A stretch of 64,000 nt of DNA from Terriglobia bacterium (GTDB lineage Bacteria; Acidobacteriota; Terriglobia; Versatilivoradales; Versatilivoraceae): contig OY762429.1 of the NCBI GenBank assembly GCA_963665655.1, positions 2,224,503 through 2,288,502 of the forward strand, given 5' to 3'. The position numbers were made by a program, and so were the translations under genes. Under the pieces are notes generated by a model. The model had not been told where the DNA came from and made no database searches. It saw nothing but the letters and a program-made list of their open reading frames with translations. Positions 1 to 64,000 of the stretch are shown here, in pieces. How positions within the stretch are numbered: the stretch's first letter is position 1; each line of letters opens with the position of its first letter.

Positions 1-529
1 CAGCCTGAGAGAGTTCATCATCCTCAATCCCGGAGGAGGCTGGGTGACCAAGAACTGGTCTCCCTCCAACTATGGCCTGCTCCACCGTCGAATCCGGCGC
101 GAGCTGGGTCTGAAGACGCTTCTGACCTGGGGCCCGGGAGAAGAGGCCCTGGTCCGGGAAGTGATGGCTGCCTGTCCGGGCGATCCGCCCCCGACCTTTT
201 CGACCACCCTGCCCCAGTTCATCGCCCTGGCCCGGCGAGCCCGCTTGTTCGTGGGGGGCGACACCGGGCCGCTGCACCTGGCCGCGGCCTGCCGGACGCC
301 GGTGGTGGCGATCTTCGGCCCGACCGATCCCCGCCGGAACGGGTCCCCCCACCCGGACGACCTGGCGGTTTTCCACCCGGTTCCCTGCGGGCCCTGCTAC
401 AAGAGGACCTGTCGCAAGTACCGGCGCCAGTGCATGACTCTGGTCACGGTGGATCAGGTCTTCGACGCGGTGGTGAGGCGGCTGGAGCAAGCCCGGGGCC
501 AAGCGTTGCCTCCATTCCGGTCCAACTGA
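1..529 (+). CDS. C-terminal fragment of an ADP-heptose:LPS heptosyltransferase-like glycosyltransferase (GT9 family); the 5-prime end lies outside the window
   Basis: ORF 44..529 is open back to the window edge. The GDTGPLHLAAA...PVVAIFGPTDP motif is characteristic of the GT9 heptosyltransferase C-terminal domain. Confidence 0.55.
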   Translation, partial: SLREFIILNPGGGWVTKNWSPSNYGLLHRRIRRELGLKTLLTWGPGEEALVREVMAACPGDPPPTFSTTLPQFIALARRARLFVGGDTGPLHLAAACRTPVVAIFGPTDPRRNGSPHPDDLAVFHPVPCGPCYKRTCRKYRRQCMTLVTVDQVFDAVVRRLEQARGQALPPFRSN

Positions 530-542
530 GTCGGAACGCCTC

Positions 543-1076
543 ATGCTGCCGATCCTCACCCGCCTCCGAGTCCCCGCCGGCTTTCTCCTGGCCGGCCTTT
601 ATTTCTGGCTGGCGCGCCCCACCTGGCCCCTCTGGCCGGTGGGAATCGCTCTGGCCTTCCTGGGAATGCTCTTTCGGGGATGGGCCGCCGGCCATGTCCG
701 CAAGAACGACCAACTGGCCGTCTCCGGACCCTACGCCTTCACCCGTCATCCTCTCTACCTCGGCAGCCTGGTGATCGGCCTGGGATTCAGCCTGGCCGGG
801 CGCAGCCTGCTGATCCTGGTCCTGTTTCTGGCCTGCTTCTTCCTTCTTTACCTTCCGGCCATGCGGGCCGAGGAGGAGCGCCTGAAACACCTGTTCCCCA
901 CCCGATATCCGGATTACCGAAAAACCGTCCCCTTCTTTCTCCCGACTCGCTGGCCGACCGGCCGGGGACGGTCGCCGTTCAGCCTGCAACACTACCGCCG
1001 CAACCGCGAGTACCGGGTGGTGCTGGGATTTGCCGGCGCCCTGGGCCTGCTCTTCTGGAAGGCGTGGTGGTTTTAA
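543..1076 (+). CDS. Isoprenylcysteine carboxyl methyltransferase / phospholipid methyltransferase family membrane protein
   Basis: Multi-helix hydrophobic protein with the TRHPLYLG motif and a C-terminal EEERL...FP..Y..Y signature of the ICMT/PEMT family. Confidence 0.6.
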   Translation: MLPILTRLRVPAGFLLAGLYFWLARPTWPLWPVGIALAFLGMLFRGWAAGHVRKNDQLAVSGPYAFTRHPLYLGSLVIGLGFSLAGRSLLILVLFLACFFLLYLPAMRAEEERLKHLFPTRYPDYRKTVPFFLPTRWPTGRGRSPFSLQHYRRNREYRVVLGFAGALGLLFWKAWWF

Positions 1077-1275
1077 CCCGCATTGCTCACCAGGGGGCGT
1101 GATCATGACAGCAGGCGGCATCCCGGTCACGAATTTCCTTCCCACAACCGAGGGCTTTGGTTTAGAATTCCCGCCTCGCTATCAGACCGCGTGCCCCGTT
1201 TCGGGCTGGCCCCGCCGGTTTTCCCGCAGGAAGCACATCGCACGGTTACTTGACAGGACGGAGAAGGAGTGGTGA

Positions 1276-2400
1276 ATGTCCAGGTTTAAGGAAGGCTTGC
1301 AGGATGTTGTGGCGGCGACCTCATCCATCTGCTACATCGACGGACAGAAGGGGATTCTGTCCTATCGAGGCATAGACATCCACGATCTGGCGGAACATTC
1401 GACCTTTGAGGAAGTCTGCTATCTGTTGTGGTTCGGCCGCCTCCCCAAGCAGACGGAGCTGGACGAAATGAAATCGGACATGGGTCGCAGCCGGGCCTTG
1501 CCGGAGCCTGTGCTTCAGTTGCTGAAGAGCTTGCCCGCGGACGCTCCCCCCATGGATGTTTTGCGCACGGCTGTCTCCGCCCTGTCCCACTTCGACCCCG
1601 ATGCCGCGGCCAACGACAAACCGGCCAACCTGAGAAAGACCTATCGCCTGACCGGCCAGATCGCGTCCATCGTGGCCACGGCTGACCGCATTCGCAACGG
1701 CCAGGAACCCGTCAGCCCCGATTCCGGGCTTTCCCATGCCGCCAACTTCGTCTACATGCTCACCGGGAAAAAGCCCGATGCGACCGCCGAGCGGGCCCTG
1801 GACGTGGCTCTCATCCTGCATGCCGACCATGAATTCAACGCCTCGACCTTTGCGGCCCGGGTGACTGTCGCCACCTTGACCGACATCCATTCCGCCATTG
1901 CCTCGGCCGTCGGAACCTTGAAAGGCCCCCTGCACGGCGGCGCCAACCAGGATGTCATGCGCATGCTGATCGCCATCGGGGAGACTGAGCGAGCCGAAAC
2001 CTACGTCAAGGAAGCCCTGGCCAGAAAGCAGAAGATCAGCGGCTTCGGGCACCGGGTCTATCGGACCGAAGACCCGAGAGCCACCCACCTGCGCCGAATG
2101 TCCCGCGACCTTTCCGAGAGCTCCGGCACCCGCAAGTGGTTTGAAACCTCCCGGGTGATCGAAGAGGTGGTGAAACGGGAGAAGAACATCAACGCCAACG
2201 TGGATTTCTATTCCGCCACGGTGTACTACAACCTCGGGATCCCGGTGGACCTGTTCACCCCGCTGTTCGCGGTCAGCCGCATTTCCGGTTGGGCCGCTCA
2301 CGTGCTCGAGCAACTGGACAACAACCGCCTGATTCGGCCCAGGGCCGATTACACCGGCCCCTCTCATCCGGCGCCCTACATTCCCATGAACGAGAGGTAG
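1276..2400 (+). CDS. gltA: Citrate synthase
   Basis: 374 aa, with the GFGHRVYRTEDPRA citrate synthase signature and the overall length and layout of bacterial type I citrate synthase. Confidence 0.85.
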   Translation: MSRFKEGLQDVVAATSSICYIDGQKGILSYRGIDIHDLAEHSTFEEVCYLLWFGRLPKQTELDEMKSDMGRSRALPEPVLQLLKSLPADAPPMDVLRTAVSALSHFDPDAAANDKPANLRKTYRLTGQIASIVATADRIRNGQEPVSPDSGLSHAANFVYMLTGKKPDATAERALDVALILHADHEFNASTFAARVTVATLTDIHSAIASAVGTLKGPLHGGANQDVMRMLIAIGETERAETYVKEALARKQKISGFGHRVYRTEDPRATHLRRMSRDLSESSGTRKWFETSRVIEEVVKREKNINANVDFYSATVYYNLGIPVDLFTPLFAVSRISGWAAHVLEQLDNNRLIRPRADYTGPSHPAPYIPMNER

Positions 2401-2437
2401 TCCCCTGCTGCCGCCACCCCTGTCATTCCGCACCCCG

Positions 2438-2926
2438 TTGTTCCGCGGGCTGGTTGCCCTCGGCATATTGGCGGCAACTTTCGGCCTGGCTCACCATTCC
2501 TCGGCCTCAGAGGACGTTTTCTCCCCCGAGGAGTTCTCTCCATCGGAAGAGGAGGCCCTTCAGAAGGCCAAGAACCCCCGAAAGCGATTGGGCGTATACC
2601 TGGACATCGTTTTTGACCGGCTGAAACAGTTCCGGGTCCTGGTTCGGAAATGCGATCAGGACCAGGCCGGGAGGTACCTGACCGGGTACGCCCTGGCCCT
2701 GAACCGAGCCGACGACCTGGCTGCAAGCGAAGATCCCGACCGGAAAGAGGGTCAGAAACTCCTGAAGGCACTGTTGAAGGCCACCCAGAAGATCAACGCC
2801 TCCCTGATCCAGACCATCGAAAAAGTGCCCCAGGATTGCCGCCCCGTGGTCCAGGAGGCCCTGCAGGTCTCCCAGCAGGTCAACGGCGCCGTCCACGTCC
2901 AGCTCCTCAGAGCCGGCACGCCCTGA
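2438..2926 (+). CDS. Hypothetical secreted protein
   Basis: Signal-peptide-like N-terminus (MFRGLVALGILAATFGLAHHSSASE) and coding-like composition. No recognisable domain. Confidence 0.4.
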   Translation: MFRGLVALGILAATFGLAHHSSASEDVFSPEEFSPSEEEALQKAKNPRKRLGVYLDIVFDRLKQFRVLVRKCDQDQAGRYLTGYALALNRADDLAASEDPDRKEGQKLLKALLKATQKINASLIQTIEKVPQDCRPVVQEALQVSQQVNGAVHVQLLRAGTP

Positions 2927-2946
2927 GAATCCAGGATGATTTTTCC

Positions 2947-3528
2947 ATGAACGGGTTTCGGATCTTTGCGCTGCTGGCGCTGGCTGGCTGCCTTGCCGCT
3001 TGTGCCTCCTCTCGCAAGCTCAGCCCCGACACCGCTCGAAGCAGAATTCTGAAGTTGGGGCTGATGGAGATCGAGGGCAAAACGCTGGAAGTCCTGAAAG
3101 TCCGGCAGGTCGGAGGCAAACAAGCGGTTGCCGAAGCCAGCTTGAACATGGTTTTTCAGCTGACTCGGAACTCTCGGGGGAGGTGGGAGGTGGAAGCCGT
3201 CCGCTTTTCGGACGGGAACTGGGTTCAGGTCGAGACCCTGCGCCAGGCCCTGGACATGACCAGAGACCGGCAGACCCGCCAGGACCTGAGCAAGCTGGTC
3301 AAAGCCGTCAAGGAGTACAAGGCGGTCCATGGGAAGTACCCCCAGGCCGATAACCTGTCCGGGCTGAACGATCTGCTTTTCCCCCGGCACATGGCCACTT
3401 CCATTCGCTTCGACGCCTGGGGGCGTCCGCTCATTCTCCAGCGCACCGGTCCGGAGGGTCTGCAGATCCTGTCCTTGGGCGCCGACGGCGTCCGGGGAAA
3501 CAAGGATGACATCTCCCTGTCCCCGTAG
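2947..3528 (+). CDS. Lipoprotein with a type II secretion pseudopilin (GspG)-like C-terminal domain
   Basis: Internal start of ORF 2650..3528 at MNGFRIFALLALAGCLAAC (lipobox LAGC). The C-terminus FDAWGRPLIL...LSLGADGVRGNKDDISL resembles the GspG C-terminal motif. There is no prepilin N-terminus. Confidence 0.45.
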   Translation: MNGFRIFALLALAGCLAACASSRKLSPDTARSRILKLGLMEIEGKTLEVLKVRQVGGKQAVAEASLNMVFQLTRNSRGRWEVEAVRFSDGNWVQVETLRQALDMTRDRQTRQDLSKLVKAVKEYKAVHGKYPQADNLSGLNDLLFPRHMATSIRFDAWGRPLILQRTGPEGLQILSLGADGVRGNKDDISLSP

Positions 3529-3573
3529 GGATTTGGCGATAGGAATCGTGGCTCGGATTCGGAGAATTCACTG

Positions 3574-4308
3574 ATGCCAAAGGCGTCCTCCTCCCAAAGA
3601 CAGCGTTCGGGGGCCCGCGGCAAGTCCGGAGGGCGAAAGAGCCCTTCGATCGCCAAACCCCTGGCCGTCCTGGCCGTGGTGGTGGTCGTGGCTCTTGGGG
3701 CGGCCTTCTACTTGCAGCGAAGCGCCAACGATCAGGCGGTCTCCACACCGGCCGCAAGCTCCCACGACACCCTTTCCCCGATCAGTCCGCAGGGCTGGAG
3801 CAAGGGAAACAGCCTGGCCAAGGCCGTCCTGGTCGAATTCGTCGACTTTCAGTGCGGGGCTTGCGCCGCCGCCAGCAGCCGCATGGCCAAGATCGCAAGA
3901 AAGTACGGCTCCGAGTTGAAAATCGTCTTCAAGCACCACCCCATGCAGAGGGCTCACGGCAACGCCATGATCGCCGCCCGGGCGGCCGAGGCCGCCGGAC
4001 TCCAGTACAAGTTCTGGGAAATGCACGACCTGCTCCTGCAGCGCCAACACGAGTGGGCCAAGGTGCCGGATGCCCAAACCCACTTTCTCCGCTACGCCGC
4101 CGAACTACAGCTCAACCTGGCCCGCTTCCGGCGAGACCTCTGGGCTAAAGAGGTGGGGGACAAGATCTACCGTGACATCATGGAAGGCCGGATGGCACAG
4201 GTCCGCTCGGTTCCCGCCTTCTTTCTGAACGGAAAGCCCATCCCCAACAGCAGGGACGAATTCGAGTTCGAACAGAGAATCGTCGACGGCATCCGGTCTC
4301 TCCAGTGA
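3574..4308 (+). CDS. DsbA-family thiol:disulfide oxidoreductase (membrane-anchored thioredoxin fold)
   Basis: N-terminal TM segment, a CGAC active site (FVDFQCGACAAAS) and the thioredoxin-like C-terminal pattern FFLNGKPI. Confidence 0.65.
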   Translation: MPKASSSQRQRSGARGKSGGRKSPSIAKPLAVLAVVVVVALGAAFYLQRSANDQAVSTPAASSHDTLSPISPQGWSKGNSLAKAVLVEFVDFQCGACAAASSRMAKIARKYGSELKIVFKHHPMQRAHGNAMIAARAAEAAGLQYKFWEMHDLLLQRQHEWAKVPDAQTHFLRYAAELQLNLARFRRDLWAKEVGDKIYRDIMEGRMAQVRSVPAFFLNGKPIPNSRDEFEFEQRIVDGIRSLQ

Positions 4309-4739
4309 GCGGCAATCCCTGGTCGATTCGCGTGATGGTGCTGGCCGGCTTTGCCGGAATGGTCGATTCCGGCTACGTAGGCTTCCACAGCCTCACCGGC
4401 TTGCTGATCCCCTGCGGTCCTGCCGGCGGCTGCGACCAGGTCCTCAACAGCGCCTATTCCCACTGGGGCGGCGTCTCCATCGCCTGGTTCGGCTTCGCCT
4501 TTTATCTGGCCATTACCGGCGCCGGCATCTTCGGCCTGTCGGGCTTCCGGCAGGTGTTCCGCTTCAGCCTGATCGCCAGCCTGGCGGCCTTCCTGGCAAC
4601 CCTTTACCTGCTGTATGTGCAGGCGTTCATCTTGCGGGCCTTCTGCGACTACTGCCTGCTCTCGGCCCTTCTGGTTTTCGTGATACTGGGAGCTCACCTG
4701 GCATTGCGGCCCTGGAACGCCCCGGCCGACCCCCACTGA
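4305..4739 (+). CDS. Vitamin K epoxide reductase (VKOR) family protein
   Basis: 144-aa polytopic membrane protein with a loop cysteine pair (CGPAGGC) and a CDYC active-site motif in a helix. ATGA start/stop overlap with the preceding DsbA-like gene. Confidence 0.6.
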   Translation: MSGNPWSIRVMVLAGFAGMVDSGYVGFHSLTGLLIPCGPAGGCDQVLNSAYSHWGGVSIAWFGFAFYLAITGAGIFGLSGFRQVFRFSLIASLAAFLATLYLLYVQAFILRAFCDYCLLSALLVFVILGAHLALRPWNAPADPH

Positions 4740-4786
4740 TCGGCGGACTTGTCTGAAACAACCCCTGATTTAACTGCCTGATTAAC

Positions 4787-5025
4787 ATGGATGAACAGGA
4801 TATACAGGATTCCTGGTAGATGGGCCTGGACAGAGTGCTCCGGGACGAACGTTCTCTCTCCCCCCCTCGAGTTCGACCGTTACCCTTTCTTCAACAACGA
4901 TTCCAATGCCCGTCCCCATGGTCATGGATCACCTTGAATGAGCATCCGATCAGCGAGCCCGTCCGCTGCCCGCGCAACAGCGTCTCATTCTTTTTATCCT
5001 GTTCATCCTGTCTATCCATGTTCCC
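4787..5025. repeat. Imperfect inverted repeat (~25 bp arms, AACATGGATGAACAGGATATACAGGA vs reverse complement GGAACATGGATAGACAGGATGAACAGGATAAAA) flanking a ~180-bp non-coding segment, with internal GAACAGGAT 9-mers
   Basis: Read directly in the 320-bp intergenic region between the VKOR-like gene and rimI. Confidence 0.5.
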
Positions 5026-5058
5026 TAATGCAACCAACCGGTTTAACAGAACATGGGC

Positions 5059-5592
5059 CTATTCCCGATAGGCCATGAAGACACCCTGTTTCTTCACCTT
5101 CAAGAGACCGGTGGCCCCCGTTGAGAGCCGGGCCGCCGCGGTTGCCCGCTCCATCACCCAGGCATCCTCCGGGGGATCCCGATAGTAGTTTTGGCGGCTG
5201 GAGACGATCCGGAATCCGTTGCGCCGGTAGAAGCGGATGGCGCGGTGGTTGGAATGGCGCACCTCCAGGAAGATGCGGGTCAACTGCCGCTGCCGGGCCA
5301 CCTCCAGACACTGCTCCAGGAGCAGCCGGCCCACCCGCTTTCCCAGGTATCGGGGCGGAACCATCAGGTTGCAGAGCTCGCCGTGATCGACCATCAGGGC
5401 CAACACGGCTGCCCCGGCCAGGGTCCCCGCTTCCCCTGGTGACGTCCTTCCGCCAGATTGCACCTCCGCCACCAGGGGGCAGAAGAGAAAGGGCTTCCCG
5501 AGCACCTGCAGATAGCCCTCCTCTCTCCATTTGCTCAAGTAGTCCCAGCAGTTCTCCATGGCCACTACCCGGGCCACGTCCGCCTCCACCAT
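5059..5592 (-). CDS. rimI: Ribosomal-protein-alanine N-acetyltransferase-like GNAT acetyltransferase
   Basis: GNAT motifs (RRLGVGRLLLE-type Q/RxxGxG/A motif: KRVGRLLLEQ). Start chosen at the internal Met MVEADVARV; ORF 5059..5682 allows a longer N-terminus. In the undisturbed arrangement this gene would follow tsaB. Confidence 0.6.
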   Translation of the reverse strand: MVEADVARVVAMENCWDYLSKWREEGYLQVLGKPFLFCPLVAEVQSGGRTSPGEAGTLAGAAVLALMVDHGELCNLMVPPRYLGKRVGRLLLEQCLEVARQRQLTRIFLEVRHSNHRAIRFYRRNGFRIVSSRQNYYRDPPEDAWVMERATAAARLSTGATGLLKVKKQGVFMAYRE

Positions 5593-6026
5593 CCGGCGAA
5601 TTTCAACGTTCAAGGGCCTTGCCCAATAACGGCGCCAGGAGACTTGCAAGCAGGGAGTTAATCCCCCGTGCCAAAAACTCAATCCGACAGAACAGCAGGC
5701 GGATCGCTTCCCGTTGTCCGTCCGGAATCGGCGGGCCAGGAAGCCTATACTATCGAGGCATAAACGCCCAACGATGCCAATGGATGCAGACAGATGGCCG
5801 ACTGATTAACCATTCCTCGCAAAACCGTTCCTCGCAGCTGGACAAAGTTTGCTTCGTGCTGCTTTCGACGGCAGTTTAGGAATCGATTTTCCACTTGATC
5901 ATCTAACCACCCTCGCAAGAGCAAATACCTCGGTGGCCACTTCAGCGTCAGAAGATTTCGGTGGTCGTGGGAGGTAAAGTGAAATCTTCTTGTCTTTTGA
6001 AACATAGTCAAAGCCACTCTCATCAT

Positions 6027-7199
6027 TCAGACTGGCGAAGACAACTTTGCTAAGGTTTCTTCAATAAAACCGACGGCCTCTTCAACGTCCTCGTCGCTTG
6101 TGCCAAAGCCGAGACTGAAACGGATAGATGCCTCGGCATCGTCACTGTCCAAGCCAATGGCTCTGAGGACATGCGACGGTTCCGGGATTCCTGTAGTGCA
6201 CGCGGAACCTGTCGAGGCCGCGAGACGCGGCTGAAGCGCACCGAGAATATCGTGCGCAGAAAAGCCCGCAAATCGGACATTGGCGTTGCCGGGGTGACGG
6301 TGCTCGCCACGCGGGCCATTCACAGCAACGGGCCAAGCCAGATTGTTCAGCTTAGCGAGGAATGCATCGCGCCGACGACGCAATTGCGAGCGCTTTTCGT
6401 CGGCATCGCACTGAGTAAATAGATCCGCTGCGGCAGCCATTCCAACACAAAGCGGTACAGGAACAGTACCGGAACGCAATCCGTTCTGTTGGCCCCCACC
6501 GTATAACAGCGGCTCGATCTGATCTTCCAAGGCGCGCGATATGCAAATAATTCCGATTCCTTTCGGTCCGTACATTTTGTGAGACGATAGGCTCAAGATA
6601 TCCACGTATTGCAATATGGTGTCAAGGCGCATTGCAAGGGGCGCTTGCGCAGCATCGCAGTGATAAATCGTCCCCTGACGTCTTACTACGTCTGATACCA
6701 CTTTAATGTCCTGAACTGTCCCGATTTCGTTATTCACCACCATCACAGAAACCGCGAGGACATCTTCGTCCAGCATTTCTTCCAGGGTCGATAGTTCGAC
6801 GAATCCTTCGCCATCGACCGGTATTGTTTCAACTGTGAAACCGTATTGCTTTTCTAGGACTCTGCCAGCTTCCAGCACGCTTTTGTGTTCTACTGCACTC
6901 AACAAAATGCGGCGGCGCTTGCCACCAGCCGCGCGGCGTCCTAGGCCAAGTAACGCCAAGTTGTTCGACTCGGTTGCCCCTGAAGTAAAGATAACCTCAT
7001 CGGCATCGGCACCGATCAGCCGAGCGACGCGACCAGTGGCGTCCTCGACCGCACGCGAAGATTCCCATCCGAAGCAATGCTCCGACGAGTGCGAATTCCC
7101 GAACAAATTACTAAAATAAGGGATCATTTCGTCCAAAACATGTAGATTGACCGGTGTTGTAGCCTGATGGTCAAAATAAACGCTGTTTCTATTTTTCAT
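6027..7199 (-). CDS. sspA: Cysteine desulfurase (class V aminotransferase, IscS/NifS/DndA/SspA-like)
   Basis: 390 aa with the PLP-lysine motif SLSSHKMYGPKG, a C-terminal active-site Cys region (STGSACT) and an N-terminal YFDHQATTP. It is divergent from sspBCD inside the low-GC island. Confidence 0.8.
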   Translation of the reverse strand: MKNRNSVYFDHQATTPVNLHVLDEMIPYFSNLFGNSHSSEHCFGWESSRAVEDATGRVARLIGADADEVIFTSGATESNNLALLGLGRRAAGGKRRRILLSAVEHKSVLEAGRVLEKQYGFTVETIPVDGEGFVELSTLEEMLDEDVLAVSVMVVNNEIGTVQDIKVVSDVVRRQGTIYHCDAAQAPLAMRLDTILQYVDILSLSSHKMYGPKGIGIICISRALEDQIEPLLYGGGQQNGLRSGTVPVPLCVGMAAAADLFTQCDADEKRSQLRRRRDAFLAKLNNLAWPVAVNGPRGEHRHPGNANVRFAGFSAHDILGALQPRLAASTGSACTTGIPEPSHVLRAIGLDSDDAEASIRFSLGFGTSDEDVEEAVGFIEETLAKLSSPV

Positions 7200-7352
7200 T
7201 TCCTCTTTATGAAACTGAGTCTAAAATTCTTAAGGCTAGCGGGTTCGAAAGCTAAGTAGGATTAGTGGGGAGCAACTCCGGTCACTGTCGAACATAGCAC
7301 AGTTTGTCAGCTACAGTCGACCTGGAGGTATCATCCAGTAGCCGGAGTACGC

Positions 7353-8312
7353 ATGGCGCGCGGACCACTTTTTCAAGCAGGCTACAACCCTCAGTTTTCG
7401 GGCCATGAAACCTTTCCACTCCGCTACGGATGGCTGAAAAAGGCATTGGACCGCGTCGTAGAAACCGAACATCAAGCTGACAACCGAGTCACATGCTGGG
7501 GCGGAGACGCTATCGCACGTTTTGGCGTCGGTAAAAATATGGTGGCGTCTATGCGCCATTGGGCCAAGGCAGCCCGAGTAATCATTGAACCCGCAAAAAA
7601 TACGGTTCGGACCACAGCACTCGGCCGCCTACTGTTTGGACGGACGGGAGTCGACCCGTATATGGAGCACCCCGCAACGTTGTGGCTAATCCATTGGCAG
7701 TTGGCGGCCTACGAAGAGAAGACTACATGGTATTGGGCGTTCAACCACTATTCTGCTGTGACCTTCGACCGTGAAGCGGTGATCATAATGCTCAAACGTC
7801 TTGCTAAGGACCGAAATTGGCTGAGAGTTGCCGATACGACAATCAAGAACGATGTTGCGTGTTTCGTTCGCACATACGTCGCGTGGCAACCGTCCAGCAA
7901 GACTGGCCATGATGACGTGCTTGAGTCACCGCTCACAGAATTGGGGCTAATCAAGGCCATCGGCAAAAAGGACGGTTTTCGCTTTGTAAGAGGCCCCAAG
8001 ACGACATTGGGCGATGGTGTATTTACTTATGCCTTGGTCGACTTCTGGTCACGGTATGCACCAAACTCAGCCACATTGTCCTTCGAGGCCATCGCTCATG
8101 CGCCCGGCGGTCCGGGCCGCGTATTCCTTTTAGACGAAAACGATGTCGTCGACCGTCTTGCTGCACTTGATGAGGTTACAGGCGGTACGCTGAGATGGTC
8201 CGAGACTGCCGGTCTGAAGCAGGTTATTCGCACTACCGAAATGGAAGGGGGTTCTGCCCTGTCCTGGGTCTACTGCGATTTCAACACGCCTACCGACATG
8301 GAGCCAATGTGA
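7353..8312 (+). CDS. sspB: SspB-like DUF4007 protein (phosphorothioation nickase component)
   Basis: N-terminal FSGHETFPLRYGWLKK motif typical of DUF4007. It is immediately followed and overlapped by the large ATPase and the PAPS-reductase-like gene in the sspBCD order. Confidence 0.7.
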   Translation: MARGPLFQAGYNPQFSGHETFPLRYGWLKKALDRVVETEHQADNRVTCWGGDAIARFGVGKNMVASMRHWAKAARVIIEPAKNTVRTTALGRLLFGRTGVDPYMEHPATLWLIHWQLAAYEEKTTWYWAFNHYSAVTFDREAVIIMLKRLAKDRNWLRVADTTIKNDVACFVRTYVAWQPSSKTGHDDVLESPLTELGLIKAIGKKDGFRFVRGPKTTLGDGVFTYALVDFWSRYAPNSATLSFEAIAHAPGGPGRVFLLDENDVVDRLAALDEVTGGTLRWSETAGLKQVIRTTEMEGGSALSWVYCDFNTPTDMEPM

Positions 8313-11300
8313 TGTCATTGAACGACCGTGTTCGGATAGCCCGGCGCTTCCTTAGATCGATCCGCATCGATTCTGATCTTGGCCATGTGGCGGCCCTTGA
8401 AGGATTCGTATGTCCGCAGTCGTCCTCCAACATTCTTTTGACAATGGCACGCCACGTCTCCCAAACGGGACAGGGCGCATTCACTTGGACTGGCCCCTAC
8501 GGCAGTGGTAAATCAAGCCTTGTCGTCGCCCTAAGTGCTTTATTAAACGGCGATACAGGACTGCAGGACGAAGCAGCAAAGATCTTCGGCCAGGAGTTGA
8601 CGAGGACGATCAGGGACACTTTGCCGATTGGAACAAAGGGGTGGCGTATTCTTCCCGTCGTCGCACGACGCGACGATCCCGTCACTGTCATCGGAGAATC
8701 CGTAAGGCGGACAGCGCTCGTATCCCGTCGGCCGCGTGGCGGCTGGACCGAAAGCAACCTGATCGCCACACTGACCAAAATCGCTAGCGAAAATCCCGAG
8801 ACACACGGCGGGCTCGTTCTTTTCATCGATGAGCTAGGCAAATTCCTAGAGGCAGCCGCCCGCGACGGCTCCGATATCTACATTCTCCAGCAGCTCGCCG
8901 AAGCGTCGTCACGGAGTCAGGGGCGGTTTCTTGTCGTGGGTGTGTTACACCAAGCGTTCGAGGAATACGCCCATCGCCTTTCATACGAGATGCGAGACGA
9001 GTGGGCGAAGATCCAGGGCCGTTTCATCGACCTTATTGTCAATACAGTAGGCGAAGAACAGATCGACCTGATCTCACGCGCGATCGAAAGCGATCATCAC
9101 CCAAAGAAGCCTAGCACCCTAGCAGCCACCGTCGCGAGCTTCGCATGTCGGGATCGTGCATCTGATGCGGGGCGCATAGCCTCCATTCTGGAAACATGCT
9201 GGCCGCTGCACCCTGTCGTAGCATGCCTTCTTGGACCGATTTCGCGTCGGCGTTTCGGGCAGAACCAACGAAGTATATTCGCCTTCTTGAACTCATCTGA
9301 GCCTCACGGGTTTCGAGACTTTCTGTGTCACGCTAGGGAAGGTGAACTATACGGCCCGGACCGGCTTTGGGACTACCTTCGCGCCAACTTAGAGCCATCC
9401 ATTTTAGCTTCACCCGATGGTCACCGGTGGGCGTTGGCAGCGGAAGCGCTTGAACGCTGCGAGGCAATCGGCGCCGACGCCGTTCACATCCGGTTGCTCA
9501 AAACAATTTCCGTCATTGACCTGTTCAAGGAGCGTTCGGGACTCGTCGCGAATTCGGCCTTGCTAGGCAGCTGTTTCCCTGAAACCTCAGCCAATGGGCT
9601 TGAAAGGGCGCTTTCGCAACTAGGTACATGGTCGTTCACGATCTTCAAGAAATTCCTCAACGCCCACACCATCTTTGCAGGGAGCGACTTCAACATAGAC
9701 GAGGCGGTCCGCACCGCACTCGACGAGATCGACGAGTTTGATTTAAAGGCGCTCAAGTCGCTCGCCGGGCTGCACCCGATCCTCGCCAAACGCCACTACC
9801 ACGACACAGGTGCGCTCAGATGGTTTGACGTGAACATCGTCTCAGTCAGCAGCCTTGTCGATTTCGTCGCCAAACATGAACCGGAGAACGGCGTGATCGG
9901 CCAGTTCCTTTTGGCGATTCCAACGGAGGGAGAAAGCCGCGACTACGCCGAGGACGTATGCCGTAAGGCCACGCGCCATAGTGACGCATGGGACATCATT
10001 GTAGGGATATCGAAAAGTTTCTGGGCTATAGTTCCACTAGCGCGAGAATTGTTTGCACTGGACAGCGTCAGCAACAATCACCCAGGGCTTGCGGGAGATT
10101 CCGTCGCGCGACGGGAAGTCTCCGCACGTCTCGTTACTCTACAAACATTGCTGGAAGCGGAACTGCGCAAGGCATTTGACAATGCGCTATGGTTCCAAAA
10201 AGAACACAGGCCCAAGCGGTTACGGCAGGCCGATCTGAACGGTATAGCTTCCGAGCTAGCGGATCGTCGTTTCGGTCAATCGCCGCGCCTACATAGCGAA
10301 TTGCTAAACCGCCAGAAACCATCAAGCAACGCAATCGCAGCTCAGAACGCCCTGTTACGGTGCATGGTAATGAATGAGGGTGCGCCGCGGCTTGGGATCG
10401 TGGGGTTTCCAGCCGAGGGTGGTCTGTTTGCTTCCATTCTGGAAGCCACAGGCCTGTACGTTACGGAGGAAGCAATTGGGCGTTACGTTTCACCGATAAC
10501 AAGCACTGATCCTTGCAACTTAGCCGCGATCTGGAAGAAGGCGATTAACCACGTCAAGGAATGTGCCAACCGCACGGTAACCTTCTCTGAGTTGTTCGAG
10601 CAGTGGTCTAAGCCGCCCTTCGGCGTGAAACAGGGCATGATGCCAGTCCTTGCGGTCGCCTTCGTGTTATCGCATCGCGACAAAATTGCGGTGTATCGTG
10701 ACGGTATTTTCAGGGCGAAATTCGACGACGTGGATGTCGACTATCTGGCCAAAGACCCGACGTTTGTCCAAGTGCGCTGGATGGACCTTAGCTATGTTGC
10801 GCGTCGACTATTGTCGGGACTGGCTCAAGTTGTCCGCGATCTTGACACGGCGAACCAGCTTATTCACCTTGAGCCCATCGATGTCGGACGTGGCCTTGTC
10901 GCAGTGTACGAGCGGCTTCCGAAATGGACCAAGAGGACGATGCGGCTATCTTCGAATGCCTTAAGAATACGCGAACTGTTCAAGCGCGCCCACGATCCAA
11001 ACCAGTTCCTGTTTAACGATCTTCCGGAAACACTCGGCGAGGACGTTTCGTTTGGAGACGAAAACGATCTGCGCCTTGTTATCGAAAGCGTTCGTGAGGG
11101 GCTGCATGAGCTAGTTGGAGCGTACACGTCAATGCTGCACCGCTTGCGGGAAATCATGTTGGCAGAGTTGCAGGTTCCTAACATTTCGCCCCGGTCTTTA
11201 CAGGAGTTGCGCGTCCGCGCTGAGAATATAAAACAGCTCTCCGGTGATTTTCGACTCGAGGCTTTCGTGGGCAGACTATCGCAGTTCGATGGTTCCGACG

Positions 11301-11698
11301 AGAGTGTGGAGGGTATAGCCAGTCTTGCCGCAAATAAGCCGGCCGGAGAATGGTTCGATCCCGACCTTGATCGGTGCGCCATAGAGCTCGCCGAAATGGC
11401 CCAAAAATTCCTACGTGCCGAGACGTATGCTCGCGTTAAAGGCCGTCCTGACAAACGGCAGGCGATAGCCGTTGTGATCGCCATGGACGGCCGACCTCAA
11501 CCGCTGTTGGAGGAATTCAACATCGCGGATACGGATCGCACTGCCGTCAAAGATCTAGTTGAGCGTGTCGCTAACACCATCGGACAGACCGCCACCAGCC
11601 AACGCGGAATAATTCTGGCAGCGCTAGCGGAACTCACGACGCGCTATATTCAGACAGCGTCGACTGGGCACAATAAGAAAGAAAGAGCAGCCTCATGA
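8312..11698 (+). CDS. sspC: SspC-like large P-loop ATPase
   Basis: Walker [17 protein letters not shown] and a Walker B-like LVLFIDELGKF. Start chosen at the ATG overlapping the sspB stop (TGATG); the ORF is open from 8195, so the start is uncertain. The 3-prime end overlaps sspD by 4 nt. Confidence 0.7.
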   Translation: MSLNDRVRIARRFLRSIRIDSDLGHVAALEGFVCPQSSSNILLTMARHVSQTGQGAFTWTGPYGSGKSSLVVALSALLNGDTGLQDEAAKIFGQELTRTIRDTLPIGTKGWRILPVVARRDDPVTVIGESVRRTALVSRRPRGGWTESNLIATLTKIASENPETHGGLVLFIDELGKFLEAAARDGSDIYILQQLAEASSRSQGRFLVVGVLHQAFEEYAHRLSYEMRDEWAKIQGRFIDLIVNTVGEEQIDLISRAIESDHHPKKPSTLAATVASFACRDRASDAGRIASILETCWPLHPVVACLLGPISRRRFGQNQRSIFAFLNSSEPHGFRDFLCHAREGELYGPDRLWDYLRANLEPSILASPDGHRWALAAEALERCEAIGADAVHIRLLKTISVIDLFKERSGLVANSALLGSCFPETSANGLERALSQLGTWSFTIFKKFLNAHTIFAGSDFNIDEAVRTALDEIDEFDLKALKSLAGLHPILAKRHYHDTGALRWFDVNIVSVSSLVDFVAKHEPENGVIGQFLLAIPTEGESRDYAEDVCRKATRHSDAWDIIVGISKSFWAIVPLARELFALDSVSNNHPGLAGDSVARREVSARLVTLQTLLEAELRKAFDNALWFQKEHRPKRLRQADLNGIASELADRRFGQSPRLHSELLNRQKPSSNAIAAQNALLRCMVMNEGAPRLGIVGFPAEGGLFASILEATGLYVTEEAIGRYVSPITSTDPCNLAAIWKKAINHVKECANRTVTFSELFEQWSKPPFGVKQGMMPVLAVAFVLSHRDKIAVYRDGIFRAKFDDVDVDYLAKDPTFVQVRWMDLSYVARRLLSGLAQVVRDLDTANQLIHLEPIDVGRGLVAVYERLPKWTKRTMRLSSNALRIRELFKRAHDPNQFLFNDLPETLGEDVSFGDENDLRLVIESVREGLHELVGAYTSMLHRLREIMLAELQVPNISPRSLQELRVRAENIKQLSGDFRLEAFVGRLSQFDGSDESVEGIASLAANKPAGEWFDPDLDRCAIELAEMAQKFLRAETYARVKGRPDKRQAIAVVIAMDGRPQPLLEEFNIADTDRTAVKDLVERVANTIGQTATSQRGIILAALAELTTRYIQTASTGHNKKERAAS

Positions 11699-12534
11699 CC
11701 AAACCTGCTGTGAAGCATGTGCTCGGGCTGTCCGGTGGGCGAGATAGCGCGGCGCTAGCCGTCTACATGCGGCAAAACCATCCCGCAATCGATATCCAGT
11801 TTTTTTTTACGGACACAGGCAAGGAACTGCCCGAAGTGTATGAATTTCTAGGGCGACTTGAAGGTTTTCTTGGTAAACCGATCTTGCGGCTGAATCCTGA
11901 CCGTGACTTCGATTTCTGGCTTAAGCAATACAACCACTTTCTGCCATCGCCGCAAACGCGCTGGTGCACACGGCAGCTTAAACTGCGCCCGTTTGAGCAC
12001 TGGCTTCGCCCATTGCTTGCCAATGGAACGATGATCTACAGTTATGTTGCTATTCGCAGTGACGAGCAGTTCCGTGAAGGGTACTCCTCTAAACATAGCA
12101 ATTTGGTTGTCAAACTGCCGTTCAAGCAGGCCGGGATCGATAAAGCTGGTGTGCTTGAAATCCTAGATGGAGCCGGGCTTGGCCTACCGAATTATTATTC
12201 TTGGAGAACGCGTAGCGGCTGCACTTTTTGTTTTTTCCAGCAGAAGATCGAATGGGTTCGGCTCAAACAGCAGCACCCGGAGGCGTTCGAGGAAGCCAAG
12301 GCGTACGAAAAAAACGCCGTTGAAAACGGTTCACCTTTTACATGGAGCCAAGGTGAATCTCTCCAGCAGCTTGAAAAGCCGGAGAGGATCGTGCAGATTA
12401 GGGCGGATCATGAACGACGTTTGGCCCGCATGCGCTCCAAAGCCAAGCCAAACCCGCTTAGGCCGGATAGCGAGCCTCTAGATATTGACGACTTGTACGG
12501 AAAAGCCAAAGTCTGCCTCGCATGCCACAAGTAG
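11695..12534 (+). CDS. sspD: SspD/DndC-family PAPS-reductase-like ATP pyrophosphatase (PP-loop)
   Basis: PP-loop motif LGLSGGRDSAALAV at the N-terminus, the PAPS reductase fold pattern, cysteine-containing C-terminal motifs (CTFC; CLACHK) and ATGA overlap with sspC. Confidence 0.8.
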   Translation: MTKPAVKHVLGLSGGRDSAALAVYMRQNHPAIDIQFFFTDTGKELPEVYEFLGRLEGFLGKPILRLNPDRDFDFWLKQYNHFLPSPQTRWCTRQLKLRPFEHWLRPLLANGTMIYSYVAIRSDEQFREGYSSKHSNLVVKLPFKQAGIDKAGVLEILDGAGLGLPNYYSWRTRSGCTFCFFQQKIEWVRLKQQHPEAFEEAKAYEKNAVENGSPFTWSQGESLQQLEKPERIVQIRADHERRLARMRSKAKPNPLRPDSEPLDIDDLYGKAKVCLACHK

Positions 12535-12552
12535 CTAAAATATTGACTGAAA

Positions 12553-14028
12553 TCAACTAAGAGCGTGTAGGGACATCAGCCTTGGGTAACGCTTAGCGAT
12601 ATCGGGATGCCGTCGCAGTCGATCTTCAAGATCCCGAGCTTCCCACCATTCGGCTTGAAAGACCTTCTTCCTTCTCATACCGTCCAAATGATCCACAAGT
12701 GAAGAACTGATTCTCGGATGTGCGATCAGGAGAAATCCGTCCGCCTGATGGCGCTCAAGCGTGTCTCTGATGTCCTGAACATCGCTTTTGCCAATCGTCC
12801 GTTGTCGGGATTTCACCTGCGCTATGAAGCGCAAAACTCTTGTTCCTTTGAAACAGACTGCGGCACCACCCTTAGACGTGGAGTCTTTTGCTCCTGTCGA
12901 ATGGGGAGCGGGAACTTTCCTGTCAATCAGAATATCACGTCCGCTATCTCTGTCGTTGACCGTCCCAACCGGTTTCGCTTGAAGGACTCCTGGTTCCCTC
13001 CGAACCAAATCAACACAAAGGTCTTCAAAGTCGCCTGGAGACATTGGTGTCTTCCAGTCAATAATCGAATCCGCAAAAAATACGCTATTTTCCCCGCTTC
13101 GTCGCTCAAGTAGGTTTTTTCTTTCCCGTTCATAAACGACGCGTCCACATTCGCCGCGAATTGCAACAATTGTCTTATCTCCGATGAAGAGACAGTGACT
13201 ATCTAGTGGCATCACAACTACGTTCTCACACCCATCGGCAGTGAGTGAAAACAGTTTGTGCGCCTTCTTGGTTAAAGCGAATGGAATTGCATTCGGTATA
13301 CCATTTGCGAGGATCGCCAATGATTTTTCGCCCTTTACCATCTCGGGTGAATAGGGGCTCAAAGCGCCTCTCAGAAGAGCTAAACGGTTCTTCGGCATCC
13401 GAATGATTGTCACGCCGCGATCATGTGACGCGAAATACATCCAAACCGGAAATGTTCTTTTGCTGATCGTCACATCTTTCGGATTTCTCAGGTACCTTGT
13501 GACAGGAACCACCCATACCGGTTCTTCGGTTTTGTGTACCACGGTCAAATCTGGACGATTTTGCAATCGGCCTTGATCCCACTGGAACACATCGCTTAAG
13601 AGGTGAAAGGCGAATGCGGTCCATGCATTCATGGATTTTCTTGCGGCCTCGAATGTGTCATCCGAGATGTTCCAAGGGCATTGCTCAAATATCACGTAAC
13701 GTGCGCCGATCTCACCTGGAACAAAGCCGTGAGGCTCATCAATTAGCCGCACAGAACCAAGCCCAAATGCGCGTAGCACTCCACCCCAAATCAGCGACAA
13801 GACGTCATGCACGTCGGTCCGGTCGCCATCGAATTGAGCGCCAGATGTGGTGACTACACCCCAAAGCAGTAGCCGTTTCTCACAGTCTTGACCAGCCGGC
13901 AAGTCAAGCATACGAAAGGGTTCGTGTGTTAGACCTGAACATTCAAATACGGGAGGTTTGTATAGTGTCTCTTGACCGCCAACTGACAACGCGGAGGCCG
14001 CCCTTGCAAATATGCTGTCAGCTTCCAT
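12553..14028 (-). CDS. Hypothetical protein with a C-terminal Mrr-like restriction endonuclease (PD-(D/E)xK) domain
   Basis: The C-terminal segment RFIAQVKSRQRTIGKSDVQDI...ADGFLLIAHPRISS resembles the Mrr_cat core. Last gene of the minus-strand operon, abutting the upstream gene. Confidence 0.5.
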   Translation of the reverse strand: MEADSIFARAASALSVGGQETLYKPPVFECSGLTHEPFRMLDLPAGQDCEKRLLLWGVVTTSGAQFDGDRTDVHDVLSLIWGGVLRAFGLGSVRLIDEPHGFVPGEIGARYVIFEQCPWNISDDTFEAARKSMNAWTAFAFHLLSDVFQWDQGRLQNRPDLTVVHKTEEPVWVVPVTRYLRNPKDVTISKRTFPVWMYFASHDRGVTIIRMPKNRLALLRGALSPYSPEMVKGEKSLAILANGIPNAIPFALTKKAHKLFSLTADGCENVVVMPLDSHCLFIGDKTIVAIRGECGRVVYERERKNLLERRSGENSVFFADSIIDWKTPMSPGDFEDLCVDLVRREPGVLQAKPVGTVNDRDSGRDILIDRKVPAPHSTGAKDSTSKGGAAVCFKGTRVLRFIAQVKSRQRTIGKSDVQDIRDTLERHQADGFLLIAHPRISSSLVDHLDGMRRKKVFQAEWWEARDLEDRLRRHPDIAKRYPRLMSLHALS

Positions 14029-15930
14029 CTATTCTCCCTCTGCTGAGAGGATATCGGTGATTTTCATGACGAAAGGCGCCTTGCGGTAATTACTCTTTGC
14101 AGAAATACCTTCTTCGACTCCCTCATTTCGCACGAGGTAAAGGTACGTCCGATTGTCTTTACCCTTTTCCGCATTCCATTTTCCATTCTGTCGCGGAAGT
14201 TCCATCAATCCCCGTTCAAATCGCTCGAAGAAGTCAAGATCGGTCTTCATGGCTGAGAGGCTTTCCTTCGCCGACGTGCGTACATCCTCAAGCGGATAAC
14301 TCTGCATAGTTTCCCTCAACGCATCGCACACGTCTTCTCCAAGCACCAAATGGTCGACTCTCCTTCCCTGTGCGTCTCGACCCACGAAGCAGCTCGCGGT
14401 TTCCATCGATTCAACCGGAACTGAGCGCGTAGTCGCATCAGGGGAAACTACATATAAGGCAATTGAAACCGGAAACGTCGCGGGAGGTTTTGCAGGCTGA
14501 CCAATACGCCCCATATCAGCCAGCAACTTCTGCTGAAGTTCCGTGGCAAAGATCTCACGAATTCGACCTACGCGTACGTAACTGCTACTGTGCTGGAGCC
14601 CCTCGCAAAGTGTTGCAAGAGGGATTGTTTGTCGTTTTTTAAGATGCCACCTGATCCAATGCCTTGACCCATCTTGCGATTTGAAGATCGGCGTCTTGGT
14701 TACCGTAGCTCCATAAGACCAATCTTTCGCCACAAGGGGCATTAGAGTACCAGGCAGAACGAACACATTTTCTGTCTCAGCGCGCGCTAAATCGCACGCG
14801 GGTGTTGCAACGAGAAATACCTCACTTGTCAATTTCCCAGTTTCTGTGTTCTTGCGTCGCAAAACGTCCCCGTATTGAATTGTTGGCACGTCCTGACCGA
14901 CTGAGAGTTCCAACCTTCGGACGTGTTGAAAGATCATGCGATGCACAAGGTCTTGGAGATCAGATGAACCTGCCAAATGCGGAGCAGGGTACTGGCCCAA
15001 CTCAATCTTGTTTAATTCTTGAGCCGCGGATATTGTTCCAACTTGGGCTTCTATCTCGTGCTGTAAGACACGATCTGAAACATCCAAGAGATACTCGCCG
15101 AGCTTTTGCCCTTCGAAATCCAGCAAAAGTGTCCGAATCTGTGCCAAATCAGATAAATCTAGGCGGCGTAGAATTCTTACAAAGTTGTCTCGTGCCTGCT
15201 CCAAACCGTCATTCCACGATTGGACGAATGCAGCAACCCGTTTGGCATCTTCATAATGGTTTGCCAGCCGGGTCAGCAAAGTTTCGAGCCTGCCATCCTT
15301 CGTCAAATCAGCCTTGCTTGCGATCCGAAATGTTGAACCGAGAAGTCCCGCCTTATCACGAAAATCATTGCGCTTCTCCCAGAGCCGAGTGCTCCTTGAC
15401 ATCAATACTACTAGTGGCGGCTTGTGCGCACGATTCGTAACGAGTTGCGAGACACGGGAGACTGCACGGTCCATATCCTGTTCAGACTGATGAAAGCCGA
15501 GGAACAAATCGATGAAGATTAGGTCCGCCTCTCTCGCTCTCTCATCGAACTCCTTCCCCATCGTTGAACAGGTCAAGCCGAAACCTTCAAGGGCCACGAT
15601 AAGTGCCTCTAAGATTTTCCGCTCTGCCTCCTGGGTACTCTCGTAGTCTCTGAATAAATGCTCACGCGCTTCAGTTGGCAGCTTGTCCCGGTATTCCCAC
15701 AAGATACTGATAAACTCCTGAGATCCGATCAGATCGCCCATAGACGTGCGTTCATATCCCGGAAACAGGTTCGAAAGTAACGCGTTTCCGGAAGCGCCCA
15801 GGTCATCAAAGAAATTCGACCAATCGCCCTCGGTGAGTTCGTCAGGACGCGGTATATCGTCGAAGACGTCATCGATAACAACAGCGTTTTTGACAACCCT
15901 CTTTTTCAACAGCTCGCGCAGTTTCTTCAT
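14029..15930 (-). CDS. Hypothetical protein with receiver-domain-like N-terminal motifs
   Basis: N-terminal VVIDDVFDD, a later IFIDLFLG and PLVVLMSRS resemble REC beta1/beta3/beta4 elements, but the spacing is non-canonical. 4-nt overlap with the upstream histidine-kinase-like gene. The C-terminal 400 aa has no recognisable domain. Confidence 0.4.
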   Translation of the reverse strand: MKKLRELLKKRVVKNAVVIDDVFDDIPRPDELTEGDWSNFFDDLGASGNALLSNLFPGYERTSMGDLIGSQEFISILWEYRDKLPTEAREHLFRDYESTQEAERKILEALIVALEGFGLTCSTMGKEFDERAREADLIFIDLFLGFHQSEQDMDRAVSRVSQLVTNRAHKPPLVVLMSRSTRLWEKRNDFRDKAGLLGSTFRIASKADLTKDGRLETLLTRLANHYEDAKRVAAFVQSWNDGLEQARDNFVRILRRLDLSDLAQIRTLLLDFEGQKLGEYLLDVSDRVLQHEIEAQVGTISAAQELNKIELGQYPAPHLAGSSDLQDLVHRMIFQHVRRLELSVGQDVPTIQYGDVLRRKNTETGKLTSEVFLVATPACDLARAETENVFVLPGTLMPLVAKDWSYGATVTKTPIFKSQDGSRHWIRWHLKKRQTIPLATLCEGLQHSSSYVRVGRIREIFATELQQKLLADMGRIGQPAKPPATFPVSIALYVVSPDATTRSVPVESMETASCFVGRDAQGRRVDHLVLGEDVCDALRETMQSYPLEDVRTSAKESLSAMKTDLDFFERFERGLMELPRQNGKWNAEKGKDNRTYLYLVRNEGVEEGISAKSNYRKAPFVMKITDILSAEGE

Positions 15931-18356
15931 GAGACAACGACCTCGTCGGGCAGTTGCAGAATGAAACGATGGAGGCGGCCTGTTTCGGGATTGAACTCGT
16001 CCTGCAGTGTCAGGCTTCCGCCGTGGTATTCGGCACAGTCGCGGGCGATGTAGAGACCGAGACCCCTGCGTTTGGATTTTTCTTTCAGCGAAAAGAACGC
16101 CCGAAAGACCTTCTCTCGGTTCTCCTTCGCGACACCACGGCCATTATCTTCATAGTTGATCGTGAGGGGATCATCTTCCATCGCAATGGTGATAAACGGC
16201 TGGAAGCCCGGCTGGTGCTGTTGGCGAAGGTCCAGCCAATAAAGCGAGTTCGATATCAAGTTTTCGATTATCTGCACGATCATTCCCTTGACGGCGCGAA
16301 TACGAACAGCACGCTCAGGCACGATAACCTTCAGCTTCACATCATGACGTGCAAATTGCAGCTCGTGACCGCTCAAAATATCTCCAATCAGGCTACCCAA
16401 ATTGAACGTTTCCTTTCGTTGACGGCCCGAAACACTAAGCGGATCAAGAACACGAAGGCGCTTACTTACCGACTTCATCTCCGACCGCAACGAATTCAGC
16501 AATCCGTCTATCTGGGCCGGAACGTCTTCCTCACGTAAGGCCTCAAGTGCAGCAAGCGCATTTTCCGTCGATCGGGCTAGTTCATGGGCCACGACTTCGA
16601 CTAGCAGCCCAACACCCGCCATCTGCATCATCTGCCGATTCTCGCTCTCGACCTCGGCAATCCGCCTTTCAGCACGAGTGAAGAATTCTTTTATTTCAAA
16701 GAAGGTGTGCTGCAATTCATCAACAATACTCGCCGAGACTGGAGCTATGTGCCTTATTTTCTTTAGTGCCACGCTTGCCCTTTTTTCGAGGCTAGACACA
16801 TCCGTCTTGGCTTCCGTCATATCGATGGGCTGGCCTTTGTAACGCCGTTGCACGTCCTTCAAAAACTCACGGAGGTGGTATTGAATGGCAAATTGCAGCA
16901 GGCCAATGAACGCTTGCTGTTCGGGGCAAACACGCAAGCCTTCGCGGTTTGTCTGGTCAGTGAGTGGCGGGTTGCCTAGCCGTGAAATCTTAACACGGCC
17001 GCAGAATTGTGCTTTGTTGAGGAGGTACCCCATACTACCGAGCGCACGCCGGTCCAAGCCTAGCCAATCGTCGTCGTCGTCTCCGTAAGGCAAAATCCGG
17101 AATCCATCACGGAATAGTAGGATCCCGGACCAGCGCTTTTGCAGTTCTCGCACAACGTTCCGATTTCCAATGCTGTCGATGGCTCCCAAGCGCCGCCGAT
17201 TAAACCAATACGCCTCGAATTCGAATTCACCCAAATCGTCTAGTGCTGACGGCGGGATTTCTCTCGATGTGCCGGTAATCGCCCCTTCAAGGTCGGGCGG
17301 GGTGAATACCCGTTTTTCAACTTCACGCGGGTGATCGAATCCCAGATTCAAAGCTTCGTAGCTGCATTCCAGAGTTGGGCCGGAATCATTGCAGACATAA
17401 CGTCCCTTTACCGCTGCATGTCGATGCGCCAAGAGAAGATGATCCATGCGAGCTATAGAAACGCGCGCACCATTCCAAAATAAAGCAATTCGGGGTCTCC
17501 GCTTGGCATCAGCGAACGGATCGGTAAGCCGCGCAAAGTCATGCTCACCTAAGTATTTGACTCGCTCATATGTCCAGTCCGCTCCTAGAGCACCGATGAT
17601 CAACCGTGTGCCGCTCCAGTCTGGCTCCGGCTTCGCCGAACCGCACTCAGGTATGATGTCGATCTCATCAATCATCGCTTCTAGGTCGCCAAAAGCAGAC
17701 CAGTCAATTTTGAGCAAATTTAGGTATTTGTCCTGTTTCTCTGCCGTTTCGACCGTAAGCTTGTCGCCTAGGCGCATGGCGGAGAGTCGTCCGATCCCCT
17801 TTTCACCTAGATAGGGTGCGCGCTGTTTTTCTGCGTTAGGACTCGCGAGCGCGGCGTCTATCACGCGTTTCCGAGAAGCTGTTCCCACTACGAGATAGTT
17901 ATCGATCAAATCCTGATGCGACATCCCCGTGCCCCTGTCGGACACGATAATTCGATTTTCAACGGTGTACGCATTGTCAAGGGCCTGAACAAGAGATGCT
18001 GGATCTTCGGCTCTGTCGATCGCCCTGCGGAAACGATTCAGTGAGCTCTGTGGGGCAGACGGATTGAGAACATGCTCAACATTCACCTTCAGACCGTTGA
18101 TATCAACCGATCCGTCAGTTGCCCTCTGGCGGATCCTCAAATAGTCATTCCGCCGTAGGACGATTTCAAAATGAATTTCCACACCGTTCGTAGACTTAGC
18201 GTCAAACGCGTTCTTGATCAGCTCATAAAATGCAATAATATCCGAACTGATAAGTTCAGCCCCGAGTTCCAGAATTGTCCGGGCGCAAATCTTGAACAAC
18301 CTGTTTACCTCCCTTTGTTGTTCGGCTTGCTGGTCAACGGTCAGGCGATGATGCAA
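15927..18356 (-). CDS. Cytoplasmic GHKL ATPase - histidine kinase fusion protein
   Basis: N-terminal GHKL domain (N-box FYELIKNAFDA, G1 VSDRGTGMS, G2 GEKGIGRLS). Central H-box VVAHELARSTENALAAL. C-terminal HK catalytic domain (N-box ENLISNSLYW, G1 EDNGRGV, G2 GLGLYIARDCAEYHGGSL). No TM segments. Confidence 0.65.
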   Translation of the reverse strand: MHHRLTVDQQAEQQREVNRLFKICARTILELGAELISSDIIAFYELIKNAFDAKSTNGVEIHFEIVLRRNDYLRIRQRATDGSVDINGLKVNVEHVLNPSAPQSSLNRFRRAIDRAEDPASLVQALDNAYTVENRIIVSDRGTGMSHQDLIDNYLVVGTASRKRVIDAALASPNAEKQRAPYLGEKGIGRLSAMRLGDKLTVETAEKQDKYLNLLKIDWSAFGDLEAMIDEIDIIPECGSAKPEPDWSGTRLIIGALGADWTYERVKYLGEHDFARLTDPFADAKRRPRIALFWNGARVSIARMDHLLLAHRHAAVKGRYVCNDSGPTLECSYEALNLGFDHPREVEKRVFTPPDLEGAITGTSREIPPSALDDLGEFEFEAYWFNRRRLGAIDSIGNRNVVRELQKRWSGILLFRDGFRILPYGDDDDDWLGLDRRALGSMGYLLNKAQFCGRVKISRLGNPPLTDQTNREGLRVCPEQQAFIGLLQFAIQYHLREFLKDVQRRYKGQPIDMTEAKTDVSSLEKRASVALKKIRHIAPVSASIVDELQHTFFEIKEFFTRAERRIAEVESENRQMMQMAGVGLLVEVVAHELARSTENALAALEALREEDVPAQIDGLLNSLRSEMKSVSKRLRVLDPLSVSGRQRKETFNLGSLIGDILSGHELQFARHDVKLKVIVPERAVRIRAVKGMIVQIIENLISNSLYWLDLRQQHQPGFQPFITIAMEDDPLTINYEDNGRGVAKENREKVFRAFFSLKEKSKRRGLGLYIARDCAEYHGGSLTLQDEFNPETGRLHRFILQLPDEVVVS

Positions 18357-18412
18357 AGAAACGCGCCCGACTCCGATTTCCCCCAGCTACCAATCTGATC
18401 ATCCGTGCCGTC

Positions 18413-18877
18413 CTATGCTACCTTTGCATTCCTCAAAAGCGCGTCAATACAATCCGAGAGGTTCCAGATCGGCTCCGCATCACCGTCATTGAGCATTTCA
18501 ATGATCTTGGGTAGCCCAGCTACGGCAAGTCCGCTGGCGAGCACCATCATCCTTCTCGGTTCCGATACGATCTGCACATCGCCAGTCTTTCCGATCGCGA
18601 TCAGCATAAGGGTATGCACGCGCCACGGATCGCTGCCGAATATCGATCCGTCGATGATCTTCTTCGTTTTGAATTTAGAGGGGTCTCTAGGTTCCAGACC
18701 AAGCCGCGCTGCGACGCAGACAGACAGGAACCAGAGATCGACCATGCGCGGAAACGGACTCTGATCGATGATCGCATCGGCGCTCCTTTGGCAGTAACGA
18801 GTAAACGCCTCGTGGAATTCCTCTGGGACGTTAATGTCGATCGCCTGAAACGGATTGAAATAACGGTCCGCCATCAC
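18413..18877 (-). CDS. Hypothetical protein (154 aa)
   Basis: Tightly packed between the SMC-like ATPase (4-nt overlap) and the HK-like gene, with island-like low GC. No recognisable motif. Confidence 0.45.
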   Translation of the reverse strand: MMADRYFNPFQAIDINVPEEFHEAFTRYCQRSADAIIDQSPFPRMVDLWFLSVCVAARLGLEPRDPSKFKTKKIIDGSIFGSDPWRVHTLMLIAIGKTGDVQIVSEPRRMMVLASGLAVAGLPKIIEMLNDGDAEPIWNLSDCIDALLRNAKVA

Positions 18878-21030
18878 CTGTCTCCTATGATTGACGCTAT
18901 GTCTCTGTCGACCTGCGCATCGTCATGGCGTTGACAAAGTTGGCATTCCTTGCGGTGATTGCATTCACAGCGCAGAACCTTACGTTCAGCGACGCCCGGA
19001 TCGTTGACGAGCATTTTCGGGTAATGCGTCGTATTGGTCAGCGTGAAAACTACACCCGCCGTCTCATCGATGATGTCCTCGCACCCGGCGATTTCATCGT
19101 GAGTGAGAAAGAGCACGAGCTGTGTACTTTCGCGTACTGCCTTTCGCAGTATCGAGCGCTTGACGTACCCGCTTGTCATCCCGAGCGGCGTGTCGATGAC
19201 ATTGGGCGCTTCGACCTCGCTGACCCTCGTTAGCGCAAGGATGAAAGCCAGTGTCAGTGCGCGTCGCGATGCCCCGTTGAGGTCACGGTCCGGGTTGAGC
19301 ATCCTGTTGTTCGGCCCGTAGACGATTATGTCGAATTCCCGGCTGATTTCGGCGTGCCGGATAATCGCGCCCTGTTGCGGGTCCGCGCCGATCATTTCGA
19401 GAAAGATGTAATTCATCCGTTCGCTGACCTTGGCGAGTTCCTCATTCGCCATCCGCCTATACGCGCTCATCAATACCTTCATCACATCCTGAGTGACTTC
19501 AAGTTCGGCCAGTATGCGTGCGCCTTTCTTCTGCTCGCGCAGCAGTCGGTCGCGTGTGTTCTCAAGGATTTCGCGTTCACGGTGGAGCCCTGTGAGCTGT
19601 GTTTCGATTGCAGCACGCTTTGCCAGACACCGGTCGCGCTGGTCCTTGTATTGCCGCAGGGTTACCCGCAGGCCTTGGATGTCTGTGTTCGGCAATGCGT
19701 CGAGTTGTAGTTCCAGCCCTCGGTATTTGCGTCCCGCTTCATCGCGAACGATCTGGATGCCATCCCGACGTTCGACGACCTTCTTGTACTCTTCTAGCCA
19801 TTCGCTAGTCGCCGCATTGCCAGCACCTTGCAACGGCTTAGCACTGTAAAACAGGTCAGTAATAATCTCTTGAATTTCGTCGGCGCGCTGGCTGTCATCG
19901 ATCAGCTTCTGAATATAGGCGCGACGCTTGTCACCTTGCAGGTCTCCCGGTTCAAGCGTTTCACCACAAATGCAGAGTTCGGCTGAGAGGCGCTCTTGCA
20001 AGACCGGGATCGTCGTGTTAGGGATCTTGCCCTGATCGTGTAGTTCTTCGAGTTTCTCGTAGGCCTTGCCGAGCAGGGGCGCAAGCAGATCGGTCGCGAT
20101 TGAGCGGCTACGGAAAAGGGCCGAATGTTCCTTGTTGGCTGTAGCGAGCTGGTAATCGAGTTGCCCTATATCTTGCCTGGTGGTTTCAAGCTCCTTCCGT
20201 AGCTTCACCTTGTCACCTTTTTGAAGGGCGGCTGCGATTTTGCGGTCGGTTTCGTTCACCTTCTCTTCGAATGCTGCGAATTGCTGTTTCACATCCTCGA
20301 GATCGTCTTCCAGTTTGTTCCAGTCCTCATTAATTTCTTCGAGGCGTGAAGCGGTGCTGTTCAGCTCGCTGTCACTTCCGACCTGTTTCGCGTTCCTGTT
20401 CACTTCTGCTGCAGATTTGCGGACATGCTTAATCGCATCGCCGATCACACCGACGCCGAGAAGGGAACGGATAGCGCGCTGAACGCGCTCGCGCTTGGTC
20501 GAAAGTGCTGCATCGGCTTCGATGAAGCTGAGCGCGCGGTCGCCATCCGTAAAGAAGACCTCACGCAGTTCCGGCGGTAGTTCGTCGTTGATAAGGGATT
20601 CGGGTGCAACGATGGGAGCTGCGCCGCTGTCGTTCAGCGCAAACAGCTTCACCGTTGATGCTGAACGGTAAGATCTGCTTTCCACGTCTTCGAAAGCGGA
20701 ACGAACGAGGCGATAGTGCCGCCGCGTTTTGCGTAGTTTACCGGCCAATCTCCGGTAAGTCTTTAACTCGAACTCCAACGTCGCAGTGATTGGAACCCGT
20801 TTGCGCTCATTCGCATCCCAGTCGATAGGATGCAAGCGAAAACCATCGCCCTTGCCCGGCAAGGCAACGTCGCCGTAGAGCGCCCATTGCAGCGCATGAA
20901 GGATCGTCGTCTTACCTGATTCGTTCGCCGCACGTATGATCGTGAGGTTCCTCTCGGCATCGCTGGCGAATTCAAGCTCCAGATTCCGGAGCAGCCGGAA
21001 ATTTTCAAATGAGGCGCGAAGTAGCTTCAT
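18874..21030 (-). CDS. SMC/RecF/SbcC-like AAA ATPase with a long coiled-coil (DndD-like architecture)
   Basis: N-terminal Walker A NESGKTTILHALQWALYGD, a long heptad-rich middle region, a C-terminal signature/Walker B region (LVLFLTHDE) and terminal Cys cluster CECNHRKECQLC. Confidence 0.6.
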   Translation of the reverse strand: MKLLRASFENFRLLRNLELEFASDAERNLTIIRAANESGKTTILHALQWALYGDVALPGKGDGFRLHPIDWDANERKRVPITATLEFELKTYRRLAGKLRKTRRHYRLVRSAFEDVESRSYRSASTVKLFALNDSGAAPIVAPESLINDELPPELREVFFTDGDRALSFIEADAALSTKRERVQRAIRSLLGVGVIGDAIKHVRKSAAEVNRNAKQVGSDSELNSTASRLEEINEDWNKLEDDLEDVKQQFAAFEEKVNETDRKIAAALQKGDKVKLRKELETTRQDIGQLDYQLATANKEHSALFRSRSIATDLLAPLLGKAYEKLEELHDQGKIPNTTIPVLQERLSAELCICGETLEPGDLQGDKRRAYIQKLIDDSQRADEIQEIITDLFYSAKPLQGAGNAATSEWLEEYKKVVERRDGIQIVRDEAGRKYRGLELQLDALPNTDIQGLRVTLRQYKDQRDRCLAKRAAIETQLTGLHREREILENTRDRLLREQKKGARILAELEVTQDVMKVLMSAYRRMANEELAKVSERMNYIFLEMIGADPQQGAIIRHAEISREFDIIVYGPNNRMLNPDRDLNGASRRALTLAFILALTRVSEVEAPNVIDTPLGMTSGYVKRSILRKAVRESTQLVLFLTHDEIAGCEDIIDETAGVVFTLTNTTHYPKMLVNDPGVAERKVLRCECNHRKECQLCQRHDDAQVDRDIASIIGDR

Positions 21031-21041
21031 GTGTCCAATTC

Positions 21042-21272
21042 CTACTTACCCGCATTTTGGGCTCGCTGGTCCGCCAGGAAGTGCGCAGCGGCGTTGCATT
21101 TGTCATTGATTTTCTTCTGGATAGTCGTCGCAGAAACGCGATGACCTCGTTCGTATTCAAAAATGTCTGAAATCACGTCGATAATCTCTTCCCTGTAGCC
21201 ATTGCAGCGTTCTTCGATCTCTGCGCATTCCTCAAGGATGATCGAGATTATCTTCTTGTCATTCAGTGGCAT
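21042..21272 (-). CDS. Small hypothetical protein (76 aa)
   Basis: Fits exactly between the helicase and the ATPase genes, with gaps of 18 and 12 nt. No recognisable domain. Confidence 0.4.
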   Translation of the reverse strand: MPLNDKKIISIILEECAEIEERCNGYREEIIDVISDIFEYERGHRVSATTIQKKINDKCNAAAHFLADQRAQNAGK

Positions 21273-21289
21273 CTTGCAATCCTCCAGCC

Positions 21290-23542
21290 CTACAAGTAGG
21301 CAGCATCCACCATCTTGTCAATTGTTGCCAACGGCCCGTCCGGACGTCCAGCATTGCCAGCAAGCCGCGCGAATTCCTGTGCGCGGCGCAACTCGGAGCG
21401 CACGAGGCTACGTGCATCGGGGTCGAGCCCGTCTTCCATCTTGGGTGGTAACGCCAGTAAGTCATGAATGACACTAAACGTCTTTCCGATCGCACTGCAG
21501 GTTCGCAGTAATCGTCCGCGCCGCTGCACCCATTGCCGCTCCACAGTAGTGCTCGCGAGAATGAACGCCTTGCATATTTGCGGAATGTTCACGCCTTCAT
21601 CGAGTACGCGCTTGGCCGTCAGAACCTGAATCTCGCCGTCTTGGAAAGAGCCAATAATTCGTTTTGTCTGGTCTCTGCTCGCGGTTTCTTTCGCTGTTAG
21701 CTGATGGAACAAAATGTTCTTGTCCCGTAGCAGTCGGTTCACATTGTCGAGCTGTTCTGGTCCTTTATCCGAAGCATACACAAGAGTATGCCGCAACCCG
21801 CTGGCATCCTTTTCTTCAAGCAGGGACTTCAGCATTGCCACTTTGCCTGAGGCAGTTTCCAGTAGCGCCCGCCGATCGCGTAGCAGCTTGGCGAGGTACT
21901 CGTCTGGCTTGCCGTCCTTTTCGCGCCAAGCGTTCTGCTTGATCTTACCTGTCATAAAGAACCACTGGTCCATTTCACTTTCAGTCAGATAGACCGGGTG
22001 CAAGTAGTAGTCGTATTCGACAAGGCAGCGCCCGATTGCTTCTTCAAGCGTAAAGCGAAAAACTACCGGACCAAAAAATCCTAACAGCGCTTCCGTTCCC
22101 TTTTCGTCATATTGGCGGCTCGGTGTTGCTGACAGACCGATCCTATGCTCGAAAAACTCCGGCGGTCCTCCGGTGAATGAAACGCGCCCGAGATTGTGAG
22201 CTTCATCTGCGATTAGCAGCCTCGTGCACTCGAATCCATCTACAACATCGAGAAATTCTGGTGTGCACAGAGTATCGTGGCTGACGACGACTGCCTCGAC
22301 CTGCGACAGACCAGTGCGCAAGCGCCGTTTGATTTTGTGAAGCTCTCTCGCACGGTTGTTAGCGCCACCTGCCGTCGTAAGATTGATTGGTTTCAGTCCG
22401 AAGGGAACGATTTCATCGCACCACTGTTCGATCAAGGGTACATAGGGCGCAGCAATGACAATCAGAAGGGTATTGCACCTTTGATAAAGGCGGTGTGCAG
22501 CGATCATCGAGGTGATGGTTTTCCCAGAGCCAGTCGCCATCTCCAGGATGCCGCGAAATCCTGCCTTGCACCAAGCATTGACCGCCTTGCCCTGGTGTTC
22601 AAACGGACCGTCTTCGTATCGCAGAAATCTCGGTATCGCAAAGTCTTTCTTCAGTGCGGGAACGGACCCGTAAGATTCGGGGGGTTCCGCAACCCTCGTG
22701 GCGCGACAGTAGAGCGTGCGAAGTTCGTCTTCGGTCGGTGGGGTCTCCGCGCTGTAGGTACGCAGCAGGCGCAGCTTCACGGCCTCCGGCATCGCGATTA
22801 CTATGCAATTATCATCCCTGTTCTCCCACAAGCCTCCGAATTTATAGCTCAGCTTGTCGGTAATGTAGCGCTGGTTCGGGTCCTGCCAAGAACGCGAGAT
22901 TGCTATTTGTTCTATGTTTTTGCGAATACCAGCATAGGTTACATTGCTCGATCCGTGAGCCGCGACGATATCGGTACCATTTTCGAACAACCAAACCTTC
23001 GGATGAAAGAGCGCTTCTTTCATCAGGGCAACCTTGATTTCGATACGATGCTCACGTACTAGCCAGGTCAAACATTTCAACGTGTGGCGCTGCAGCAGAT
23101 CTTCCGTGACTGTCAGCTCTTTCAAAATCCTATCGGCGACTGTTTCCGGGGAGTGTAAACCGTCCCTGATGGCGGCCTGGTCTTCGGTCCGTAGCACTGG
23201 ACTGATGATCAGCCTGAAGCTACTCTCCGAACAGGCAATATAGGTTGCAAGGCCAGGAGCAAGCGAGGCTAGCACTTCACTTGAGAAAAAACCAACCATA
23301 CACGCAACCCTTTCCGCTGCCTGGAAGCTGGGAATCAACACTTCTTCGGCGAGCGGATCGCCCGGGAGTATGTAAAGTGGTCTGGCTTCGTCCAGCGACT
23401 GCAAACTCCTCACTTGTGTCAATGTGTTCGGGTCTCGCCGCACTGGCGGTTCATTTGTCATATGAATTCCCTTCATTCGTCGTTGTCGAATTGACCGACT
23501 CGATCGCGCGTAATGAAGTGCCGGTTGCAATGCCGGCACCAT
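21290..23542 (-). CDS. PLD-like (HKD-variant) nuclease domain fused to an SF2 DEAH-box helicase
   Basis: N-terminal HPKVWLFE...AAHGSSN resembles an HxK...GSxN PLD motif. Helicase motif I EMATGSGKT, motif II LLIADEAHNLG and a C-terminal QRRGRLLR (motif VI). The start is uncertain: alternative Mets at 23476 and 23461. Confidence 0.65.
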   Translation of the reverse strand: MVPALQPALHYARSSRSIRQRRMKGIHMTNEPPVRRDPNTLTQVRSLQSLDEARPLYILPGDPLAEEVLIPSFQAAERVACMVGFFSSEVLASLAPGLATYIACSESSFRLIISPVLRTEDQAAIRDGLHSPETVADRILKELTVTEDLLQRHTLKCLTWLVREHRIEIKVALMKEALFHPKVWLFENGTDIVAAHGSSNVTYAGIRKNIEQIAISRSWQDPNQRYITDKLSYKFGGLWENRDDNCIVIAMPEAVKLRLLRTYSAETPPTEDELRTLYCRATRVAEPPESYGSVPALKKDFAIPRFLRYEDGPFEHQGKAVNAWCKAGFRGILEMATGSGKTITSMIAAHRLYQRCNTLLIVIAAPYVPLIEQWCDEIVPFGLKPINLTTAGGANNRARELHKIKRRLRTGLSQVEAVVVSHDTLCTPEFLDVVDGFECTRLLIADEAHNLGRVSFTGGPPEFFEHRIGLSATPSRQYDEKGTEALLGFFGPVVFRFTLEEAIGRCLVEYDYYLHPVYLTESEMDQWFFMTGKIKQNAWREKDGKPDEYLAKLLRDRRALLETASGKVAMLKSLLEEKDASGLRHTLVYASDKGPEQLDNVNRLLRDKNILFHQLTAKETASRDQTKRIIGSFQDGEIQVLTAKRVLDEGVNIPQICKAFILASTTVERQWVQRRGRLLRTCSAIGKTFSVIHDLLALPPKMEDGLDPDARSLVRSELRRAQEFARLAGNAGRPDGPLATIDKMVDAAYL

Positions 23543-23799
23543 ACCAGGTAATGAATTCCCATAAAGCTCGCCAGATCAATCAACCCACAAATTGGTTAAG
23601 CGCTTCCATGTTCAAACCGCTTGGGGACGTGCTTAACTGTCTCGCTAGTTTCAAAAAAAGAGTGTTGACTCCTATGAAAGTCATCGCCTACGGCGATTGC
23701 TACGCACAACCCAAGTTGGGGCGGATGCTCCGCAAAAGGGGGGTTAACGTTTTGTTTGAGGGCATGGACGGGGGGCACCACCGCTGTGGTTCCACTAAA

Positions 23800-24513
23800 T
23801 CAGCGCCCTAATAGTGTTCTAAGTTTCTCTATTACGTGCCATTGTCTGGATCGCCTTAGATAACCCGGATGGTACGTTCGGAAGGATTTCCTATGCTCTT
23901 TGTCGTGGTTCAAACGGTTCAAGCAAGCTAAGCAACGCAAATTGAATCCCTTGACCTGTTCGAACTCCACACAGGGGAAGGTTGCTTTGATTCGGTTATC
24001 ATACCAATGCCCAGTGAAGAGAATGACAACATCTGGTTTTGTTACGCACAGTTCGTACTGGCGAAGACAGGTCGAGCAGATTAGCTCCTCAAGCTCATGG
24101 TGAGGCTTCTGCCCATTGTCATCAACTTTGATCAGGTTTGACCAAAGGAATCCCCGCGGTGGTCCGTCGGGATTCAGAAAATTGTAGACCTCATAAGCCG
24201 CTTGCCAGAAAGGCGATTTCATTTTCCTTTTCCCCATCTCGAAACGACGATACTGGTCGAGGAGAGCCTCAATACCATCTTCTGGGTGGCCCCACCCGTT
24301 CGTTTGCTGGCCGACCACCATCAACTTCACGCTTGCTTCGTGGTACGCGTGGGGAACATGGATAAGCAATGGTCCTCCAAGATTCCGTTCCTTAGAAAGC
24401 TGGGACCAAACATCATTATCAAGAACCGTCGAATACATCTCGAAGAGCTTACGATTCATGTCGAACATTCGGTCCCCTTTATTGGCGTCCCAGGTGCTCA
24501 GCGTGCGGACCAC
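23800..24513 (-). CDS. Hypothetical protein (237 aa), first gene of the minus-strand island operon
   Basis: Coding-like ORF in the low-GC island, preceded by a ~330-bp AT-rich non-coding region. No recognisable domain. Confidence 0.4.
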   Translation of the reverse strand: MVRTLSTWDANKGDRMFDMNRKLFEMYSTVLDNDVWSQLSKERNLGGPLLIHVPHAYHEASVKLMVVGQQTNGWGHPEDGIEALLDQYRRFEMGKRKMKSPFWQAAYEVYNFLNPDGPPRGFLWSNLIKVDDNGQKPHHELEELICSTCLRQYELCVTKPDVVILFTGHWYDNRIKATFPCVEFEQVKGFNLRCLACLNRLNHDKEHRKSFRTYHPGYLRRSRQWHVIEKLRTLLGR

Positions 24514-24847
24514 AATGGGATCAGGAGGCTACGAACAACCTTGAGTCCCATCTCAGCAATGAACTTTGCAGATGTTGCTGCCTTCCAACCGACTGTCATG
24601 GAGTTGCTAAGTTCAATGGTCAAGCTGGAATAGCCCATAATATGGGTCCGCGTTTCTACAGAAACACCACTCGCATGAAAGTGAAACGATTCAGAAGCAA
24701 TTTATAACCCCTGACACACACTATTTCGCACACTTCCAAGAAAACATCCTGGCTGAGATCCCATAGGTCGTGAGTTTTCTCGTTCAGGATAAGTGATAAA
24801 TCTGGCACCCATGGTTTGTTCGCCCCACTTCAGGTACAGACTTCACC

Positions 24848-25600
24848 TCACGGCCACTTCCAATTGACTTTCGCTTCGGACCGCCGCACGGTGAGGGCGC
24901 GTAGGTCCGGGGCCGCGGTCTAATACCCGCGGCCGGCCTTTGGCCCAAAGAGCCTTGATTTCCTGGACGAGTGCCCCTGACGGATCGTTGCACAGGTCAC
25001 CCGTCGGGATCCCACGGTCGCAGCCTGGGGATCCAGCGCGGCACGTTGGCCTTGTAGCACCGATAGCTGTCTCCGAATCGCCTTTCCAGGCCCGGCTCCT
25101 CAAACCTCAGGAAATAGAGCATCTTGAGCAGGAAAAAGACCGCCATCCACCCGGCCAGGTGCCACGAGCCCAAGAGCAGCGATTCGGCGCCGAGGAGGAG
25201 AAGCACGCTCGTAATAATAGGATTTCTGACGTGGCGGTAGGGGCCGTAAACAACCAGTCTGGTTGGTGGAGCCCAGGGCGCGGGAGTCCCCCTGCCGACC
25301 TTCACAAACAGCTTGGCGCACCAGGTAGACAAAACCAGGCCGGTGGTCGCCAAGGCAATGCCGCTCCAGAATCGGACCTGTTCCGGCCCTGCCGGAGCAA
25401 TGGCGCCCGGCCTATCGGCCACCAACCACAGGATCGCGCCGGGAATGTACACGAGGATGGTGCCCGGAAGGATGAGGATGTGCTTGACCCACTGCAGAAT
25501 CATTCCCGTCCCAACGGCCAGACTGCTCTCAGGGCCCTTTCCAATTGACCTCCGCGTCGGGCCGCCGCAGGTAGAAGGCGCGCAGGTCCGGGGGCGCGGT
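24848..25600. repeat. Imperfect direct repeat (~63 bp, ~84% identity): one copy at 24848-24910, the other at 25535-25600 (the 3-prime end of tsaB)
   Basis: TTCCAATTGAC followed by about 52 further alignable bases with ~10 mismatches in both copies. The second copy encodes the TsaB C-terminus; the first lies at the right edge of the low-GC island. Confidence 0.7.
24997..25503 (-). CDS. Isoprenylcysteine carboxyl methyltransferase / phospholipid methyltransferase family membrane protein (paralog of the gene at 543..1076)
   Basis: YRHVRNPIITS motif and a C-terminal EEPGLERRFGDSYRCYKANVPRWIP, with hydrophobic helices. High GC. Confidence 0.6.
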   Translation of the reverse strand: MILQWVKHILILPGTILVYIPGAILWLVADRPGAIAPAGPEQVRFWSGIALATTGLVLSTWCAKLFVKVGRGTPAPWAPPTRLVVYGPYRHVRNPIITSVLLLLGAESLLLGSWHLAGWMAVFFLLKMLYFLRFEEPGLERRFGDSYRCYKANVPRWIPRLRPWDPDG

Positions 25601-26212
25601 CCACTCCCCCCGGTCCGCCTTGGAATACGCCAGGGCGGCCAGGGCGCGGCCCAGAAAGGGATCGGTCTGGGCTACCCGCCACCGGGCGCGGTTCCTGGAC
25701 CGGATAAGCTCCCGATATTTCTGGGCCCCGCCTCCCAGGAAGAGCACGGTCTCCTCGTCCAGGGCGTCCAGCAGTTCTCCCGGGGCGCCCACAAACCCGG
25801 AGTCCCGCTGAACCAGGCCGGTCCGGCCGCGCTCGAAGACCGCAGCGTACACCTCGCCCCGGCGGGCATCGATCATGGGGACCATCACCCCGCGCCACTC
25901 CGGGAACCTTTCCACCCAGGCCTCGAAGGCGGTAACGGCAACGGTGGGCCTGTCCCGCGTTTCCGCCAGACCCTTGACCGTGGTCAATCCGATCCGGACG
26001 CCGGTGAAGGAACCGGGACCGCAGATGACCCCGAAGGCCTGAATGTCATCAAGAGACCATTCCGAATGGCTGAGGAGGTGCTGGATGCCGGACAGCAGTC
26101 GAGCGGTGTGGGTAAGGGCGGAATCCAGGTTGATCTCGCCCAGGATGGTGTCATCCTCCGATAACACAATGCTTCCGGCGCTGCCGGAGGTGTCCAGGCA
26201 AAGGAGTTTCAC
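25529..26212 (-). CDS. tsaB: tRNA threonylcarbamoyladenosine biosynthesis protein TsaB (YeaZ)
   Basis: MKLLCLDTSGSAGSIVLSEDD N-terminus and the inactive-Kae1-like ASKHSD fold pattern, ~227 aa. Confidence 0.75.
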   Translation of the reverse strand: MKLLCLDTSGSAGSIVLSEDDTILGEINLDSALTHTARLLSGIQHLLSHSEWSLDDIQAFGVICGPGSFTGVRIGLTTVKGLAETRDRPTVAVTAFEAWVERFPEWRGVMVPMIDARRGEVYAAVFERGRTGLVQRDSGFVGAPGELLDALDEETVLFLGGGAQKYRELIRSRNRARWRVAQTDPFLGRALAALAYSKADRGEWTAPPDLRAFYLRRPDAEVNWKGP

Positions 26213-26438
26213 AGTGGGAATCTCCCCGCGGACCAGCGCGCCGCCGGCCCGGCTTCAATGGGGGTCGGGGGTTCGTTGACACCCCCCGGGGCAGATTATA
26301 TACTCCGGGATTTTGACGGAACAATCGCCAATCGCATAGAGTCCAGCGCGTGCCGCTCCCGCCCGGGAGGTCCACACCCGGCACGCTTCCAGCACCTCTC
26401 GGGGCCGCTCTTCCCGACCCATCTCAGCGGACTTCGGC

Positions 26439-29048
26439 ATGCAACCCTCCACCCCCATGATGGCCCAGTACCATCAGATCAAGAAGTCGGTCCCCGGCGC
26501 CATTCTGTTCTTCCGGCTGGGCGACTTCTACGAGATGTTCTTCGACGATGCCGTCGTGGCCGCCCGCGAGCTGGAGATCACCCTGACCTCGCGCAACAAG
26601 GAAAAGGGGACCCCGATTCCCATGTGCGGGGTTCCCTACCACAGCGCGGACGCCTACGTCTCCAAGCTGATCCGCAAGGGCTACCGCGTGGCCGTGTGCG
26701 ATCAGGTCGAGAACCCCAAGACCGCCAGGAAGCTGGTGAAGCGGGAGGTGACCCGGGTGGTGACTCCCGGCACCCTGAGCGACGGCAATCTGCTGGAGCC
26801 TCGGGAGAACAACTTCCTGAGCGCCGTTTTCTCCGACGTCTCCGGACTGGGCCTGGCTTCGGTGGACGTTTCCACCGGCGATTTTCGAATCACCGAGTTT
26901 CGGGACGGCGCCCGGGAATCCATGCTGCAAACGGAACTGGAACGGCTGGGCCCCAAGGAACTGATCTGGTGCTCGCGGCTCAGCGACCAGAATCCTGCCT
27001 GGGCCCGAAACCTGTCGGCTCTCAAGACGGTGGTGGAGGAGTGGATCTTCGCCTCGGACTTTGCCCGGCGCCTGCTCGTGGATCATTTCAAGGTCGCCAG
27101 CCTGGATGGATTCGGCTGTCAGGGGCGGGACCTGGCGGTGGCCGCGGCCGGCGGAGCCCTGCACTACCTGCAGGAGACCCAGCGGGGCGAGTTGCTGCAC
27201 CTGGACAGCCTGCAATTCTACGAGCTGGACCAGTCGATGCTGCTGGACCAGTCCACGGTGAAGAACCTGGAGTTGCTGGAGTCTCTCTACGACGGTTCCC
27301 GCAACGGCACCCTGCTTCAATGCCTGGACGAGACCGCCACCGGAATGGGGGGACGTCTTCTCAAGACCTGGATGCTGCGGCCGGAAATCGACCTGAAAGA
27401 GATCGCGAGCCGCCAGGAGGCGGTGGCCGCGCTCACCGAAAACCTGGTCTTGAGGGAGGAGCTCAGGGAGCAGCTCAAGCAGGTCTACGACCTGGAACGG
27501 CTGGCCTCCAAGGTGGCCCTCTCCAGCGCCAACGCCAGGGACCTGATCGCGCTCAGGCAGTCGCTGGAACAGATCCCCGGAATCAAGCAGCGGCTGGAGC
27601 CGCTTGCCCCGGCCCGGCTCCGGAGCCTGGAGCAGGCCAGCGACCCCCTGGCCGACGTGGCGGCAAAGATCGGGGAGGCCCTCAACGACGATCCTCCGGT
27701 GGTTCTGACGGAAGGTCGGCTGATTCGGCCGGGGTTCAACCCGGAGCTGGACAGCTTGCGCAAGGACAGCTCCTCCGGGAAGCAGACCATCGCCGAGCTG
27801 GAGGCCGGAGAACGCGCCCGCACCGGTATCTCCAATCTGAAGGTCAAGTTCAACCAGGTCTTCGGCTACTACCTGGAGGTCTCCAAATCCAACCTGGGAC
27901 TGGTGCCCCCCGACTATGAGCGCAAGCAGACCCTGGTGGGAGCCGAGCGCTTCACCACCCCCCAACTGAAGGTGTACGAACGCCGGGTGCTGGGGGCCGA
28001 GGAGCGCCTGGTGGAGCTGGAGTATGAGCTCTTCTGCCGCCTCCGGGCCGCCGTGGGCCGGGAGTGCCGGCGCATCCGCAACACGGCCCGCGCCCTGGCC
28101 CAACTGGATTGCCTGGCGACCCTGGCCGGCGCCGCCCATCAGTTCGGTTACGTGAGACCCCGCCTCCACTCCGGCGAGGAGCTGGCGGTCAAAGGGGGGC
28201 GGCACCCGGTCATCGAGCGTCTGGCCGAGCAACTGCCCACCGGCCGGTTCATTCCCAACGACCTCTATCTGAATCAGGGCGCCGATCAGATCCTCATCAT
28301 CACCGGGCCCAACATGGGGGGCAAGTCCACCTATCTCCGCCAGGCGGCGCTCTTCTCGGTCATGGCCCAGATGGGCTCCTTCGTTCCGGCTCAGGAGGCC
28401 AAGCTGCCCGTCGTGGACCGGATCTTCACCCGAATCGGGGCCTCCGACAACCTGGCCCGGGGCAGGTCCACCTTCATGGTGGAGATGACCGAGACGGCCG
28501 TCATCCTGAACTCGGCCACGCCCAGGAGCCTGGTCATTCTGGACGAGGTGGGCCGCGGCACCGCCACCTTCGACGGACTCTCGATCGCCTGGTCGGTGGT
28601 CGAGCACCTCCACTCCCGCAACCAGGCCAAGACCCTCTTCGCCACCCACTACCACGAGCTGACCGAGCTGGCCCAGCTGCTGCCCAGAGTGAAGAACTAC
28701 CAGGTGACGGTCAAGGAGTCGGGCAACGAAATCGTATTTCTCAGGCGGGTCGAGCCCGGAAGCGCCGACAAGAGCTACGGCATCGAGGTGGCCCGGCTGG
28801 CGGGCCTGCCGCGGCCCGTGATCCAGCGGGCCCGGGAGATCCTGCGGGGGCATGAACAGGGGGAGCACCAGATCAGCAGCCATCTGACCCGGAACTACCA
28901 GCGCAGAAAGAACAACTCCGGCAAGCAGCTCAACCTGTTCGTGGTCACCGAGCACGAGGCGCTGGAGCAACTGCGCCGGATGGACCCCGACCGGATGACT
29001 CCCTTGCAGGCGCTGCAAGCCATCCACCGACTCAAGGAAAGCCTGTGA
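26439..29048 (+). CDS. mutS: DNA mismatch repair protein MutS
   Basis: MMAQYHQIKKSVPGAILFFRLGDFYEMFFDDA N-terminus, Walker A ITGPNMGGKSTYLRQ, an HTH-bearing C-terminus, 869 aa. Confidence 0.9.
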   Translation: MQPSTPMMAQYHQIKKSVPGAILFFRLGDFYEMFFDDAVVAARELEITLTSRNKEKGTPIPMCGVPYHSADAYVSKLIRKGYRVAVCDQVENPKTARKLVKREVTRVVTPGTLSDGNLLEPRENNFLSAVFSDVSGLGLASVDVSTGDFRITEFRDGARESMLQTELERLGPKELIWCSRLSDQNPAWARNLSALKTVVEEWIFASDFARRLLVDHFKVASLDGFGCQGRDLAVAAAGGALHYLQETQRGELLHLDSLQFYELDQSMLLDQSTVKNLELLESLYDGSRNGTLLQCLDETATGMGGRLLKTWMLRPEIDLKEIASRQEAVAALTENLVLREELREQLKQVYDLERLASKVALSSANARDLIALRQSLEQIPGIKQRLEPLAPARLRSLEQASDPLADVAAKIGEALNDDPPVVLTEGRLIRPGFNPELDSLRKDSSSGKQTIAELEAGERARTGISNLKVKFNQVFGYYLEVSKSNLGLVPPDYERKQTLVGAERFTTPQLKVYERRVLGAEERLVELEYELFCRLRAAVGRECRRIRNTARALAQLDCLATLAGAAHQFGYVRPRLHSGEELAVKGGRHPVIERLAEQLPTGRFIPNDLYLNQGADQILIITGPNMGGKSTYLRQAALFSVMAQMGSFVPAQEAKLPVVDRIFTRIGASDNLARGRSTFMVEMTETAVILNSATPRSLVILDEVGRGTATFDGLSIAWSVVEHLHSRNQAKTLFATHYHELTELAQLLPRVKNYQVTVKESGNEIVFLRRVEPGSADKSYGIEVARLAGLPRPVIQRAREILRGHEQGEHQISSHLTRNYQRRKNNSGKQLNLFVVTEHEALEQLRRMDPDRMTPLQALQAIHRLKESL

Positions 29049-29050
29049 TG

Positions 29051-29246
29051 AGTGGATAGTGATCAGTGGCCAGCCCAGCCCCCGCCCCACAAGACGGGGC
29101 GGATCATGCAGGGTGAAACCGGGGAGGTTTCAGGCAAGTGGATAGTGACTTGATCGACACGTTAACCCGCATTTCTGAAGCACTCCTGTTTCACAGGGTA
29201 TGATCCGCCGGGCAGGTGGGGGCTCGGCTGACCACTGATCACCAGC
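29051..29246. repeat. Intergenic repeat cluster between mutS and anmK: a 22-bp imperfect inverted repeat (29058-29080 vs 29221-29243) plus a 12-bp direct repeat AGTGGATAGTGA (29051 and 29137)
   Basis: Read directly: GTGATCAGTGGCCAGCCCAGCC against the reverse complement of GGCTCGGCTGACCACTGATCACC (2 mismatches), and AGTGGATAGTGA twice. Confidence 0.5.
29082..29103 (+). terminator. Possible stem-loop terminator after mutS (CCGCCCC-acaagac-GGGGCGG), no U-tract
   Basis: 7-bp GC-rich stem with a 7-nt loop, 33 nt after the mutS stop. There is no following T-run, so this may be only a structural element. Confidence 0.3.
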
Positions 29247-29268
29247 CACTAAACCAGGCGTTGGCCCC

Positions 29269-30456
29269 ATGAAAAACTCCAGGCTGGTGGTCGGCCTCAT
29301 GTCGGGAACTTCGCTGGACGGCGTGGATGCCGCCCTGGTGCGGATTGTCCGGTCGGAGCCGGACTGCTCCGTTCAACTGAAGCATTTCATTACCAATCCC
29401 TATCCGGAAGAGGTCCGACAGGCGCTTTTGAGGGTCGCTTCCGGCCAGACGGTTCCGGCCGGCTTCATCAGCCACCTGGGGATCCTGCTGGGCCGCCTCT
29501 ACGCGGAAGCGGTCAAGGACCTGTGCCTGGCCAACGGGGTCCCCCTCGACCGGCTGGATCTGATCGGGTCCCACGGCCAGACGGTTTTCCACCAATCCGA
29601 ACCCGGCGACTTCTGCGGCCGGCCAGTCGCCTCCACCCTGCAGATCGGAGAGGCGGCCGTGCTGGTGGAGGAGACGGGAGTGACCACCGTTTCCGACTTT
29701 CGTCCCGGCGACATGGCGGCCGGAGGGACCGGGGCTCCGCTCATTCCGCTGGTGGATTTTCTGCTGTTCCGGGATCCCCGACGGGGACGGGTGCTGCTGA
29801 ACCTGGGCGGCATCGCCAACCTCACTCTGCTGCCCCCGGCATGCCGCATCGACGAGATCGTCGCCTTCGACAGCGGACCCGGCAACATGGTGATCGACGC
29901 CCTGGTCCGGCGCCTGGGCGCCAATCCCCGGGGGTTTGACGCGGGCGGCTGCCTGGCGCTGGCGGGCAGGCCCATCCCGGCCCTGCTGGAATCCCTGCTG
30001 GCCGATCCCTACTTTGGCCGCAAGCCTCCCAAGTCGGCGGGGCGGGAACAGTTCGGCGAGGCCTTTGTGGAACGGATCTTGGCGGCGGCGTCCGGCGCCC
30101 CGGACCTGGTCTGCACCGCGGCCGAGTTGACAGCCCGCACCGTCGGCGACGCCGTGCTGGGCTACACCGAGGCTTCCGAGGGCTGGGACCGGGTGCTGGT
30201 TTCCGGCGGGGGCGTCCACAACGCCTACCTGATGCGGCGCCTGCAAGAACTCCTGCCCCACCTGAAGGTGGCGCCCACCGACTCCCTGGGGGTTCCCGCC
30301 GATGCCAAGGAGGCCATCGGATTCGCGGTTCTGGCCAATGAGACCCTGGAGCTGGCTGCCGGAAACGTTCCCTCGGCTACCGGCGCCCGCCATCCGGCAA
30401 TCCTGGGGAAGGTCACTTACGGGCGGAACTACGGTCGGCTGAGAGGGATCTCCTGA
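29269..30456 (+). CDS. anmK: Anhydro-N-acetylmuramic acid kinase
   Basis: The N-terminus LVVGLMSGTSLDGVDAALV is the AnmK signature. 395 aa. Confidence 0.85.
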   Translation: MKNSRLVVGLMSGTSLDGVDAALVRIVRSEPDCSVQLKHFITNPYPEEVRQALLRVASGQTVPAGFISHLGILLGRLYAEAVKDLCLANGVPLDRLDLIGSHGQTVFHQSEPGDFCGRPVASTLQIGEAAVLVEETGVTTVSDFRPGDMAAGGTGAPLIPLVDFLLFRDPRRGRVLLNLGGIANLTLLPPACRIDEIVAFDSGPGNMVIDALVRRLGANPRGFDAGGCLALAGRPIPALLESLLADPYFGRKPPKSAGREQFGEAFVERILAAASGAPDLVCTAAELTARTVGDAVLGYTEASEGWDRVLVSGGGVHNAYLMRRLQELLPHLKVAPTDSLGVPADAKEAIGFAVLANETLELAAGNVPSATGARHPAILGKVTYGRNYGRLRGIS

Positions 30457-30486
30457 AGCCGCGCGGACGGAGCCAAGGCCTGCAGG

Positions 30487-31332
30487 TCAGGGGGCGAGCC
30501 AGGTGTTGTCGATCAGGCGGGTGGTCCCGATGAAGGCGGCCAGGGCCAGCAGCGATTCCCCTTCGAGCCGATCCACCGGCTCCAGCTCGACCGGGTCCAC
30601 GACGGCGGCATAGTCGACTCGGACCCGAGCCTCGCCGGCCAGGCAGCGCCGAACCCCAGCCAGCAGCGCCGGCGCCCGGCGTTCTCCCCGGGCCACCTCC
30701 CGCTTGGCCCATTCCAGGGACCGGAACAGGATCGGAGCAGCCTTTCTCTCTTCACGACTCAGGTACCGGTTTCGGGAACTGACCGCCAGGCCGTCTTCTT
30801 CCCGGACCGTCGGACAGACCACCACCTCGATGTCCAGGTCCAGGTCCCGGACCATTCGTCGAATCAGGATGGACTGCTGGCCATCCTTCTGTCCGAAGAA
30901 AGCCGCCCGCGGGCGCACCAGGTGGAAGAGCTTGAGCACCACCGTGGCCACCCCCTGGAAGTGGGTGGGGCGGCTGCGGCCGCACAGCTTCCGGCCCAGC
31001 CCCTCCACCAGGACCTGGGTGCGGTGGCCCTCCGGGTACATCTCGCCGGCCTCGGGAACCAGGACTGTTCCGACGCCCAGCCGCTCCAGCGCCTTCAAGT
31101 CGCGTTCGAGAGGCCGGGGATAGCGCTCGAAGTCTTCTCCCGGAGCGAACTGGGTGGGATTGACGAAGATGGAAACCACCACCCGGTCGGACCTTTTGCG
31201 GGCCGCTTCGACCAGGCTGAGGTGGCCGGCGTGAAGGGCCCCCATGGTGGGCACCAGGCAGACTTCCGGGCCTTGATCCGGCCAGCTCCGGCGGAGGCAC
31301 CTGAAGGCCTCCAGCGATCGAACCACGTCCAT
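30487..31332 (-). CDS. panC: Pantoate--beta-alanine ligase
   Basis: PTMGALHAGHLSLV HIGH-like motif of PanC, 281 aa, adjacent to panB. Confidence 0.85.
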   Translation of the reverse strand: MDVVRSLEAFRCLRRSWPDQGPEVCLVPTMGALHAGHLSLVEAARKRSDRVVVSIFVNPTQFAPGEDFERYPRPLERDLKALERLGVGTVLVPEAGEMYPEGHRTQVLVEGLGRKLCGRSRPTHFQGVATVVLKLFHLVRPRAAFFGQKDGQQSILIRRMVRDLDLDIEVVVCPTVREEDGLAVSSRNRYLSREERKAAPILFRSLEWAKREVARGERRAPALLAGVRRCLAGEARVRVDYAAVVDPVELEPVDRLEGESLLALAAFIGTTRLIDNTWLAP

Positions 31333-31333
31333 C

Positions 31334-32194
31334 CTAGCGTTTCAGCGCCTCTTCCAACCGGGGGAACTCGGCTGGATAGTAGGTCTCCTTGCGGGAGGGG
31401 AACTCTCCTGAGAGGCAGTCGCTGATGTACTGGCGGGTGGCTTGGGAGAGGATTTCCCTGAGATCGACGTACTGCCTGACAAACTTGGGTTTTCGTGAGA
31501 AGGACAGGCCGAAGAGGTCGTCGCAGACCAGGATCTGCCCGTCGCAGTGGGGTCCGGCACCGATGCCGATGGTGGGAATTCTCAGTTCCTGGGTAACCTG
31601 AAAGGCCAGAGCCTCGGGCACGCCCTCCAGCACCACGGCGAAGGCGCCGGCTTCCTGCAAAGCCAGGGCATCCGCCATCACCGCCTCCGCCGACTCGGGG
31701 CTCTTGCCCTGCACCCGGTATCCCCCCATCACATGCAGGGACTGGGGTGTCAGCCCCACGTGCCCCATGACCGGAATTTCAGCTCGCACCAGCTTCCTGA
31801 CCAGGCGGCTTCGCTTGGCTCCGCCTTCGATCTTCACCGCCTCGGCGCCCGCCTTGACGAACTTCAAGGCGGCCTGGAGGGCTTCCTTGCTGCTCAGGTG
31901 ATAGGAACCGTAGGGCAGATCGGCGACCAGCAGGGCTCGCTGCAGCCCCCGGCGAACGGCTTCGAGGTGCGCCAGGAGATCCTTGACCCTCAGAGGCAGG
32001 GTCGAATCGTGACCCAGGCGGGTGGTGGCCAGAGAGTCTCCCACCAGCACCAGATCAATGCCCGCCTGATCCAGGATACGGGCAAAGGGGTAGTCATAGG
32101 CGGTCAGACAGACGATCCTGCCGCCCTTGTGCTTGCGACTGAGGAGGTTGGGTACGGTGACCTTGTCGGTCCGAGGGGGAGGGGTAGCGCTCAT
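31334..32194 (-). CDS. panB: 3-methyl-2-oxobutanoate hydroxymethyltransferase
   Basis: KHKGGRIVCLTAYDYPFARILDQAGIDLVLVGDSL matches the PanB N-terminal core. 286 aa. Confidence 0.85.
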   Translation of the reverse strand: MSATPPPRTDKVTVPNLLSRKHKGGRIVCLTAYDYPFARILDQAGIDLVLVGDSLATTRLGHDSTLPLRVKDLLAHLEAVRRGLQRALLVADLPYGSYHLSSKEALQAALKFVKAGAEAVKIEGGAKRSRLVRKLVRAEIPVMGHVGLTPQSLHVMGGYRVQGKSPESAEAVMADALALQEAGAFAVVLEGVPEALAFQVTQELRIPTIGIGAGPHCDGQILVCDDLFGLSFSRKPKFVRQYVDLREILSQATRQYISDCLSGEFPSRKETYYPAEFPRLEEALKR

Positions 32195-32301
32195 TCGATA
32201 CGCTCCTTGTCATCGGGATTGAATGCTTGCATGGGGCCTGAAGGCCCGGAGGGCGTCCCGGTCAGAGCACTGATCCAGGCGCCGGCGATAGCCTAACAAA
32301 T

Positions 32302-32844
32302 TCACGCCAATCGGACAACCTGGGCCGGGTCCCGGCAGCGCTCCAGCAAACCGGCCACCGACAGGCCGAGGCGCGGGTGCTTCCACCCGGCGGCGACCTC
32401 TGACGCCGGCGTCAGGGCAAACCGCCTGAGGTGGAATCGGGGGTGGGGGATGGTCAGCTTGCGGTCGCTGAGAACCCGGTCGGCGTAGAGCAGGATGTCG
32501 ACGTCAATGGTGCGGGGGCCCTTGGGCAGCCGGCGCTGCCGGCCGTGCACCTCTTCCACCCCCAGGCAGCGGGCCAGCAGGCCGTAGGGCGATAGCCGGG
32601 TGCGGACCAGCAGGGCCTGGTTGAGAAACCAGGGCTGGTCGGGAAAGTCCACCGGCTCGGTGAGATAGAGGGAGGAGGTTTGGACGATTTCCAGTCGGGA
32701 TGATGCGAGATCCCCAATGGCGCGTTGCAGCTGGGAACGCCGGTCGCCGACATTGGAACCGAGACCCAGGACCGCCAGCGAGGCCGCTTCCCGGGTTCCG
32801 GCGCCGCGATTCCGCATGGTCGGGTTCCATTTGCAGACTGCCAC
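32302..32844 (-). CDS. folK: 2-amino-4-hydroxy-6-hydroxymethyldihydropteridine pyrophosphokinase
   Basis: LGLGSNVGDR and PRTIDVDIL motifs typical of HPPK. 180 aa; the N-terminal ~20 aa may be an extension. Confidence 0.8.
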   Translation of the reverse strand: MAVCKWNPTMRNRGAGTREAASLAVLGLGSNVGDRRSQLQRAIGDLASSRLEIVQTSSLYLTEPVDFPDQPWFLNQALLVRTRLSPYGLLARCLGVEEVHGRQRRLPKGPRTIDVDILLYADRVLSDRKLTIPHPRFHLRRFALTPASEVAAGWKHPRLGLSVAGLLERCRDPAQVVRLA

Positions 32845-33051
32845 TCACCGCGACGCGACCGTTTTACCTGTTATCTCTGTGCCTCGACGAAGGCGCTCCA
32901 GTACGTCCGCGGCAAGGTAGTAGTCCTCCATATCCTCAAGGCCACGCTCAATCAACTCACGCAGGTAGAAGGCCTTGGTGCGCCCGGTCTGCGAGGCCAG
33001 AAAATCAAGCCGTTGCTCCGTTTCAGGAGCAAGTCGAACCGAAGTCGGCAT
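32845..33051 (-). CDS. Ribbon-helix-helix protein (CopG/ParD-like), orphan
   Basis: 68 aa: MPTSVRLAPETEQRLDFLASQTGRTKAFYLRELIERGLEDMEDYY has the RHH beta-strand plus two helices pattern. No adjacent toxin ORF; it abuts the folK start. Confidence 0.45.
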   Translation of the reverse strand: MPTSVRLAPETEQRLDFLASQTGRTKAFYLRELIERGLEDMEDYYLAADVLERLRRGTEITGKTVASR

Positions 33052-33144
33052 GTCGCTGGTCCTCCGTAGTCCTCTGAATATATGTATTCATCGTATCACA
33101 CCCTTGAGATAAGACGGCTGACCAGGACGCATCAGGGTTGCCCG

Positions 33145-34164
33145 TCACAGCAGGCTGAGTTGGCCGGGGGTGGGGGTCAGACCGAAGTGTTCGTAGGCCA
33201 GCTTGGTGGCCATCCGGCCTCGCGGAGTGCGTTGCAGCAGGCCACGCTGAATCAGATAGGGTTCGTAGATGTCCTCGATGGCGTCCACTTCCTCGCTGAT
33301 GGCAGCCGCCAGGGTGGCCACCCCCACCGGTCCGCCGGAGAATTTCTCGATGATGGTCTTGATCAGCTTCTTGTCGTTCTCGTCAAAGCCGGTGTCGTCG
33401 ATGGCCAGCAGGGCCAGGCTTTGGCGGGCCACTTCCCGGTTGATGAACCCGTCGGCCTTCACCTGGGCGTAGTCGCGGACCCTTCGCAGCAGGCGGTTGG
33501 CCACCCGGGGCGTGCCGCGCGAGCGGACGGCGATCTCCCTGGTTCCCGCCGCGTCGATCCGGATGCCCAGGATTTCGGCCGAGCGTCTCACGATCACCCC
33601 CAGCTCCTCCTCGTTGTAGTAGTCCAGCCGGTGCACGATGCCGAAGCGGGACCTCAGCGGAGAGGAGATCAACCCCGCTCGGGTGGTGGCGCCCACCAGA
33701 GTGAACGGAGGCAGATTGAGCGCCACGCTTCTGGCGCTGGGTCCCTGGCCGATGATCAGGTCCAGCTTGAAATCCTCCAGGGCCGGATAGAGGATCTCCT
33801 CGATGTGAGGCAAGAGGCGGTGAATCTCGTCGATGAACAGAACGTCGTTGGCCTGGAGATTGGTGAGAATGGCCGTCAGATCTCCCTTGATCTGAATGAT
33901 GGGACCGGTGGTGGTCTTCAGACTCACTCCCAGCTCGTTGGCGATGACGCCGGCCAGGGTCGTCTTCCCCAGGCCGGGCGGACCGTAGAGCAGCACGTGG
34001 TCCAGGGCTTCGCCCCGCGAGCGGGCCGCCGCCACCGAAATCTCCAGGTTCTGCTTGACCTGGGTCTGGCCGATATACTCCTGCAGAACCTTGGGGCGCA
34101 AGCTGAGCTCGAAGCTCTGCTCCTCCTCGAAGGGAGCCCCGGAAATGATTCGATCCTGGTCCAT
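33145..34164 (-). CDS. ruvB: Holliday junction branch migration ATPase RuvB
   Basis: [18 protein letters not shown] Walker A, the sensor and arginine-finger region, and a winged-helix C-terminus. 339 aa. Confidence 0.9.
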
Positions 34165-34500
34165 AAAGAGACTGGGGAGGGTGAGAAAGGGAGACTAGCC
34201 CCAACGGTAGCACAAAGATCGAAAGGCATTCAACCGGAGGCCGCGGCCGGCCAGGGTGATCCCACGCTACCAGACTTGAGGTGACATGTACGTCAGAGCG
34301 CCCGAATTACGCCCATTTCCCATACACAAACCGCTTGCAAATCACCCAAATCGACCAAAATCAGCCCTCCCGCAGAGAAAAAAACTGGCGTGAGAGCCTT
34401 TTGCAAAATTCCTCAGGCAACGGTTTCATGGAGGCTCGGAACAGGTTTTGGGATAGTCCTGGCGTCCGGCTAAGTGGGTGCCGTATAGGCGGGGGCCCGC

Positions 34501-35109
34501 CTAACTTCGCTTCGGCCGGGAGAGCACCTTCAAGGCCGCCTTGATCAGCAGCTCCATGCTTCCCTCTGCCGGGGCCTCCCGGGCGGCTTCCTGAAAAGCC
34601 CTCAGGGCCGAGGCTTTGGGGTAACCCAGGTTCACCAGGGCCGAGACCACATCCTCCTGCAGGGAAGGCGGTCCCGGCGACTGCGGGCGGGGCTCATCCG
34701 GGGCAGTCCGGGCCAGCTTGTCCCTGAGCTCCACCACCAGCCGCTCGGCTGTCTTCTTCCCCACCCCCGGGATCAGGCACAGCCGGGTCGCGTTGCTCTG
34801 GCGGATGGCCGGGATCAGCTCCTCCACGCTCATCCCCGAAAGAATGGTCAGGGCCAGCCGGGGACCAACGCCCGAAACGGAGGTCAGGTGCTCAAAGGCC
34901 GACTTCTCCTCCTGGCTCTTGAAACCGAAGAGCTGGAGAGTGTCCTCGCGAACGTGGGTGTGGATGCGAAGCTGAACCGGGGACCCGAGCTCGCCTGCCT
35001 CGTAAAAGGTGGAGAGGGGGACGTGGACTTCGTAGCCTACGCCGTTGACGTCGATGACAACCTGTTGGGGTTCCTTGGAAAGAAGCGTGCCCGAGAGGTG
35101 AGCGATCAT
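34501..35109 (-). CDS. ruvA: Holliday junction DNA-binding protein RuvA
   Basis: MIAHLSGTLLSK...VIDVNGVGYEVHVP N-terminus and HhH motifs (GVGPRLALTIL; IPGVGKKTAERL). 202 aa. Confidence 0.85.
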   Translation of the reverse strand: MIAHLSGTLLSKEPQQVVIDVNGVGYEVHVPLSTFYEAGELGSPVQLRIHTHVREDTLQLFGFKSQEEKSAFEHLTSVSGVGPRLALTILSGMSVEELIPAIRQSNATRLCLIPGVGKKTAERLVVELRDKLARTAPDEPRPQSPGPPSLQEDVVSALVNLGYPKASALRAFQEAAREAPAEGSMELLIKAALKVLSRPKRS

Positions 35110-35133
35110 GGGCAGAGGTCCGGGAAACCCGGG

Positions 35134-35406
35134 CTATTCCGACAGATGCACCTGATCGATGACACCGACCACGGCCATGTCGATCGGAGAGTAGGGTTTC
35201 CCCACCGATGTCATGGCCGACCACCCTTCCTGGGCGACCAGCACGTCGTCCCCCACCCCGGCATCCACCGCATCCACCGCCAGGTAGGGCGAGCCCCGCT
35301 CGCTTCCGTCCAGGTTGAGCATCTGGACGCACAGAATCTTCTGTCCCTCGTGGGAGGGGTGCTTGCGGGTGGCGACGACTTCGCCGATGACTTTGCCAAT
35401 CAGCAT
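35134..35406 (-). CDS. Bacterial microcompartment vertex (pentamer) protein, EutN/CcmL/PduN family (BMC-P), copy 3
   Basis: 90 aa with MLIGKVIGEVVATRK...AVDAVDAGVGD...AVVGVID, the EutN/CcmL pattern. One of three tandem paralogs. Confidence 0.7.
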   Translation of the reverse strand: MLIGKVIGEVVATRKHPSHEGQKILCVQMLNLDGSERGSPYLAVDAVDAGVGDDVLVAQEGWSAMTSVGKPYSPIDMAVVGVIDQVHLSE

Positions 35407-35431
35407 GGTGGCCGGACCGCCGCTTCAGGAA

Positions 35432-35701
35432 TCAATCGATGGTTACCGAGTCGACGATGCCGACGACGGCGCATTCCGTCGGCACGGCATGATGGGGATG
35501 CCAGGCCAGGGAAGCTTCCCGGCCGCGGCACCAGTAGATGGTCTCTCCTGCGCCCGCGCCGACCGCGTCCACTCCGACCAGGGTCCTGCCCCGGTCTCGT
35601 CCCTGCTTGTCCAGGGGCTGAATCAGGAGCAGCGTCTTGCCCTCGAGCGCGTCGTCCTTGCGGGTGGCCACCACTTGTCCGACCACGCGACCCAGTTGCA
35701 T
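35432..35701 (-). CDS. Bacterial microcompartment vertex protein (BMC-P), copy 2
   Basis: 89 aa with MQLGRVVGQVVATRKD...GVDAVGAGAGE...AVVGIVDSV. Confidence 0.7.
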   Translation of the reverse strand: MQLGRVVGQVVATRKDDALEGKTLLLIQPLDKQGRDRGRTLVGVDAVGAGAGETIYWCRGREASLAWHPHHAVPTECAVVGIVDSVTID

Positions 35702-35714
35702 GGCGGGGCTCCTC

Positions 35715-35984
35715 CTAGCTGTTCACTTCCACGGAGTCGACAATGCCGACGATGGCCGTGTCCACCGGACAATCCCTGCACCCCCCCGCCATGCGGGCGG
35801 AACTCCCGGAGACCAGCAGCACTTTTTCCTTGAAACCGGCGCTCACGGTATCCACGGCAACCAGGTAACCGGCCTGATCCTTGCCGGAGGGATCGATGGT
35901 CCGGACGACAAGCAGCTTCTTGCCCTCCAGACGCGGGTCCTTGCGGGTGGCGACAACAGTTCCAACAACCCGACCTAAAAGCAT
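35715..35984 (-). CDS. Bacterial microcompartment vertex protein (BMC-P), copy 1
   Basis: 89 aa with MLLGRVVGTVVATRKD...AVDTVSAGF...AIVGIVDSV. Confidence 0.7.
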   Translation of the reverse strand: MLLGRVVGTVVATRKDPRLEGKKLLVVRTIDPSGKDQAGYLVAVDTVSAGFKEKVLLVSGSSARMAGGCRDCPVDTAIVGIVDSVEVNS

Positions 35985-36043
35985 GGGGCACCCTCAGGGA
36001 CTGGGCCGCTGGTCCCGGCCCGGCCCTCCTCAACCGAATCGGG

Positions 36044-36328
36044 CTATGCCCCCGCTTTGCCGATAGGGAGGACTTCCTCCAGGTTGGCATGGGGCCTGGG
36101 GATCACGTGAACGCTGATCAGTTCGCCGACCCTCCGAGCAGCGGCGGCCCCGGCGTCGGTGGCCGCCTTGACCGCGGCCACGTCCCCGCGCACGATGGAA
36201 GTCACGTACCCGGACCCGATCTTCTCCCACCCCACCAGGGTCACCTTGGCTGCCTTGACCATGGCGTCCGACGCCTCAATCATGGCCACCAGCCCGCGCG
36301 TCTCGATCATTCCTAGAGCTTCACCCAT
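36044..36328 (-). CDS. Bacterial microcompartment hexameric shell protein (BMC-H, PduA/EutM/CcmK family)
   Basis: [26 protein letters not shown]...[19 protein letters not shown]...HVIPRPH is the canonical BMC domain. Start placed at the internal Met MGEALGM; the ORF extends to 36361. Confidence 0.75.
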
Positions 36329-36502
36329 CTTCCCTTCCTTTCCGTGGTGATCTGTCGACAAGCCAGTTGCTGCGAACGACCCGGTCCGAGTCCGCCGAAC
36401 TCACCGGGAACCGGCCTCCGGCCGCTCCGCGAAACAAACCCAAACCCGCCTTTCTCGCCTGGGACTGCACGCATCACAAGTGCGCAGCCCGGCCAGTGCG
36501 GG

Positions 36503-37279
36503 TTACCTCCCTTTTTGCAGAGACACCAACGCCGATTGGATGATATCGACCAGTTGACTTCGGGTCAACGTTATCCTTGGCTCGGACTCTTCCTTGCCCA
36601 GGGTGGGACACCCCTCCCCCACCGGCGAGGGGCCCTGGATCCCGTACTTTTCCCGGGCAACCAGGAGCTTGTCCACGTCTTCTCCGCTGAGCAGCGTTTC
36701 CCGACCCAGAACCTTGGTGGTGAGACTGATGCGGGCGAAGTGCTCCACCGTTTCCATCTTGGCGTGAGCCAGGAACAGATCGCTTCCGTAGGTGACCACG
36801 CCGTGGTTGGCCAGCAGCAAGGCGTCGTGACGGGGGACGTAGTCCCGAATGGCATCCGTCAGCTCGGAAGTCCCGGTGGTTCCGTAACGGGTGAGCGGGA
36901 TGCAGCCCAGGACCAGCACCACCTCGGCCAGGATGGCCTTGGTCAGGGGGACGCCGGCGGCAGCGTAACCGGTCGCGCAGGGGGGATGGGCGTGCACTAC
37001 CGCCTGAACGTCGGAACGCAGCCGATAGATCAGCAGGTGCATGGCGATTTCCGAGGAGACCTTGCGCTTGCCCTCCACGGCCCGCCCGTCGGGATCGACG
37101 ATGACCAGATCCTCCTCGGCCATGAAGCCCTTGCTCATGGCGGTGGGGGTGGCCAGCACGTTGCCGTCTTCCAGCCGTACGCTGATGTTGCCGTCAAAGG
37201 CCGCCACGTAGCCGAGCCGGTAGATGCGCCTGCCGATCTCGACAATGTCCTTGCGGTGTTGCTCCAGAGTCTTTGTCAT
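36503..37279 (-). CDS. Class II aldolase/adducin family protein (fuculose/rhamnulose-phosphate aldolase-like)
   Basis: N-terminus DIVEIGRRIYRLGYVAAFDGNISVRL, HAHPP and a C-terminal HGVVTYG motif typical of class II aldolases. 258 aa. Confidence 0.75.
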   Translation of the reverse strand: MTKTLEQHRKDIVEIGRRIYRLGYVAAFDGNISVRLEDGNVLATPTAMSKGFMAEEDLVIVDPDGRAVEGKRKVSSEIAMHLLIYRLRSDVQAVVHAHPPCATGYAAAGVPLTKAILAEVVLVLGCIPLTRYGTTGTSELTDAIRDYVPRHDALLLANHGVVTYGSDLFLAHAKMETVEHFARISLTTKVLGRETLLSGEDVDKLLVAREKYGIQGPSPVGEGCPTLGKEESEPRITLTRSQLVDIIQSALVSLQKGR

Positions 37280-37305
37280 CCGAGCCTTCCGCCGGGTGCG
37301 CTCGG

Positions 37306-37959
37306 TCAGGGTGGAGACGGGCCTTCGAGACCCGAGTCGGAAAGGAAGTAGGACAGGCTCTCGAAGGAGATGGCCAGATCCATGGTCTTGAGCTGAACCC
37401 CGGGTCGGGTGCTGGGACGCACCGGCGCAAAGTTGAGAATGGCGCTGATTCCGGCCTCTGTCAATCGGTCGACCACCTCCTGGGCGTTTTCGGCCGGCAC
37501 CGCTACCACCCCGATGACGATCCGCTCGCGGGCCACCACTTCATCGAGCTTGTCGATGTGGTGGACGACAACGCCGCTGCGGGAGGTGATTCCGAGTCGG
37601 GAGGCTTCCTTGTCGAACAGGGCCGCCACCTGAAAACATTCGTGCTCGAACCCCCGGTAGTTGGCCAGGGCCATCCCCAGATTGCCGGCGCCCACAATGC
37701 CGATCCTGTGCTGCCTGTCCAACCCAAGGATCTCGTTGAGATGTGCCCGCAGCTCGGTCACGTTGTAGCCGACGCCCCGCACCCCGAATTCGCCGAAATA
37801 GGTCAGGTCCTTGCGGATCTGCGCCGAGTTCAGTTGAAACTGTTCGGCCATGGCCTGGGAGGAAGTGGTGGTCACCCCGGATGCGGCCAGCAGATTCAGA
37901 CATCTGAGATAGATGGAGAGGCGGTTGATGGTGAATTCGGAGATTTTTTCTGTCTTCAT
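37306..37959 (-). CDS. rex: Redox-sensing transcriptional repressor Rex
   Basis: Winged-helix N-terminus (RLSIYLRCL...SQAMAEQFQLNSAQIRKDL) and Rossmann motif GIVGAGNLG. 217 aa. Confidence 0.8.
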   Translation of the reverse strand: MKTEKISEFTINRLSIYLRCLNLLAASGVTTTSSQAMAEQFQLNSAQIRKDLTYFGEFGVRGVGYNVTELRAHLNEILGLDRQHRIGIVGAGNLGMALANYRGFEHECFQVAALFDKEASRLGITSRSGVVVHHIDKLDEVVARERIVIGVVAVPAENAQEVVDRLTEAGISAILNFAPVRPSTRPGVQLKTMDLAISFESLSYFLSDSGLEGPSPP

Positions 37960-38330
37960 GCGCCGGGTTGGCTATAGTACTCTCAAGCCGGGGCGGGCAC
38001 CCTGTCGGGTCGGCCGAAAGTGCCGTTCAGTATACCATAGGGACAGTCGGCCTCCCCGTTCAGCCGACTGCGACCCAGGGCCATTCTTTGTTCGGTTTGC
38101 TAGGGTCTAGGAGGGCAGGAGCAGGGCGAAGCCTGCCAGTCATGCCCGGGAACAGCGGCTTTTTTTGACGGTTTCCTGCTCACGGGTGGCCCACTCCGGT
38201 GCCTTTCAGTCGACGTCGGTGAACAAAAAATGGCCTTGGACTGCGACCGGACCGAAAGGGGAGCCGGGAGTATTCCAGGGCCGGGACTCGGGCATCAGCC
38301 GGCCGATGCCTGCCAAACGGATGCAGCCGC

Positions 38331-39287
38331 ATGAAAGACCATTTCGTCAGCGATCTTGAACCCAACCAGAACATCACCACCACCTTTCTGGTGAAGGACA
38401 AGGAAGTCCGCACCGCCAAGAACGGCAACTCCTACCTCTCTTTGACCTTGGGCGACAAGAGCGGGAGCCTGGACGCCAAGATGTGGGACAACGTGGCTGA
38501 GGTGGAGCCCACTTTCGGCAGGGACGACTTCGTCAAGGTGAAGGGCCAGGTCCGGCTCTTCAACAACAGGCAGCAGCTCACCATTCATCGGATCCGGCGC
38601 TGCCAGGAATCGGAGGTCGACCTGGGGGACTATCTTCCCAGGACGACCAGGGACGTGGAGCGGATGTTCGGAGACCTGCTCGCTCTGGTGAGCCGGATCG
38701 GGAATCCCCACCTTGGGAAGCTTCTGGAAAATCTCTTGAACGACTCGGAGTTCGCCGCCAGGTTCAAACAGGCGCCCGCCGCCAAGTCCCTCCATCACGC
38801 CTGGCTGGGCGGCCTGCTCGAACACACGCTGTCGTTGTGCCGGCTCTGCCAGGGGATGGCCGAACACTATCCGGAACTCGACCTGGACCTGCTGTTGACC
38901 GGAGCCGTCCTTCACGATATCGGCAAGACGGAAGAGTTGAGCTACAGCCGCAGTTTTGCCTACACCACCGAGGGCCAACTGCTCGGCCACATGATCCTGG
39001 AACTGGACCTCATCAATCGGAAGATGGCTGAAATCGAGGATTTTCCTCCCAGGCTGAAGACCCTGGTCCAACACCTGATCATCTCCCACCACGGCGAATA
39101 CGAGTTCGGCAGCCCCAAGCTCCCCATGTTCCCCGAGTCGCTGGTGCTCCATTACCTGGACAACCTGGACAGCAAGCTGACCTCCATGCTGGATCTGATT
39201 GCCGGCGACACCAGCGCCGACCCGGAGTGGACCGCCTATAATCGAATGTTCGAACGCCCCCTCTTCAAAGACTCGAAAATTAAATGA
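38331..39287 (+). CDS. OB-fold plus HD-domain phosphohydrolase (YhaM/Cbf1-like 3-prime-5-prime exonuclease family)
   Basis: N-terminal OB-fold (TTFLVKDKEVRTAKNGNSYLSLTLGDKSG) followed by HD motifs (HHAWLGGLLEHT; VLHDIGK). Confidence 0.6.
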   Translation: MKDHFVSDLEPNQNITTTFLVKDKEVRTAKNGNSYLSLTLGDKSGSLDAKMWDNVAEVEPTFGRDDFVKVKGQVRLFNNRQQLTIHRIRRCQESEVDLGDYLPRTTRDVERMFGDLLALVSRIGNPHLGKLLENLLNDSEFAARFKQAPAAKSLHHAWLGGLLEHTLSLCRLCQGMAEHYPELDLDLLLTGAVLHDIGKTEELSYSRSFAYTTEGQLLGHMILELDLINRKMAEIEDFPPRLKTLVQHLIISHHGEYEFGSPKLPMFPESLVLHYLDNLDSKLTSMLDLIAGDTSADPEWTAYNRMFERPLFKDSKIK

Positions 39288-39742
39288 ACCGCCCAGACAA
39301 GACGACTCAAGCCACCGCCGGGGCCGGGCGCGTTTCGGCCGATGAAGGCTCACCGGCATCGGCAAGGCTCACCGCGGCCGAGCTGAAATGCATGAAGGCC
39401 CTCTGGTTCGAGGGAGCCACAACCGTGCGCGACGTCCATCGGGTCCTCCAGCCCGACCATCCCCTGGCCTACACCACCGTCCTGACGGTCATGGACCGAT
39501 TGACCCGGAAGGGCTTCCTGGCTCGAACCCGGCGGGGCAGAGCCCACACCTATCTCCCCCGATGCTCCTTCGAAGAATCGCGCAGCCGGGCGGTTTCGGA
39601 ACTGGTCCAGACCTGGTTCGACGGATCGGCCGACCAACTGGCGGCTTCTCTCACCGGTGCTCCGCCGCAAGCCGTGCCCGTCCTTTCCCGACCGAACGAA
39701 AAGGTCGAGCCGGGGCCTCAATTGAACGAACACCTGCTTTAG
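39284..39742 (+). CDS. BlaI/MecI/CopY family transcriptional repressor
   Basis: LTAAELKCMKALWFEGATTVRDVHRVL...YTTVLTVMDRLTRKGFL winged-helix penicillinase-repressor pattern. ATGA overlap with the upstream HD-domain gene. Confidence 0.65.
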   Translation: MNRPDKTTQATAGAGRVSADEGSPASARLTAAELKCMKALWFEGATTVRDVHRVLQPDHPLAYTTVLTVMDRLTRKGFLARTRRGRAHTYLPRCSFEESRSRAVSELVQTWFDGSADQLAASLTGAPPQAVPVLSRPNEKVEPGPQLNEHLL

Positions 39743-39755
39743 CCAATCTTCCGGG

Positions 39756-40814
39756 ATGCACCGTTCCGACTTCGAATACCCGCTGCCCAGCGACCGGATT
39801 GCTCTCTACCCCTCCGAAAAGCGCGACCGGTCCCGCCTCCTGCGGCTGGTTCGAGCTACCGGTCGGATCTCCCACCACCGATTCGCCGAACTGCCTGAGC
39901 TGCTGACCCCCCGCGACCTGCTGGTTTTGAACGACACCAAGGTCTTCCCGGCCCGTCTGATCGGAAACCGAGCCGGACTGACCAGCGACAAGCCACCCCC
40001 GGGAGGAATCCTGAAAGCGCCCATCGAGGTGCTCCTGGCAAGGCCCGTGGGACCGGATACCTGGGAAGCGCTGGTAAAGCCGGGCCGCAGGATTCGGGTT
40101 GGCGAGCGCCTGCTGTTCGGCGACGGCCAACTGAGGGCGGTGGTTGCGGGGCGGGGCGAACGGGGCTTGCGGGTGCTTCGCTTCGAATACGAGGGCGACT
40201 TCGACACCATCGTGGACCGGCTGGGCCACGTCCCCCTGCCCCCCTATATCCGCCGGCCCGACGAGTTCCACGACCGTGACCGCTACCAGACCGTGTACGC
40301 CCGCAAGCGGGGCGCCGTGGCGGCCCCGACGGCCGGGCTGCACTTTACCCCCCAGGTCTTTACCGATTTGAGCCGCAAGGGAGTTTCCCGCTGCGAGGTG
40401 ACGCTGCACGTCGGTCTGGGCACCTTCCGGCCGGTGGTCAGCGAGCGCATCGAGGACCACCGCATGGAGACCGAGTCCTTTGAGATGACCCCGGAGGCCG
40501 CCCGCGCCATCTCCACAGCCGGTTCCGCCGGGCAGCGCATGGTGGCCGTGGGCACCACCGTGACTCGTGTTCTGGAATCGGCCTTCCGGGGAGCGGAGCC
40601 CCAGCTTCGCGGGGAAACCGACCTGTTCATCTATCCCGGCTTCCGCTTTCGCAGGGTGGGAGCCTTGCTGACCAACTTCCACCTGCCCGGCTCCACCTTG
40701 CTCATGCTGGTGTGCGCCTTCGCCGGACGCGCCCTGGTACTAGAGGCCTACCGGGAAGCCCTCAAGATGGACTACCGCTTTTACAGCTACGGCGACTGCA
40801 TGCTGATCGAGTGA
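39756..40814 (+). CDS. queA: S-adenosylmethionine:tRNA ribosyltransferase-isomerase
   Basis: N-terminus SDFEYPLPSDRIALYP, VAAPTAGLHFT and a C-terminal YRFYSYGDCMLI match QueA. 352 aa. Confidence 0.85.
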   Translation: MHRSDFEYPLPSDRIALYPSEKRDRSRLLRLVRATGRISHHRFAELPELLTPRDLLVLNDTKVFPARLIGNRAGLTSDKPPPGGILKAPIEVLLARPVGPDTWEALVKPGRRIRVGERLLFGDGQLRAVVAGRGERGLRVLRFEYEGDFDTIVDRLGHVPLPPYIRRPDEFHDRDRYQTVYARKRGAVAAPTAGLHFTPQVFTDLSRKGVSRCEVTLHVGLGTFRPVVSERIEDHRMETESFEMTPEAARAISTAGSAGQRMVAVGTTVTRVLESAFRGAEPQLRGETDLFIYPGFRFRRVGALLTNFHLPGSTLLMLVCAFAGRALVLEAYREALKMDYRFYSYGDCMLIE

Positions 40815-40841
40815 AGGCGGGGGAGGCGGGCCAGACCCGCT

Positions 40842-42596
40842 TCAGAGGTTCACGTAGTTGGGACCGCCGCCGCCCTCGGGAGGCACCCAAGTGATCACCT
40901 GGTAGGGATCCATGATGTCGCAGGTCTTGCAGTGGACGCAGTTGGAGGGATTGATCTGGAGTCGGCGGCCCCTGCCGTCCTCGCGGGAAACGACCTCGTA
41001 CACGTTGGCCGGACAGAAACGCTGGCAGGGGCTTCCGAACTCCTGAGGGCACCGGTCCCGGCAGATCCCGGGGTCGCTGATTCGCAGGTGGGAGGGTTGG
41101 TCTTCCTCGTGCCTGGTGCCCGAATAATAGACGTTGGTGAGCTTGTCGAAGGTGGTCTTGCCGTCAGCCTGCAGCGGACTCGGAGGAACCGCGCCGGGGC
41201 CGTGGTAGGCGGCAATGGACCGCATTCGCCGGTGGCCGGGCCGACTCGGGAGCGGGTCTTTCCAGCCCCGTCCTCCGGTCGCCATCTGGAGCCCCGCCTG
41301 GAGCAGCCCCCAAACCAGGCCGCGCTCGAACCCCTGGTGGAAATTGCGCACCCGGTAAAGCTCCCGCCCCGCCCAGCTCCTGTCGAGCAGCAGGGGGTAA
41401 CGGCTCAGTGTCCGTTCCGAAAAGTCATCCCTGAGCAGGGCCTCCAGAATGGTCTCGGCAGCCAGCATGCCCGACTTCATGGCCAGGTGGATGCCCTTGA
41501 GCCGCATGGAATTCACCAGGCCCGCCGAATCGCCGATGAGCAGCCCGCCGTCGAAATGGCTCCGCGGCATGGCGTAATGGCCGCCCTCCGGCAAGGCCTT
41601 GGCCCCGTAGGCGGCCAGCCGGGCTCCCGCCAGCCGGGAGGCGATCACAGGATGGGTCTTGAAGCGCTGGAACTGCCGGTGCGGGTCCAGGAACGGGTCC
41701 TTGTAGTCCAATCCGACCACCAGGCCCAGTGAGACGGTGCGGCCCATGTGGTAAAGGAACCCTCCCCCGAATTCCTCCTGTCGGAGCGGGTAGCCCAGGG
41801 TGTGGATCACCTGCCCCCTTTCCGGGGACTCCTCGGGGAGTTCCCAGACCTCCTTCACGCCGACGGCATAGACCTGGGGGGCCTTGCCCCGGTCCAGCCC
41901 GAGGCGCTTCACCGCTTGCCCGGCCAGCGAACCGTGGACCCCTTCCCCCAGGACCACCACCTTGGCCAGGATGTCGACACCGGGTTCCCGGGAGGACTTG
42001 GGCCGGTTTTCCCGGTCGATGCCCTTGTCTCCGGTGCGCACTCCGATCAGGCGCTCGCCCTCGAACAGCAGCTCCGTCCCGGCGAACCCGGCGAAGAGGT
42101 CGACCCCTCGGGCTTCCACCAGTTCCCCCAGCCACCTGACGAACCGGCTGAGCGAAATCAGGCTGTTGCCGTGGTTGTTGAGCGCAGGAGGCACCCAGGG
42201 AAGCCTGAACCGGTTCCCCGCGGTGAGGTAGTAGATGGAGTCCCCGGTGACCGCCGGACCCAGAGGCGCATTTCGTTCCCGATAGTCGGGGATCAGCTCG
42301 GCCAGCGCGATGGGGTCCAGGATGGCCCCCGACAGGGTGTGGGCTCCCACTTCCCGGCCCTTCTCGATGAGAGCGATGCTGACCGATTCCAGCCGCTCGC
42401 CGGGAGGGGACTTCCGGTTGTGGGACCGGATCAGATTGGTGAGGTGGAGAGCGGAACTCAGACAGGCGGGGCCGGCCCCAACGAAGAGGACGTCGACCTC
42501 CAAACGCTCGCGGGTCTCACTCACGCTGGATCCCTTCTCCCGTCCTGGAATCGACTTGCAGACCGATGGCCTGACTATAGCACACGGCCGGAGCAC
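40842..42596 (-). CDS. Electron-transfer flavoprotein:ubiquinone oxidoreductase (ETF-QO)
   Basis: FAD-binding N-terminus DVLFVGAGPACLSSAL and a C-terminal 4Fe-4S motif CPANVYE...CVHCKTCDI. 584 aa. Confidence 0.75.
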   Translation of the reverse strand: MLRPCAIVRPSVCKSIPGREKGSSVSETRERLEVDVLFVGAGPACLSSALHLTNLIRSHNRKSPPGERLESVSIALIEKGREVGAHTLSGAILDPIALAELIPDYRERNAPLGPAVTGDSIYYLTAGNRFRLPWVPPALNNHGNSLISLSRFVRWLGELVEARGVDLFAGFAGTELLFEGERLIGVRTGDKGIDRENRPKSSREPGVDILAKVVVLGEGVHGSLAGQAVKRLGLDRGKAPQVYAVGVKEVWELPEESPERGQVIHTLGYPLRQEEFGGGFLYHMGRTVSLGLVVGLDYKDPFLDPHRQFQRFKTHPVIASRLAGARLAAYGAKALPEGGHYAMPRSHFDGGLLIGDSAGLVNSMRLKGIHLAMKSGMLAAETILEALLRDDFSERTLSRYPLLLDRSWAGRELYRVRNFHQGFERGLVWGLLQAGLQMATGGRGWKDPLPSRPGHRRMRSIAAYHGPGAVPPSPLQADGKTTFDKLTNVYYSGTRHEEDQPSHLRISDPGICRDRCPQEFGSPCQRFCPANVYEVVSREDGRGRRLQINPSNCVHCKTCDIMDPYQVITWVPPEGGGGPNYVNL

Positions 42597-42806
42597 TGTT
42601 GCCGGGCGCCCCTGGAGAGGATGACGCCGCGCCTGGACCAGAGCGGTGGCGAGGTCGGCTGCCGTCAGACGGCCCTCCCTTGAAAATCCGCCCGCCCCGA
42701 GACTACTATGCCGATACCATCACGGCGTCAGGCATGCGACCGGGAAGCGAGTTCCCTTAATGTTTCTGGTTCCTGCTGATGACCGCTTCACGGATGAGTA
42801 TCCCGT

Positions 42807-44198
42807 TCACAGTGGTTTTCTCTCCATTTGATACAGCATCCTTTCCGTTTGTCTGATCTTGCTGACCGCTCTGATTTCGAAATAGCGGCTGAAGGCCTGC
42901 TCGAAGACCTCCTGGGTGTAGCTGGGAAAGATGTCCTCCCTCGAAGCCAGCAACCGTTGCACCTGCGAGTCGGCCTTGGGGACGAACTCAATGATCAGTG
43001 AGCGGCACAGTTCACCGAAAAAGCCGGCCAGACGGGATAGAGGCAGGTTGTTCGCAATGGCCAGATGGTGAATCAGAGCCAGGGCCAGGACAGCGTCCGG
43101 GGAGCCTCGCTCCAACAGGGACATTCGTTCACGGCCATGCCAACCCAGGTTGGGGCTCGGATTGGTCAAGTCGACCCAAAGGGGCAGGATGTTGGTATCC
43201 CCTTCCTGCCGGCAGACCCGGTAGTTCCGCTCAACGCAGGCGGGGTCCTGATCGAAGGCGATAGTGGTCATCCCGCGGCTCGCGGCCAGGCGACTGAACA
43301 GCCCCGTGTTGGCGCCCAGATCCCAAACCATGTCGGGTTTGGGGGTGATTCGGTCCAGATACCGGCCCACCAGTTGCTCCTTGTGGCCAAAGGCTTCTCT
43401 GGTGTAATTGGTGTCTTCATAGTAGGAGGCCCATTCCTGTTGGGGCGGCTTCCAATCGAGCGCCGCCACGCAGGATTCCAGGTTCTCGATCAAGCCCTGC
43501 AACGCCCTGCGGCTGACGGACCGGCGGACCTGGCGCGCCGGCTTGTCGGCAAAGTGCGTCTGGGCCTTGGCGTGAAGATGAAGGTGGGTCAGCAGGGAAA
43601 ACCGGAATCGGGTGTGAAAGGGTAGCAGTCGACTGGCCAGGTCCAAGGGAACACCGTCCAGGTGAATCCGGAGCAACTGGCTGAGTCGAATATCGGAATA
43701 GCTTGCCAGAGCCAGGGGCGCCAGGAAATGCTGGCAGAATTGGCGATAGGCTGTCCAGGGCCGGCCTTCCGAGTACTTTTCAAAGGACAAGGTATCGATA
43801 AACAGGGGTTTCCCATTGCGGAACTGGATATTGTAGGCGGTGCCGTCCTTGAGGGACATGCCATGTTCCAGGCTTCGCTTCTGGATCGCCAGCGTGGTCA
43901 GGGCGGCATCCTGGAGCTGGCTGAAGCTCCACTCGAAGGGATAGGAAATGAAGGGTAACCGATCCGGCCTGAGAATCTTGAAACATTCCAGCGGCTCCGC
44001 TGGTGGCAAGTCCACTTCTTCATGAGCCACCAGGAGCCCTGTATCGACCAGGCTCGAACAGAGCCCCGAGTCCACCAAGTGCTCAAAATCTTCCCGATAG
44101 CTGCGATTGACCTGGCGGTAGAGCACACCCCGATCGAGAAACAGAAATCCGCTGGGGTCGCGAAAGGAGGAAGGCAGACCCTCGATCGAATCATTCAT
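42807..44198 (-). CDS. Putative class I SAM-dependent methyltransferase
   Basis: C-terminal motif I-like VWDLGANTGLFSRLAASRG and a following acidic motif IAFDQD. The N-terminal FRDPSGF region is of unknown function. Confidence 0.5.
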   Translation of the reverse strand: MNDSIEGLPSSFRDPSGFLFLDRGVLYRQVNRSYREDFEHLVDSGLCSSLVDTGLLVAHEEVDLPPAEPLECFKILRPDRLPFISYPFEWSFSQLQDAALTTLAIQKRSLEHGMSLKDGTAYNIQFRNGKPLFIDTLSFEKYSEGRPWTAYRQFCQHFLAPLALASYSDIRLSQLLRIHLDGVPLDLASRLLPFHTRFRFSLLTHLHLHAKAQTHFADKPARQVRRSVSRRALQGLIENLESCVAALDWKPPQQEWASYYEDTNYTREAFGHKEQLVGRYLDRITPKPDMVWDLGANTGLFSRLAASRGMTTIAFDQDPACVERNYRVCRQEGDTNILPLWVDLTNPSPNLGWHGRERMSLLERGSPDAVLALALIHHLAIANNLPLSRLAGFFGELCRSLIIEFVPKADSQVQRLLASREDIFPSYTQEVFEQAFSRYFEIRAVSKIRQTERMLYQMERKPL

Positions 44199-44541
44199 GC
44201 TTGTCCGGATCGTTTCCGCCGAATGGCGGGTTTCCCTTGAAGAAGGCCTTGATCCTTGCCCAATAGATCCTGAGGGAAACCAGGGCTCCCAACAGGCCCG
44301 CGATCACAACCTGAAGAATGTAGCTGCCGGCCCCGGGGTCGATGTAGGCGTAGGTGGGCGGCGGGAAGAGAAGCCAGCAAAAGCCCAGCAGCACACACCA
44401 CGCCAGGCGCGGCCGGAAGGATGGCCGCCCCGGCCGGGGCGGGCCGAACGGGTTGGCCGCAACTCCATTGGACATCCCGGAAGTTCGACCCGCCATCCCG
44501 GAACTCGGCCTCAACGGCAACTGGTTCGATCGGCTCATCAT
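44191..44541 (-). CDS. Small membrane protein (116 aa)
   Basis: Two hydrophobic segments (CVLLGFCWLLF; ILQVVIAGLLGALVSL) and 8-nt overlap with the downstream methyltransferase gene. Confidence 0.4.
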   Translation of the reverse strand: MMSRSNQLPLRPSSGMAGRTSGMSNGVAANPFGPPRPGRPSFRPRLAWCVLLGFCWLLFPPPTYAYIDPGAGSYILQVVIAGLLGALVSLRIYWARIKAFFKGNPPFGGNDPDKHE

Positions 44542-44749
44542 CGAGACCCTTCCCTGAAATCAAGTCGGTCGGGCTTCCTGGTGGCATTCCTTACCCACCA
44601 ACCTTGCGTAGGGGTAGATTATATGATTGTCTGATTTCCTCCCAAGCAGGAAAAACCGGTTCTTTCTTGAGCTTTTTTTGTATTTGTGTCCATTCGTGGT
44701 TCGCCGTTCATGCGCGTGCCGTCCGGATGGATCGCCCAAGCACGCAAAG

Positions 44750-46945
44750 TCATGGCCCCTCACCGTCGTGCAGCGTGATGTCAAAAAAGGTCGCAGCCAG
44801 AGTGCGGATATCGCGACTCGCCCCGATCTCCTTGGGGGACGCCGCGTTGGGAAATCCGAAATCGATCACGACTTCGTTCTCATTGAAATGGGTTGCAGGG
44901 ACAGCGATCGAATGGGTTCGAAGCCTCCTCTCGGTCAGTAGCCATTCACCGATGGGTTTGTCATTGATGTGGACCAGAATGCGTTGGTGTGGAAGCTTGT
45001 CCTGCACAATGAAGGGGAACAGTCTTGCGCTCAGCAGCACCGTGTCGCTTTCGGGAGGATCGACCTCCAACCTCAGTCTTGCGGCTTTGGCTGCTGTCCA
45101 GGTTCCGTTTTTTTCAGGTGCGCTCCAGCCGCCCTGCAGAAATCGATGGACGTTACCCTTCGATCCGAACTCCAGTGGAGTGCCCCATAAATACTTTCGG
45201 TTCCTGTGCGCGGTCGGCTTGCGATAGATCTTTCCGACTTGCCATGAGGATTCCCGGAATACGCTTCCCGAAATGACGTATTCCTGCAAGCTTTCGAAAT
45301 ATCCGATTCTTGCAGCCTGACCCCGTTCAGACATCTCACGATAGAATTTTCGCTGCCTCTCCTCTCCACTCTTGACTGCGAAAACATTACTGCCGCCAAA
45401 GTCATGGGGCAACCCCAGCTGCGCTGTGATCGTTGCCGGGATGTCGTTGAGTTCAACCGGAGCCTCGGACACCTTGAGGGGTTCGCCACTATTCGCAGGC
45501 TTGACCAGAAGCAAAGGCAAGACACCTCCCCATACCCGCAGCCTGGATTTCAGACTATCTATCCAACGTCCCGAACCCGCTTCCCGCATCTGAAACGACT
45601 CCCCGCTTCCATGATCCGACTGGATGATGATCGTCGAACGATCGTAGATTCCGAGCCCTCGCAGTTTGTCAAGCAAGGCGACGATCCTGGAGAGAGTAAA
45701 AGCGGACTGCCGCTTGTGGTTCTCTCGGGTACGCGGCAGGGGTTTCCTGGCCGGGACGTCCCCTTCGGCAACCACCAGCGGGGGGTGGGGCGTGATGAGG
45801 TGAATGTACTTGTAGACGACCGCCTCTCGGCCCAGCGATGACTTTTCAGTGAAATGCCGTAGGAACTCATTCCCGGAGAAGTGTTTATGCTGCAGGCCGG
45901 ACAGGTCCAGTATCGCCGATGAGACCCTCCAGGCTTGTTGGTTGTAGATCGCTCCCTTGATGAAATGGGGGGTGCATCGAAACAGCGAAAGGTCCAACAT
46001 GAAACCGGCGTGCCATTTCTCTGCTTCCTCCTTCCCCCGAAAGGGTCTCGGGATGTGGTAGTAGTTTCCGTTTCGATGAAAGTTCAACGAGAAATCTGTG
46101 GCCGAAGCCATATCGACCTGGTAACCGGCGTTGGCCAGAACCTGGACCATGTTCCTGCCTTCCAACGCCTCTTGCTTGAATCTCCAGACGGGAATGTGAT
46201 TCAGGTAGGTGGTGGCGGTCATGAAGGATGGAACGCTCAAATAGGTGACGGTGGACGAGGTAATGGCTTCCTTGAAAAAGGTGAAGCCACGCAGGGCATC
46301 CCGATAGCGTTTGGAGTCCGCGACGATCTCCTCGAAAATGTCCGACTGAAATCCGTCCAGGACAATGTGAATCACATTCCCGGTGGCTGAGAACCGGAAG
46401 AGCGTCTCGGGAGGATCAAAGCGAGCAAGCGAGCTCCCGAGTTTGTCACCCGGTTCAGCTCGTGGATCCGGTTCCAGGAACCACAGGGAGCCCACCTGAA
46501 CCGCCAACAGGAACAGGCAGAGTGGCCGGACCATCGGGAGCACTCGGCGCCGCCAATAGACGGCAGCTACAATTACCGCCACCCATATGGGGGTGTCGAC
46601 ATAGCCCTTCCACGCCTCCCGCCGCCAGTCTATGGGGGTTCCATCCAGCGCACCGTAATCCCAGAGAAGAACGTCGCCCTGCAGCCAGAGAAGGACGCCG
46701 ATCGCGGCCAGAACAGCCGCGTAGAATTGGCGCGGACCACGCGGCAGGGCCAGTCCCAGACCGGCAACCAGGGCGGCGCATGCCAGGAACGGGAGGACAT
46801 AGAGCCAGGCCAGAGTCTGGAATCCGACTCTCATTTCCTCCGCATTGGTGATGTGGATGGTAAGAGGGCAGAAGAGAAAGATCTTGAGATTGATCCAACC
46901 CGACAGGAGTATGAGAGAAATGGCTGCGCTTCTTCTGTCAGTCAT
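44750..46945 (-). CDS. Membrane-anchored sulfatase / alkaline-phosphatase-superfamily protein (LtaS/phosphoethanolamine-transferase-like)
   Basis: Multi-TM N-terminus followed by HIVLDGFQSD and IIIQSDHGSGE metal-binding motifs of the sulfatase/LtaS fold. 731 aa. Confidence 0.55.
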   Translation of the reverse strand: MTDRRSAAISLILLSGWINLKIFLFCPLTIHITNAEEMRVGFQTLAWLYVLPFLACAALVAGLGLALPRGPRQFYAAVLAAIGVLLWLQGDVLLWDYGALDGTPIDWRREAWKGYVDTPIWVAVIVAAVYWRRRVLPMVRPLCLFLLAVQVGSLWFLEPDPRAEPGDKLGSSLARFDPPETLFRFSATGNVIHIVLDGFQSDIFEEIVADSKRYRDALRGFTFFKEAITSSTVTYLSVPSFMTATTYLNHIPVWRFKQEALEGRNMVQVLANAGYQVDMASATDFSLNFHRNGNYYHIPRPFRGKEEAEKWHAGFMLDLSLFRCTPHFIKGAIYNQQAWRVSSAILDLSGLQHKHFSGNEFLRHFTEKSSLGREAVVYKYIHLITPHPPLVVAEGDVPARKPLPRTRENHKRQSAFTLSRIVALLDKLRGLGIYDRSTIIIQSDHGSGESFQMREAGSGRWIDSLKSRLRVWGGVLPLLLVKPANSGEPLKVSEAPVELNDIPATITAQLGLPHDFGGSNVFAVKSGEERQRKFYREMSERGQAARIGYFESLQEYVISGSVFRESSWQVGKIYRKPTAHRNRKYLWGTPLEFGSKGNVHRFLQGGWSAPEKNGTWTAAKAARLRLEVDPPESDTVLLSARLFPFIVQDKLPHQRILVHINDKPIGEWLLTERRLRTHSIAVPATHFNENEVVIDFGFPNAASPKEIGASRDIRTLAATFFDITLHDGEGP

Positions 46946-47182
46946 CGCGAGATGTCCGGGGAACGACCACCTCTATCCCCTGAGCCTTTTGCAAATACCC
47001 TCGGGTAACGGCATTTTGGGGGGTGGGGGATAAGGGGCCCGATGCGTGAAAGGGCAAGATCGCTCTCTGTTATATCATGGAGATGAAGAGTCCACCTGAT
47101 CAACGGAAGCAGAACTTGCCCCTAAAATGGCTCAAAAAGGAGAAGCACGGCATCCCGACAGCCCCCCTCGAGAGGTGAAACC

Positions 47183-47954
47183 ATGGATCAAACAGCCCAG
47201 GGGCCAAGCGCCCCTACCCACGAGACGCGAGTCCCCGAATCCACCCGTCTTTATCGACGGGCCGACAATCTGATTGCCGGTCGCACCCACCTGTTCGGAA
47301 GGCGTGCCGAACTTCACGCGCAGGGGATCTCGCCCGTCTACAGCCACCGCCAGCAGGGCTGCCGGCTATGGGACGTGGACGGCAACGAGTATCTCGACTT
47401 CAATCTCGGCGCCGGCTCGGTCCTTCTGGGACATGCCTTTCCCAGCGTGGTCCGGGCCGTCCGGGAGCAGGCCGCCAGGGGTACCGGGCTGACCGTCAAC
47501 CACCCTCTGGAGTCAGCAGCGTCTACTGGGCCGAAGCCACCGGCCTGGCGGCCTGCAAGGCCACCCTGCAGGAAACCGCGCCCGCAACGTCAGTGCGATC
47601 ATCCAGGACATCGGCTGCAGCTTCATGAAAGGCCTGAGCGGGATTTTCGGGGAGTTGGGGCTGTCCTTCCGCATGATCGGACTGCCCTCCTTCCCCGCCA
47701 TGGTCTTCGAAGGGGTTCCTGCCGAGCAGAATCCCGCCGCGGCCACCCTCTACCTGCAGGAAACCGCCAAGAGAGGCGTGATTGGCGGGCCGGGCTTCAT
47801 GTTCTGCATGCAGCACTCCCAGGCGGACCTGGATTTGGCGCTGGAGAGAATCGGAGAAGCCCTGGAAGTGGTGGGAAAGGCGGTGGACGAGGGCGACCCG
47901 GTCAAGTACCTGGAGTGCCCCGTCAAGCAGTCGGGTTTTCGGCGGCTGGTTTAG
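47183..47954 (+). pseudogene. Class III aminotransferase (glutamate-1-semialdehyde aminomutase-like) pseudogene: N-terminal and C-terminal fragments in different frames with an internal deletion
   Basis: Residues 1-~110 of ORF 47183.. match an aminotransferase class III N-terminus (LIAGRTHLFGRR...RLWDVDGNEYLDFNLGAGSVLLGHAFPSVV). ORF 47625..47954 matches a class III C-terminus. The frames differ and the total span is ~770 bp against the ~1.3 kb expected. Confidence 0.5.
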
Positions 47955-47994
47955 CCCGCATTTCTCGCCGGGTGGGTAAGGAGAAGCCCTGGCC

Positions 47995-49071
47995 TCAGAC
48001 AGTCGGCATAGCCGGAACCACTTCCTCGGCCAGCAGTTTCATGGAACGGCGCCACTTGTCCTCGTCGTCCCAGTCCTTGGAGGTCATCAGCAGGGTCCCG
48101 AACCCACCCGTCACCTCCCAGACCTCCTCCAACTGGCGAATGCAATCCTTGACGTTGCCCATGATGCAGAGGTGCTTCACGGCATACTCCGGAGTCACCT
48201 CCTCGTCGGGCACCTCGGGATCGTGCTTGGCCAGGTGAAGCATCTTGGCCGACTTCAACAGCCCCAGAAGGTACTCGAAGGAGCGGGCCACATTGCCGTT
48301 CATGAGGTGATCCCAGGCCTCGTCCTTGGACTCGCCCACGTAGACGCTGCGGGAGACTCTCCAGACGTCGCGGCTGGGAGGCGGCTGGCCGGCGTCTTCG
48401 GCGCCCCGGCAGTAGTGGCGCCAGTGCTGGGCCGCCGTGGAGTCCGGAATCAGGTTGGTGCTGAGCGGGAGATAACCGCGCTGGCCGGCCATGAAGGCAG
48501 CCCGCGAGTCTCCTCTCACAATGCTCATGCCGATGGGAGGATGGGGCTTCTGGTAGGGCTGCAGAATGGTCCCGATCCCCAACTCCTGCCTGGGACTCTG
48601 AATCCTGATACGCCAGAACTTCCCCTGAAAGTCGAAGGGGACTTGCGTTTGCCAGAGCTTCAGGATCATGTCGATGCCCTCGAGCGTCATCAGGCCCTGG
48701 GTCTGGGGGTCCGGCAGGTCGAACAGCTCCCAGTCGGTGGGCACGCCCCCCTGACCGAAGCCGCAGTTGAGCCGCCCCCTCGAGAGGTGATCCAGCATCG
48801 AAAGGCGGATGGCGATGTTGGCGGGGTGGTGCTGGGGAATGATCGAGACCCCGGTCCCCAACCGGATCTTGCTGGTGAGGGGCAGAATGTGGGCGATGAA
48901 CAGATCGTTGGAGGGAATGGGTTCCCAGGCCAGCGTGTGGTGCTGGCCGATCCAGGCCTCGGTGAAACCCAGGGCTTCGGCCAGAAGAACGTAGTCCACG
49001 TCCTCCTGGAAGCACTCGGTCCGGGATTTCTCCGGAGGATGCAGCGGCATCATGAAAGTTCCCAGCTTCAT
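47995..49071 (-). CDS. LLM-class (luciferase-like) flavin-dependent oxidoreductase
   Basis: MKLGTFMMPLHPPEKS...LLAEALGFTEAWIGQHH TIM-barrel LLM N-terminus. 358 aa. Confidence 0.75.
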   Translation of the reverse strand: MKLGTFMMPLHPPEKSRTECFQEDVDYVLLAEALGFTEAWIGQHHTLAWEPIPSNDLFIAHILPLTSKIRLGTGVSIIPQHHPANIAIRLSMLDHLSRGRLNCGFGQGGVPTDWELFDLPDPQTQGLMTLEGIDMILKLWQTQVPFDFQGKFWRIRIQSPRQELGIGTILQPYQKPHPPIGMSIVRGDSRAAFMAGQRGYLPLSTNLIPDSTAAQHWRHYCRGAEDAGQPPPSRDVWRVSRSVYVGESKDEAWDHLMNGNVARSFEYLLGLLKSAKMLHLAKHDPEVPDEEVTPEYAVKHLCIMGNVKDCIRQLEEVWEVTGGFGTLLMTSKDWDDEDKWRRSMKLLAEEVVPAMPTV

Positions 49072-49108
49072 TGAGCGAGTCCTCCTGTGGGTCCGGTGTC
49101 GGACGGGG

Positions 49109-49420
49109 TTACTGAGGCAATCCAGGTCCCGGGCGGGCCTTCATGAGACGCACTTCCCGCCGCCTGATGGTGGGTCGTATCTTGCCCACGATCTCGAGCC
49201 ACTCCGGGCTGCCGTAGTAGGCATCGACGGCCTTCTGGCGCTGTTTCAGGGACGAGAAGGAACGCATCCAGATGAACTCGTCCTCGCGTTCCAGGTTCTC
49301 CCAGGCCGTGACGAAAGTGACGCCGTACTTCTCCATGAAGGTGCGAGCCACCTTGAAGTACTTCAGGAAGGTGGGCTTGCGCCCCGGGTGAAAGCGGTAG
49401 ATTCTGAGTTCGTAGATCAT
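49109..49420 (-). CDS. NIPSNAP family protein
   Basis: 103 aa: MIYELRIYRFHPG...FMEKYG dimeric alpha/beta barrel pattern typical of NIPSNAP. Confidence 0.55.
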   Translation of the reverse strand: MIYELRIYRFHPGRKPTFLKYFKVARTFMEKYGVTFVTAWENLEREDEFIWMRSFSSLKQRQKAVDAYYGSPEWLEIVGKIRPTIRRREVRLMKARPGPGLPQ

Positions 49421-49436
49421 TCCGCGGGTTCCTTCT

Positions 49437-49548
49437 AGTGTTGCGTTTGGAAACCGAGTTCTTTCGACAACGGTTTGTATATTTTTGAATTCGTTGCCTT
49501 TGGCCTACTGGAGCAGGTCAACGGGGTTTCCAAACGCAACACTAGTTA
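49437..49548. repeat. Perfect ~20-bp inverted repeat (GTGTTGCGTTTGGAAACC...GGTTTCCAAACGCAACAC) with a ~65-nt AT-rich spacer
   Basis: Read directly at 49437-49458 and 49527-49548. It lies between the 3-prime end of the low-GC gene 49563..50513 and the NIPSNAP gene start. Confidence 0.6.
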
Positions 49549-49562
49549 ACCGGTGCGTGGAC

Positions 49563-50513
49563 CTAACCCTTCTCGGATGGTGATTGGCCGAGTATCTCCT
49601 CCAGGCGAGGATCGAAGATTTGTTTGAGTTTCAGCAGATGTTCACGTATCCATTCCCTTATCTGATTTAGCTTCTCAGGCGGATCGTTTATCCAAGCTTC
49701 CTCACCCTGTAGAATTAATTGGATCTTCTTCGTGTCTTTCCATATAAGCTTTCGCCCCAGGCTCTCCTCAATGTCACTTTTTTCTAATTCGAGAGAACCG
49801 AAGATTTTCTTTTCGTGTTCTCGGTCCCCCGTCTTCATCTCCAGATAAACCGCAACTGGTTGAGCCCTATTTCGCTCCATCGACCAGTAATATCTGAAGC
49901 CTGAAACACTTGACGGAATTGAATTCCAATTCAAGAGTGCCCCAGTGGTATCGGCGAGCCCTTGCTCCCTCAGTCTATCAAGGATTTGCTGGTTGAAATG
50001 ACGCTGTTTCTTATTATCTGGAGATACAGATCTCCTGGTCTGCCTTGACCAAGTGTTGGGACGTGCCACGAGACGGAAATCCGGTGCGGGAAGCGAATCA
50101 CCGATCTTGACGACGCGGACCTCAACCCCGTAGAAATCGACCTCGTCGCGCGTCCGGGCGTTGAGCCAGTCTATGGCTGCGAGATGCTCATCCGTGAAGC
50201 GAGCCGCAACCCATATCACGATTCGCGCTTCATATCCTGCAGCGTAAATCAGCAGTCGCGCCAGATGATCGTGATTGGTCGCATCTAGCTGGTTTTCTAC
50301 AACAACCGTCTGGCCTTCTCGATCCTTTGCGCGAATGTCCAGGCGATTAGGTCCCACAGGTGCTTCCTGCTCAACTGCCTCCAAGGCTATTCCCAGTGTT
50401 TCACTCAGCAGATTCAGTTTTTTTGCAAGCCAAGGCGTGAAGTCACGCGCCTCATCCGGCCATATTGTTCGGATCTCCACTTCCTGGATCCTTCCCAGTT
50501 CCGCCACTCCCAT
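49563..50513 (-). CDS. Hypothetical protein with a PD-(D/E)xK nuclease-like N-terminal core; lower GC than its surroundings
   Basis: NRLDIRAKDREGQTVVVENQLDATNHDHLARLLIYAAG fits a D...E-x-Q/K restriction-endonuclease-like core. By eye, composition is clearly AT-richer than the flanking genes. Confidence 0.4.
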   Translation of the reverse strand: MGVAELGRIQEVEIRTIWPDEARDFTPWLAKKLNLLSETLGIALEAVEQEAPVGPNRLDIRAKDREGQTVVVENQLDATNHDHLARLLIYAAGYEARIVIWVAARFTDEHLAAIDWLNARTRDEVDFYGVEVRVVKIGDSLPAPDFRLVARPNTWSRQTRRSVSPDNKKQRHFNQQILDRLREQGLADTTGALLNWNSIPSSVSGFRYYWSMERNRAQPVAVYLEMKTGDREHEKKIFGSLELEKSDIEESLGRKLIWKDTKKIQLILQGEEAWINDPPEKLNQIREWIREHLLKLKQIFDPRLEEILGQSPSEKG

Positions 50514-50796
50514 TGCTGTTTACCTTCCTCGTTGGCCGGCAGCACCCGTCTGAATCACGACGTCCGCGCGCTGATGGCCGAGGGTATTGCGGTCCTCATC
50601 CAGAGGGTTGATTGGGCAGCGAATTATGTTCCCCCGCCACGGAGGTGTCAAGGGACGGGAGGCCGAGTTACCCCATGACCGGTTACCGGAATTCACCCCC
50701 TGACCGCCCGCAGGGAAGGAACCTTCAAGTCTTTCTTCGTGGTCCTTCGCGTCCCTTTGTGGATAGCTCTTTTCCCTGGTGGTCCGTCCCGCTCCA

Positions 50797-53328
50797 CTAG
50801 TGCAGGTAAGCCGAAGGGGCCTCGGCCGCCTTGAGTCCGGGCGGCATGAGCAGCGGCGCCAGAGCATGGCCCGTATGGGAGCCGGGAACCCGGGCCACCT
50901 CTTCCGGAGTCCCCTGGGCAACGATCCGTCCGCCCTGTTCGCCACCCTCCGGACCCAGGTCTATGATCCAGTCAGCCGTCTTGATGACGTCGATCTGGTG
51001 CTCGATGACGATCACGGTGTTGCCCCGATCGGTCAAGCGGTGGAGCACCTCCAGGAGCCTCTTGACATCCTCGAAATGCAGGCCCGTGGTGGGTTCGTCC
51101 AGGATGTAGAGGGTCCGCCCCGTTGCCCTGCGACTCAGCTCCCGAGCCAGCTTGATCCTCTGGGCCTCGCCTCCGGACAGGGTGGTCGCCGACTGTCCCA
51201 GGTGGACATACCCCAGTCCGACCTCGCTCAGCGTCTGAAGCTTCATGCGGATCGAGGGGACGTTGGCCAGGATTTCGAGCGCTTCGTCCACCGAGCTTTC
51301 CAGCAGATCGGCAATGGAGCGCCCCTTGTAGCCGACGGTCAAGGTCTCGCGGTTGTAGCGGCGGCCCCGGCAGACGTCGCACTGGACGTAGACATCGGGG
51401 AGAAAGCTCATCTCGATGCGTCTCAGTCCGTCCCCCTGGCAAGCCTCGCAGCGCCCTCCCTTGACGTTGAAGCTGAAGCGGCCCGGCTTGTAGCCGCGCT
51501 CGCGCGATTCCGGCAGCGAGGCGTAGAGCTCGCGGATGGCTGTAAACAGGCCGGTATAGGTGGCGGGATTCGAGCGGGGCGACCGCCCGATGGGTTGTTG
51601 GTCGATCTCGATGACCTTGTCGATCAGAGCGGCGCCGGAAAGACTCCGGTGCCGGCCGGGCTCGGCCAGCGAACCGTACAGACGCCTGGCCAGGGCGCGG
51701 TAGAGGATGTCATTGACCAGAGAGGATTTGCCGGAACCGGAGACTCCGGAGACGACCGTGAACAGACCCAGGGGAAAGCGCACGTTGATTCCCTTCAGGT
51801 TGTTCTGGCGGGCACCCCGGACGACCACGGCCTTGCCGTCGCCCTTGCGCCGTTGGTCGGGAACCGGAATCTCCAACTCTCCGGAAATGTAACGCCCGGT
51901 CAGGGAACGGGGATTGTGCGATATCTGCGCCGCAGTGCCCTTGGCAATCAGATCGCCTCCGGCCTTGCCGGCTCCCGCGCCCAGATCGACCACGAAATCG
52001 GCCCGGCGGATGGTGTCCTCGTCATGCTCGACCACCAGCACCGTATTGCCCAGGTCCCTGAGATGCTGCAGCATTTTCAGCAGTTTCCGGTTGTCGCGAT
52101 GGTGCAACCCGATGGAAGGCTCGTCCAGGACATAGAGCACCCCTCGAAGCCTGGATCCGATCTGGGTGGCCAGCCGGATCCTCTGAGCTTCTCCTCCGGA
52201 AAGGGTCGCGGCGGAACGGTCGAGACTCAGATACTCCAGACCCACCGCGCACAGGAACTCGATGCGGTCGATCACCTCCTGAACCACCCGGCCAGCCACG
52301 GTTTCCTCCCGGGGGGTCAGCTTGAGATTCCGGATGACCTGCAGGGTGTTCCCCAGGGGAAAAGCAGTCAGGTCCGCAATGGACAGCCGCGCCACCTTGA
52401 TGGCCAGGCTTTCGGGTCGCAGTCGCCGGCCCCCGCACGTCGAGCAGGGCCTGGGGGTCAGATCCGGCTCCAAACGGGTGCCCAGACCCGAACAGCTCGG
52501 GCAGGCTCCATAGCGGCTGTTGAACGAGAAGGTCCTGGGCTCGACCGCCGGGATGGAAATGCCGCAGTCGACGCAAGCCAGCCTCTCCGAGTAGAGCCGC
52601 TCCTGGCCGTTGACCACCGCAATCAGCACGATGCCCCCGGTCAACTTCATGGCCGTCTGAATCGCGCTCTCTACCCGGCGCTCGATGCCGGGCTTGATCA
52701 ACAGCCGGTCGACCACAACCTCGATGGTATGGTTCTTGTGCCTCTCCAGACGAATCTCCTCATCCAGCGGCCGCAGCCGGCCGTCGATCCGGGCCCGGAC
52801 AAATCCCTGGCCGGCCAGATCCTCCAGGAACTGGCGGTATTCCCCCTTGCGGCCGCGCACCACCGGGGCCAGCACCATGATGCGTTCGCCCGGGGGAAGT
52901 TCCTGAATCCGCTCCAGAATCTGCCGAATCGACTGGCGGGCGACCAATCGGCCGCACCGGTGGCAGTGGGGGACCCCGATGGAGGAGTAAAGCAGGCGAA
53001 GATAATCGTAGACCTCGGTGATGGTGCCAACGGTTGAACGCGGGCTGCGGCTGGTGGTCTTCTGCTCGATGGAAATGGCCGGGCTGAGTCCCTCGATGGA
53101 ATCCACGTCGGGACGTTCCATCTGATCCAGGAACTGGCGGGCATAGGCGGACAGCGACTCGACGTAGCGCCGTTGACCTTCGGCGTAAATGGTATCGAAG
53201 GCCAGACTCGACTTGCCGGATCCGCTCAGGCCGGTGATCACCGTCAGCCGGCGGCGGGGGATCTCGACCGTGATGTTTTTGAGGTTGTGCTGCCGGGCTC
53301 CCCGGACCACAATGCTGTCTAGACCCAT
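50797..53328 (-). CDS. uvrA: Excinuclease ABC subunit A (UvrA), short form
   Basis: N-terminus [60 protein letters not shown], two ABC modules and zinc modules. 843 aa against ~940 typical. Confidence 0.9.
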
Positions 53329-53580
53329 GGCGCTCGACCCAGGAATGAAACAGGGGCTCTATCGAAACCAGCCATCATAGTCCTGGCGGCGAAACACCGT
53401 CAAGCGCGGTGCCGGAGACGGCTGCGCGGAGAGGCCGCAGGCTTCGCCCGATCACTCCTCCGTTGAGGAGGAAACAGGATGCGGGCGAGACTCCCGCGCT
53501 TCCCGGGCGTGCCGCCCGGATGCGCGGTGGGGGATGTCTCTCGGGGGACTTCTCAAAAATGTGACGTGCATCCGGCGATT

Positions 53581-53610
53581 TTGACTTCGACGCCGGCGGC
53601 GCCCTACAAT
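53581..53610 (+). promoter_or_regulatory. Candidate sigma-70-type promoter TTGACT-N18-TACAAT upstream of the TPR protein gene
   Basis: Near-consensus -35 and -10 hexamers read directly, ~50 bp upstream of the ATG at 53664, in the divergent intergenic region shared with uvrA. Confidence 0.35.
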
Positions 53611-53663
53611 TTTGGGGAATGTGAAGTTCGGGATAAATCCAGGGCAGAGGAAGGAACCGCAGA

Positions 53664-54764
53664 ATGGGGAATCGGTGGTACAGGCCTTGGCCATTGGCAT
53701 TGCCGGCGCTTCTCGTCCTTGTGACGGCGACTGCCTCTGCCCAGACGACAACTGGCCGGGAGGAGCCTATCCACCATTCGGTGGCCGGACGGGTCCTCAC
53801 CCAAGACGGCCGTGCCAGCCAGAACATCAGCGTCGTTCTCTCCCGGTCGGACGGCAGTCAAGTGGGCCGCAAGACCGTGGGGTATGACGGCTCCTTCGTC
53901 TTCGAATCCCTGACCTCGGGAGACTATCTTCTCACCATCGAACGCCCCGATTTCGCCTCCGTCGGACGTCCGCTGGAGATCAGGAAATACAAGGAAGCCC
54001 GCACGGTGGTCCTGGACATCCGGCTCAAGGGCAACGAGTCCGCCTCCTTCCGGGAGGTGGTGAAGGCCTACGGATCCCTCCCCTCGGACCGCAAGGCCGA
54101 AGAAAAGTCAAAGAAAGTCAGCAGGAAGGCGGGCCAGGCCTACTTGAAGGCTTCGGCGGCCGCGGCCAAGGGAGACCGAGCCAGGGCCATCCGGCACCTC
54201 CGGAAAGCCGTGCGGGAGCAACCGGAATTCTTCGAGGCCCACTACAACCTGGGGGTGCACTACCAGGCGCTGGAACAGTGGGAGAATGCCACCCAAGCCT
54301 ATCTGAGGGCCATCGAGCTCCGCAGCAATTCGGCCAGGCCCAATTTCAATCTGGGGGTCATCTACCACAACCAGGGCAAGCTGGATCAAGCCATCCAGCG
54401 ATACCGGCAGGCCCTGGAATACGACCCCAGCTTCGCCGAAGCCCACCAGGCGCTGGGTGAAGCCCGCTTTCAGCAAGGTCGCCACTACGCCGCCGAGCAG
54501 CACCTGGAAACGGCCACCCGGCTGGCGCCCGCCCGAGCGGCGCCTTCATTCGGTCTGCTGGTGAAGATACAGCTTCTCAACAAGGATCCGAGCCAAGCCC
54601 AGTTCTACCTGGACCAGTTCCTGCAACACCACCCCGACGCCCCCATCGCCCCAACCCTCCAGCAGGAGATCGACAGCCTGCTGGCTGCAGGCCAGGGAGG
54701 CGCTACTCCTGGTACTGCAGCAGGGAACGGACCTCGACGTCGGGCAGGCGGGCGCGGCCGTTGA
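53664..54764 (+). CDS. Secreted TPR-repeat protein with an N-terminal carboxypeptidase-regulatory-like beta domain
   Basis: Signal peptide ([17 protein letters not shown]). The N-terminal region with GRVLTQDG...[16 protein letters not shown] is CarbopepD_reg-like. Several TPR units follow ([18 protein letters not shown]; [18 protein letters not shown]). Confidence 0.6.
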
Positions 54765-55224
54765 GGAATTCCAGCTCCACCAGGAAGGCCGCCCCCACCA
54801 ACCGCCCCCCCAACCGCCGAACCAGCCGGACGGTGGCGGCGGCGGTGCCCCCGGTCGCCAGCAGGTCATCCACCAGCAGAACCCGCTGACCGTCACGGAT
54901 GGCATCCTGGTGGACCTCGAGGCTGTCCTGGCCATACTCCAGGTCATAGGTTTCCACAATGGCTTCGGCGGGGAGCTTCCCCGGTTTTCGGACCGGAACG
55001 AATCCGGCGCCCAGCTCGCAGGCCACGGTGGGAGCAAAAATGAACCCCCGGGACTCGATCCCCACCACCAGGTCGATGGCCTGGCCCCGGTAGAGATCCA
55101 CCAGCCGCTCCGTCACCTCCTTCAAGACCCCTTTCTCCTTGAGCAGGGTGGTGATGTCGTAAAAGAGAATCCCCTTCTTGGGGAAATCGGGAACGTGACG
55201 GATCAGCGACTTGAAATCATCCAT
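54703..55224 (-). CDS. apt: Adenine phosphoribosyltransferase
   Basis: Start at the internal Met [28 protein letters not shown]; PRPP-binding motif [19 protein letters not shown] 54703..55257 allows 11 extra residues. Confidence 0.75.
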
Positions 55225-55486
55225 TGGGGTGGCCTCCTGAACCCAGGGGAGCGGCAAGTGAAATGCGCAGCAGACTATATCACGGTCGCCGGACCCCTTT
55301 CAGGCGCTCCATTCCGGAGCTATTTGCCTTTGACAACCCTTTTTGCACTGTGGTACCTACCTGCTCTCACGCGATCGGCGCCCACGCCGGCCTCTGAAAC
55401 GCTACCGGCCCGCGTTTCTGGTCGCGTCGCCGGGTACAGGCCCCTTTCGATTCCGGCGCCCTTTCCCCACTGGAGCACACTGAACC

Positions 55487-56257
55487 ATGATTCATGCGTC
55501 CTTTGACCTGAGTGGAAAAGTCGCCGTGGTCACCGGAGGCAACCGCGGCATCGGACTGGGGATCGTTTGGGGCCTCGCCGAAGCCGGGGCGGGAGTGGTC
55601 GTGGCCGCCAGGAACGAGGAAAAATCCCGCCAGCTGGTCCGGGAAATTCAAGAGGAAGGGGGAGAGGCGCTGGCGGTAAACGTGGACGTCGGCGACGAGT
55701 CTTCGGTGGAGTCCCTGATGCAATCCACCCTGGAACATTTCGGGCGCCTGGACATTCTGGTCAACAACGCCGGCATCAATATCCGCAAGACTCCCGAGAA
55801 ACTGACCCTGCCCGAGTGGTCGGAGGTCCTCCAGGTCAACCTTACAGGAATCTTCCTCTGCTCCCGGGCGGCCTACCCAACCATGAAGAGCGCCGGCGGG
55901 GGCAAGATCATCAACATCGGCTCGATGCTGTCCATCTTCGGCGCCTCCTTCAGCCCGGCCTACGGCGCCAGCAAGGGAGGGGTGGTACAGCTCACCAAGT
56001 CGCTGGCCTCGGCCTGGGCGGCGGACGGCATCCAGGTCAACGCCATCCTTCCCGGCTTCATCGACACCGACCTCACCCGGCAGGGCCGCCGGGACGTCCC
56101 CACCCTGCATGAGCACGTCTTGAAGAGGACTCCGGCCGGCCGCTGGGGCACCCTGAAGGACTGTGCGGGAACGGCCGTTTTTCTGGCCTCGCCCGCTTCC
56201 GACTTCGTGACAGGCGCGGCCATTCCGGTCGACGGCGGTTTCTCGATGCAGGTGTGA
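55487..56257 (+). CDS. SDR-family oxidoreductase (3-oxoacyl-ACP reductase-like)
   Basis: VAVVTGGNRGIGLGI cofactor motif, a catalytic YGASK tetrad element and NAILPGFIDT. 256 aa. Confidence 0.75.
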   Translation: MIHASFDLSGKVAVVTGGNRGIGLGIVWGLAEAGAGVVVAARNEEKSRQLVREIQEEGGEALAVNVDVGDESSVESLMQSTLEHFGRLDILVNNAGINIRKTPEKLTLPEWSEVLQVNLTGIFLCSRAAYPTMKSAGGGKIINIGSMLSIFGASFSPAYGASKGGVVQLTKSLASAWAADGIQVNAILPGFIDTDLTRQGRRDVPTLHEHVLKRTPAGRWGTLKDCAGTAVFLASPASDFVTGAAIPVDGGFSMQV

Positions 56258-56396
56258 CGGACCGATCCCAGCCGCCGACTCCCGGCCAAACAGCCCGTTC
56301 CGCTTCAGTTGTTCTTGGTGGCCCTTGGTGGTCCTTCATGCAACTCCGCGGATAACTCGTTTCTGCCGTTGCGGTCAGTTTCTCAAATGCTTCCGT

Positions 56397-57674
56397 TCAC
56401 CGGGTGACCCGAATCTCACGGGCTTCGATGACGGTGCCGGACTTGTCGTGCCAGTCGTGCCATTGGCTCTCCCATTTCTGAAGGACCTCTTCTCTCGACA
56501 GGCCGTCGATCACGATGCGGCGGGACAGTAGCAGGCAGGTGTCGGGACCGGTGGGCGCCAGCAGCGTATAGCCCACCGTGAGCGGATCGGCGACCTTGAC
56601 GGGCCTGCTCCAGGTGTGCCCCTTGTCGAAGCTGGCCATGACGTAGTCCCCGGCGGCCGCCGAGGGATCCTCGATGCCGACCAGCGACCGGTACCGCTGC
56701 CGGTAGTCCCTGAGGGCCCCGACATAGGCCCCGCCGTCCACTTGGGAGGGAATGGCCTTGAAGGGCCTCCACCCGAAGCTGCACACCAGGGCGCCGTTGG
56801 GCAGAACCGCCATCATGGGCGAGAGCCCAAGGGTCTTCAAGGGTTCCGGAGGCCCCCAGGTCTCTCCTCCATCCATGGAGCGCGCCTGGTACATGGGCGC
56901 ATAGCGCCCGGTCCTCATGACGCTGAGAAGCTCGCCCCCTCCCAGGTCCACCAGGGCCGGCTCGCAAAAGCTCTCCTGCCCGCTGACGCCGTCGTAGGCG
57001 ACCGTGGAGCGATAGTGCCAGCTCCGGCCGCGGTCGGTGGAAGCCAGCAGGAAGGTGCGATACTTGAACCACTTCTCCCCCCTGGTCGGAACGAATCCGG
57101 GCATCGGCGCCGTGTCGCCCACGAAATTCCCGCCCTTGGCGGTCAGCAAGGTGCCGTCCTCCAGTTCCAGCATCGGCCCGCCAAACTTGAAGGTGGTGAC
57201 GGGACGCCCGTCGTCGCCGTGCAGGTCGGTCCAGCGCTCTACCCTCACCGGCAGCTCCGTCCACCGATCCTCGGCCCAGGAAGAGGCGTCGTCCAGATCG
57301 GCCAGTTCCAGCCGCCGGCCCACGAAGTGCCCGCGCTGCTCGGCATGCCGGGTCAGGGGGTCCAGCACGCAAAAGGATCCATCCCGAAGCTGCAGCAGTT
57401 GGCGGCTGGGAAGTTCCGGCGCCCGCAGCCAGGCGCCGCCCCCGTCGCTGGACCGATGGGAGAACCCGGAGTCACCCAGAACCAGTGTTCCGTCCTGAAG
57501 AGCCAACAGCGGTCCCACGCTCCACCGTCCCTCGGCGGCAGCCCCGGGAACAACCCGGCTGTCTCCGACCTCCACCACGGGCTGGCTCCGCGGCGGCGGC
57601 TTCGCTCCCGAGCAACCGCCTCCAGCCAAGAACAGGACCAGGGCCAGACCGGAAACTCCTTTTCTCGCTTGCAT
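56397..57674 (-). CDS. BNR/Asp-box repeat (sialidase-like) lipoprotein
   Basis: Lipoprotein signal (LALVLFLAGGGCSG) and several Asp-box repeats (STDRGRSW; SMDGGETW; SFDKGHTW). 425 aa. Confidence 0.6.
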   Translation of the reverse strand: MQARKGVSGLALVLFLAGGGCSGAKPPPRSQPVVEVGDSRVVPGAAAEGRWSVGPLLALQDGTLVLGDSGFSHRSSDGGGAWLRAPELPSRQLLQLRDGSFCVLDPLTRHAEQRGHFVGRRLELADLDDASSWAEDRWTELPVRVERWTDLHGDDGRPVTTFKFGGPMLELEDGTLLTAKGGNFVGDTAPMPGFVPTRGEKWFKYRTFLLASTDRGRSWHYRSTVAYDGVSGQESFCEPALVDLGGGELLSVMRTGRYAPMYQARSMDGGETWGPPEPLKTLGLSPMMAVLPNGALVCSFGWRPFKAIPSQVDGGAYVGALRDYRQRYRSLVGIEDPSAAAGDYVMASFDKGHTWSRPVKVADPLTVGYTLLAPTGPDTCLLLSRRIVIDGLSREEVLQKWESQWHDWHDKSGTVIEAREIRVTR

Positions 57675-57859
57675 GATTCCTCCTGATGATCGATTCTTGC
57701 AGGGTCCTGGTTACCCGAGGGAGGCCCCGTTGCGGACCGCACCCGCGCAGGCTGGAAGTCGGACCGCCGAATTATGCCGCATCTCCAGGGGGAAGCCAAC
57801 CCGGACGGGAAACCCCGGAGAAGACCGGTCGTCTTTAATCCAACCATAGGAGGACTGTC

Positions 57860-59119
57860 ATGTTGGCCTTCGATCGCCGCCACTTTCTGTCATCGTTGAC
57901 CGGTGCGGCCGGCGCCCTGCTGGTGGGCCCCGGTCACGATCGGAATTCCATGCATGCCGCGGGAACCGAGCCGAAGCCCGAGATAAGCATCACCGACGTG
58001 AAGACCACCATGCTGGAGGTGGACTGGGGCTGGCGGCGGCGCTGGATGCTGATCCGCATCGATACCGACCAGGGGATCAGCGGCTACGGCGAAACCTGGG
58101 CCAATGATGCCGCCCGAGCCCATGTGCGGGGCTACCGCCAACTGCTATTGGGCGAGGACCCCACGGAGGTCGAGAGGCTGTTTCGACGGATGATGGGCCG
58201 GGCCTACGGCAATTTCGGCGCCGCCCATTTCGACAGCGGCGTGGCCGCCCATGCCGCCAGCGGCGTGGAAACCGCCCTTTGGGACATTGCCGGGAAGGCC
58301 CTGGGCGCCCCGGTATACAAGCTGCTGGGGGGAAAGCACTGGGACCGGGTGCGCCTCTATTGCTGCGTGGGCGGTTTGCAGGACTATCTACCAATGGCCG
58401 ACGTCTATAAGGAGTTGGGCATCACCTGCCTCAAATTCGATGCCACGCCCCCCAAGGTGCTTGGGGTCCCGGGCGCCGTCATGGACAGCCATCTCACCCG
58501 CAAGGGCCTGAGCCGGCTGGTCCGTCAGATCGAGGACATTCGGCGGGAAGTCGGCGAGGAGGTGGAAATCTCGGTCGAGGCCCGCTGCGGAACCCTGTCC
58601 AACGCCATGCGCTACCTCAAGGCCGTGGAGCCCTTCGACCTCACCTGGGTGGAGGATCCCATCCCGGCCACCGACGTCGAGGCCTGGGCGACCCTGACGG
58701 CATCCTCGCACACGCCCACCCTGGTGGGGGAGGGACTCCACCTGCGCCACGAGTTCCTGGAGTTCTTCCGGCGGTCGGCCACCCGCCTGGTGGCTCCCGA
58801 CATCCAGGTCAGCGGCGGCATTGCCGAATCCAAGAAGATTGCGGACCTGGCCGACATCCACCACCTGCAGACCTGTCCTCACAACGCCTCCAGCGCCATC
58901 GGCATTGCCGCCGCCGTTCACTCCTGCGCCGCCATGCCCAACCTGCTGGCGCTGGAATTCCACGCCATGCCCGGTTGGGACCGCATTCTCAAGGGATACC
59001 GGCCCAGGATCAGCAACGGGTTTATCGATATTCCCGAGGGACCGGGACTGGGGGTGGAGCTGGACGAAGAGGAATCCCGCAAGTACCTGATGGAAGGGGA
59101 AACCTGGTTTAGGACTTAG
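57860..59119 (+). CDS. Enolase-superfamily enzyme (mandelate racemase / muconate-lactonizing enzyme family) with a Tat-type signal
   Basis: Twin-arginine N-terminus (MLAFDRRHFLSSLTGAAGALLV). MR/MLE N-terminal capping region and a TIM-barrel with metal-ligand region (WVEDPI; EF at the C-terminus). Confidence 0.65.
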   Translation: MLAFDRRHFLSSLTGAAGALLVGPGHDRNSMHAAGTEPKPEISITDVKTTMLEVDWGWRRRWMLIRIDTDQGISGYGETWANDAARAHVRGYRQLLLGEDPTEVERLFRRMMGRAYGNFGAAHFDSGVAAHAASGVETALWDIAGKALGAPVYKLLGGKHWDRVRLYCCVGGLQDYLPMADVYKELGITCLKFDATPPKVLGVPGAVMDSHLTRKGLSRLVRQIEDIRREVGEEVEISVEARCGTLSNAMRYLKAVEPFDLTWVEDPIPATDVEAWATLTASSHTPTLVGEGLHLRHEFLEFFRRSATRLVAPDIQVSGGIAESKKIADLADIHHLQTCPHNASSAIGIAAAVHSCAAMPNLLALEFHAMPGWDRILKGYRPRISNGFIDIPEGPGLGVELDEEESRKYLMEGETWFRT

Positions 59120-59310
59120 CTCGGCGGCGAATGTCTGCGACTGAGGATCGATTCCCACTCCGCCGGCTGGCGGCAAACTTCACTCACCGCTTACGCGCGT
59201 GGAACTATCGGACTGGTTGCCTTCCCGAGCCGCCCTCAGTCAGGCAGTCCCAAGCGGGCCTGCACCCAGCGGACCCTTGGGAGCGCTGTCCGGCTTGGAT
59301 GCGGATTTCC

Positions 59311-59586
59311 CTATGAGGCGTGTTGCGGTTCGGTGAGGTGCTGGAGGTGGGCTTCAACCCGGGAAAGACGCTGTTGAACGTCCTTCGTGTCCTGACGAAG
59401 GTTGTTGATGGCGTTTTTGAGGTCTTGCTTCAAATCCCGGTTCATGCGCCAAAGCGCAACAACGTTGGCAATACCAATCCCGAGGACAGATAGAACCGTT
59501 TGATAGTCCATCGTGCGGTAGACCCTATCGTTCCATGAGGCGATTTCGCCTCCGACTTGCCACTTATTCGGCCTTGCCCTTCCCAA
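59311..59586 (-). CDS. Small hypothetical protein (91 aa) with one hydrophobic helix
   Basis: ORF with somewhat lower GC, a central TM-like segment (VLSVLGIGIANVVALW) and a coiled-coil-like C-terminus. No domain. Confidence 0.3.
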   Translation of the reverse strand: MGRARPNKWQVGGEIASWNDRVYRTMDYQTVLSVLGIGIANVVALWRMNRDLKQDLKNAINNLRQDTKDVQQRLSRVEAHLQHLTEPQHAS

Positions 59587-59701
59587 CCGACCTGGCCCGA
59601 AGGCGGCACACGAACTGTGTCATTGGTCCGACATCCCGTTCGACCGGCGGAGCACCGCGTTTGCCCCTGGACCGGACTTGGCCGCTCAGCGGGGCCGGGG
59701 G

Positions 59702-61072
59702 CTAAACCAGCTCGTGGACGGGCTCTCCCTGCTTGTCGCCGATGGAGTTGGCGATGTAGATGGGCCGGCGCCCGGGACCCAGGTAGGTCTTGGTCCAATC
59801 GATGCCCAGGGCCTTGTAGACGGTGGCGAAGAGATCCCCGATGGTGACCAGGCGTTCCGCCACGTAGGCCCCCCGCTCATCGCTGGCTCCCACCACCTGA
59901 CCTCCCTTGATGCCGCCGCCGCCCAGCACCAGGGACCAGCAATGACCCCAATGGTCTCGCCCCCGACCCGGATTGATGTGGGGGGTGCGGCCGAACTCAC
60001 CCATTACCAGGACGATGGTGGACTCGAACAGGCCTCGTTCCTTGAGGTCGACCAGCAAAGTGGAGAGGGCGCGGTCCAAGGGGGGAACGAGCTCTTCTTT
60101 CACATAGTAGTCGTTTCTGTAGTGGGTGTCCCAATCGTGCTTGGCCTCCTTGTTCCATCCGTCGATGGTCACGAATCGACATCCCGCTTCCACCAGGCGG
60201 CGGGCCAGCAGGGTCCCCTGTCCAAACCTTCCGGGCCCGTAGGCCTCCTGGGTCTTTTCCGATTCCTGGGAGAGATCGAAGGCGTTGCGGACCGCCGGCG
60301 AGGTAATGAGGTTGAGCGCCCTCTCGTTAAAAGAGTCGACCTTGGCGAAGTTGGCGTGGTTCTCCATCTGCCGGTAGCGTTCGTCCACCAGATTCAAAAA
60401 AGCGTGCCGGGCATGGAGGGCGTCCACCGAGACCTCATCGGGCAAGACAAGATCGGTGACCTTGAAATCCTTGGCTCCCGGCTCCGGGATGATGAAAGGC
60501 TCGTAGTGGGGCTCCACGAACCCGGCGCTGCGGCAGTTCAGCCTTCCCCGTCCGGTGGTCACGTAGGCCGGAATGCTGGTGCGCGTGCCCAGTTCCTTGG
60601 CGACCACGGTGCCCACGCTGGGAAAGCGGGTGGTGGTGGTGGGCATGTGCCCCGTCATGGCGTAGTAGGTGCCTTCGGAGTGGGCGTTGGACTCGTTCTT
60701 CATCGAGCGGATGATCGACAGCTTGTCCATGTGTCTGGCCACGCGGGGCAGCAACTCCGAGATCTGGATGCCGGGCACGTTGGTGGAGATGGGCTTGAAG
60801 CCGCTGTTCCCCTTCACGTCCCAGGTGTCCAGGTGGCTCTGCCCTCCGTGCATCCAGATGAGAATGCAGGACTGCGCCTTGGCCGGTTTGGCGGTGGGGG
60901 AGGCCATAAGATTGGACAACTGGAAATACTCGCTCAGGCCGAGGCCCAGATAGCTCAAGGCGCCCACCCTCAGGAATTCCCGCCGTCCCCAAAGGTGCGG
61001 CCAGGGCTCTTGTACCGTTCCTTGCCTTTTCATCGGATTCTCCTGTTCTTGTCCGGCCAAGCCGGCACGCAA
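59702..61072 (-). CDS. DUF1501-domain protein (sulfatase-like, Tat signal)
   Basis: Tat-like N-terminus (RREFLRVGALSYLGLGL). Sulfatase-fold motifs (CILIWMHGGQSHLDTWD; GEFGRTP). Paired with the downstream DUF1549/DUF1553 gene. Confidence 0.7.
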   Translation of the reverse strand: MRAGLAGQEQENPMKRQGTVQEPWPHLWGRREFLRVGALSYLGLGLSEYFQLSNLMASPTAKPAKAQSCILIWMHGGQSHLDTWDVKGNSGFKPISTNVPGIQISELLPRVARHMDKLSIIRSMKNESNAHSEGTYYAMTGHMPTTTTRFPSVGTVVAKELGTRTSIPAYVTTGRGRLNCRSAGFVEPHYEPFIIPEPGAKDFKVTDLVLPDEVSVDALHARHAFLNLVDERYRQMENHANFAKVDSFNERALNLITSPAVRNAFDLSQESEKTQEAYGPGRFGQGTLLARRLVEAGCRFVTIDGWNKEAKHDWDTHYRNDYYVKEELVPPLDRALSTLLVDLKERGLFESTIVLVMGEFGRTPHINPGRGRDHWGHCWSLVLGGGGIKGGQVVGASDERGAYVAERLVTIGDLFATVYKALGIDWTKTYLGPGRRPIYIANSIGDKQGEPVHELV

Positions 61073-61075
61073 GTC

Positions 61076-63727
61076 TCAATGATTATGGACAAACTCCCGC
61101 GAACTCACAAGCGCCCAGGTCAGAGACTGCAACCCTTCCCGGCGCGACGGCTGCTCGGCCAGCTTGGCCTCGATCCCGGAGAATTCCCGGTCGGAGGGAA
61201 AGCGAGTCAGAGCCGAGAGGTAGAGTTCCTCGATGATCTGCCGGTCGCCGGCCCCCTGCTTCAACAGACGGTCCACCCGGCTGCCTTCCTGGGTGAGCCG
61301 GGTGGTGAAGGTCGGTCCCGACAGTCGGTGCAGGCTCTGCAGCAGGGTGAGCTGGGGCTTGTTTTCCGGCACGCCCCGGCGATCGTTGCGGTTGTAGACC
61401 TCGAAGAAGGGTGAAGGAACCATTCCCGGAATCAGGCTGATGGCCCGCGTGCCCGGAGGAGCGCCGCTGGAGGCATCGGGCTTGTCGGAGACAACGAGCT
61501 CCGAATCCACCCCCGTGGCTTGAGTGATGGCATCCAGCAGCACCGGCGCTTCCAGCAGACGGGGCAAGGCCCGGGAATAGTTGACCTTGTCGTCCCGGTT
61601 GGTCTGGTTGGCCTGCCCCGACAACTGATAGGTTCGAGAGCGCAGGATGGTTCGCAACAGGTGCTTCAGATCGTAGCCGTAATCCACGAAATCCCGGGAC
61701 AACGCCTTCAGCAGTTCGGGATGAGTCGGCGGGTTGGTGGCGCGGAAGTCATCCACCGGCTCCACCAGGCCCCGTCCGAAGAAGTGGCCCCAGATGCGAT
61801 TGACGATGGCCTCGGCAAAGTAGGGGTTCTCCGGAGCGGTCATCCATTCGGCCAATCTCATGCGCAGGTCCCGCCGCTCGCTGTCAGGAAGAAGGCTGCC
61901 GTCGGGGAAGCTGGGCCGGACCTGCTCCTTGGTCCTGGGATGCAGGATCTTGGCCGGACTTCGATCCTTCCGCCGGCCATGCCCCTCGATGTCGTCAATC
62001 ACGAAATAGGGCCCGCGTATCTTCTCGACTTCCATGATCTGGGTCATGTCGCCGAAGAAAGCCGCCAGTCCCCAGAACTGGTCCTGGCTCCAGTTCTCGA
62101 AGGGGTGGTTGTGGCACTGGGCGCACCCCAGCCTCCGTCCCAGGAACACCCGGATCTGCTCGGTGGCGATTTCGGGAACCGGGGTCAGGTCCCGGAAGGT
62201 CCAATAGGACCAGGCCGGACCGCTGAAGCCCTGGGCCGCCAGCCGCTCTCTCGCCATCCGGTCGTAGGGAGCGTTGCCGGCAATGTTCTTTCGAACCCAG
62301 TCCTCGTAGATGAGCGCATGCTCCGCATTGAGCGTCGCCCCGGAATACACTCTGAGCACCTCACTGAAGAAATAGGTCCAGTACTCGACGTACTCGGGCG
62401 AGTTCAGAAGCGTCTCGATCAGAGCATCCCTCTTGTCGGGATCCCCGCTCGACAGGAATTCACGGACCCTGTCGGCCGGCGGCAGGGTTCCGGTCAGGTC
62501 CAGGCAGATGCGCCGCAGGAACTCGCTGTCGCTGGAGGTCTCGGAGGGAATGATGTTGAAACGCTCCAACTTTCCGAACACGTGCTCGTCCACGTAGTTT
62601 CTCTTCGCCACTTCGGGGTAGCGGGGCAGAGGCTTGGCAATGACTCCGAACCGGGCGCTGGTGGCCTGCCCGGCCGCGCGGATCATCACGGCGCTCTCAC
62701 CGATCCCCTTGGCCCTCACCACTCCCGACTCGTCCACCTCCACGATCTCGTGGTCGTTGGACTCGTAGAGCACCTGCTCGGAGACGTCTTCTCGGCGTCC
62801 GTTGGACATATGGGCGGTGACCAGCAGGCGGTGCCGTCCCTTGCGGTCCAGGACCACCTCTCGGGGCAAGACCTCCAGCCGCTCGATGCGGGCGCTCTCT
62901 TCGCTGCCCTCCTCGCCGTAGGGCGCGCCATCCCGGATCCAACGCAACAAGGTACGATAACTGGAGGACTCCGCGTTGAGCCGCAGGCCTCCTCCGTGGG
63001 GCACCGCCAGCGTGGGCTTCAGCAGCAGCAGCGACTGTTCGGGATCCTTCAGATTGACCCGGGGATTCTTCTCTCCGGCCGCCTCGGCCGACATCACCTG
63101 GTAGATCCCCCCTTCGGTGATCCAGCGGTAGTCCTCCTTGGGAAAGAGCGCGTTCACCGACAGCTTCAGGCCTCCCTGGCCCTTGACGCCCCCGTGGCAC
63201 TCGCTGTTGTTGCATCCCGTCTTGGTGAAGATGGCTCCGATATCGCGGGCAAAGCTGAAGGGCCTGGCCTCGGAGATCCCGTCGATCACGACCCCGGTGC
63301 TGGCCGTCCGGTCCCGGAAGGCGGCCGTCAGCACGACCCTTCCGTTGGAACGGGCCACCACCTTGCCCTCCCCATCGACCTCGGCCACCTGCGGATCGGA
63401 GAGGTCGTAGCGACCCTGGCCGGTGACGTCCCGCTCCAGGCCATCGGCAAACCGGGCCAGCAGCAGGAACTGCTGGGAAGCTTCAGCCCCCCAGATTTGG
63501 GGATCGCCGGGAAGCAGCCGGAGCGACACCACCGGCTGCGAAGCCTCGGGGGGCGTCGCCGCCCGAGGCTCTTCGCCGACGGCCACGCCGGGCAGCGCCT
63601 GAGCCGCCAGCATCGATCCCGCCAGCAGGACGACTCCCGGAATCGGCAACCGCCAGTGGCTGCCCCGACCCTCTGCCTTCCCTCTCTTCATGACCGCCTC
63701 CATTTCCCTTTCACCGCCGCCAATCAT
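61076..63727 (-). CDS. PSCyt/PSD (DUF1549 plus DUF1553) domain protein with an N-terminal Ig-like region
   Basis: Signal peptide. TGCNNSECHGG and LGCAQCHNHPFENWSQDQFWG (the DUF1549 CxxCHxHPF-type motif), then a long DUF1553-like C-terminus. 883 aa, with a 4-nt gap to the DUF1501 gene. Confidence 0.7.
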   Translation of the reverse strand: MIGGGEREMEAVMKRGKAEGRGSHWRLPIPGVVLLAGSMLAAQALPGVAVGEEPRAATPPEASQPVVSLRLLPGDPQIWGAEASQQFLLLARFADGLERDVTGQGRYDLSDPQVAEVDGEGKVVARSNGRVVLTAAFRDRTASTGVVIDGISEARPFSFARDIGAIFTKTGCNNSECHGGVKGQGGLKLSVNALFPKEDYRWITEGGIYQVMSAEAAGEKNPRVNLKDPEQSLLLLKPTLAVPHGGGLRLNAESSSYRTLLRWIRDGAPYGEEGSEESARIERLEVLPREVVLDRKGRHRLLVTAHMSNGRREDVSEQVLYESNDHEIVEVDESGVVRAKGIGESAVMIRAAGQATSARFGVIAKPLPRYPEVAKRNYVDEHVFGKLERFNIIPSETSSDSEFLRRICLDLTGTLPPADRVREFLSSGDPDKRDALIETLLNSPEYVEYWTYFFSEVLRVYSGATLNAEHALIYEDWVRKNIAGNAPYDRMARERLAAQGFSGPAWSYWTFRDLTPVPEIATEQIRVFLGRRLGCAQCHNHPFENWSQDQFWGLAAFFGDMTQIMEVEKIRGPYFVIDDIEGHGRRKDRSPAKILHPRTKEQVRPSFPDGSLLPDSERRDLRMRLAEWMTAPENPYFAEAIVNRIWGHFFGRGLVEPVDDFRATNPPTHPELLKALSRDFVDYGYDLKHLLRTILRSRTYQLSGQANQTNRDDKVNYSRALPRLLEAPVLLDAITQATGVDSELVVSDKPDASSGAPPGTRAISLIPGMVPSPFFEVYNRNDRRGVPENKPQLTLLQSLHRLSGPTFTTRLTQEGSRVDRLLKQGAGDRQIIEELYLSALTRFPSDREFSGIEAKLAEQPSRREGLQSLTWALVSSREFVHNH

Positions 63728-63733
63728 CCCTGA

Positions 63734-64000
63734 CTATTTCCCGACCGCATCCCCGGGAACGGCTTTTGCCACCGATCCGGCAACCACCATCAGGGGCACC
63801 TCGGCCACCGGGATGGTTGGACCGGGCCTGCTCCCGATCAAGGGCCGGGCCGTGAGGCGGACCGACCCCGGCAGGGCCATGGCCCGGGCGTCGTCCTCGG
63901 CATGGAACACCATCACCGCCTGCAGCACGTCGGGAAGATAATTGTATTTCCGGAGGGTCTCGTAGCGCGGTTTCCCCTTGATCTTCAGGATGCCGGTGCC
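63734..64000 (-). CDS. 3-prime part of a hypothetical gene continuing beyond the window end
   Basis: The minus-strand frame is open from the window edge to the stop at 63734 (ORF 63734..63928 is the Met-initiated tail). No recognisable domain in the visible 88 aa. Confidence 0.3.
   Translation of the reverse strand, partial: GTGILKIKGKPRYETLRKYNYLPDVLQAVMVFHAEDDARAMALPGSVRLTARPLIGSRPGPTIPVAEVPLMVVAGSVAKAVPGDAVGK

Follow-up and report, generated by a model that had tools for sequence, protein, structure and literature searches.

What does a histidine-kinase-like protein do when it lies in a low-GC bacterial defence island, coupled to a partner with receiver-like motifs? The two genes lie within the 64-kb window, that is, the whole stretch of DNA analysed here. 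The earlier note had rightly placed the pair in a defence island and had overlooked both the identity of the island, an SspABCD/PbeABCD-like phosphorothioate system, and the linkage of the pair to Ssp. To one side of the pair, all members of an SspABCD module are present: an SspA-like cysteine desulfurase (6027..7199, (-) strand; Pfam Aminotran_5, 1.2e-78), which adjoins SspB in related loci too; SspB (DUF4007; 7353..8312, (+) strand; PADLOC SspB, 2e-107; Pfam DUF4007, 2.2e-86); the SspC ATPase (8195..11698, (+) strand; PADLOC SspC, E=0, 1321 bits), whose profile match starts at residue 42, so that the gene probably begins near 8310; and the PAPS-reductase-like SspD (11695..12534, (+) strand; PADLOC SspD, 5.9e-135; Pfam PAPS_reduct).

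Directly upstream of the kinase and on the same (-) strand are PbeA-like and PbeC-like genes together with genes at the PbeB and PbeD positions. The PbeA-like protein (21290..23542) joins an HKD(PLD) nuclease to an SF2 helicase (PADLOC PbeA, 3.6e-191; TIGR04095, 2.2e-107; Pfam ResIII, Helicase_C and PLDc_2), and the PbeC-like protein (18874..21030) is a CxC ABC ATPase related to DndD (PADLOC PbeC, 7.9e-51; TIGR03185 DndD, 5.8e-28), with a CICGE motif in its translation. A small 76-aa ORF at the PbeB position (21042..21272) is assigned by position only and had no match in a family search. The PbeD-like 154-aa protein (18413..18877) had no match in a Pfam search; it occupies the DndE-cognate position after the CxC ABC ATPase, is 65-86% identical across all Pbe-type loci, and has a role suggested by its position and by PMC10853773. 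Read from its sequence, the island is an SspABCD plus PbeABCD-like phosphorothioate system.

The kinase had been described as an 809-aa protein, the length of the mechanical ORF reaching to 18356. Because homologues are all about 790 aa and GGGAGG stands ahead of a TTG at 18299, we place the gene at 15927..18299 on the (-) strand, encoding a soluble histidine-kinase-like protein of 790 aa with a TTG start. All kinase motifs reported earlier are present in the translation (VVAHELARSTENAL, IENLISNSLYW, EDNGRGV, GLGLYIARD, ELIKNAFDA, DRGTGMS, GEKGIGRLS), and the claim of a histidine-kinase core with a second, N-terminal GHKL ATPase is borne out by Pfam and PDB matches far above chance. Pfam HATPase_c matches residues 693-804 of the 809-aa ORF (E=3.6e-18) and HATPase_c_3 is found at E=3.6e-14. 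In phmmer searches against PDB, residues 535-784 of the 790-aa kinase align to the DHp and CA domains of solved histidine kinases (LvrB at 1.6e-14, FixL among others) and the N-terminus aligns to HtpG; a profile of the kinase family matched Hsp90-family N-domains at about 1e-7. The N-terminal GHKL also matches the BbrUII/HgiDII restriction enzyme family (NF050001, 1.7e-13; PADLOC REase_II, 2.2e-6). No transmembrane-like hydropathy segment is found (maximum Kyte-Doolittle 19-residue mean of 1.31), in agreement with the proposed lack of a membrane anchor.

The protein can be divided into an Hsp90/MORC-type GHKL ATPase (residues ~12-215), a middle region (216-530), a DHp domain and a CA domain (660-790). 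H572 of the H-box AHELAR (codon at 16584..16586, (-) strand), the histidine predicted to accept the phosphoryl group, falls inside the DHp-aligned stretch. Across 24 kinase homologues, with identities down to 37%, the Bergerat motifs of the extra GHKL (E26/N30/D33, D121xGxG and GxKGxG) are invariant, as are H572-E573, N680/N684, D718-N719-G722, F732/F735 and G746xG748. By sequence the protein has the organisation of a class I histidine kinase, with an H-box histidine in DHp and, after it, a CA domain that has the N, G1, F and G2 boxes. It also has the layout of HEF_HK group 1, in which HATPase_c_3 is N-terminal, HATPase_c is C-terminal and no transmembrane segment occurs. Its score against HEF_HK (PF19191; E=1.5e-4, 22.6 bits) falls below the 24.1-bit cut-off; an A. 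baumannii homologue scores 18.8 bits and another homologue (P0195) has a precomputed PF19191 match. In the 24-homologue alignment conservation is highest in the extra GHKL and in the middle region, and the latter, to which no fold is assigned, could itself hold the key activity.

The 633-aa partner (14029..15930, (-) strand) consists of a receiver, a helical linker, a MazF/CcdB-fold domain and a C-terminal alpha/beta domain. The receiver-like motifs VVIDDVFDD, IFIDLFLG and PLVVLMSRS are all present in its translation, and residues 1-225 adopt an otherwise regular (beta/alpha)5 fold in a structure model. The non-canonical spacing of the motifs is due to a helical insertion of about 80 residues (~24-116) between beta1 and beta2. 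In the model, D20-D21, D141, S178 and K206 lie at the C-terminal ends of beta1, beta3, beta4 and beta5, which corresponds to the residue set of the receiver superfamily: an acidic pair after beta1, an aspartate at the end of beta3, a serine or threonine after beta4 and a lysine after beta5. The predicted phospho-acceptor D141 (in IFIDLFLG; codon at 15508..15510, (-) strand) and K206 are invariant in 48 partner family members down to 16% identity, and at least 90% of them keep D20, D21 and S178. Profile searches did not recognise this domain: Pfam Response_reg gave no match, Response_reg_2 (PF19192) gave none at E<=10 for the window partner, and none at E<=0.1 in 10 distant relatives or three plasmid homologues, and hhalign did not align the partner with CheY. 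An hhalign comparison with a Campylobacter receiver-type partner was weak (E 9e-4, probability 23%). Judged by the structure model, the partner has a genuine receiver fold in which the phospho-acceptor residues are conserved.

The remainder of the partner, previously treated as one unknown 400-aa C-terminal domain, separates into the helical linker (residues 226-345), the MazF/CcdB-fold domain (~346-480; 14491..14895, (-) strand) and a less conserved alpha/beta domain (481-633). The second of these shows the characteristic beta-barrel of the MazF/PemK/CcdB superfamily (Foldseek E 0.03-0.06). The model and the 48-member alignment place in it the invariant polar residues of the family other than those of the receiver, with G354-D355, C379-D380, R458 and R475 invariant. 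Neither a Pfam PemK/CcdB match nor, in a profile search of PDB sequences, a MazF was found, and the catalytic Arg/Thr of MazF could not be mapped onto the domain. The MazF-like assignment would hold at the level of the fold only.

Related loci reveal how tightly the two genes are coupled, and to what. The overlap of the kinase stop with the partner start, noted earlier, is real (gtctcATGAag), and in all loci the kinase gene directly precedes the partner gene on the same strand; where both coordinates were called, the two genes overlap or are no more than 3 nt apart. An ssp modification gene is found in the examined flank of 24 of the 25 distinct kinase-plus-partner loci, a sample that favours a close clade since 13 loci were found by peptide patterns of the window protein; in the single exception the contig ends 2.3 kb downstream. 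The ssp-linked loci span at least nine phylum-level groups, plasmids and metagenomes, and in three of them (L002, L025, L028) the order sspB-C-D-kinase-partner runs on one strand. Other modules beside the pair vary: PbeABCD-like in the window, SspFGH (with which the pair coexists in L014, L018, L022 and L027), a ~805-aa protein, or none. The pair also occurs without Pbe genes; most loci hold another full restriction module of one of these three kinds, and L015, L021 (A. baumannii) and L026 have no other known restriction module within the flank. The pair was never found in a housekeeping context among the related loci. Because it adjoins ssp genes wherever the flanks are readable, it is probably an arm of Ssp defence and not a housekeeping system, namely an uncharacterised signalling or effector arm of the phosphorothioate defence system. 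In sister systems the same kinase type is paired with a dcm or N6-methylase (computed here; see also PMC8011034), which points to a general partnering of this kinase type with DNA-modification modules.

The Mrr-like nuclease that had been put forward as a possible output does not fit this pattern. Its gene starts directly after the partner stop (TAGATG) and encodes a protein of 491 aa that ends in an Mrr-type restriction endonuclease domain (12553..14028, (-) strand; Pfam Mrr_cat, E=2.8e-5). It is intact in only three of the 25 distinct loci (the window, L003 and L009), with remnants in L005 and L011, and is absent elsewhere, and it is therefore an optional accessory and not the core output.

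The pair was then compared with known systems. Phosphotransfer-based immune signalling had been said to be known only from Detocs. Detocs is not the sole precedent, because HEF_HK / Response_reg_2 pairs (PF19191, PF19192) were described computationally beside restriction-modification genes in 2021: proteins with HATPase_c_3, HEF_HK and HATPase_c had receiver-like proteins as linked neighbours (91.6%; Bellieny-Rabelo et al., 2021, PMC8011034). Those pairs resemble ours in having a soluble group 1 kinase with HATPase_c_3, DHp and HATPase_c that adjoins a divergent receiver with loop or helix insertions at DNA-modification/restriction loci. They differ in that the window kinase is below the HEF_HK cut-off, that the partner and 13 relatives lack a Response_reg_2 match, and that a C5 methylase with Vsr stands where SspABCD phosphorothioation stands here. 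That study never mentions phosphorothioation and does not assign an output domain to the receiver protein.

Detocs itself consists of the DtcA kinase, DtcB and the receiver-PNP effector DtcC, with a PNP effector in 80% of systems; DtcB, earlier taken for a separate Hpt protein, is a stand-alone receiver 'buffer' (10.1101/2023.01.24.525353). Both systems place a phosphorelay in a defence context with a receiver fused to a potentially toxic effector, and output domains seem modular across relatives. Detocs combines a TPR sensor kinase with a third buffer receiver and a PNP ATP-nucleosidase and has no link to DNA modification, whereas the window pair has a kinase with a GHKL/MORC-type N-terminus, no third receiver protein, a predicted MazF/CcdB-fold output and an obligate sspBCD linkage. 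Membership of Detocs was rejected, as the operon has no third receiver gene, the output is not PNP and no Detocs PADLOC model matched. Among PADLOC models, none matched the partner and the kinase matched REase_II only. SspE and SspFGH (PMC8092258) are likewise encoded beside sspBCD and can coexist on one modification module, as the pair does with SspFGH or Pbe, but have no homology to it: SspFGH comprises a Walker-A protein and an FtsK-like translocase, and SspE has neither kinase nor receiver. PADLOC SspF/G/H models match adjacent genes in L014 at E<1e-200 and not the kinase or partner, and SspFGH membership was rejected. PbeABCD and CxC-ABC ATPase systems (PMC6459918, PMC10853773) share with the window the genes upstream of the kinase and differ in having been described with DndCDEA, not Ssp; word searches of PMC10853773 found no kinase or receiver component. 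The paraMORC and BbrUII/HgiDII GHKL restriction enzymes (NF050001) have the ATPase module, and nothing more, in common with the kinase (profile positions 47-177 of 659), and the matches give no hint of a DHp/CA core or a receiver partner.

Domain identities, conservation of catalytic residues and genomic linkage are established for the pair. From these we propose, with confidence evenly poised, that it is a cytoplasmic two-component-like module of Ssp DNA-phosphorothioation defence in which a phosphorelay turns on a toxin-like effector. The N-terminal GHKL and the middle region would serve as the input and, if paraMORC and GHKL restriction proteins are a guide, would watch DNA, its phosphorothioate status or the Ssp machinery. 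As the conserved residues suggest, this input would govern autophosphorylation, in which the C-terminal CA domain modifies H572, and the phosphoryl group would pass from H572 to D141 of the partner, a step also suggested by the strict gene coupling. Receiver phosphorylation, typically via dimerisation, may then turn the MazF/CcdB-fold domain that the partner itself carries into an active toxin-like effector; acting perhaps as an RNase or in some other way on nucleic acids, this domain would halt growth or phage replication. The pair would operate beside interchangeable restriction modules, which are PbeABCD-like here and in other loci are SspFGH or the ~805-aa protein. Some loci have the pair as the sole non-modification partner of SspBCD, and the Mrr-like nuclease is an add-on.

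Regulation is the default role of kinase/receiver pairs, and the pair might instead be a regulatory two-component system that governs the expression or activity of the ssp genes and/or the restriction modules, keeping modification and restriction in balance without autoimmunity (cf. DndB on dnd) and without attacking the invader. Because most loci already hold a full restriction module, its part could be that of a regulator or a sensor serving its neighbours and not that of an effector, and a 2025 mBio paper on A. baumannii raises an epigenetic role for Ssp; we judge this account unlikely. The toxin-type fold in the partner also suits a guard or abortive-infection sensor that responds to phage interference with the Ssp machinery, or to another infection cue, and not to DNA phosphorothioate. 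Detocs offers the precedent of a kinase-to-receiver relay setting off a toxic effector upon infection (10.1101/2023.01.24.525353), and co-occurrence with differing restriction modules is expected of a back-up layer. However, the often co-operonic sspBCD linkage is tighter than mere co-location in a defence island would give, sister kinases show a similar tie to methylases, and the resemblance to BbrUII/HgiDII-type enzymes suggests DNA as the ligand, so that a guard seems quite unlikely to us.

Phosphotransfer might also be vestigial. The kinase-like protein would then be a MORC/GHKL DNA-clamp ATPase at work in a restriction complex, and the partner, its receiver a pseudo-receiver, would be a structural or nuclease subunit. 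Pseudo-receivers are common, the GHKL matches restriction enzymes, and conservation of the kinase peaks in the extra GHKL and middle region. Yet the phospho-histidine, the N, G1 and G2 boxes and the full receiver quintet are invariant or nearly so over very large divergence, which is not expected of vestigial sites, and we consider this account improbable.

A phosphorelay arm of Ssp defence, the reading we prefer, would bear on a recognised gap, as most sspBCD modules lack a known restriction partner (SspE ~7%, SspFGH ~7%; PMC8092258). Linked to sspBCD in 24 of 25 distinct loci across many phyla and on plasmids, the kinase/receiver pair is a concrete and testable candidate for the missing restriction arm. 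If this is confirmed, phosphotransfer signalling acting directly in bacterial immunity would have a second experimentally grounded example besides Detocs, and the first one tied to an epigenetic self-mark; the HEF_HK-type kinases found with methylases in hundreds of genomes would gain a function as well. More tentatively, and as something possible rather than probable, SspBCD and the pair may together form a complete, previously unrecognised type of phosphorothioate defence, leading from DNA self/non-self through a His-Asp phosphorelay to a MazF-fold toxin. Its restriction arm would then be a signalling cascade instead of a nuclease complex, and it would supply the missing effector of 'orphan' Ssp systems, including that of Acinetobacter baumannii global clone 2.

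The island that holds the pair covers about 6-25 kb and has a GC content of 0.50-0.56, against 0.62-0.67 outside. The earlier note was right to read defence genes here; it did not recognize that they form specifically a phosphorothioate (PT) system, with SspABCD and Pbe-like components. More specifically, PADLOC identified SspB (7353-8312, +, 2e-107), SspC (8195-11698, +, E=0) and SspD (11695-12534, +, 5.9e-135), and a cysteine desulfurase gene divergent from sspB (6027-7199, Aminotran_5 1.2e-78) encodes the SspA equivalent. A tight minus-strand array converges on sspBCD and consists, in order, of a PbeA-like fusion of HKD nuclease and SF2 helicase (21290-23542; PbeA 3.6e-191, TIGR04095 2.2e-107), a 76-aa ORF in the PbeB position (21042-21272), a PbeC-like CxC ABC ATPase containing CICGE (18874-21030), a 154-aa protein in the PbeD position (18413-18877), the histidine-kinase-like protein (15927-18299), its 633-aa partner (14029-15930) and a 491-aa protein with an Mrr_cat domain (12553-14028). 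As noted earlier, the kinase stop overlaps the partner start (ATGA); the ATG of the mrr-like gene abuts the partner stop (TAGATG).

A promoter and terminator scan of 12-25 kb found sites no commoner than in shuffled sequences and did not inform operon boundaries. No tRNA that could serve as integration site was found by a tRNA scan of the window, and no integrase was among the island ORFs scanned. The island is flanked by a DsbA-like gene (3574-4308, +) and a TsaD-like gene (25529-26212, -), and an ORF at its edge (23800-24513, -) has no family match at E<=0.01. The mechanically called SspC ORF overlaps SspB by 118 nt (8195-8312), yet the SspC profile match begins at residue 42, so the real start probably lies near the SspB stop. 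The PbeA profile match begins at residue 62 of the 750-aa ORF.

We then compared the pair across genomes. A 50%-clustered library contains 744 representatives of the partner family at E<=1e-3, and 25 distinct loci with both genes, the window among them, were examined. The sample includes 11 genomes (Latescibacterota, Acidobacteriota, Gammaproteobacteria, Binatia, Thermodesulfobacteriota, Rhodothermales and others), 7 plasmids (Agrobacterium, Rhizorhabdus, Ensifer, Devosia, Acinetobacter baumannii, Polaromonas) and metagenomic or genomic contigs whose partners share just 22-30% identity with that of the window. The partner gene lies directly downstream of the kinase gene in all 25, and at least one ssp modification gene is present within the fetched flank in 24; the remaining contig, L008, ends 2.3 kb downstream. 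Three loci (L002, L025, L028) have the one-strand order sspB-C-D-kinase-partner. The other neighbours vary: PbeA/C/D-like genes occur in 11 loci, SspF/G/H in 4 (confirmed by PADLOC at E<1e-200 in L014) and an unannotated protein of about 805 aa in 4, whereas L015, L021 (A. baumannii) and L026 have no other such neighbour within 8-10 kb; L026 is a small island made up of an integrase gene, the pair and sspDCB. The Mrr-like nuclease, which the earlier note had put forward as a possible output, is intact solely in the window, L003 and L009 and is missing or decayed in most loci; we therefore rejected it as core output. Given variable neighbours and steady ssp genes, the pair consistently accompanies the Ssp modification module and no particular nuclease. 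Identity of the pair with SspFGH was also considered and rejected.

The unannotated 805-810-aa protein (L002:3-2231, L016:18602-21034, L019:3544-5961 and L020:11176-13596, all minus strand) adjoins ssp, kinase and partner in loci that carry neither Pbe nor SspFGH. Its copies are 43-71% identical, the two scanned (L016, L019) have no Pfam match, and the protein is a candidate for another partner module of Ssp. Upstream of the distant ssp, kinase and partner genes in L016/L017 (2848-6343), a methyltransferase gene with a weak HNH_4 match and a DndB-family gene suggest that Dnd-type and Ssp-type components have mixed further. An insertion of about 2.6 kb splits the kinase gene in L009 (4974-9998), in L011 PbeA is frameshifted and Mrr reduced to a remnant (2479-4642 and 11903-12239), and only fragments of kinase and partner are left in L012 (9497-10338), which shows that the module has decayed in some genomes.

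Every motif quoted in the earlier note is present in the translations, and its call of a histidine-kinase core with a second GHKL ATPase is statistically solid. Pfam reports HATPase_c (3.6e-18), HATPase_c_3 (3.6e-14) and HEF_HK (1.5e-4), and about 250 residues align to the DHp and CA domains of solved kinases (LvrB, 1.6e-14). The N-terminal module resembles Hsp90-family ATPase domains (about 1e-7 with the family profile) and also matches the GHKL domain of BbrUII/HgiDII-type restriction enzymes (1.7e-13). Hydropathy reveals no membrane segment, in line with the absence of an anchor noted before. The ORF start has to be moved, since homologues are 790 aa long and a TTG at 18299 is preceded by a GGGAGG ribosome-binding site; the 809 aa first assigned were too many. 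Among 24 kinases down to 37% identity, the predicted phospho-His with its neighbour (H572-E573), the N, G1, F and G2 boxes and the Bergerat motifs of the extra GHKL domain (E26/N30/D33, D121xGxG, GxKGxG) are all invariant. The most conserved part of the kinase is the region between the extra GHKL and DHp (residues 216-530; 16710-17654, -), with RDGFRxxPYGxxxDDWLxLD, DQTNREGL and many invariant Trp, Arg and Asn residues; it has no match in Pfam or PDB sequences.

The partner falls in no family of Pfam, NCBIfam or PADLOC, Pfam likewise assigned none to 13 of its relatives (Response_reg_2 included), and phmmer and profile searches against PDB sequences returned nothing, with no MazF signal. An AlphaFold2 model that drew on 45 homologues reached a pLDDT of 77, with 80-92 in its N-terminal part. 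Residues 1-225 are modelled as a (beta/alpha)5 unit, with a helical insertion of about 80 residues after beta1 that would account for the previously reported non-canonical motif spacing. The outcome that the earlier note had named as refuting, an N-terminus without a CheY-like fold, is therefore not borne out. Using hhalign, the family profile did not align its receiver to E. coli CheY, and alignment to a receiver-type partner from Campylobacter placed the beta3 aspartate weakly (E 9e-4, probability 23%). Judged from the alignments, the predicted phosphorelay residues are under strong purifying selection.

What had been described as an unknown 400-aa C-terminal domain and possible output resolves into a helical linker (226-345), a beta-rich domain (about 346-480) and an alpha/beta domain (481-633). 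With residues 336-633 modelled on their own (pLDDT 78), the top three hits of an independent Foldseek search were MazF chains (probability 0.98-0.99, target TM 0.60-0.64, E only 0.03-0.06); as the sequence itself gives no signal, the result assigns a fold and does not place the domain in the family. Outside the receiver, most residues that are invariant across the family (G354-D355, C379-D380, W428, R458, Q466, R475, G477) fall in the beta-rich domain, and the last domain is poorly conserved, which marks the predicted MazF-fold domain as the putative functional core of the output.

The phosphorelay interpretation of the earlier note is thus partly supported, and its novelty was overstated: the same soluble kinase architecture (HATPase_c_3+HEF_HK+HATPase_c) was published in 2021 (Bellieny-Rabelo et al., 2021; PMC8011034). 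That purely computational work covered 644 regions, and in 91.6% of them the kinase is linked to a receiver-like protein (Response_reg_2); most lie next to genes for C5-methylases, Vsr and type II R-M. Its authors propose descent from paraMORCs and a regulatory role, and the article text does not mention phosphorothioation. Sister arrangements occur on a Campylobacter plasmid (kinase, 340-aa receiver protein, dcm) and a Hymenobacter plasmid (N6-methylase, kinase, 227-aa protein, MBL hydrolase). Compared with these HEF_HK/Response_reg_2 pairs, the window kinase scores borderline for HEF_HK (22.6 vs 24.1 bits) and its partner lacks a Response_reg_2 match, which sets the Ssp-linked clade apart as a branch of its own within this type of system. 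Detocs, the validated defensive phosphorelay, has a TPR sensor, a PNP effector and the buffer receiver DtcB, which the earlier note had taken for an Hpt protein, and unlike our pair has no link to DNA modification. The SspFGH work (PMC8092258) and the Dnd/Pbe reappraisals (PMC10853773) contain no kinase, a full-text literature search for SspBCD/SspABCD with histidine kinase or HATPase gave no result, and the sole hint comes from a single sentence of a paper on the A. baumannii pangenome (PMC12421847). Three features appear to be new: the pair is steadily coupled to SspBCD, it occurs independently of the Mrr, Pbe and SspFGH modules, and its conserved output is predicted to have a toxin-like fold.

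The best-supported reading, to which we give about an even chance, is an Ssp-coupled phosphorelay with the MazF-fold domain as its output. Input would be received by the GHKL/MORC-type N-terminus and the highly conserved middle region; the analogy with paraMORCs and GHKL restriction enzymes makes DNA or its PT status the probable signal. The CA domain would then phosphorylate H572, the phosphate would pass to D141, the predicted acceptor of the partner, and the activated receiver would turn on the MazF-fold domain; dimerisation at this step would agree with the behaviour of receivers and of MazF alike. The analysis establishes the domain identities, the conserved residues and the genomic linkage, whereas signal, phosphotransfer and effector target are inferred. 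Genomic context led us to reject a housekeeping two-component system, no such setting having been seen in the 25 loci. That the pair regulates ssp or pbe genes is unlikely, and the idea is weakened by the lack of a DNA-binding output and by loci that hold nothing else to regulate. We are somewhat more doubtful that it is a guard or abortive-infection sensor that does not read PT, and a vestigial relay within a MORC-like restriction complex seems improbable, given that the His, Asp and Lys residues are invariant.

For orphan Ssp systems, among them that of a clinically dominant A. baumannii lineage, the pair is a candidate for the effector they lack, and one that can be tested directly.

What the first reader, a model, noticed from the sequence alone, without database searches (positions are those of the whole stretch)
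18874..23542. PLD-like nuclease-SF2 helicase fusion followed by an SMC/DndD-like coiled-coil ATPase, with two small interposed ORFs
The 750-aa protein pairs a single HKD-variant motif (HPKVWLFE...GSSN) with DEAH helicase motifs (GSGKT; DEAH; QRRGR), reminiscent of type III Res / DISARM DrmC / Mokosh-type effectors. The 718-aa protein has the RecF/SbcC/DndD-type N-terminal Walker A, a long coiled coil and a terminal Cys cluster (CECNHRKECQLC) that could bind zinc. The 76-aa and 154-aa proteins are wedged between them with no spacing, which suggests they are obligate subunits.
Basis: partly seen in the sequence, partly recalled or inferred. Interest (0 to 1): 0.6.

Follow-up and report, generated by a model that had tools for sequence, protein, structure and literature searches.

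The report
Ssp-linked PbeABCD phosphorothioate defence cassette
The four genes are a copy of the already described PbeABCD anti-virus cassette, but here, and in almost every related locus, it sits beside the SspABCD DNA-sulfur-marking genes instead of the Dnd genes it was first described with, which may explain some "orphan" Ssp systems.

Summary
The genes are real, but they are a known cassette. The 750-aa protein matches PADLOC PbeA (E=3.6e-191): a single HKD nuclease motif plus an SF2 DEAH helicase. The 718-aa protein matches PbeC (8e-51).

The 76-aa ORF fits PbeB and the 153-aa ORF fits PbeD. PbeD lies downstream of the ATPase, not between the two large genes, and almost entirely outside the given coordinates. 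Both small genes are strongly conserved (468 and 1106 homologues), and A-B-C-D order held in 26/26 informative loci. This is PbeABCD (Xiong 2019), also called the CxC-ABC-ATPase/DndE/HKD-helicase system (Rakesh 2024).

Not found in the literature I could search: this clade is linked to SspABCD rather than DndCDEA. That holds in 32/36 informative loci, and the other four are cut off on one side. One plasmid carries a single sspABCD-pbeABCD operon. The window is a 19-kb low-GC island holding SspABCD, PbeABCD and a separate kinase/receiver-like pair with an Mrr-type nuclease.

Verdict: known cassette, new modification partner, modest interest.

The parts
21290..23542 (-). PbeA: single-HKD (PLD-like) nuclease domain fused to an SF2 DEAH helicase. 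The probable true start is M28 at 23461.
   Evidence: PADLOC PbeA PDLC02707 E=3.6e-191, residues 62-731. Pfam ResIII/DEAD/Helicase_C plus weak PLDc_2. TIGR04095 dnd_restrict_1 scores 360 bits, below its 600 cutoff. Motifs are invariant in 34/34 homologues. The N-terminus is not conserved.
21042..21272 (-). PbeB: 76-aa small subunit between PbeA and PbeC.
   Evidence: No Pfam, PADLOC or NCBIfam hit. It has 468 homologues, and the top 120 are 73-86% identical. It is present in 26/26 loci with enough upstream sequence, and is 35% identical (E=2e-14) in a plasmid cassette whose PbeC is only 40% identical. The type PbeB is 66 aa (PMC6459918).
18874..21030 (-). PbeC: CxC zinc-hook ABC ATPase (sister of DndD) with a clade-specific C-terminal CxCx5CxxC cluster.
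   Evidence: PADLOC PbeC 7.9e-51, with many further PbeC models. DndD TIGR03185 scores only 97.7 bits against a cutoff of 245.85. CxC at 353/355 is invariant in 42/42 and the C-terminal four Cys in 41/41. The cluster is present in the Ssp-linked plasmid homologue and absent from haloarchaeal and Lactiplantibacillus homologues.
18413..18874 (-). PbeD: 153-aa protein predicted to bind DNA (DndE-like by literature). Its start overlaps the PbeC stop (TGATG).
6027..7199 (-). SspA: cysteine desulfurase of the modification module.
   Evidence: PADLOC SspA 5.8e-122. TIGR03235 DndA scores 352 bits, below its 480-bit cutoff.
7353..8312 (+). SspB (DUF4007).
   Evidence: PADLOC SspB 2e-107. Pfam DUF4007 2.2e-86.
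8312..11698 (+). SspC (BrxC-like ORC/Cdc6-type ATPase). The ORF list starts at 8195, but the family alignment starts near M40 (8312).
   Evidence: PADLOC SspC E=0, 1321 bits.
11695..12534 (+). SspD (PAPS-reductase-like sulfur transferase), convergent with the Pbe-containing gene string.
   Evidence: PADLOC SspD 5.9e-135. Pfam PAPS_reduct.
15927..18356 (-). Accessory module, gene 1: paraMORC-like GHKL domain + HEF_HK + HATPase_c histidine-kinase-like protein. It starts 56 nt after PbeD.
   Evidence: Pfam HATPase_c_3 (131-218), HEF_HK (582-641) and HATPase_c (693-804). H-box-like AHELARS at ~591. This is the 'group 1' architecture of PMC8011034. It is present directly after PbeD in 13/35 loci, and follows SspABCD with no Pbe in L069.
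14029..15930 (-). Accessory module, gene 2: 633-aa protein with an N-terminal receiver-like domain and an uncharacterised beta-rich C-terminal domain.
   Evidence: No Pfam, PADLOC or NCBIfam hit. 731 homologues, all unnamed. AF2 pLDDT 78.7. D20/D21, D141 and S178 are invariant and K206 nearly so; they sit at the ends of the strands taken as beta1, beta3, beta4 and beta5 of a receiver fold. Best Foldseek hits are AmiR (E=0.01, prob 0.98) and PorX. It always accompanies the 809-aa gene.
12553..14028 (-). Accessory module, variable third gene: 491-aa protein with a C-terminal Mrr-type restriction-endonuclease domain.
   Evidence: Pfam Mrr_cat 2.8e-5, above its cutoff. Found in only 2 other loci. 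The slot holds a 273-aa, 59-aa or 977-aa AAA_16-TPR protein, or nothing, elsewhere.

Best explanation
The four genes are a PbeABCD cassette, also described as the CxC-ABC-ATPase / DndE-like / HKD-SF2-helicase / small-protein system. This copy belongs to a clade that is genetically coupled to the SspABCD single-strand DNA phosphorothioation module rather than to DndCDEA. Together they form a modification-plus-exclusion defence island.

Proposed working, all of it inferred from the anatomy and from published work on relatives:
1. SspABCD puts phosphorothioate marks on host DNA.
2. PbeC dimerises through its CxC zinc hook. Together with the PbeD DNA-binding subunit it uses ATP to load on, loop or scan DNA and read the mark status.
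3. On unmarked invader DNA it engages PbeA. The SF2 motor of PbeA translocates, and its single HKD domain (which would need dimerisation) nicks or cleaves DNA or blocks replication.
4. PbeB is a small helical adaptor or regulator of the complex.

Shown here: family identity, intact catalytic motifs, invariant gene order, conservation of both small genes, and near-universal linkage to Ssp genes.

Inferred: every biochemical step, and dependence on phosphorothioate.
For: Identity:
- PADLOC PbeA 3.6e-191 and PbeC 7.9e-51.
- The CxC hook and HKD/helicase motifs are invariant.
- PbeB and PbeD sizes (76 and 153 aa) match the type system (66 and 152 aa), where all four genes were essential (PMC6459918).
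- The domain re-annotation in PMC10853773 matches gene for gene.
- The PbeD profile detects the 4th gene of haloarchaeal cassettes.

Coupling to Ssp:
- SspA-D are all present in the same low-GC island.
- 26/26 loci keep A-B-C-D, and 32/36 informative loci carry SspB/C/D within 10 kb. The 4 exceptions are each unsampled on one side.
- The link holds in three arrangements and with two very different Ssp lineages (SspC ~28% versus 51-79% identity to the window's).
- Plasmid CP099618 has one co-directional sspA-B-C-D-pbeA-B-C-D string with overlapping junctions.
- PbeC and SspC identities co-vary across loci (Spearman 0.78, n=27, not phylogeny-corrected).
- No SspE or SspFGH is present in the island.
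- 84% of sspBCD loci have no known restriction partner (PMC8092258).
Against: - There is no functional data for any Ssp-linked cassette.
- Defence genes cluster in islands anyway, and the loci were sampled through one conserved protein (PbeD), so they are related rather than independent.
- Rakesh et al. dispute that Pbe is a phosphorothioate-dependent restriction module at all, and note that it often occurs without Dnd.
- In the type system no DNA cleavage was seen, which sits awkwardly with an intact HKD nuclease.
- PbeD's DndE-like fold is only weakly supported here (Foldseek E~7; no Pfam DndE hit in 85 members).
- I could search only open-access papers, and the Krishnan 2020 ABC-ATPase paper was not available. 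An earlier mention of Ssp linkage cannot be excluded.
Confidence: 0.72

Rival explanations
1. PbeABCD here is an autonomous defence system that does not depend on phosphorothioate. It merely shares a defence island with SspABCD. Ssp is either an orphan epigenetic module or is served by the neighbouring kinase/receiver/Mrr genes instead.
For: Rakesh et al. find that CxC-ABC systems frequently occur without Dnd genes and question the restriction-partner model. Xiong et al. found 58% of PbeAC without dndCD. The kinase/receiver pair can follow SspABCD without Pbe (L069), so Ssp has other candidate partners. Defence islands commonly mix systems.
Against: The linkage is too consistent: 32/36 loci, with no sampled counter-example. 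It persists across three gene arrangements and two divergent Ssp lineages. It includes an overlapping-junction single string in CP099618.
Confidence: 0.15
2. Abortive-infection reading. PbeB is a labile inhibitor. When a phage factor removes it, PbeA attacks the cell's own DNA. PbeCD only positions the complex, and the Ssp marks are not the discriminator.
For: Proposed for the family by Rakesh et al. on the basis of the small protein. No viral DNA degradation was seen in the type system.
Against: In this clade PbeB is not rapidly evolving or disordered-looking. It is 73-86% identical among the 120 best of its 468 homologues, with conserved blocks along most of its length. In the type system, PT-modified virus escaped and a catalytically dead DndA abolished protection, which argues for mark-based self/non-self discrimination.
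Confidence: 0.08
3. PbeCD acts on the modification side. As a DndD/DndE-like scanning pair it gives the Ssp sulfur-transfer enzymes a second target specificity, with PbeA as an attached nuclease.
For: PbeC is the sister clade of DndD, and the literature calls PbeD a DndE cognate. Rakesh et al. propose that CxC-ABC/DndE pairs may trigger or signal modification (section 24 excerpt).
Against: SspB/SspC already supply DNA recognition and the ATPase for Ssp. In the type system DndCDEA modified DNA without Pbe, and Pbe deletions affected only defence.
Confidence: 0.04
4. One reading: a new nuclease-helicase plus SMC-like ATPase system related to type III Res, DISARM DrmC or Mokosh effectors.
For: Generic Pfam ResIII and PLDc_2 similarity.
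Against: The best matches by far are PbeA and PbeC. No DrmC or Mokosh model appears among the 25 best PADLOC hits shown. There is no methyltransferase in the island. The cassette was published in 2019 and re-annotated in 2024.
Confidence: 0.01

Closest known systems
DndCDEA-PbeABCD of Haloterrigena jeotgali A29 (Xiong et al. 2019, PMC6459918)
   Same: The same four genes in the same order, with matching sizes (PbeB 66 vs 76 aa, PbeD 152 vs 153 aa). PbeA and PbeC hit the PADLOC models built for this system. The cassette is adjacent to a phosphorothioation module that includes a cysteine desulfurase.
   Different: The modification partner is SspABCD (single-strand PT, BrxC-like ATPase, DUF4007), not DndCDEA. 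The host is bacterial (Acidobacteriota). PbeC carries an extra conserved C-terminal Cys4 cluster that the archaeal relatives I could read lack. Function is untested here.
CxC ABC-ATPase / DndE / HKD-SF2 / small-protein systems (Rakesh, Aravind, Krishnan 2024, PMC10853773)
   Same: All four components fit this definition: a CxC zinc hook at the coiled-coil apex, an HKD+SF2 fusion, a small protein, and a ~150-aa partner after the ATPase.
   Different: That paper describes links to Dnd genes and to cytosine methylases. In the text I read it does not mention links to Ssp or to HEF_HK kinases. Here the 'rapidly evolving, disordered' small protein is well conserved. The DndE relationship of PbeD could not be confirmed by sequence and only weakly by fold.
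SspABCD-SspE and SspABCD-SspFGH (Xiong 2020; Wang 2021, PMC8092258)
   Same: The same kind of modification module, and the same logic of an adjacent restriction-type partner. Two partners can coexist with one SspABCD.
   Different: The partner genes are unrelated. SspE is DUF262/DUF1524, and SspFGH has a Walker-A protein and an FtsK-like protein. None of these is in this island.
HEF_HK / Response_reg_2 two-component-like pairs next to R-M systems (Bellieny-Rabelo 2021, PMC8011034) - for the neighbouring 809-aa/633-aa genes
   Same: The 809-aa protein has the HATPase_c_3 + HEF_HK + HATPase_c architecture, is soluble, and is adjacent to a receiver-like partner and to restriction genes.
   Different: The partner does not match Pfam Response_reg_2. 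Its HEF_HK hit (22.6 bits) is just below the 24.1-bit cutoff. The context is phosphorothioation rather than C5-methylase R-M.

Membership tests
PbeABCD / CxC-ABC-ATPase system | PbeA: an HKD endonuclease domain fused to an SF2 helicase. | tested here: met
   PADLOC PbeA 3.6e-191 over residues 62-731. HxK...GSxN, GSGKT, DEAH and QxxGR are present and invariant in 34/34 homologues.
PbeABCD / CxC-ABC-ATPase system | [quoted passage not shown] | tested here: met
   PADLOC PbeC 7.9e-51. C353-I-C355 lies at the mid-point of the 718-aa protein and is invariant in 42/42. Zinc binding itself was not tested.
PbeABCD / CxC-ABC-ATPase system | PbeB: a small protein gene between the helicase and ATPase genes. 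| tested here: met
   The 76-aa ORF is in that position and is present in 26/26 loci. It has 468 homologues. Sequence homology to the type PbeB could not be tested because that sequence is not held.
PbeABCD / CxC-ABC-ATPase system | PbeD: a ~150-aa DndE-cognate encoded directly after the ATPase. | tested here: inconclusive
DndCDEA-PbeABCD (as originally defined) | The cassette adjoins dndC/dndD double-strand phosphorothioation genes. | tested here: not met
   The island has SspA, B, C, D instead. DndC models hit SspD only weakly (E~1e-4), and no dndD or dndE is present other than PbeC/PbeD themselves. The same holds in 32/36 related loci.
DndCDEA-PbeABCD (as originally defined) | PT-dependent block of virus DNA replication, with all four genes required. 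| not testable with these tools
   Needs phage challenge and PT chemistry.
DndD (modification ATPase) | Reaches the TIGR03185 equivalog score and lacks the CxC hook. | tested here: not met
   97.7 bits against a cutoff of 245.85. The CxC is present.
TIGR04095 dnd_restrict_1 | Reaches the curated score of 600 bits. | tested here: not met
   359.9 bits over residues 315-742. PbeA is a relative of this helicase-domain family, not an equivalog.
SspABCD modification module | All four of: cysteine desulfurase, DUF4007 protein, BrxC-like ATPase and PAPS-reductase-like protein. | tested here: met
   PADLOC SspA 5.8e-122, SspB 2e-107, SspC E=0, SspD 5.9e-135. All ORFs are full length.
   None is among the 25 best PADLOC hits shown for the 750-aa protein. 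No methyltransferase was found among the island ORFs scanned.
HEF_HK / Response_reg_2 pair (neighbouring genes) | HATPase_c_3 + HEF_HK + HATPase_c kinase next to a Response_reg_2 protein. | tested here: inconclusive
   The kinase architecture is present, though HEF_HK scores 22.6 bits against a 24.1 cutoff. The partner has no Response_reg_2 hit even at E<=10. It does have a receiver-like fold and the DD/D/S/K residue pattern.

The most novel reading that the evidence does not exclude
A distinct PbeABCD clade is the missing restriction partner for many 'orphan' SspABCD systems. It is marked by a conserved PbeB and a C-terminal Cys4 module on PbeC, and would read single-strand phosphorothioate marks. 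In about a third of loci it works with a second Ssp-linked module: a paraMORC-type histidine-kinase-like protein that phosphorylates a receiver-domain protein to control a swappable effector (Mrr nuclease, STAND ATPase). That would be a three-layer phosphorothioate defence island in which a phosphorelay gates a back-up effector.
Probability: 0.3. Interest if true: 0.6.

Novelty: new variant of a known kind. Interest (0 to 1): 0.4.

Why it matters
The four-gene cassette itself adds nothing new. It is PbeABCD, and existing PADLOC models recognise its two large proteins.

What may matter is the context. About 84% of sspBCD loci have no known restriction partner (PMC8092258), and 58% of PbeAC were called "solitary" in 2019, before Ssp was described. 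A clade of PbeABCD that is almost always next to SspABCD would account for part of both puzzles. It would also give a compact system for experiments: the 8-gene string on plasmid CP099618.

Such experiments could address two open disputes. One is whether Pbe really reads phosphorothioate. The other is whether its intact HKD nuclease cuts DNA.

The neighbouring kinase/receiver pair is a second, uncharacterised candidate Ssp partner.

Tried and rejected
Searches that led nowhere:
- The genome-contig scan with PbeC returned only one 1.3-kb fragment.
- Exact look-ups of the window's own PbeD and PbeC found no contig on record.
- Cluster look-ups gave no names for the island proteins.
- Pfam and PADLOC scans of 85 diverse PbeD homologues found nothing.
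- A profile search of PDB sequences with the PbeD family found no DndE.
- Foldseek against PDB gave no significant hit for PbeD.
- The promoter/terminator scan was at or near the shuffled-sequence background (promoter-like sites below it, terminator-like sites ~1.5 sd above) and did not define operon ends.
- There is no tRNA at the island edges.
- There are no copies in IMG/VR viral contigs.
- Krishnan et al. 2020 (PMC7544218) is not held.
- Literature searches for Pbe together with Ssp, or for an HKD-helicase partner of SspABCD, found no paper describing the link.

Ideas rejected:
- The 809/633/491-aa genes as SspFGH. SspF/H are Walker-A and FtsK-like, whereas these are GHKL/HK, receiver-like and Mrr proteins.
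- The four non-Ssp loci as counter-examples. Each lacks sequence on one side of the cassette.
- A simple empty-site comparison. Close relatives carry different genes after tsaB-PEMT, so only the right island edge (~24843) could be fixed.
Full report
**What is in the sequence**

The window contains a low-GC stretch (about 0.49-0.56 GC, roughly 5.9-24.8 kb) flanked by 0.60-0.69 GC sequence. Its right edge is near 24843, where similarity to a closely related genome resumes. The flanking genes are rimI on one side (86.0 bits, just under the 86.4 cutoff) and a PEMT-like gene, tsaB and mutS on the other. The host is probably an Acidobacteriota bacterium, judged from the name carried by the MutS cluster.

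The minus strand carries a tightly packed string of genes:

| Gene | Coordinates | Size |
|---|---|---|
| PbeA | 23542-21290 | 750 aa |
| PbeB | 21272-21042 | 76 aa |
| PbeC | 21030-18874 | 718 aa |
| PbeD | 18874-18413 | 153 aa |
| kinase-like | 18356-15927 | 809 aa |
| receiver-like | 15930-14029 | 633 aa |
| Mrr-like | 14028-12553 | 491 aa |

The gaps between the first four genes are 17 nt, 11 nt and a 1-nt TGATG overlap.

Convergent with this string, on the plus strand, are SspB, SspC and SspD. SspA is divergent from SspB.

**Checking the observation**

- In the 750-aa protein: H180-x-K182...GSSN200, GSGKT338, DEAH446 and QRRGR673.
- In the 718-aa protein: Walker A ANESGKT and C688-x-C690-x5-C696-xx-C699.

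These residues are invariant in the 34 and 41-42 homologues I extracted from related loci.

Two points need correcting:
- Only the 76-aa ORF lies between the two large genes. The 153/154-aa ORF follows the ATPase and lies almost entirely outside the stated coordinates.

The first ~45 residues of the 750-aa ORF are not conserved. The start is probably M28, which is preceded by an AAGGGA Shine-Dalgarno-like sequence.

**Identity**

The 750-aa protein matches PbeA in the PADLOC library at E=3.6e-191 over almost its full length. The 718-aa protein matches many PbeC models, the best at 7.9e-51. Two related curated families are only partly matched:
- The DndD equivalog scores 97.7 bits against a cutoff of 245.85.
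- TIGR04095 ("DNA phosphorothioation system restriction enzyme") scores 360 bits against a cutoff of 600.

PbeABCD was described by Xiong et al. 2019 (PMC6459918) as a four-gene operon next to dndCDEA in a haloarchaeon.
- PbeB is 66 aa and PbeD is 152 aa.
- All four genes are required for defence.
- Protection depends on phosphorothioate (PT) modification.
- No viral DNA cleavage was detected.

Rakesh, Aravind and Krishnan 2024 (PMC10853773) re-annotated the same cassette:
- PbeA is an HKD endoDNase plus SF2 helicase.
- PbeB is a small protein.
- PbeC is a "CxC" zinc-hook ABC ATPase, sister to DndD.
- PbeD is a DndE cognate.

The window's genes fit this description gene for gene, including the CxC hook.

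**The small ORFs**

They do not.
- PbeD has 1106 homologues, and the best 120 are at least 81% identical. It has 235 cluster representatives down to about 27% identity.
- PbeB has 468 homologues, and the best 120 are 73-86% identical.

I fetched 62 metagenome loci with a PbeD alignment and mapped all the window proteins onto them, together with the genome locus L002. Every one of the 26 loci with enough upstream sequence has PbeA, PbeB and PbeC in the same order. A plasmid cassette whose PbeC is only 40% identical still has recognisable PbeB (35%, E=2e-14) and PbeD (37%, E=8e-29).

The PbeD family profile also detects the fourth-gene proteins of haloarchaeal cassettes (E=2e-9 and 5e-5).

PbeD modelled with high confidence (pLDDT 94.8). 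The model shows two strand-helix-helix units followed by helices. Foldseek found nothing significant. DndE chains (5wtu) and an F-plasmid relaxosome subunit were among the top hits, with target-normalised TM 0.54-0.57. No Pfam DndE hit appeared in 85 family members. The DndE assignment therefore rests mainly on the literature.

**What is different here**

The island's modification genes are SspA, B, C and D, with PADLOC E-values of 5.8e-122, 2e-107, 0 and 5.9e-135. They are not DndCDEA.

This is not peculiar to this genome. Of the 36 related loci with enough flanking sequence, 32 carry SspB, SspC or SspD within 10 kb. Each of the four exceptions is cut off on one side of the cassette or disrupted by a transposase.

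The association appears in three layouts:

| Layout | Loci |
|---|---|
| Convergent | 27 |
| Ssp upstream, same strand | 9 |
| Ssp downstream, same strand | 3 |

It also involves two very different Ssp lineages. SspC is ~28% identical to the window's in one lineage and 51-79% in the other.

Plasmid CP099618 (Sphingomonadaceae) carries sspA-B-C-D-pbeA-B-C-D as one co-directional string with overlapping junctions.

PbeC and SspC identities to the window co-vary across loci (Spearman 0.78, n=27). This is uncorrected for shared ancestry and includes near-duplicate contigs. Xiong et al. reported 0.107 for DndCD against PbeAC.

The C-terminal Cys4 cluster of PbeC is conserved throughout the Ssp-linked set, including the plasmid. 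It is absent from the haloarchaeal and Lactiplantibacillus relatives I could read.

I found no paper in the searchable library that links Pbe to Ssp.
- Wang et al. 2021 report that 84% of sspBCD loci lack SspE or SspFGH and suggest further partners exist.
- Xiong et al. 2019 called 58% of PbeAC "solitary", which was before Ssp was described.

**Mechanism, with its status**

Shown here: family identity, intact motifs, fixed gene order, conservation, and linkage to Ssp.

Inferred from the anatomy and from the two published views of the family:
1. SspABCD marks host DNA.
2. The zinc-hook ABC ATPase PbeC, with the PbeD DNA-binding subunit, loads on and scans DNA using ATP.
3. Unmarked DNA is handed to PbeA, whose SF2 motor translocates. 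Its single HKD domain would have to dimerise to nick or cleave DNA or arrest replication.
4. PbeB is an adaptor or regulator.

The rivals are an autonomous, PT-independent system; an abortive-infection mode with PbeB as inhibitor; and a role for PbeCD on the modification side. I rate the coupled-system reading at about 0.7. It is limited by the complete lack of experiments on Ssp-linked cassettes and by the related, non-independent sampling.

**The neighbouring genes**

The 809-aa protein has a paraMORC-type GHKL domain, an HEF_HK domain with an AHELARS H-box, and a histidine-kinase ATPase domain. This is the "group 1" architecture of Bellieny-Rabelo et al. 2021, who found such kinases next to restriction-modification genes.

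The 633-aa protein has no family hit. Its model (pLDDT 78.7) has an N-terminal five-stranded alpha/beta domain. D20/D21, D141 and S178 are invariant and K206 is nearly invariant; they sit at the strand ends where a receiver domain has them. The best fold hits are AmiR and PorX (E=0.01-0.05).

The pair follows PbeD in 13 of 35 loci. It always occurs as a pair. In one genome it follows SspABCD with no Pbe cassette at all. I therefore treat it as a separate Ssp-associated module.

The third gene of this module is swappable: the Mrr-type 491-aa protein here, and a 273-aa, 59-aa or 977-aa AAA_16-TPR protein, or nothing, elsewhere.

**Verdict**

The finding is a correct reading of domains, but the cassette is a published system. 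The gene order was mis-stated for one ORF, and the family's hallmark CxC hook was missed.

The instance is a variant in one respect that I could test. Its modification partner is Ssp rather than Dnd, consistently across a clade, and PbeC has a clade-specific Cys4 tail. That is of modest interest and is directly testable. The four-gene cassette alone would rate as ordinary.

Noticed in passing
window 14029-18356 (-): A histidine-kinase-like protein (paraMORC GHKL + HEF_HK + HATPase_c, 809 aa) and a 633-aa protein with a receiver-like N-terminal domain but no family hit. The pair follows PbeD in 13/35 related loci. In locus L069 it follows SspABCD with no Pbe cassette. It may be an independent, undescribed Ssp partner module.
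   Followed up: partly
window 12553-14028 (-): A 491-aa protein with a C-terminal Mrr-type endonuclease domain sits in a variable slot after the 633-aa gene. Other loci have a 273-aa, 59-aa or 977-aa AAA_16-TPR protein there, or nothing. The pattern suggests a swappable effector.
   Followed up: partly
window 18916-18970 (PbeC residues 688-699): The C-terminal CxCx5CxxC cluster, plus C650, is conserved in 41/41 Ssp-linked PbeC homologues and in a 40%-identical plasmid homologue. It is absent from the haloarchaeal and Lactiplantibacillus PbeC-like proteins. The PADLOC PbeC profiles end before it. Its function is unknown.
   Followed up: partly
window ~5900-24843: The whole Ssp/Pbe region is a ~19-kb low-GC island between rimI and the PEMT-like gene/tsaB/mutS. 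It has no tRNA, integrase or flanking repeat that I looked for. Close relatives (93% DNA identity in mutS-tsaB) carry unrelated genes (pentapeptide, PhoD-like) at this site.
   Followed up: partly
window 23800-24513 (-): A 237-aa ORF lies just upstream of PbeA inside the island. It has no hit in Pfam, NCBIfam or PADLOC and no counterpart in any of the related loci.
   Followed up: partly
L070 (CP099618.1, 1367-12465 of the locus): A Sphingomonadaceae plasmid carries sspA-sspB-sspC-sspD-pbeA-pbeB-pbeC-pbeD as one co-directional string with overlapping gene junctions. An ATP-binding protein with a weak mad8 hit follows it. This is the most compact natural construct for testing the coupling.
   Followed up: partly
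L071 (NZ_CP082247.1), L072, L073: Distant cassettes (PbeC ~21-24% identical) in haloarchaeal and Lactiplantibacillus plantarum plasmids have a shorter helicase without the HKD domain. They keep the small-protein / ATPase / ~155-aa-protein order. The Natrinema copy lies near a tRNA-guanine transglycosylase gene. The L. plantarum ATPase has CxxC instead of CxC.
   Followed up: no
L027, L033, L039, L046, L048-L050: In nine loci the Ssp genes lie upstream of PbeA on the same strand and belong to a very divergent lineage (SspC ~28%, SspD 39-47% identical to the window's). The Pbe proteins in these loci stay 49-73% identical. One Pbe clade is therefore paired with two Ssp lineages.
   Followed up: partly

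Follow-up and report, generated by a model that had tools for sequence, protein, structure and literature searches.

When the 3′ end of tsaB occurs twice and one copy lies at the very edge of a low-GC island, is the duplicate the attachment (att) site of that island or the scar of a different event? The question arises from a 64-kb stretch of acidobacterial DNA, analyzed here in full and referred to as the window, in which a preliminary description had read the duplicate as an att remnant of the island. For comparison, we used 21 related tsaB loci of Ca. Versatilivorator (Acidobacteriota). A TsaB-based scan of GTDB species genomes gave 11 close relatives, each a MAG labeled Ca. Versatilivorator, Terriglobia, or Acidobacteriota, and 10 further loci came from metagenome scans and from look-ups by methyltransferase and TsaB homologues. 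These loci, given L numbers below, were read within 10-kb flanks, beyond which lie the distal ends of the recombinase-bearing islands of L007, L061, and L073. Judging from the names of the MAG records, the acidobacterial host appears to be sponge associated.

A repeat search of the 64-kb window located a direct, ungapped repeat of 94 nt at 24847-24940 and 25528-25621, with a spacing of 681. By our own count the copies agree at 75 of 94 positions (19 mismatches); blastn within the window returned the pair at an E value of 6.5e-21 and no other match to the repeat better than 0.019. The preliminary description had put the duplication at about 63 bp with about 10 mismatches; the repeat is real but longer and more divergent, and the pairwise alignment proposed as a check places the similarity beyond chance. 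The 11-mer cited as its core, TTCCAATTGAC, does occur exactly twice in the window, but at 24858-24868 and 25539-25549, some 4 to 10 nt from the positions 24848 and 25535 first given. By chance, 0.04 occurrences of this 11-mer would be expected, and two matches appeared in 0 of 100 shuffles. The features at this end of the locus are the following.

25529..26212, minus strand: tsaB (yeaZ), intact, 227 aa (TIGR03725 T6A_YeaZ, E = 4.9e-42; PF00814)
25528..25621, minus strand: copy 2, the functional tsaB 3′ end, consisting of the last 30 codons and the stop, with the same translation as in orthologues
25504..25528, minus strand: spacer from the tsaB stop to the methyltransferase ATG, 25 nt here and about 85 to 546 nt in relatives
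24997..25503, minus strand: PEMT/ICMT-family methyltransferase gene, intact, 168 aa (PF04191, E = 4.3e-8; NF040696, weak)
24941..24996, minus strand: 3′ flank of the methyltransferase gene, 56 nt, ending at the abrupt fossil junction and containing the quasi-palindrome GGCTCTTTGGGCCAAAGGCC
24847..24940, minus strand: copy 1, a fossil tsaB 3′ end and pseudogene fragment (in-register alignment; nhmmer E = 2.3e-25)

The stop codons of the two copies are in register (24848-24850 in copy 1 and 25529-25531 in copy 2). Copy 2 encodes the TsaB C terminus, as had been stated; orthologues in Ca. Versatilivorator genomes are 85 to 93% identical to the window protein, for which an exact-protein look-up returned no record. 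In the register of copy 2, which reads KADRGEWTAPPDLRAFYLRRPDAEVNWKGP and a stop, copy 1 reads KAGRGY, a stop, TAAPDLRALTVRRSEAKVNWKWP, and a second stop. Since copy 1 thus has an in-frame internal TAG (24920-24922) in addition to its own stop, it is a pseudogene fragment, and the spread of its differences from copy 2 over codon positions 1, 2, and 3 (8, 3, and 8) is the pattern of such a fragment in decay. Similarity between the copies stops abruptly, at 24940/24941 on one side and one base past the stop codon on the other. A duplication reaching past the stop, suggested by G.GGGC.CT after both stop codons, was rejected when local alignment proved not significant against shuffles. Also rejected was a mosaic copy 1 with its 3′ half overwritten by the functional tsaB end during import of the island; there is no breakpoint, because sites matching the fossil lineage (7) and sites matching the window's own functional copy (5) are interspersed.

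The composition of the DNA changes at copy 1. GC content is 68% in copy 1, 67% in tsaB, and 52.8% in the island (5715-24846); it falls from about 64 to 68% to 52.8% left of copy 1, and the break at 24846/24847 confirms that the first copy stands where the low-GC island ends. The high GC content of both copies is all that could be said for chance similarity in GC-rich DNA, an explanation of negligible probability that is refuted by the blastn E value, the expectation for the 11-mer, the frame and stop in register, and the orthologous fossils found in six other contigs (below). No third long copy of the tsaB end was detected in the window by blastn (word size 7) or by nhmmer with a profile of 14 tsaB ends. 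The repeat region had no match in Rfam, a terminator scan of it returned nothing, no promoter- or terminator-like site lies within copy 1, and the junction 22-mer had 0 matches in JGI metagenomes.

The methyltransferase gene is the sole gene between copy 1 and copy 2, in agreement with the preliminary description, and Pfam, NCBIfam, and PADLOC identified no recombinase between them. Proteins encoded at the same position in relatives are 75 to 90% identical to the window methyltransferase, and the short tsaB-methyltransferase spacer reflects a lineage-specific deletion in the window. The methyltransferase and mutS trees disagree: the allele of L062 is window-like (90%), and that of its near-identical mutS relatives is at 81%. 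Two distant homologues (P0010 and P0032) are not next to tsaB, indicating that the gene is not generally tsaB associated. In seven loci (L003, L006, L009, L010, L032, L033, and L072) the gene occupies the same place with no fossil, which makes these loci a plausible donor arrangement; a second methyltransferase copy left no trace in any compared locus. AAGGC is found on both sides of the 24940/24941 joint, within the quasi-palindrome, so that microhomology at the joint is only suggestive. Two further candidates were discarded. Transposon insertion leaves a target-site duplication of 2 to 14 bp, as opposed to the 94 nt duplicated here, and neither terminal inverted repeats nor a transposase was found. 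An integron-like cassette array was set aside since there is no integrase and the unit is coding derived, is present only twice, and has no Rfam match.

The low-GC island is not enclosed by the repeat pair; it begins past copy 1 and extends almost to rimI. Its genes, and the features beyond its far end, are listed here.

5715..24846, no strand assigned: low-GC (52.8%) defense island of 19 kb that fills the variable slot (Pfam, PADLOC, and GC content)
23800-24513, minus strand: UDG-superfamily-like edge protein, 237 aa, whose relatives carry a UDG-superfamily domain
21290-23542, minus strand: PbeA (PADLOC, 3.6e-191)
18874-21030, minus strand: PbeC/DndD-like ATPase (Pfam/PADLOC)
18413-18877, minus strand: unknown protein
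15927-18356, minus strand: HATPase/BbrUII-like protein (Pfam/PADLOC)
14029-15930, minus strand: unknown protein
12553-14028, minus strand: Mrr-like nuclease (Pfam/PADLOC)
11695-12534, plus strand: SspD (PADLOC, 5.9e-135)
8195-11698, plus strand: SspC (PADLOC, E reported as 0, 1321 bits)
7353-8312, plus strand: SspB, DUF4007 (PADLOC, 2e-107)
6027-7199, minus strand: SspA (PADLOC, 5.8e-122)
5684..5714, minus strand: relic of a vapC (PIN) toxin gene, the last ~8 codons with the stop codon mutated (alignment with L006, L001, and L004)
5610..5636, minus strand: short relic of the ancestral tsaB end or of the tsaB-rimI overlap, directly upstream of rimI (position match with the empty-site locus L008)
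5059..5613, minus strand: rimI, GNAT acetyltransferase, beyond the island (TIGR01575, 86.0 bits; cutoff, 86.4)

SspA, SspB, SspC, and SspD are encoded together, as in an SspABCD DNA phosphorothioation module, and Pfam recognized DUF4007 and PAPS_reduct in it. Pfam, NCBIfam, and PADLOC found no integrase or transposase in the island, where gaps between ORFs do not exceed 333 nt, and the window has no tRNA gene. The island had no nucleotide match in the related tsaB loci or in plasmid and phage collections; among all fetched loci, its sole match was the edge gene, at 78% to L075, a contig fetched via a homologue of the edge protein. The exact edge protein had no record in the exact-protein look-up. 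Repeats at the island ends were considered and rejected, as there are only chance-level 9-mers (E = 0.67), namely, CCACTTCAG at 5937-5945 and 24825-24833 and GGCCACTTC at 5935-5943 and 24852-24860; no terminal inverted repeats were detected there, these 9-mers being the best matches.

The preliminary description had proposed a search of the far-left island boundary for a third, degenerate copy. No tsaB-like repeat marks that boundary: the rimI-side junction of the island (5714/5715) falls inside the vapC relic, and homology to L001, L004, and L006 resumes at 5714. vapC is intact in these three loci (vapB-vapC) and in L070 (vapBC gene calls), and L060 lacks a different part of vapBC than the window does. 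The relic next to rimI, which recurs in every locus with an insert and has the vapC relic between itself and the island, is 11 to 27 nt long, with only AAGGCCCTTGA (5610-5620) firm. Apparent by eye as a third repeat copy, it failed the shuffle test (p = 0.05 to 0.9, indistinguishable from chance) and was kept only as a positional relic, recognizable by its position relative to empty-site loci.

The comparison with relatives reveals a slot with conserved flanks (mutS-tsaB on one side and rimI-VKOR-dsbA on the other) and cargo that differs in almost every genome. The states of the slot are as follows.

tsaB abutting or overlapping rimI (empty): L008, L011, and the distant outgroup L012/L034
tsaB-vapBC-rimI: L070, the nearest relative of the window, and partly L002
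tsaB-methyltransferase-rimI: L003, L009, L032, L033, and L072
tsaB-methyltransferase-vapBC-rimI: L006
tsaB-methyltransferase-2 kb-rimI: L010
methyltransferase fragments and vapBC: L001 and L004
tsaB-methyltransferase-fossil-large insert: the window, L007, L060, L061, L062, L073, and L074

At the empty sites, tsaB abuts or overlaps rimI. There the start of rimI falls in or at the tsaB stop, with GTGA in the outgroup (L012/L034) and an ATG inside AAATGG in L008 and L011; in the window, rimI probably starts at TTG (5611-5613) or at ATG (5590-5592). rimI is the ancestral downstream partner of tsaB, and the two genes were adjacent and overlapping in the ancestral state, in which they were probably also translationally coupled. 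Because the junction is empty both in relatives and in the outgroup, the empty state is ancestral and the junction is an insertion hotspot in the genus. The empty sites also bear out the suggestion that the tsaB-end duplication marks an insertion.

Six other contigs (L007, L060, L061, L062, L073, and L074) carry the fossil as well (nhmmer E values of 1e-17 to 1e-28). All seven contigs have the same sequence where the methyltransferase flank meets the fossil (...AAGGCyCTTTGGGCCAAAGGCCGGCCGCGGG...), which argues for one origin of the fossil, and in a tree of 93-nt tsaB ends every fossil falls into one group, separate from all the functional ends in the genus. The DNA that follows is unrelated. 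The Ssp/Pbe island follows the fossil in the window; pentapeptide, PhoD, and DarT-DarG genes follow it in L060; and an FGE-sulfatase gene follows it in L007, L061, and L062. IS6 elements occur after the fossil in the whole L007/L061/L062/L073/L074 group, and tyrosine recombinases occur there in L007, L061, and L073 only. Since the same fossil and the same joint precede unrelated DNA in six contigs and the fossils form one clade, the fossil is older than the low-GC island. More than one event is thus recorded at the site, as had been surmised. Comparison of orthologous loci, which had been named as a check, supported insertion at the tsaB end but not an origin of the fossil from the island: the low-GC island did not make the fossil, lacks a recombinase, and lies outside the repeat, which encloses the methyltransferase gene alone.

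Could copy 1 have been maintained for a function, be it as a regulatory RNA, as a promoter or leader of the slot genes, as a small ORF, or as a selected homology "landing pad"? It is retained in at least two clades, its frame is still open in L007, L061, L062, and L073, and the region folds as RNA somewhat more stably than shuffled sequence (z = -2.9). However, the open-frame copies carry little weight because they come from nearly identical genomes. The window and L060 fossils have in common the TGG-to-TAG change that creates the in-frame stop, and the L060 fossil is also frameshifted. Between the same genome pairs, fossils are 66 to 82% identical, compared with 91 to 94% for mutS and 87 to 92% for tsaB, a divergence above that of the neighboring genes that indicates an unconstrained fossil. 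Together with the spread of differences over codon positions and the lack of an Rfam match or of a promoter- or terminator-like site within copy 1, these data make a maintained element hardly credible. The fossil has no detectable function and is drifting neutrally.

What the loci record, then, is a single ancient event: tsaB is seamless and intact, the joint at codon ~197 is abrupt, the duplicate reaches just to the stop codon, and a recombinase is lacking. We consider it fairly probable that copy 1 is what remains of the former tsaB 3′ end, displaced and in decay, left by a homology-anchored insertion, and that a later island came to abut it. The recombination mechanism and the order of events would, as we infer them, be as follows. 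In an ancestor within the genus, donor DNA with an intact tsaB 3′ end and the methyltransferase gene, in the tsaB-spacer-methyltransferase arrangement, would have joined into tsaB at codon ~197. Anchored by tsaB homology at one end, the donor fragment would have had at the other an abrupt, nonhomologous joint 56 nt past the methyltransferase stop. The route may have been homology-facilitated illegitimate recombination or, alternatively, a Campbell-type single crossover of a circularized fragment in the ~94-nt homology. Either would have kept tsaB intact and displaced its old last 30 codons and stop downstream, still attached to the DNA formerly downstream of tsaB. The SspABCD/Pbe-like island would be a later arrival in the slot, its other junction being illegitimate and inside vapC; it would abut the fossil stop because the variable slot presumably begins just after the old tsaB stop.

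In no locus was the DNA downstream of the fossil significantly similar to the spacer after the functional tsaB. This dissimilarity fits recombination between genomes that share tsaB and differ downstream of it, and it argues against a simple local tandem duplication of a segment that starts at tsaB codon ~197 and includes the methyltransferase gene, with the second methyltransferase gene and spacer later deleted or overwritten by islands. Tandem duplications are frequent, and one would yield exactly the observed joint between the methyltransferase 3′ flank and tsaB codon ~197. The later deletion, however, would need to have ended at the stop codon in the common ancestor, and no locus has a trace of the second methyltransferase gene; we regard this origin as quite improbable. 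The cut in vapC in the window and the different part of vapBC missing in L060 likewise fit one-sided-homology events. With regard to the junctions expected of C-terminal displacement, the abrupt joint and displaced fragment are present (24940/24941 in seven contigs, with unrelated DNA past the stop), and at the homologous end tsaB is continuous, with no divergence step relative to L070; divergence from this nearest relative is uniform at ~6 to 7%, and no recombination breakpoint is visible inside tsaB.

The mutS tree bears on the history of the slot. The fossil-bearing genomes form not one clade but two, and the empty-site L008 is nested among them. This pattern and the discordant methyltransferase tree call for several losses or for allele swaps through recombination. 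The nesting of L008, the tree discordance, the lack of a tsaB breakpoint against L070, the merely suggestive microhomology at the joint, and the tyrosine recombinases in the slots of relatives are points that weaken the best explanation.

The nesting of L008 and the tyrosine recombinases also count in favor of a rival, site-specific integration. The e14 and phage 21 elements at icd carry a replacement 3′ end of the gene in attP, and the tsaB 3′ end could similarly be the attB of integrase-encoding elements. Copies 2 and 1 would then represent attL and attR of an initial element of which only the methyltransferase gene is left, and the island would have accreted in tandem as a second element, with copy 1 and the rimI-side relic as its att sites. 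In favor are the duplicate, which is in register, takes in the stop codon, and is sharply bounded on its outer side, and the existence of empty sites; L008 among fossil-bearing genomes is what precise excision would give; tyrosine recombinase genes are present in the slots of L007, L061, and L073, and a short tsaB-end relic lies upstream of rimI. Against this, neither the DNA between the copies nor the island of the window yielded a recombinase, the island is outside the repeat pair and has its far edge in vapC rather than at a repeat, the rimI-side relic of 11 to 27 nt is not significant, and nhmmer profile searches detected no additional copy of the tsaB end in the 21 related tsaB loci. Moreover, the fossil predates the island, and an element that was once larger would need to have lost everything exactly to the fossil boundary in the common ancestor. 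On balance, site-specific integration is unlikely.

Among the nearest known parallels is the icd/icdC arrangement at the e14 prophage of E. coli K-12, an intact gene 3′ end with a C-terminal pseudogene downstream in direct orientation (PMC13626634, citing Hill et al.). As at icd/icdC (e14, phage 21), the window has an intact housekeeping gene end, a C-terminal pseudogene fragment, and inserted DNA between them. The E. coli insert, however, is a 15-kb prophage with its own integrase and site-specific excision, whereas here it is 681 bp with one methyltransferase gene and no recombinase, and the large island lies outside the repeat pair. Measured against an icd-e14-type integration, the tsaB-end repeats flank only the 681-bp unit and leave the 19-kb island outside, and no tyrosine or serine recombinase lies inside the element by the att site; tsaB is restored in frame at full length, and the site is unoccupied in L008, L011, and L012/L034.

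Displacement and orphan arrays of C-terminal regions at rhs, cdiA, and type VI secretion (T6SS) effector loci have been attributed to homology-facilitated illegitimate recombination (PMC5361080 and references there), with a homology anchor upstream, an illegitimate other end, a displaced and decaying old 3′ part, and layered relics (PMC5361080). By analogy, the tsaB locus would share with these the anchored insertion and the displaced, decaying 3′ fragment. It differs in that those events diversify a toxin tip, whereas here the gene end is restored unchanged and the cargo consists of unrelated genes, first the methyltransferase gene and then defense islands.

Two other classes of insertion invite comparison. 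Genomic islands at tRNA and tmRNA genes have partial 3′-end direct repeats and undergo tandem accretion. The window resembles them in its duplicated conserved-gene 3′ end at an island boundary and in its several layers at one site; unlike them, it has a protein-coding target in a tsaB-rimI pair, a repeat that does not flank the island, and no integrase. In the integration hotspots at core genes known from pan-genome studies, turnover proceeds by homologous recombination in the flanks. Conserved flanks enclosing differing cargo, defense systems included, are common to those hotspots and to the tsaB-rimI slot, which is unlike them in splitting genes that overlapped in the ancestral state and in keeping fossil copies of the junction.

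A more unusual reading would have the tsaB 3′ end serve as docking site for an unrecognized gene-capture system that has no recombinase of its own or is mobilized in trans. Cassettes (the PEMT/ICMT-like methyltransferase gene and vapBC) and defense islands may each bring a replacement tsaB end, captures stacked between tsaB and rimI may build a ladder of tsaB-end fossils, and the tyrosine recombinases in the slots of relatives may be the trans-acting enzymes. If dedicated capture at tsaB did take place, both the integration target and the mechanism would be new; the evidence does not favor it, and we hold this reading to be very improbable. The tsaB-end duplicate is a fresh example of a known, ordinary insertion scar, not a new system.

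The locus holds a lesson for annotation: because the tsaB-end duplicate predates the island and brackets a different gene, a gene-end duplicate beside an island is not necessarily the att site of that island. It also pinpoints one slot of defense turnover between close relatives, in which SspABCD/Pbe-like, DarTG, and vapBC systems are the defense cargo across genomes. With each insertion at tsaB-rimI, the gene end is kept or formed anew, and a fossil that can be dated stays behind. The most notable outcome is that an ancestrally overlapping, probably cotranslated tsaB-rimI pair has become a layered hotspot for accessory and defense DNA in which both genes are kept.

The slot between tsaB and rimI is closed in L008, L011 and the outgroup L012/L034, where the two genes abut or overlap; the overlap takes one of two forms, with GTGA common to the stop and start codons or with the rimI ATG lying within the tsaB codons AAATGG. 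In the window, tsaB (25529-26212) and the rimI side (5059-5636) are ~19.9 kb apart, and rimI must therefore now have expression signals of its own. In the mutS tree, the empty-site locus L008 is nested inside a tight clade with L007, L061, L062 and L073, all of which carry the methyltransferase gene, the fossil (the decayed copy of the tsaB 3' end) and an island. L008 either lost the whole insert precisely, so that tsaB and rimI overlap once more, or regained an empty allele through recombination.

The methyltransferase gene tree is discordant with the mutS tree for L060-L062, L003 and other relatives. L062, L007 and L061 have almost the same mutS sequence, whereas their methyltransferase alleles are 90% (L062) and 81% (L007 and L061) identical to that of the window. 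Together, the discordance and the distinct L062 allele point to an exchange of alleles within the hotspot. The spacer from the tsaB stop to the methyltransferase start is only 25 nt in the window (25504-25528), compared to about 85 to 546 nt in the relatives; the ~35 nt behind the tsaB stop, which are conserved elsewhere, were lost in a deletion specific to the window lineage. At its other flank, the methyltransferase gene is joined to the fossil by a quasi-palindrome, GGCyCTTTGGGCCAAAGGCC (window 24935-24955; L007 11345-11365), whose right arm is tsaB derived. Palindromic joints are possible products of template switching or hairpin-mediated illegitimate recombination.

The rimI end of the slot retains a trace of another gene:

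Window 5684-5714: relic of a vapC (PIN) toxin gene, its last ~8 codons, with the stop mutated from TGA to TGT.

An intact vapB(DUF6364)-vapC pair occupies the same place in L006, L001, L004 and L070, and L060 has retained vapB alone from the pair. The slot of the L007/L073 group holds the following:

L007 13422-15188: transposase ORF.
L007 15502-17445: transposase ORF.
L073 13201-15231: transposase ORF.

In each of these ORFs, a DruA-like domain (PF14236) at the N terminus is coupled with DDE_Tnp_1_assoc and DDE_Tnp_1; tyrosine recombinases and copies of IS6 lie alongside.

Members of the PEMT/ICMT-like family occur very widely: there are 2,492 proteins at an E value of ≤1e-20, with identities of 60 to 70% in unrelated MAG lineages. 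Loci of two more distant homologues were retrieved, P0010 (L063-L065) and P0032 (L066-L069). In the four P0032 contigs, the gene again lies on the border of conserved and variable DNA: on the conserved side, an IS110 transposase is found upstream; the variable side is different in each contig, with RT fragments, a Fic gene and a serine recombinase among its contents. The window itself contains a further candidate:

Window 543-1076, + strand: 177-aa ORF adjoining citrate synthase (1276-2400).

Synteny with the gene calls of L070 and L072, in which a PEMT/ICMT match lies beside citrate synthase, makes it probable that this ORF is a second PEMT/ICMT paralogue, one belonging to the core genome.

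A direct repeat of the 9-mer CCACTTCAG lies close to the two island ends (5937-5945 and 24825-24833), and an overlapping 9-mer, GGCCACTTC, matches the fossil end at 24852-24860. These are the sole candidates for a short island-end repeat, each at chance level (E = 0.67).

Between 6027 and 24513, the island carries a full SspABCD module for phosphorothioation, whose partners are PbeA and a PbeC/DndD-like ATPase in place of SspE or SspFGH; PbeB and PbeD gave no model match in the island. Further genes encode an Mrr-like nuclease, a HATPase/BbrUII-like protein, two proteins of 633 and 154 aa without a family match, and, at the island edge, a 237-aa protein whose homologues contain PF03167 (UDG superfamily). 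This gene combination may represent an undescribed set of Ssp-linked restriction partners.
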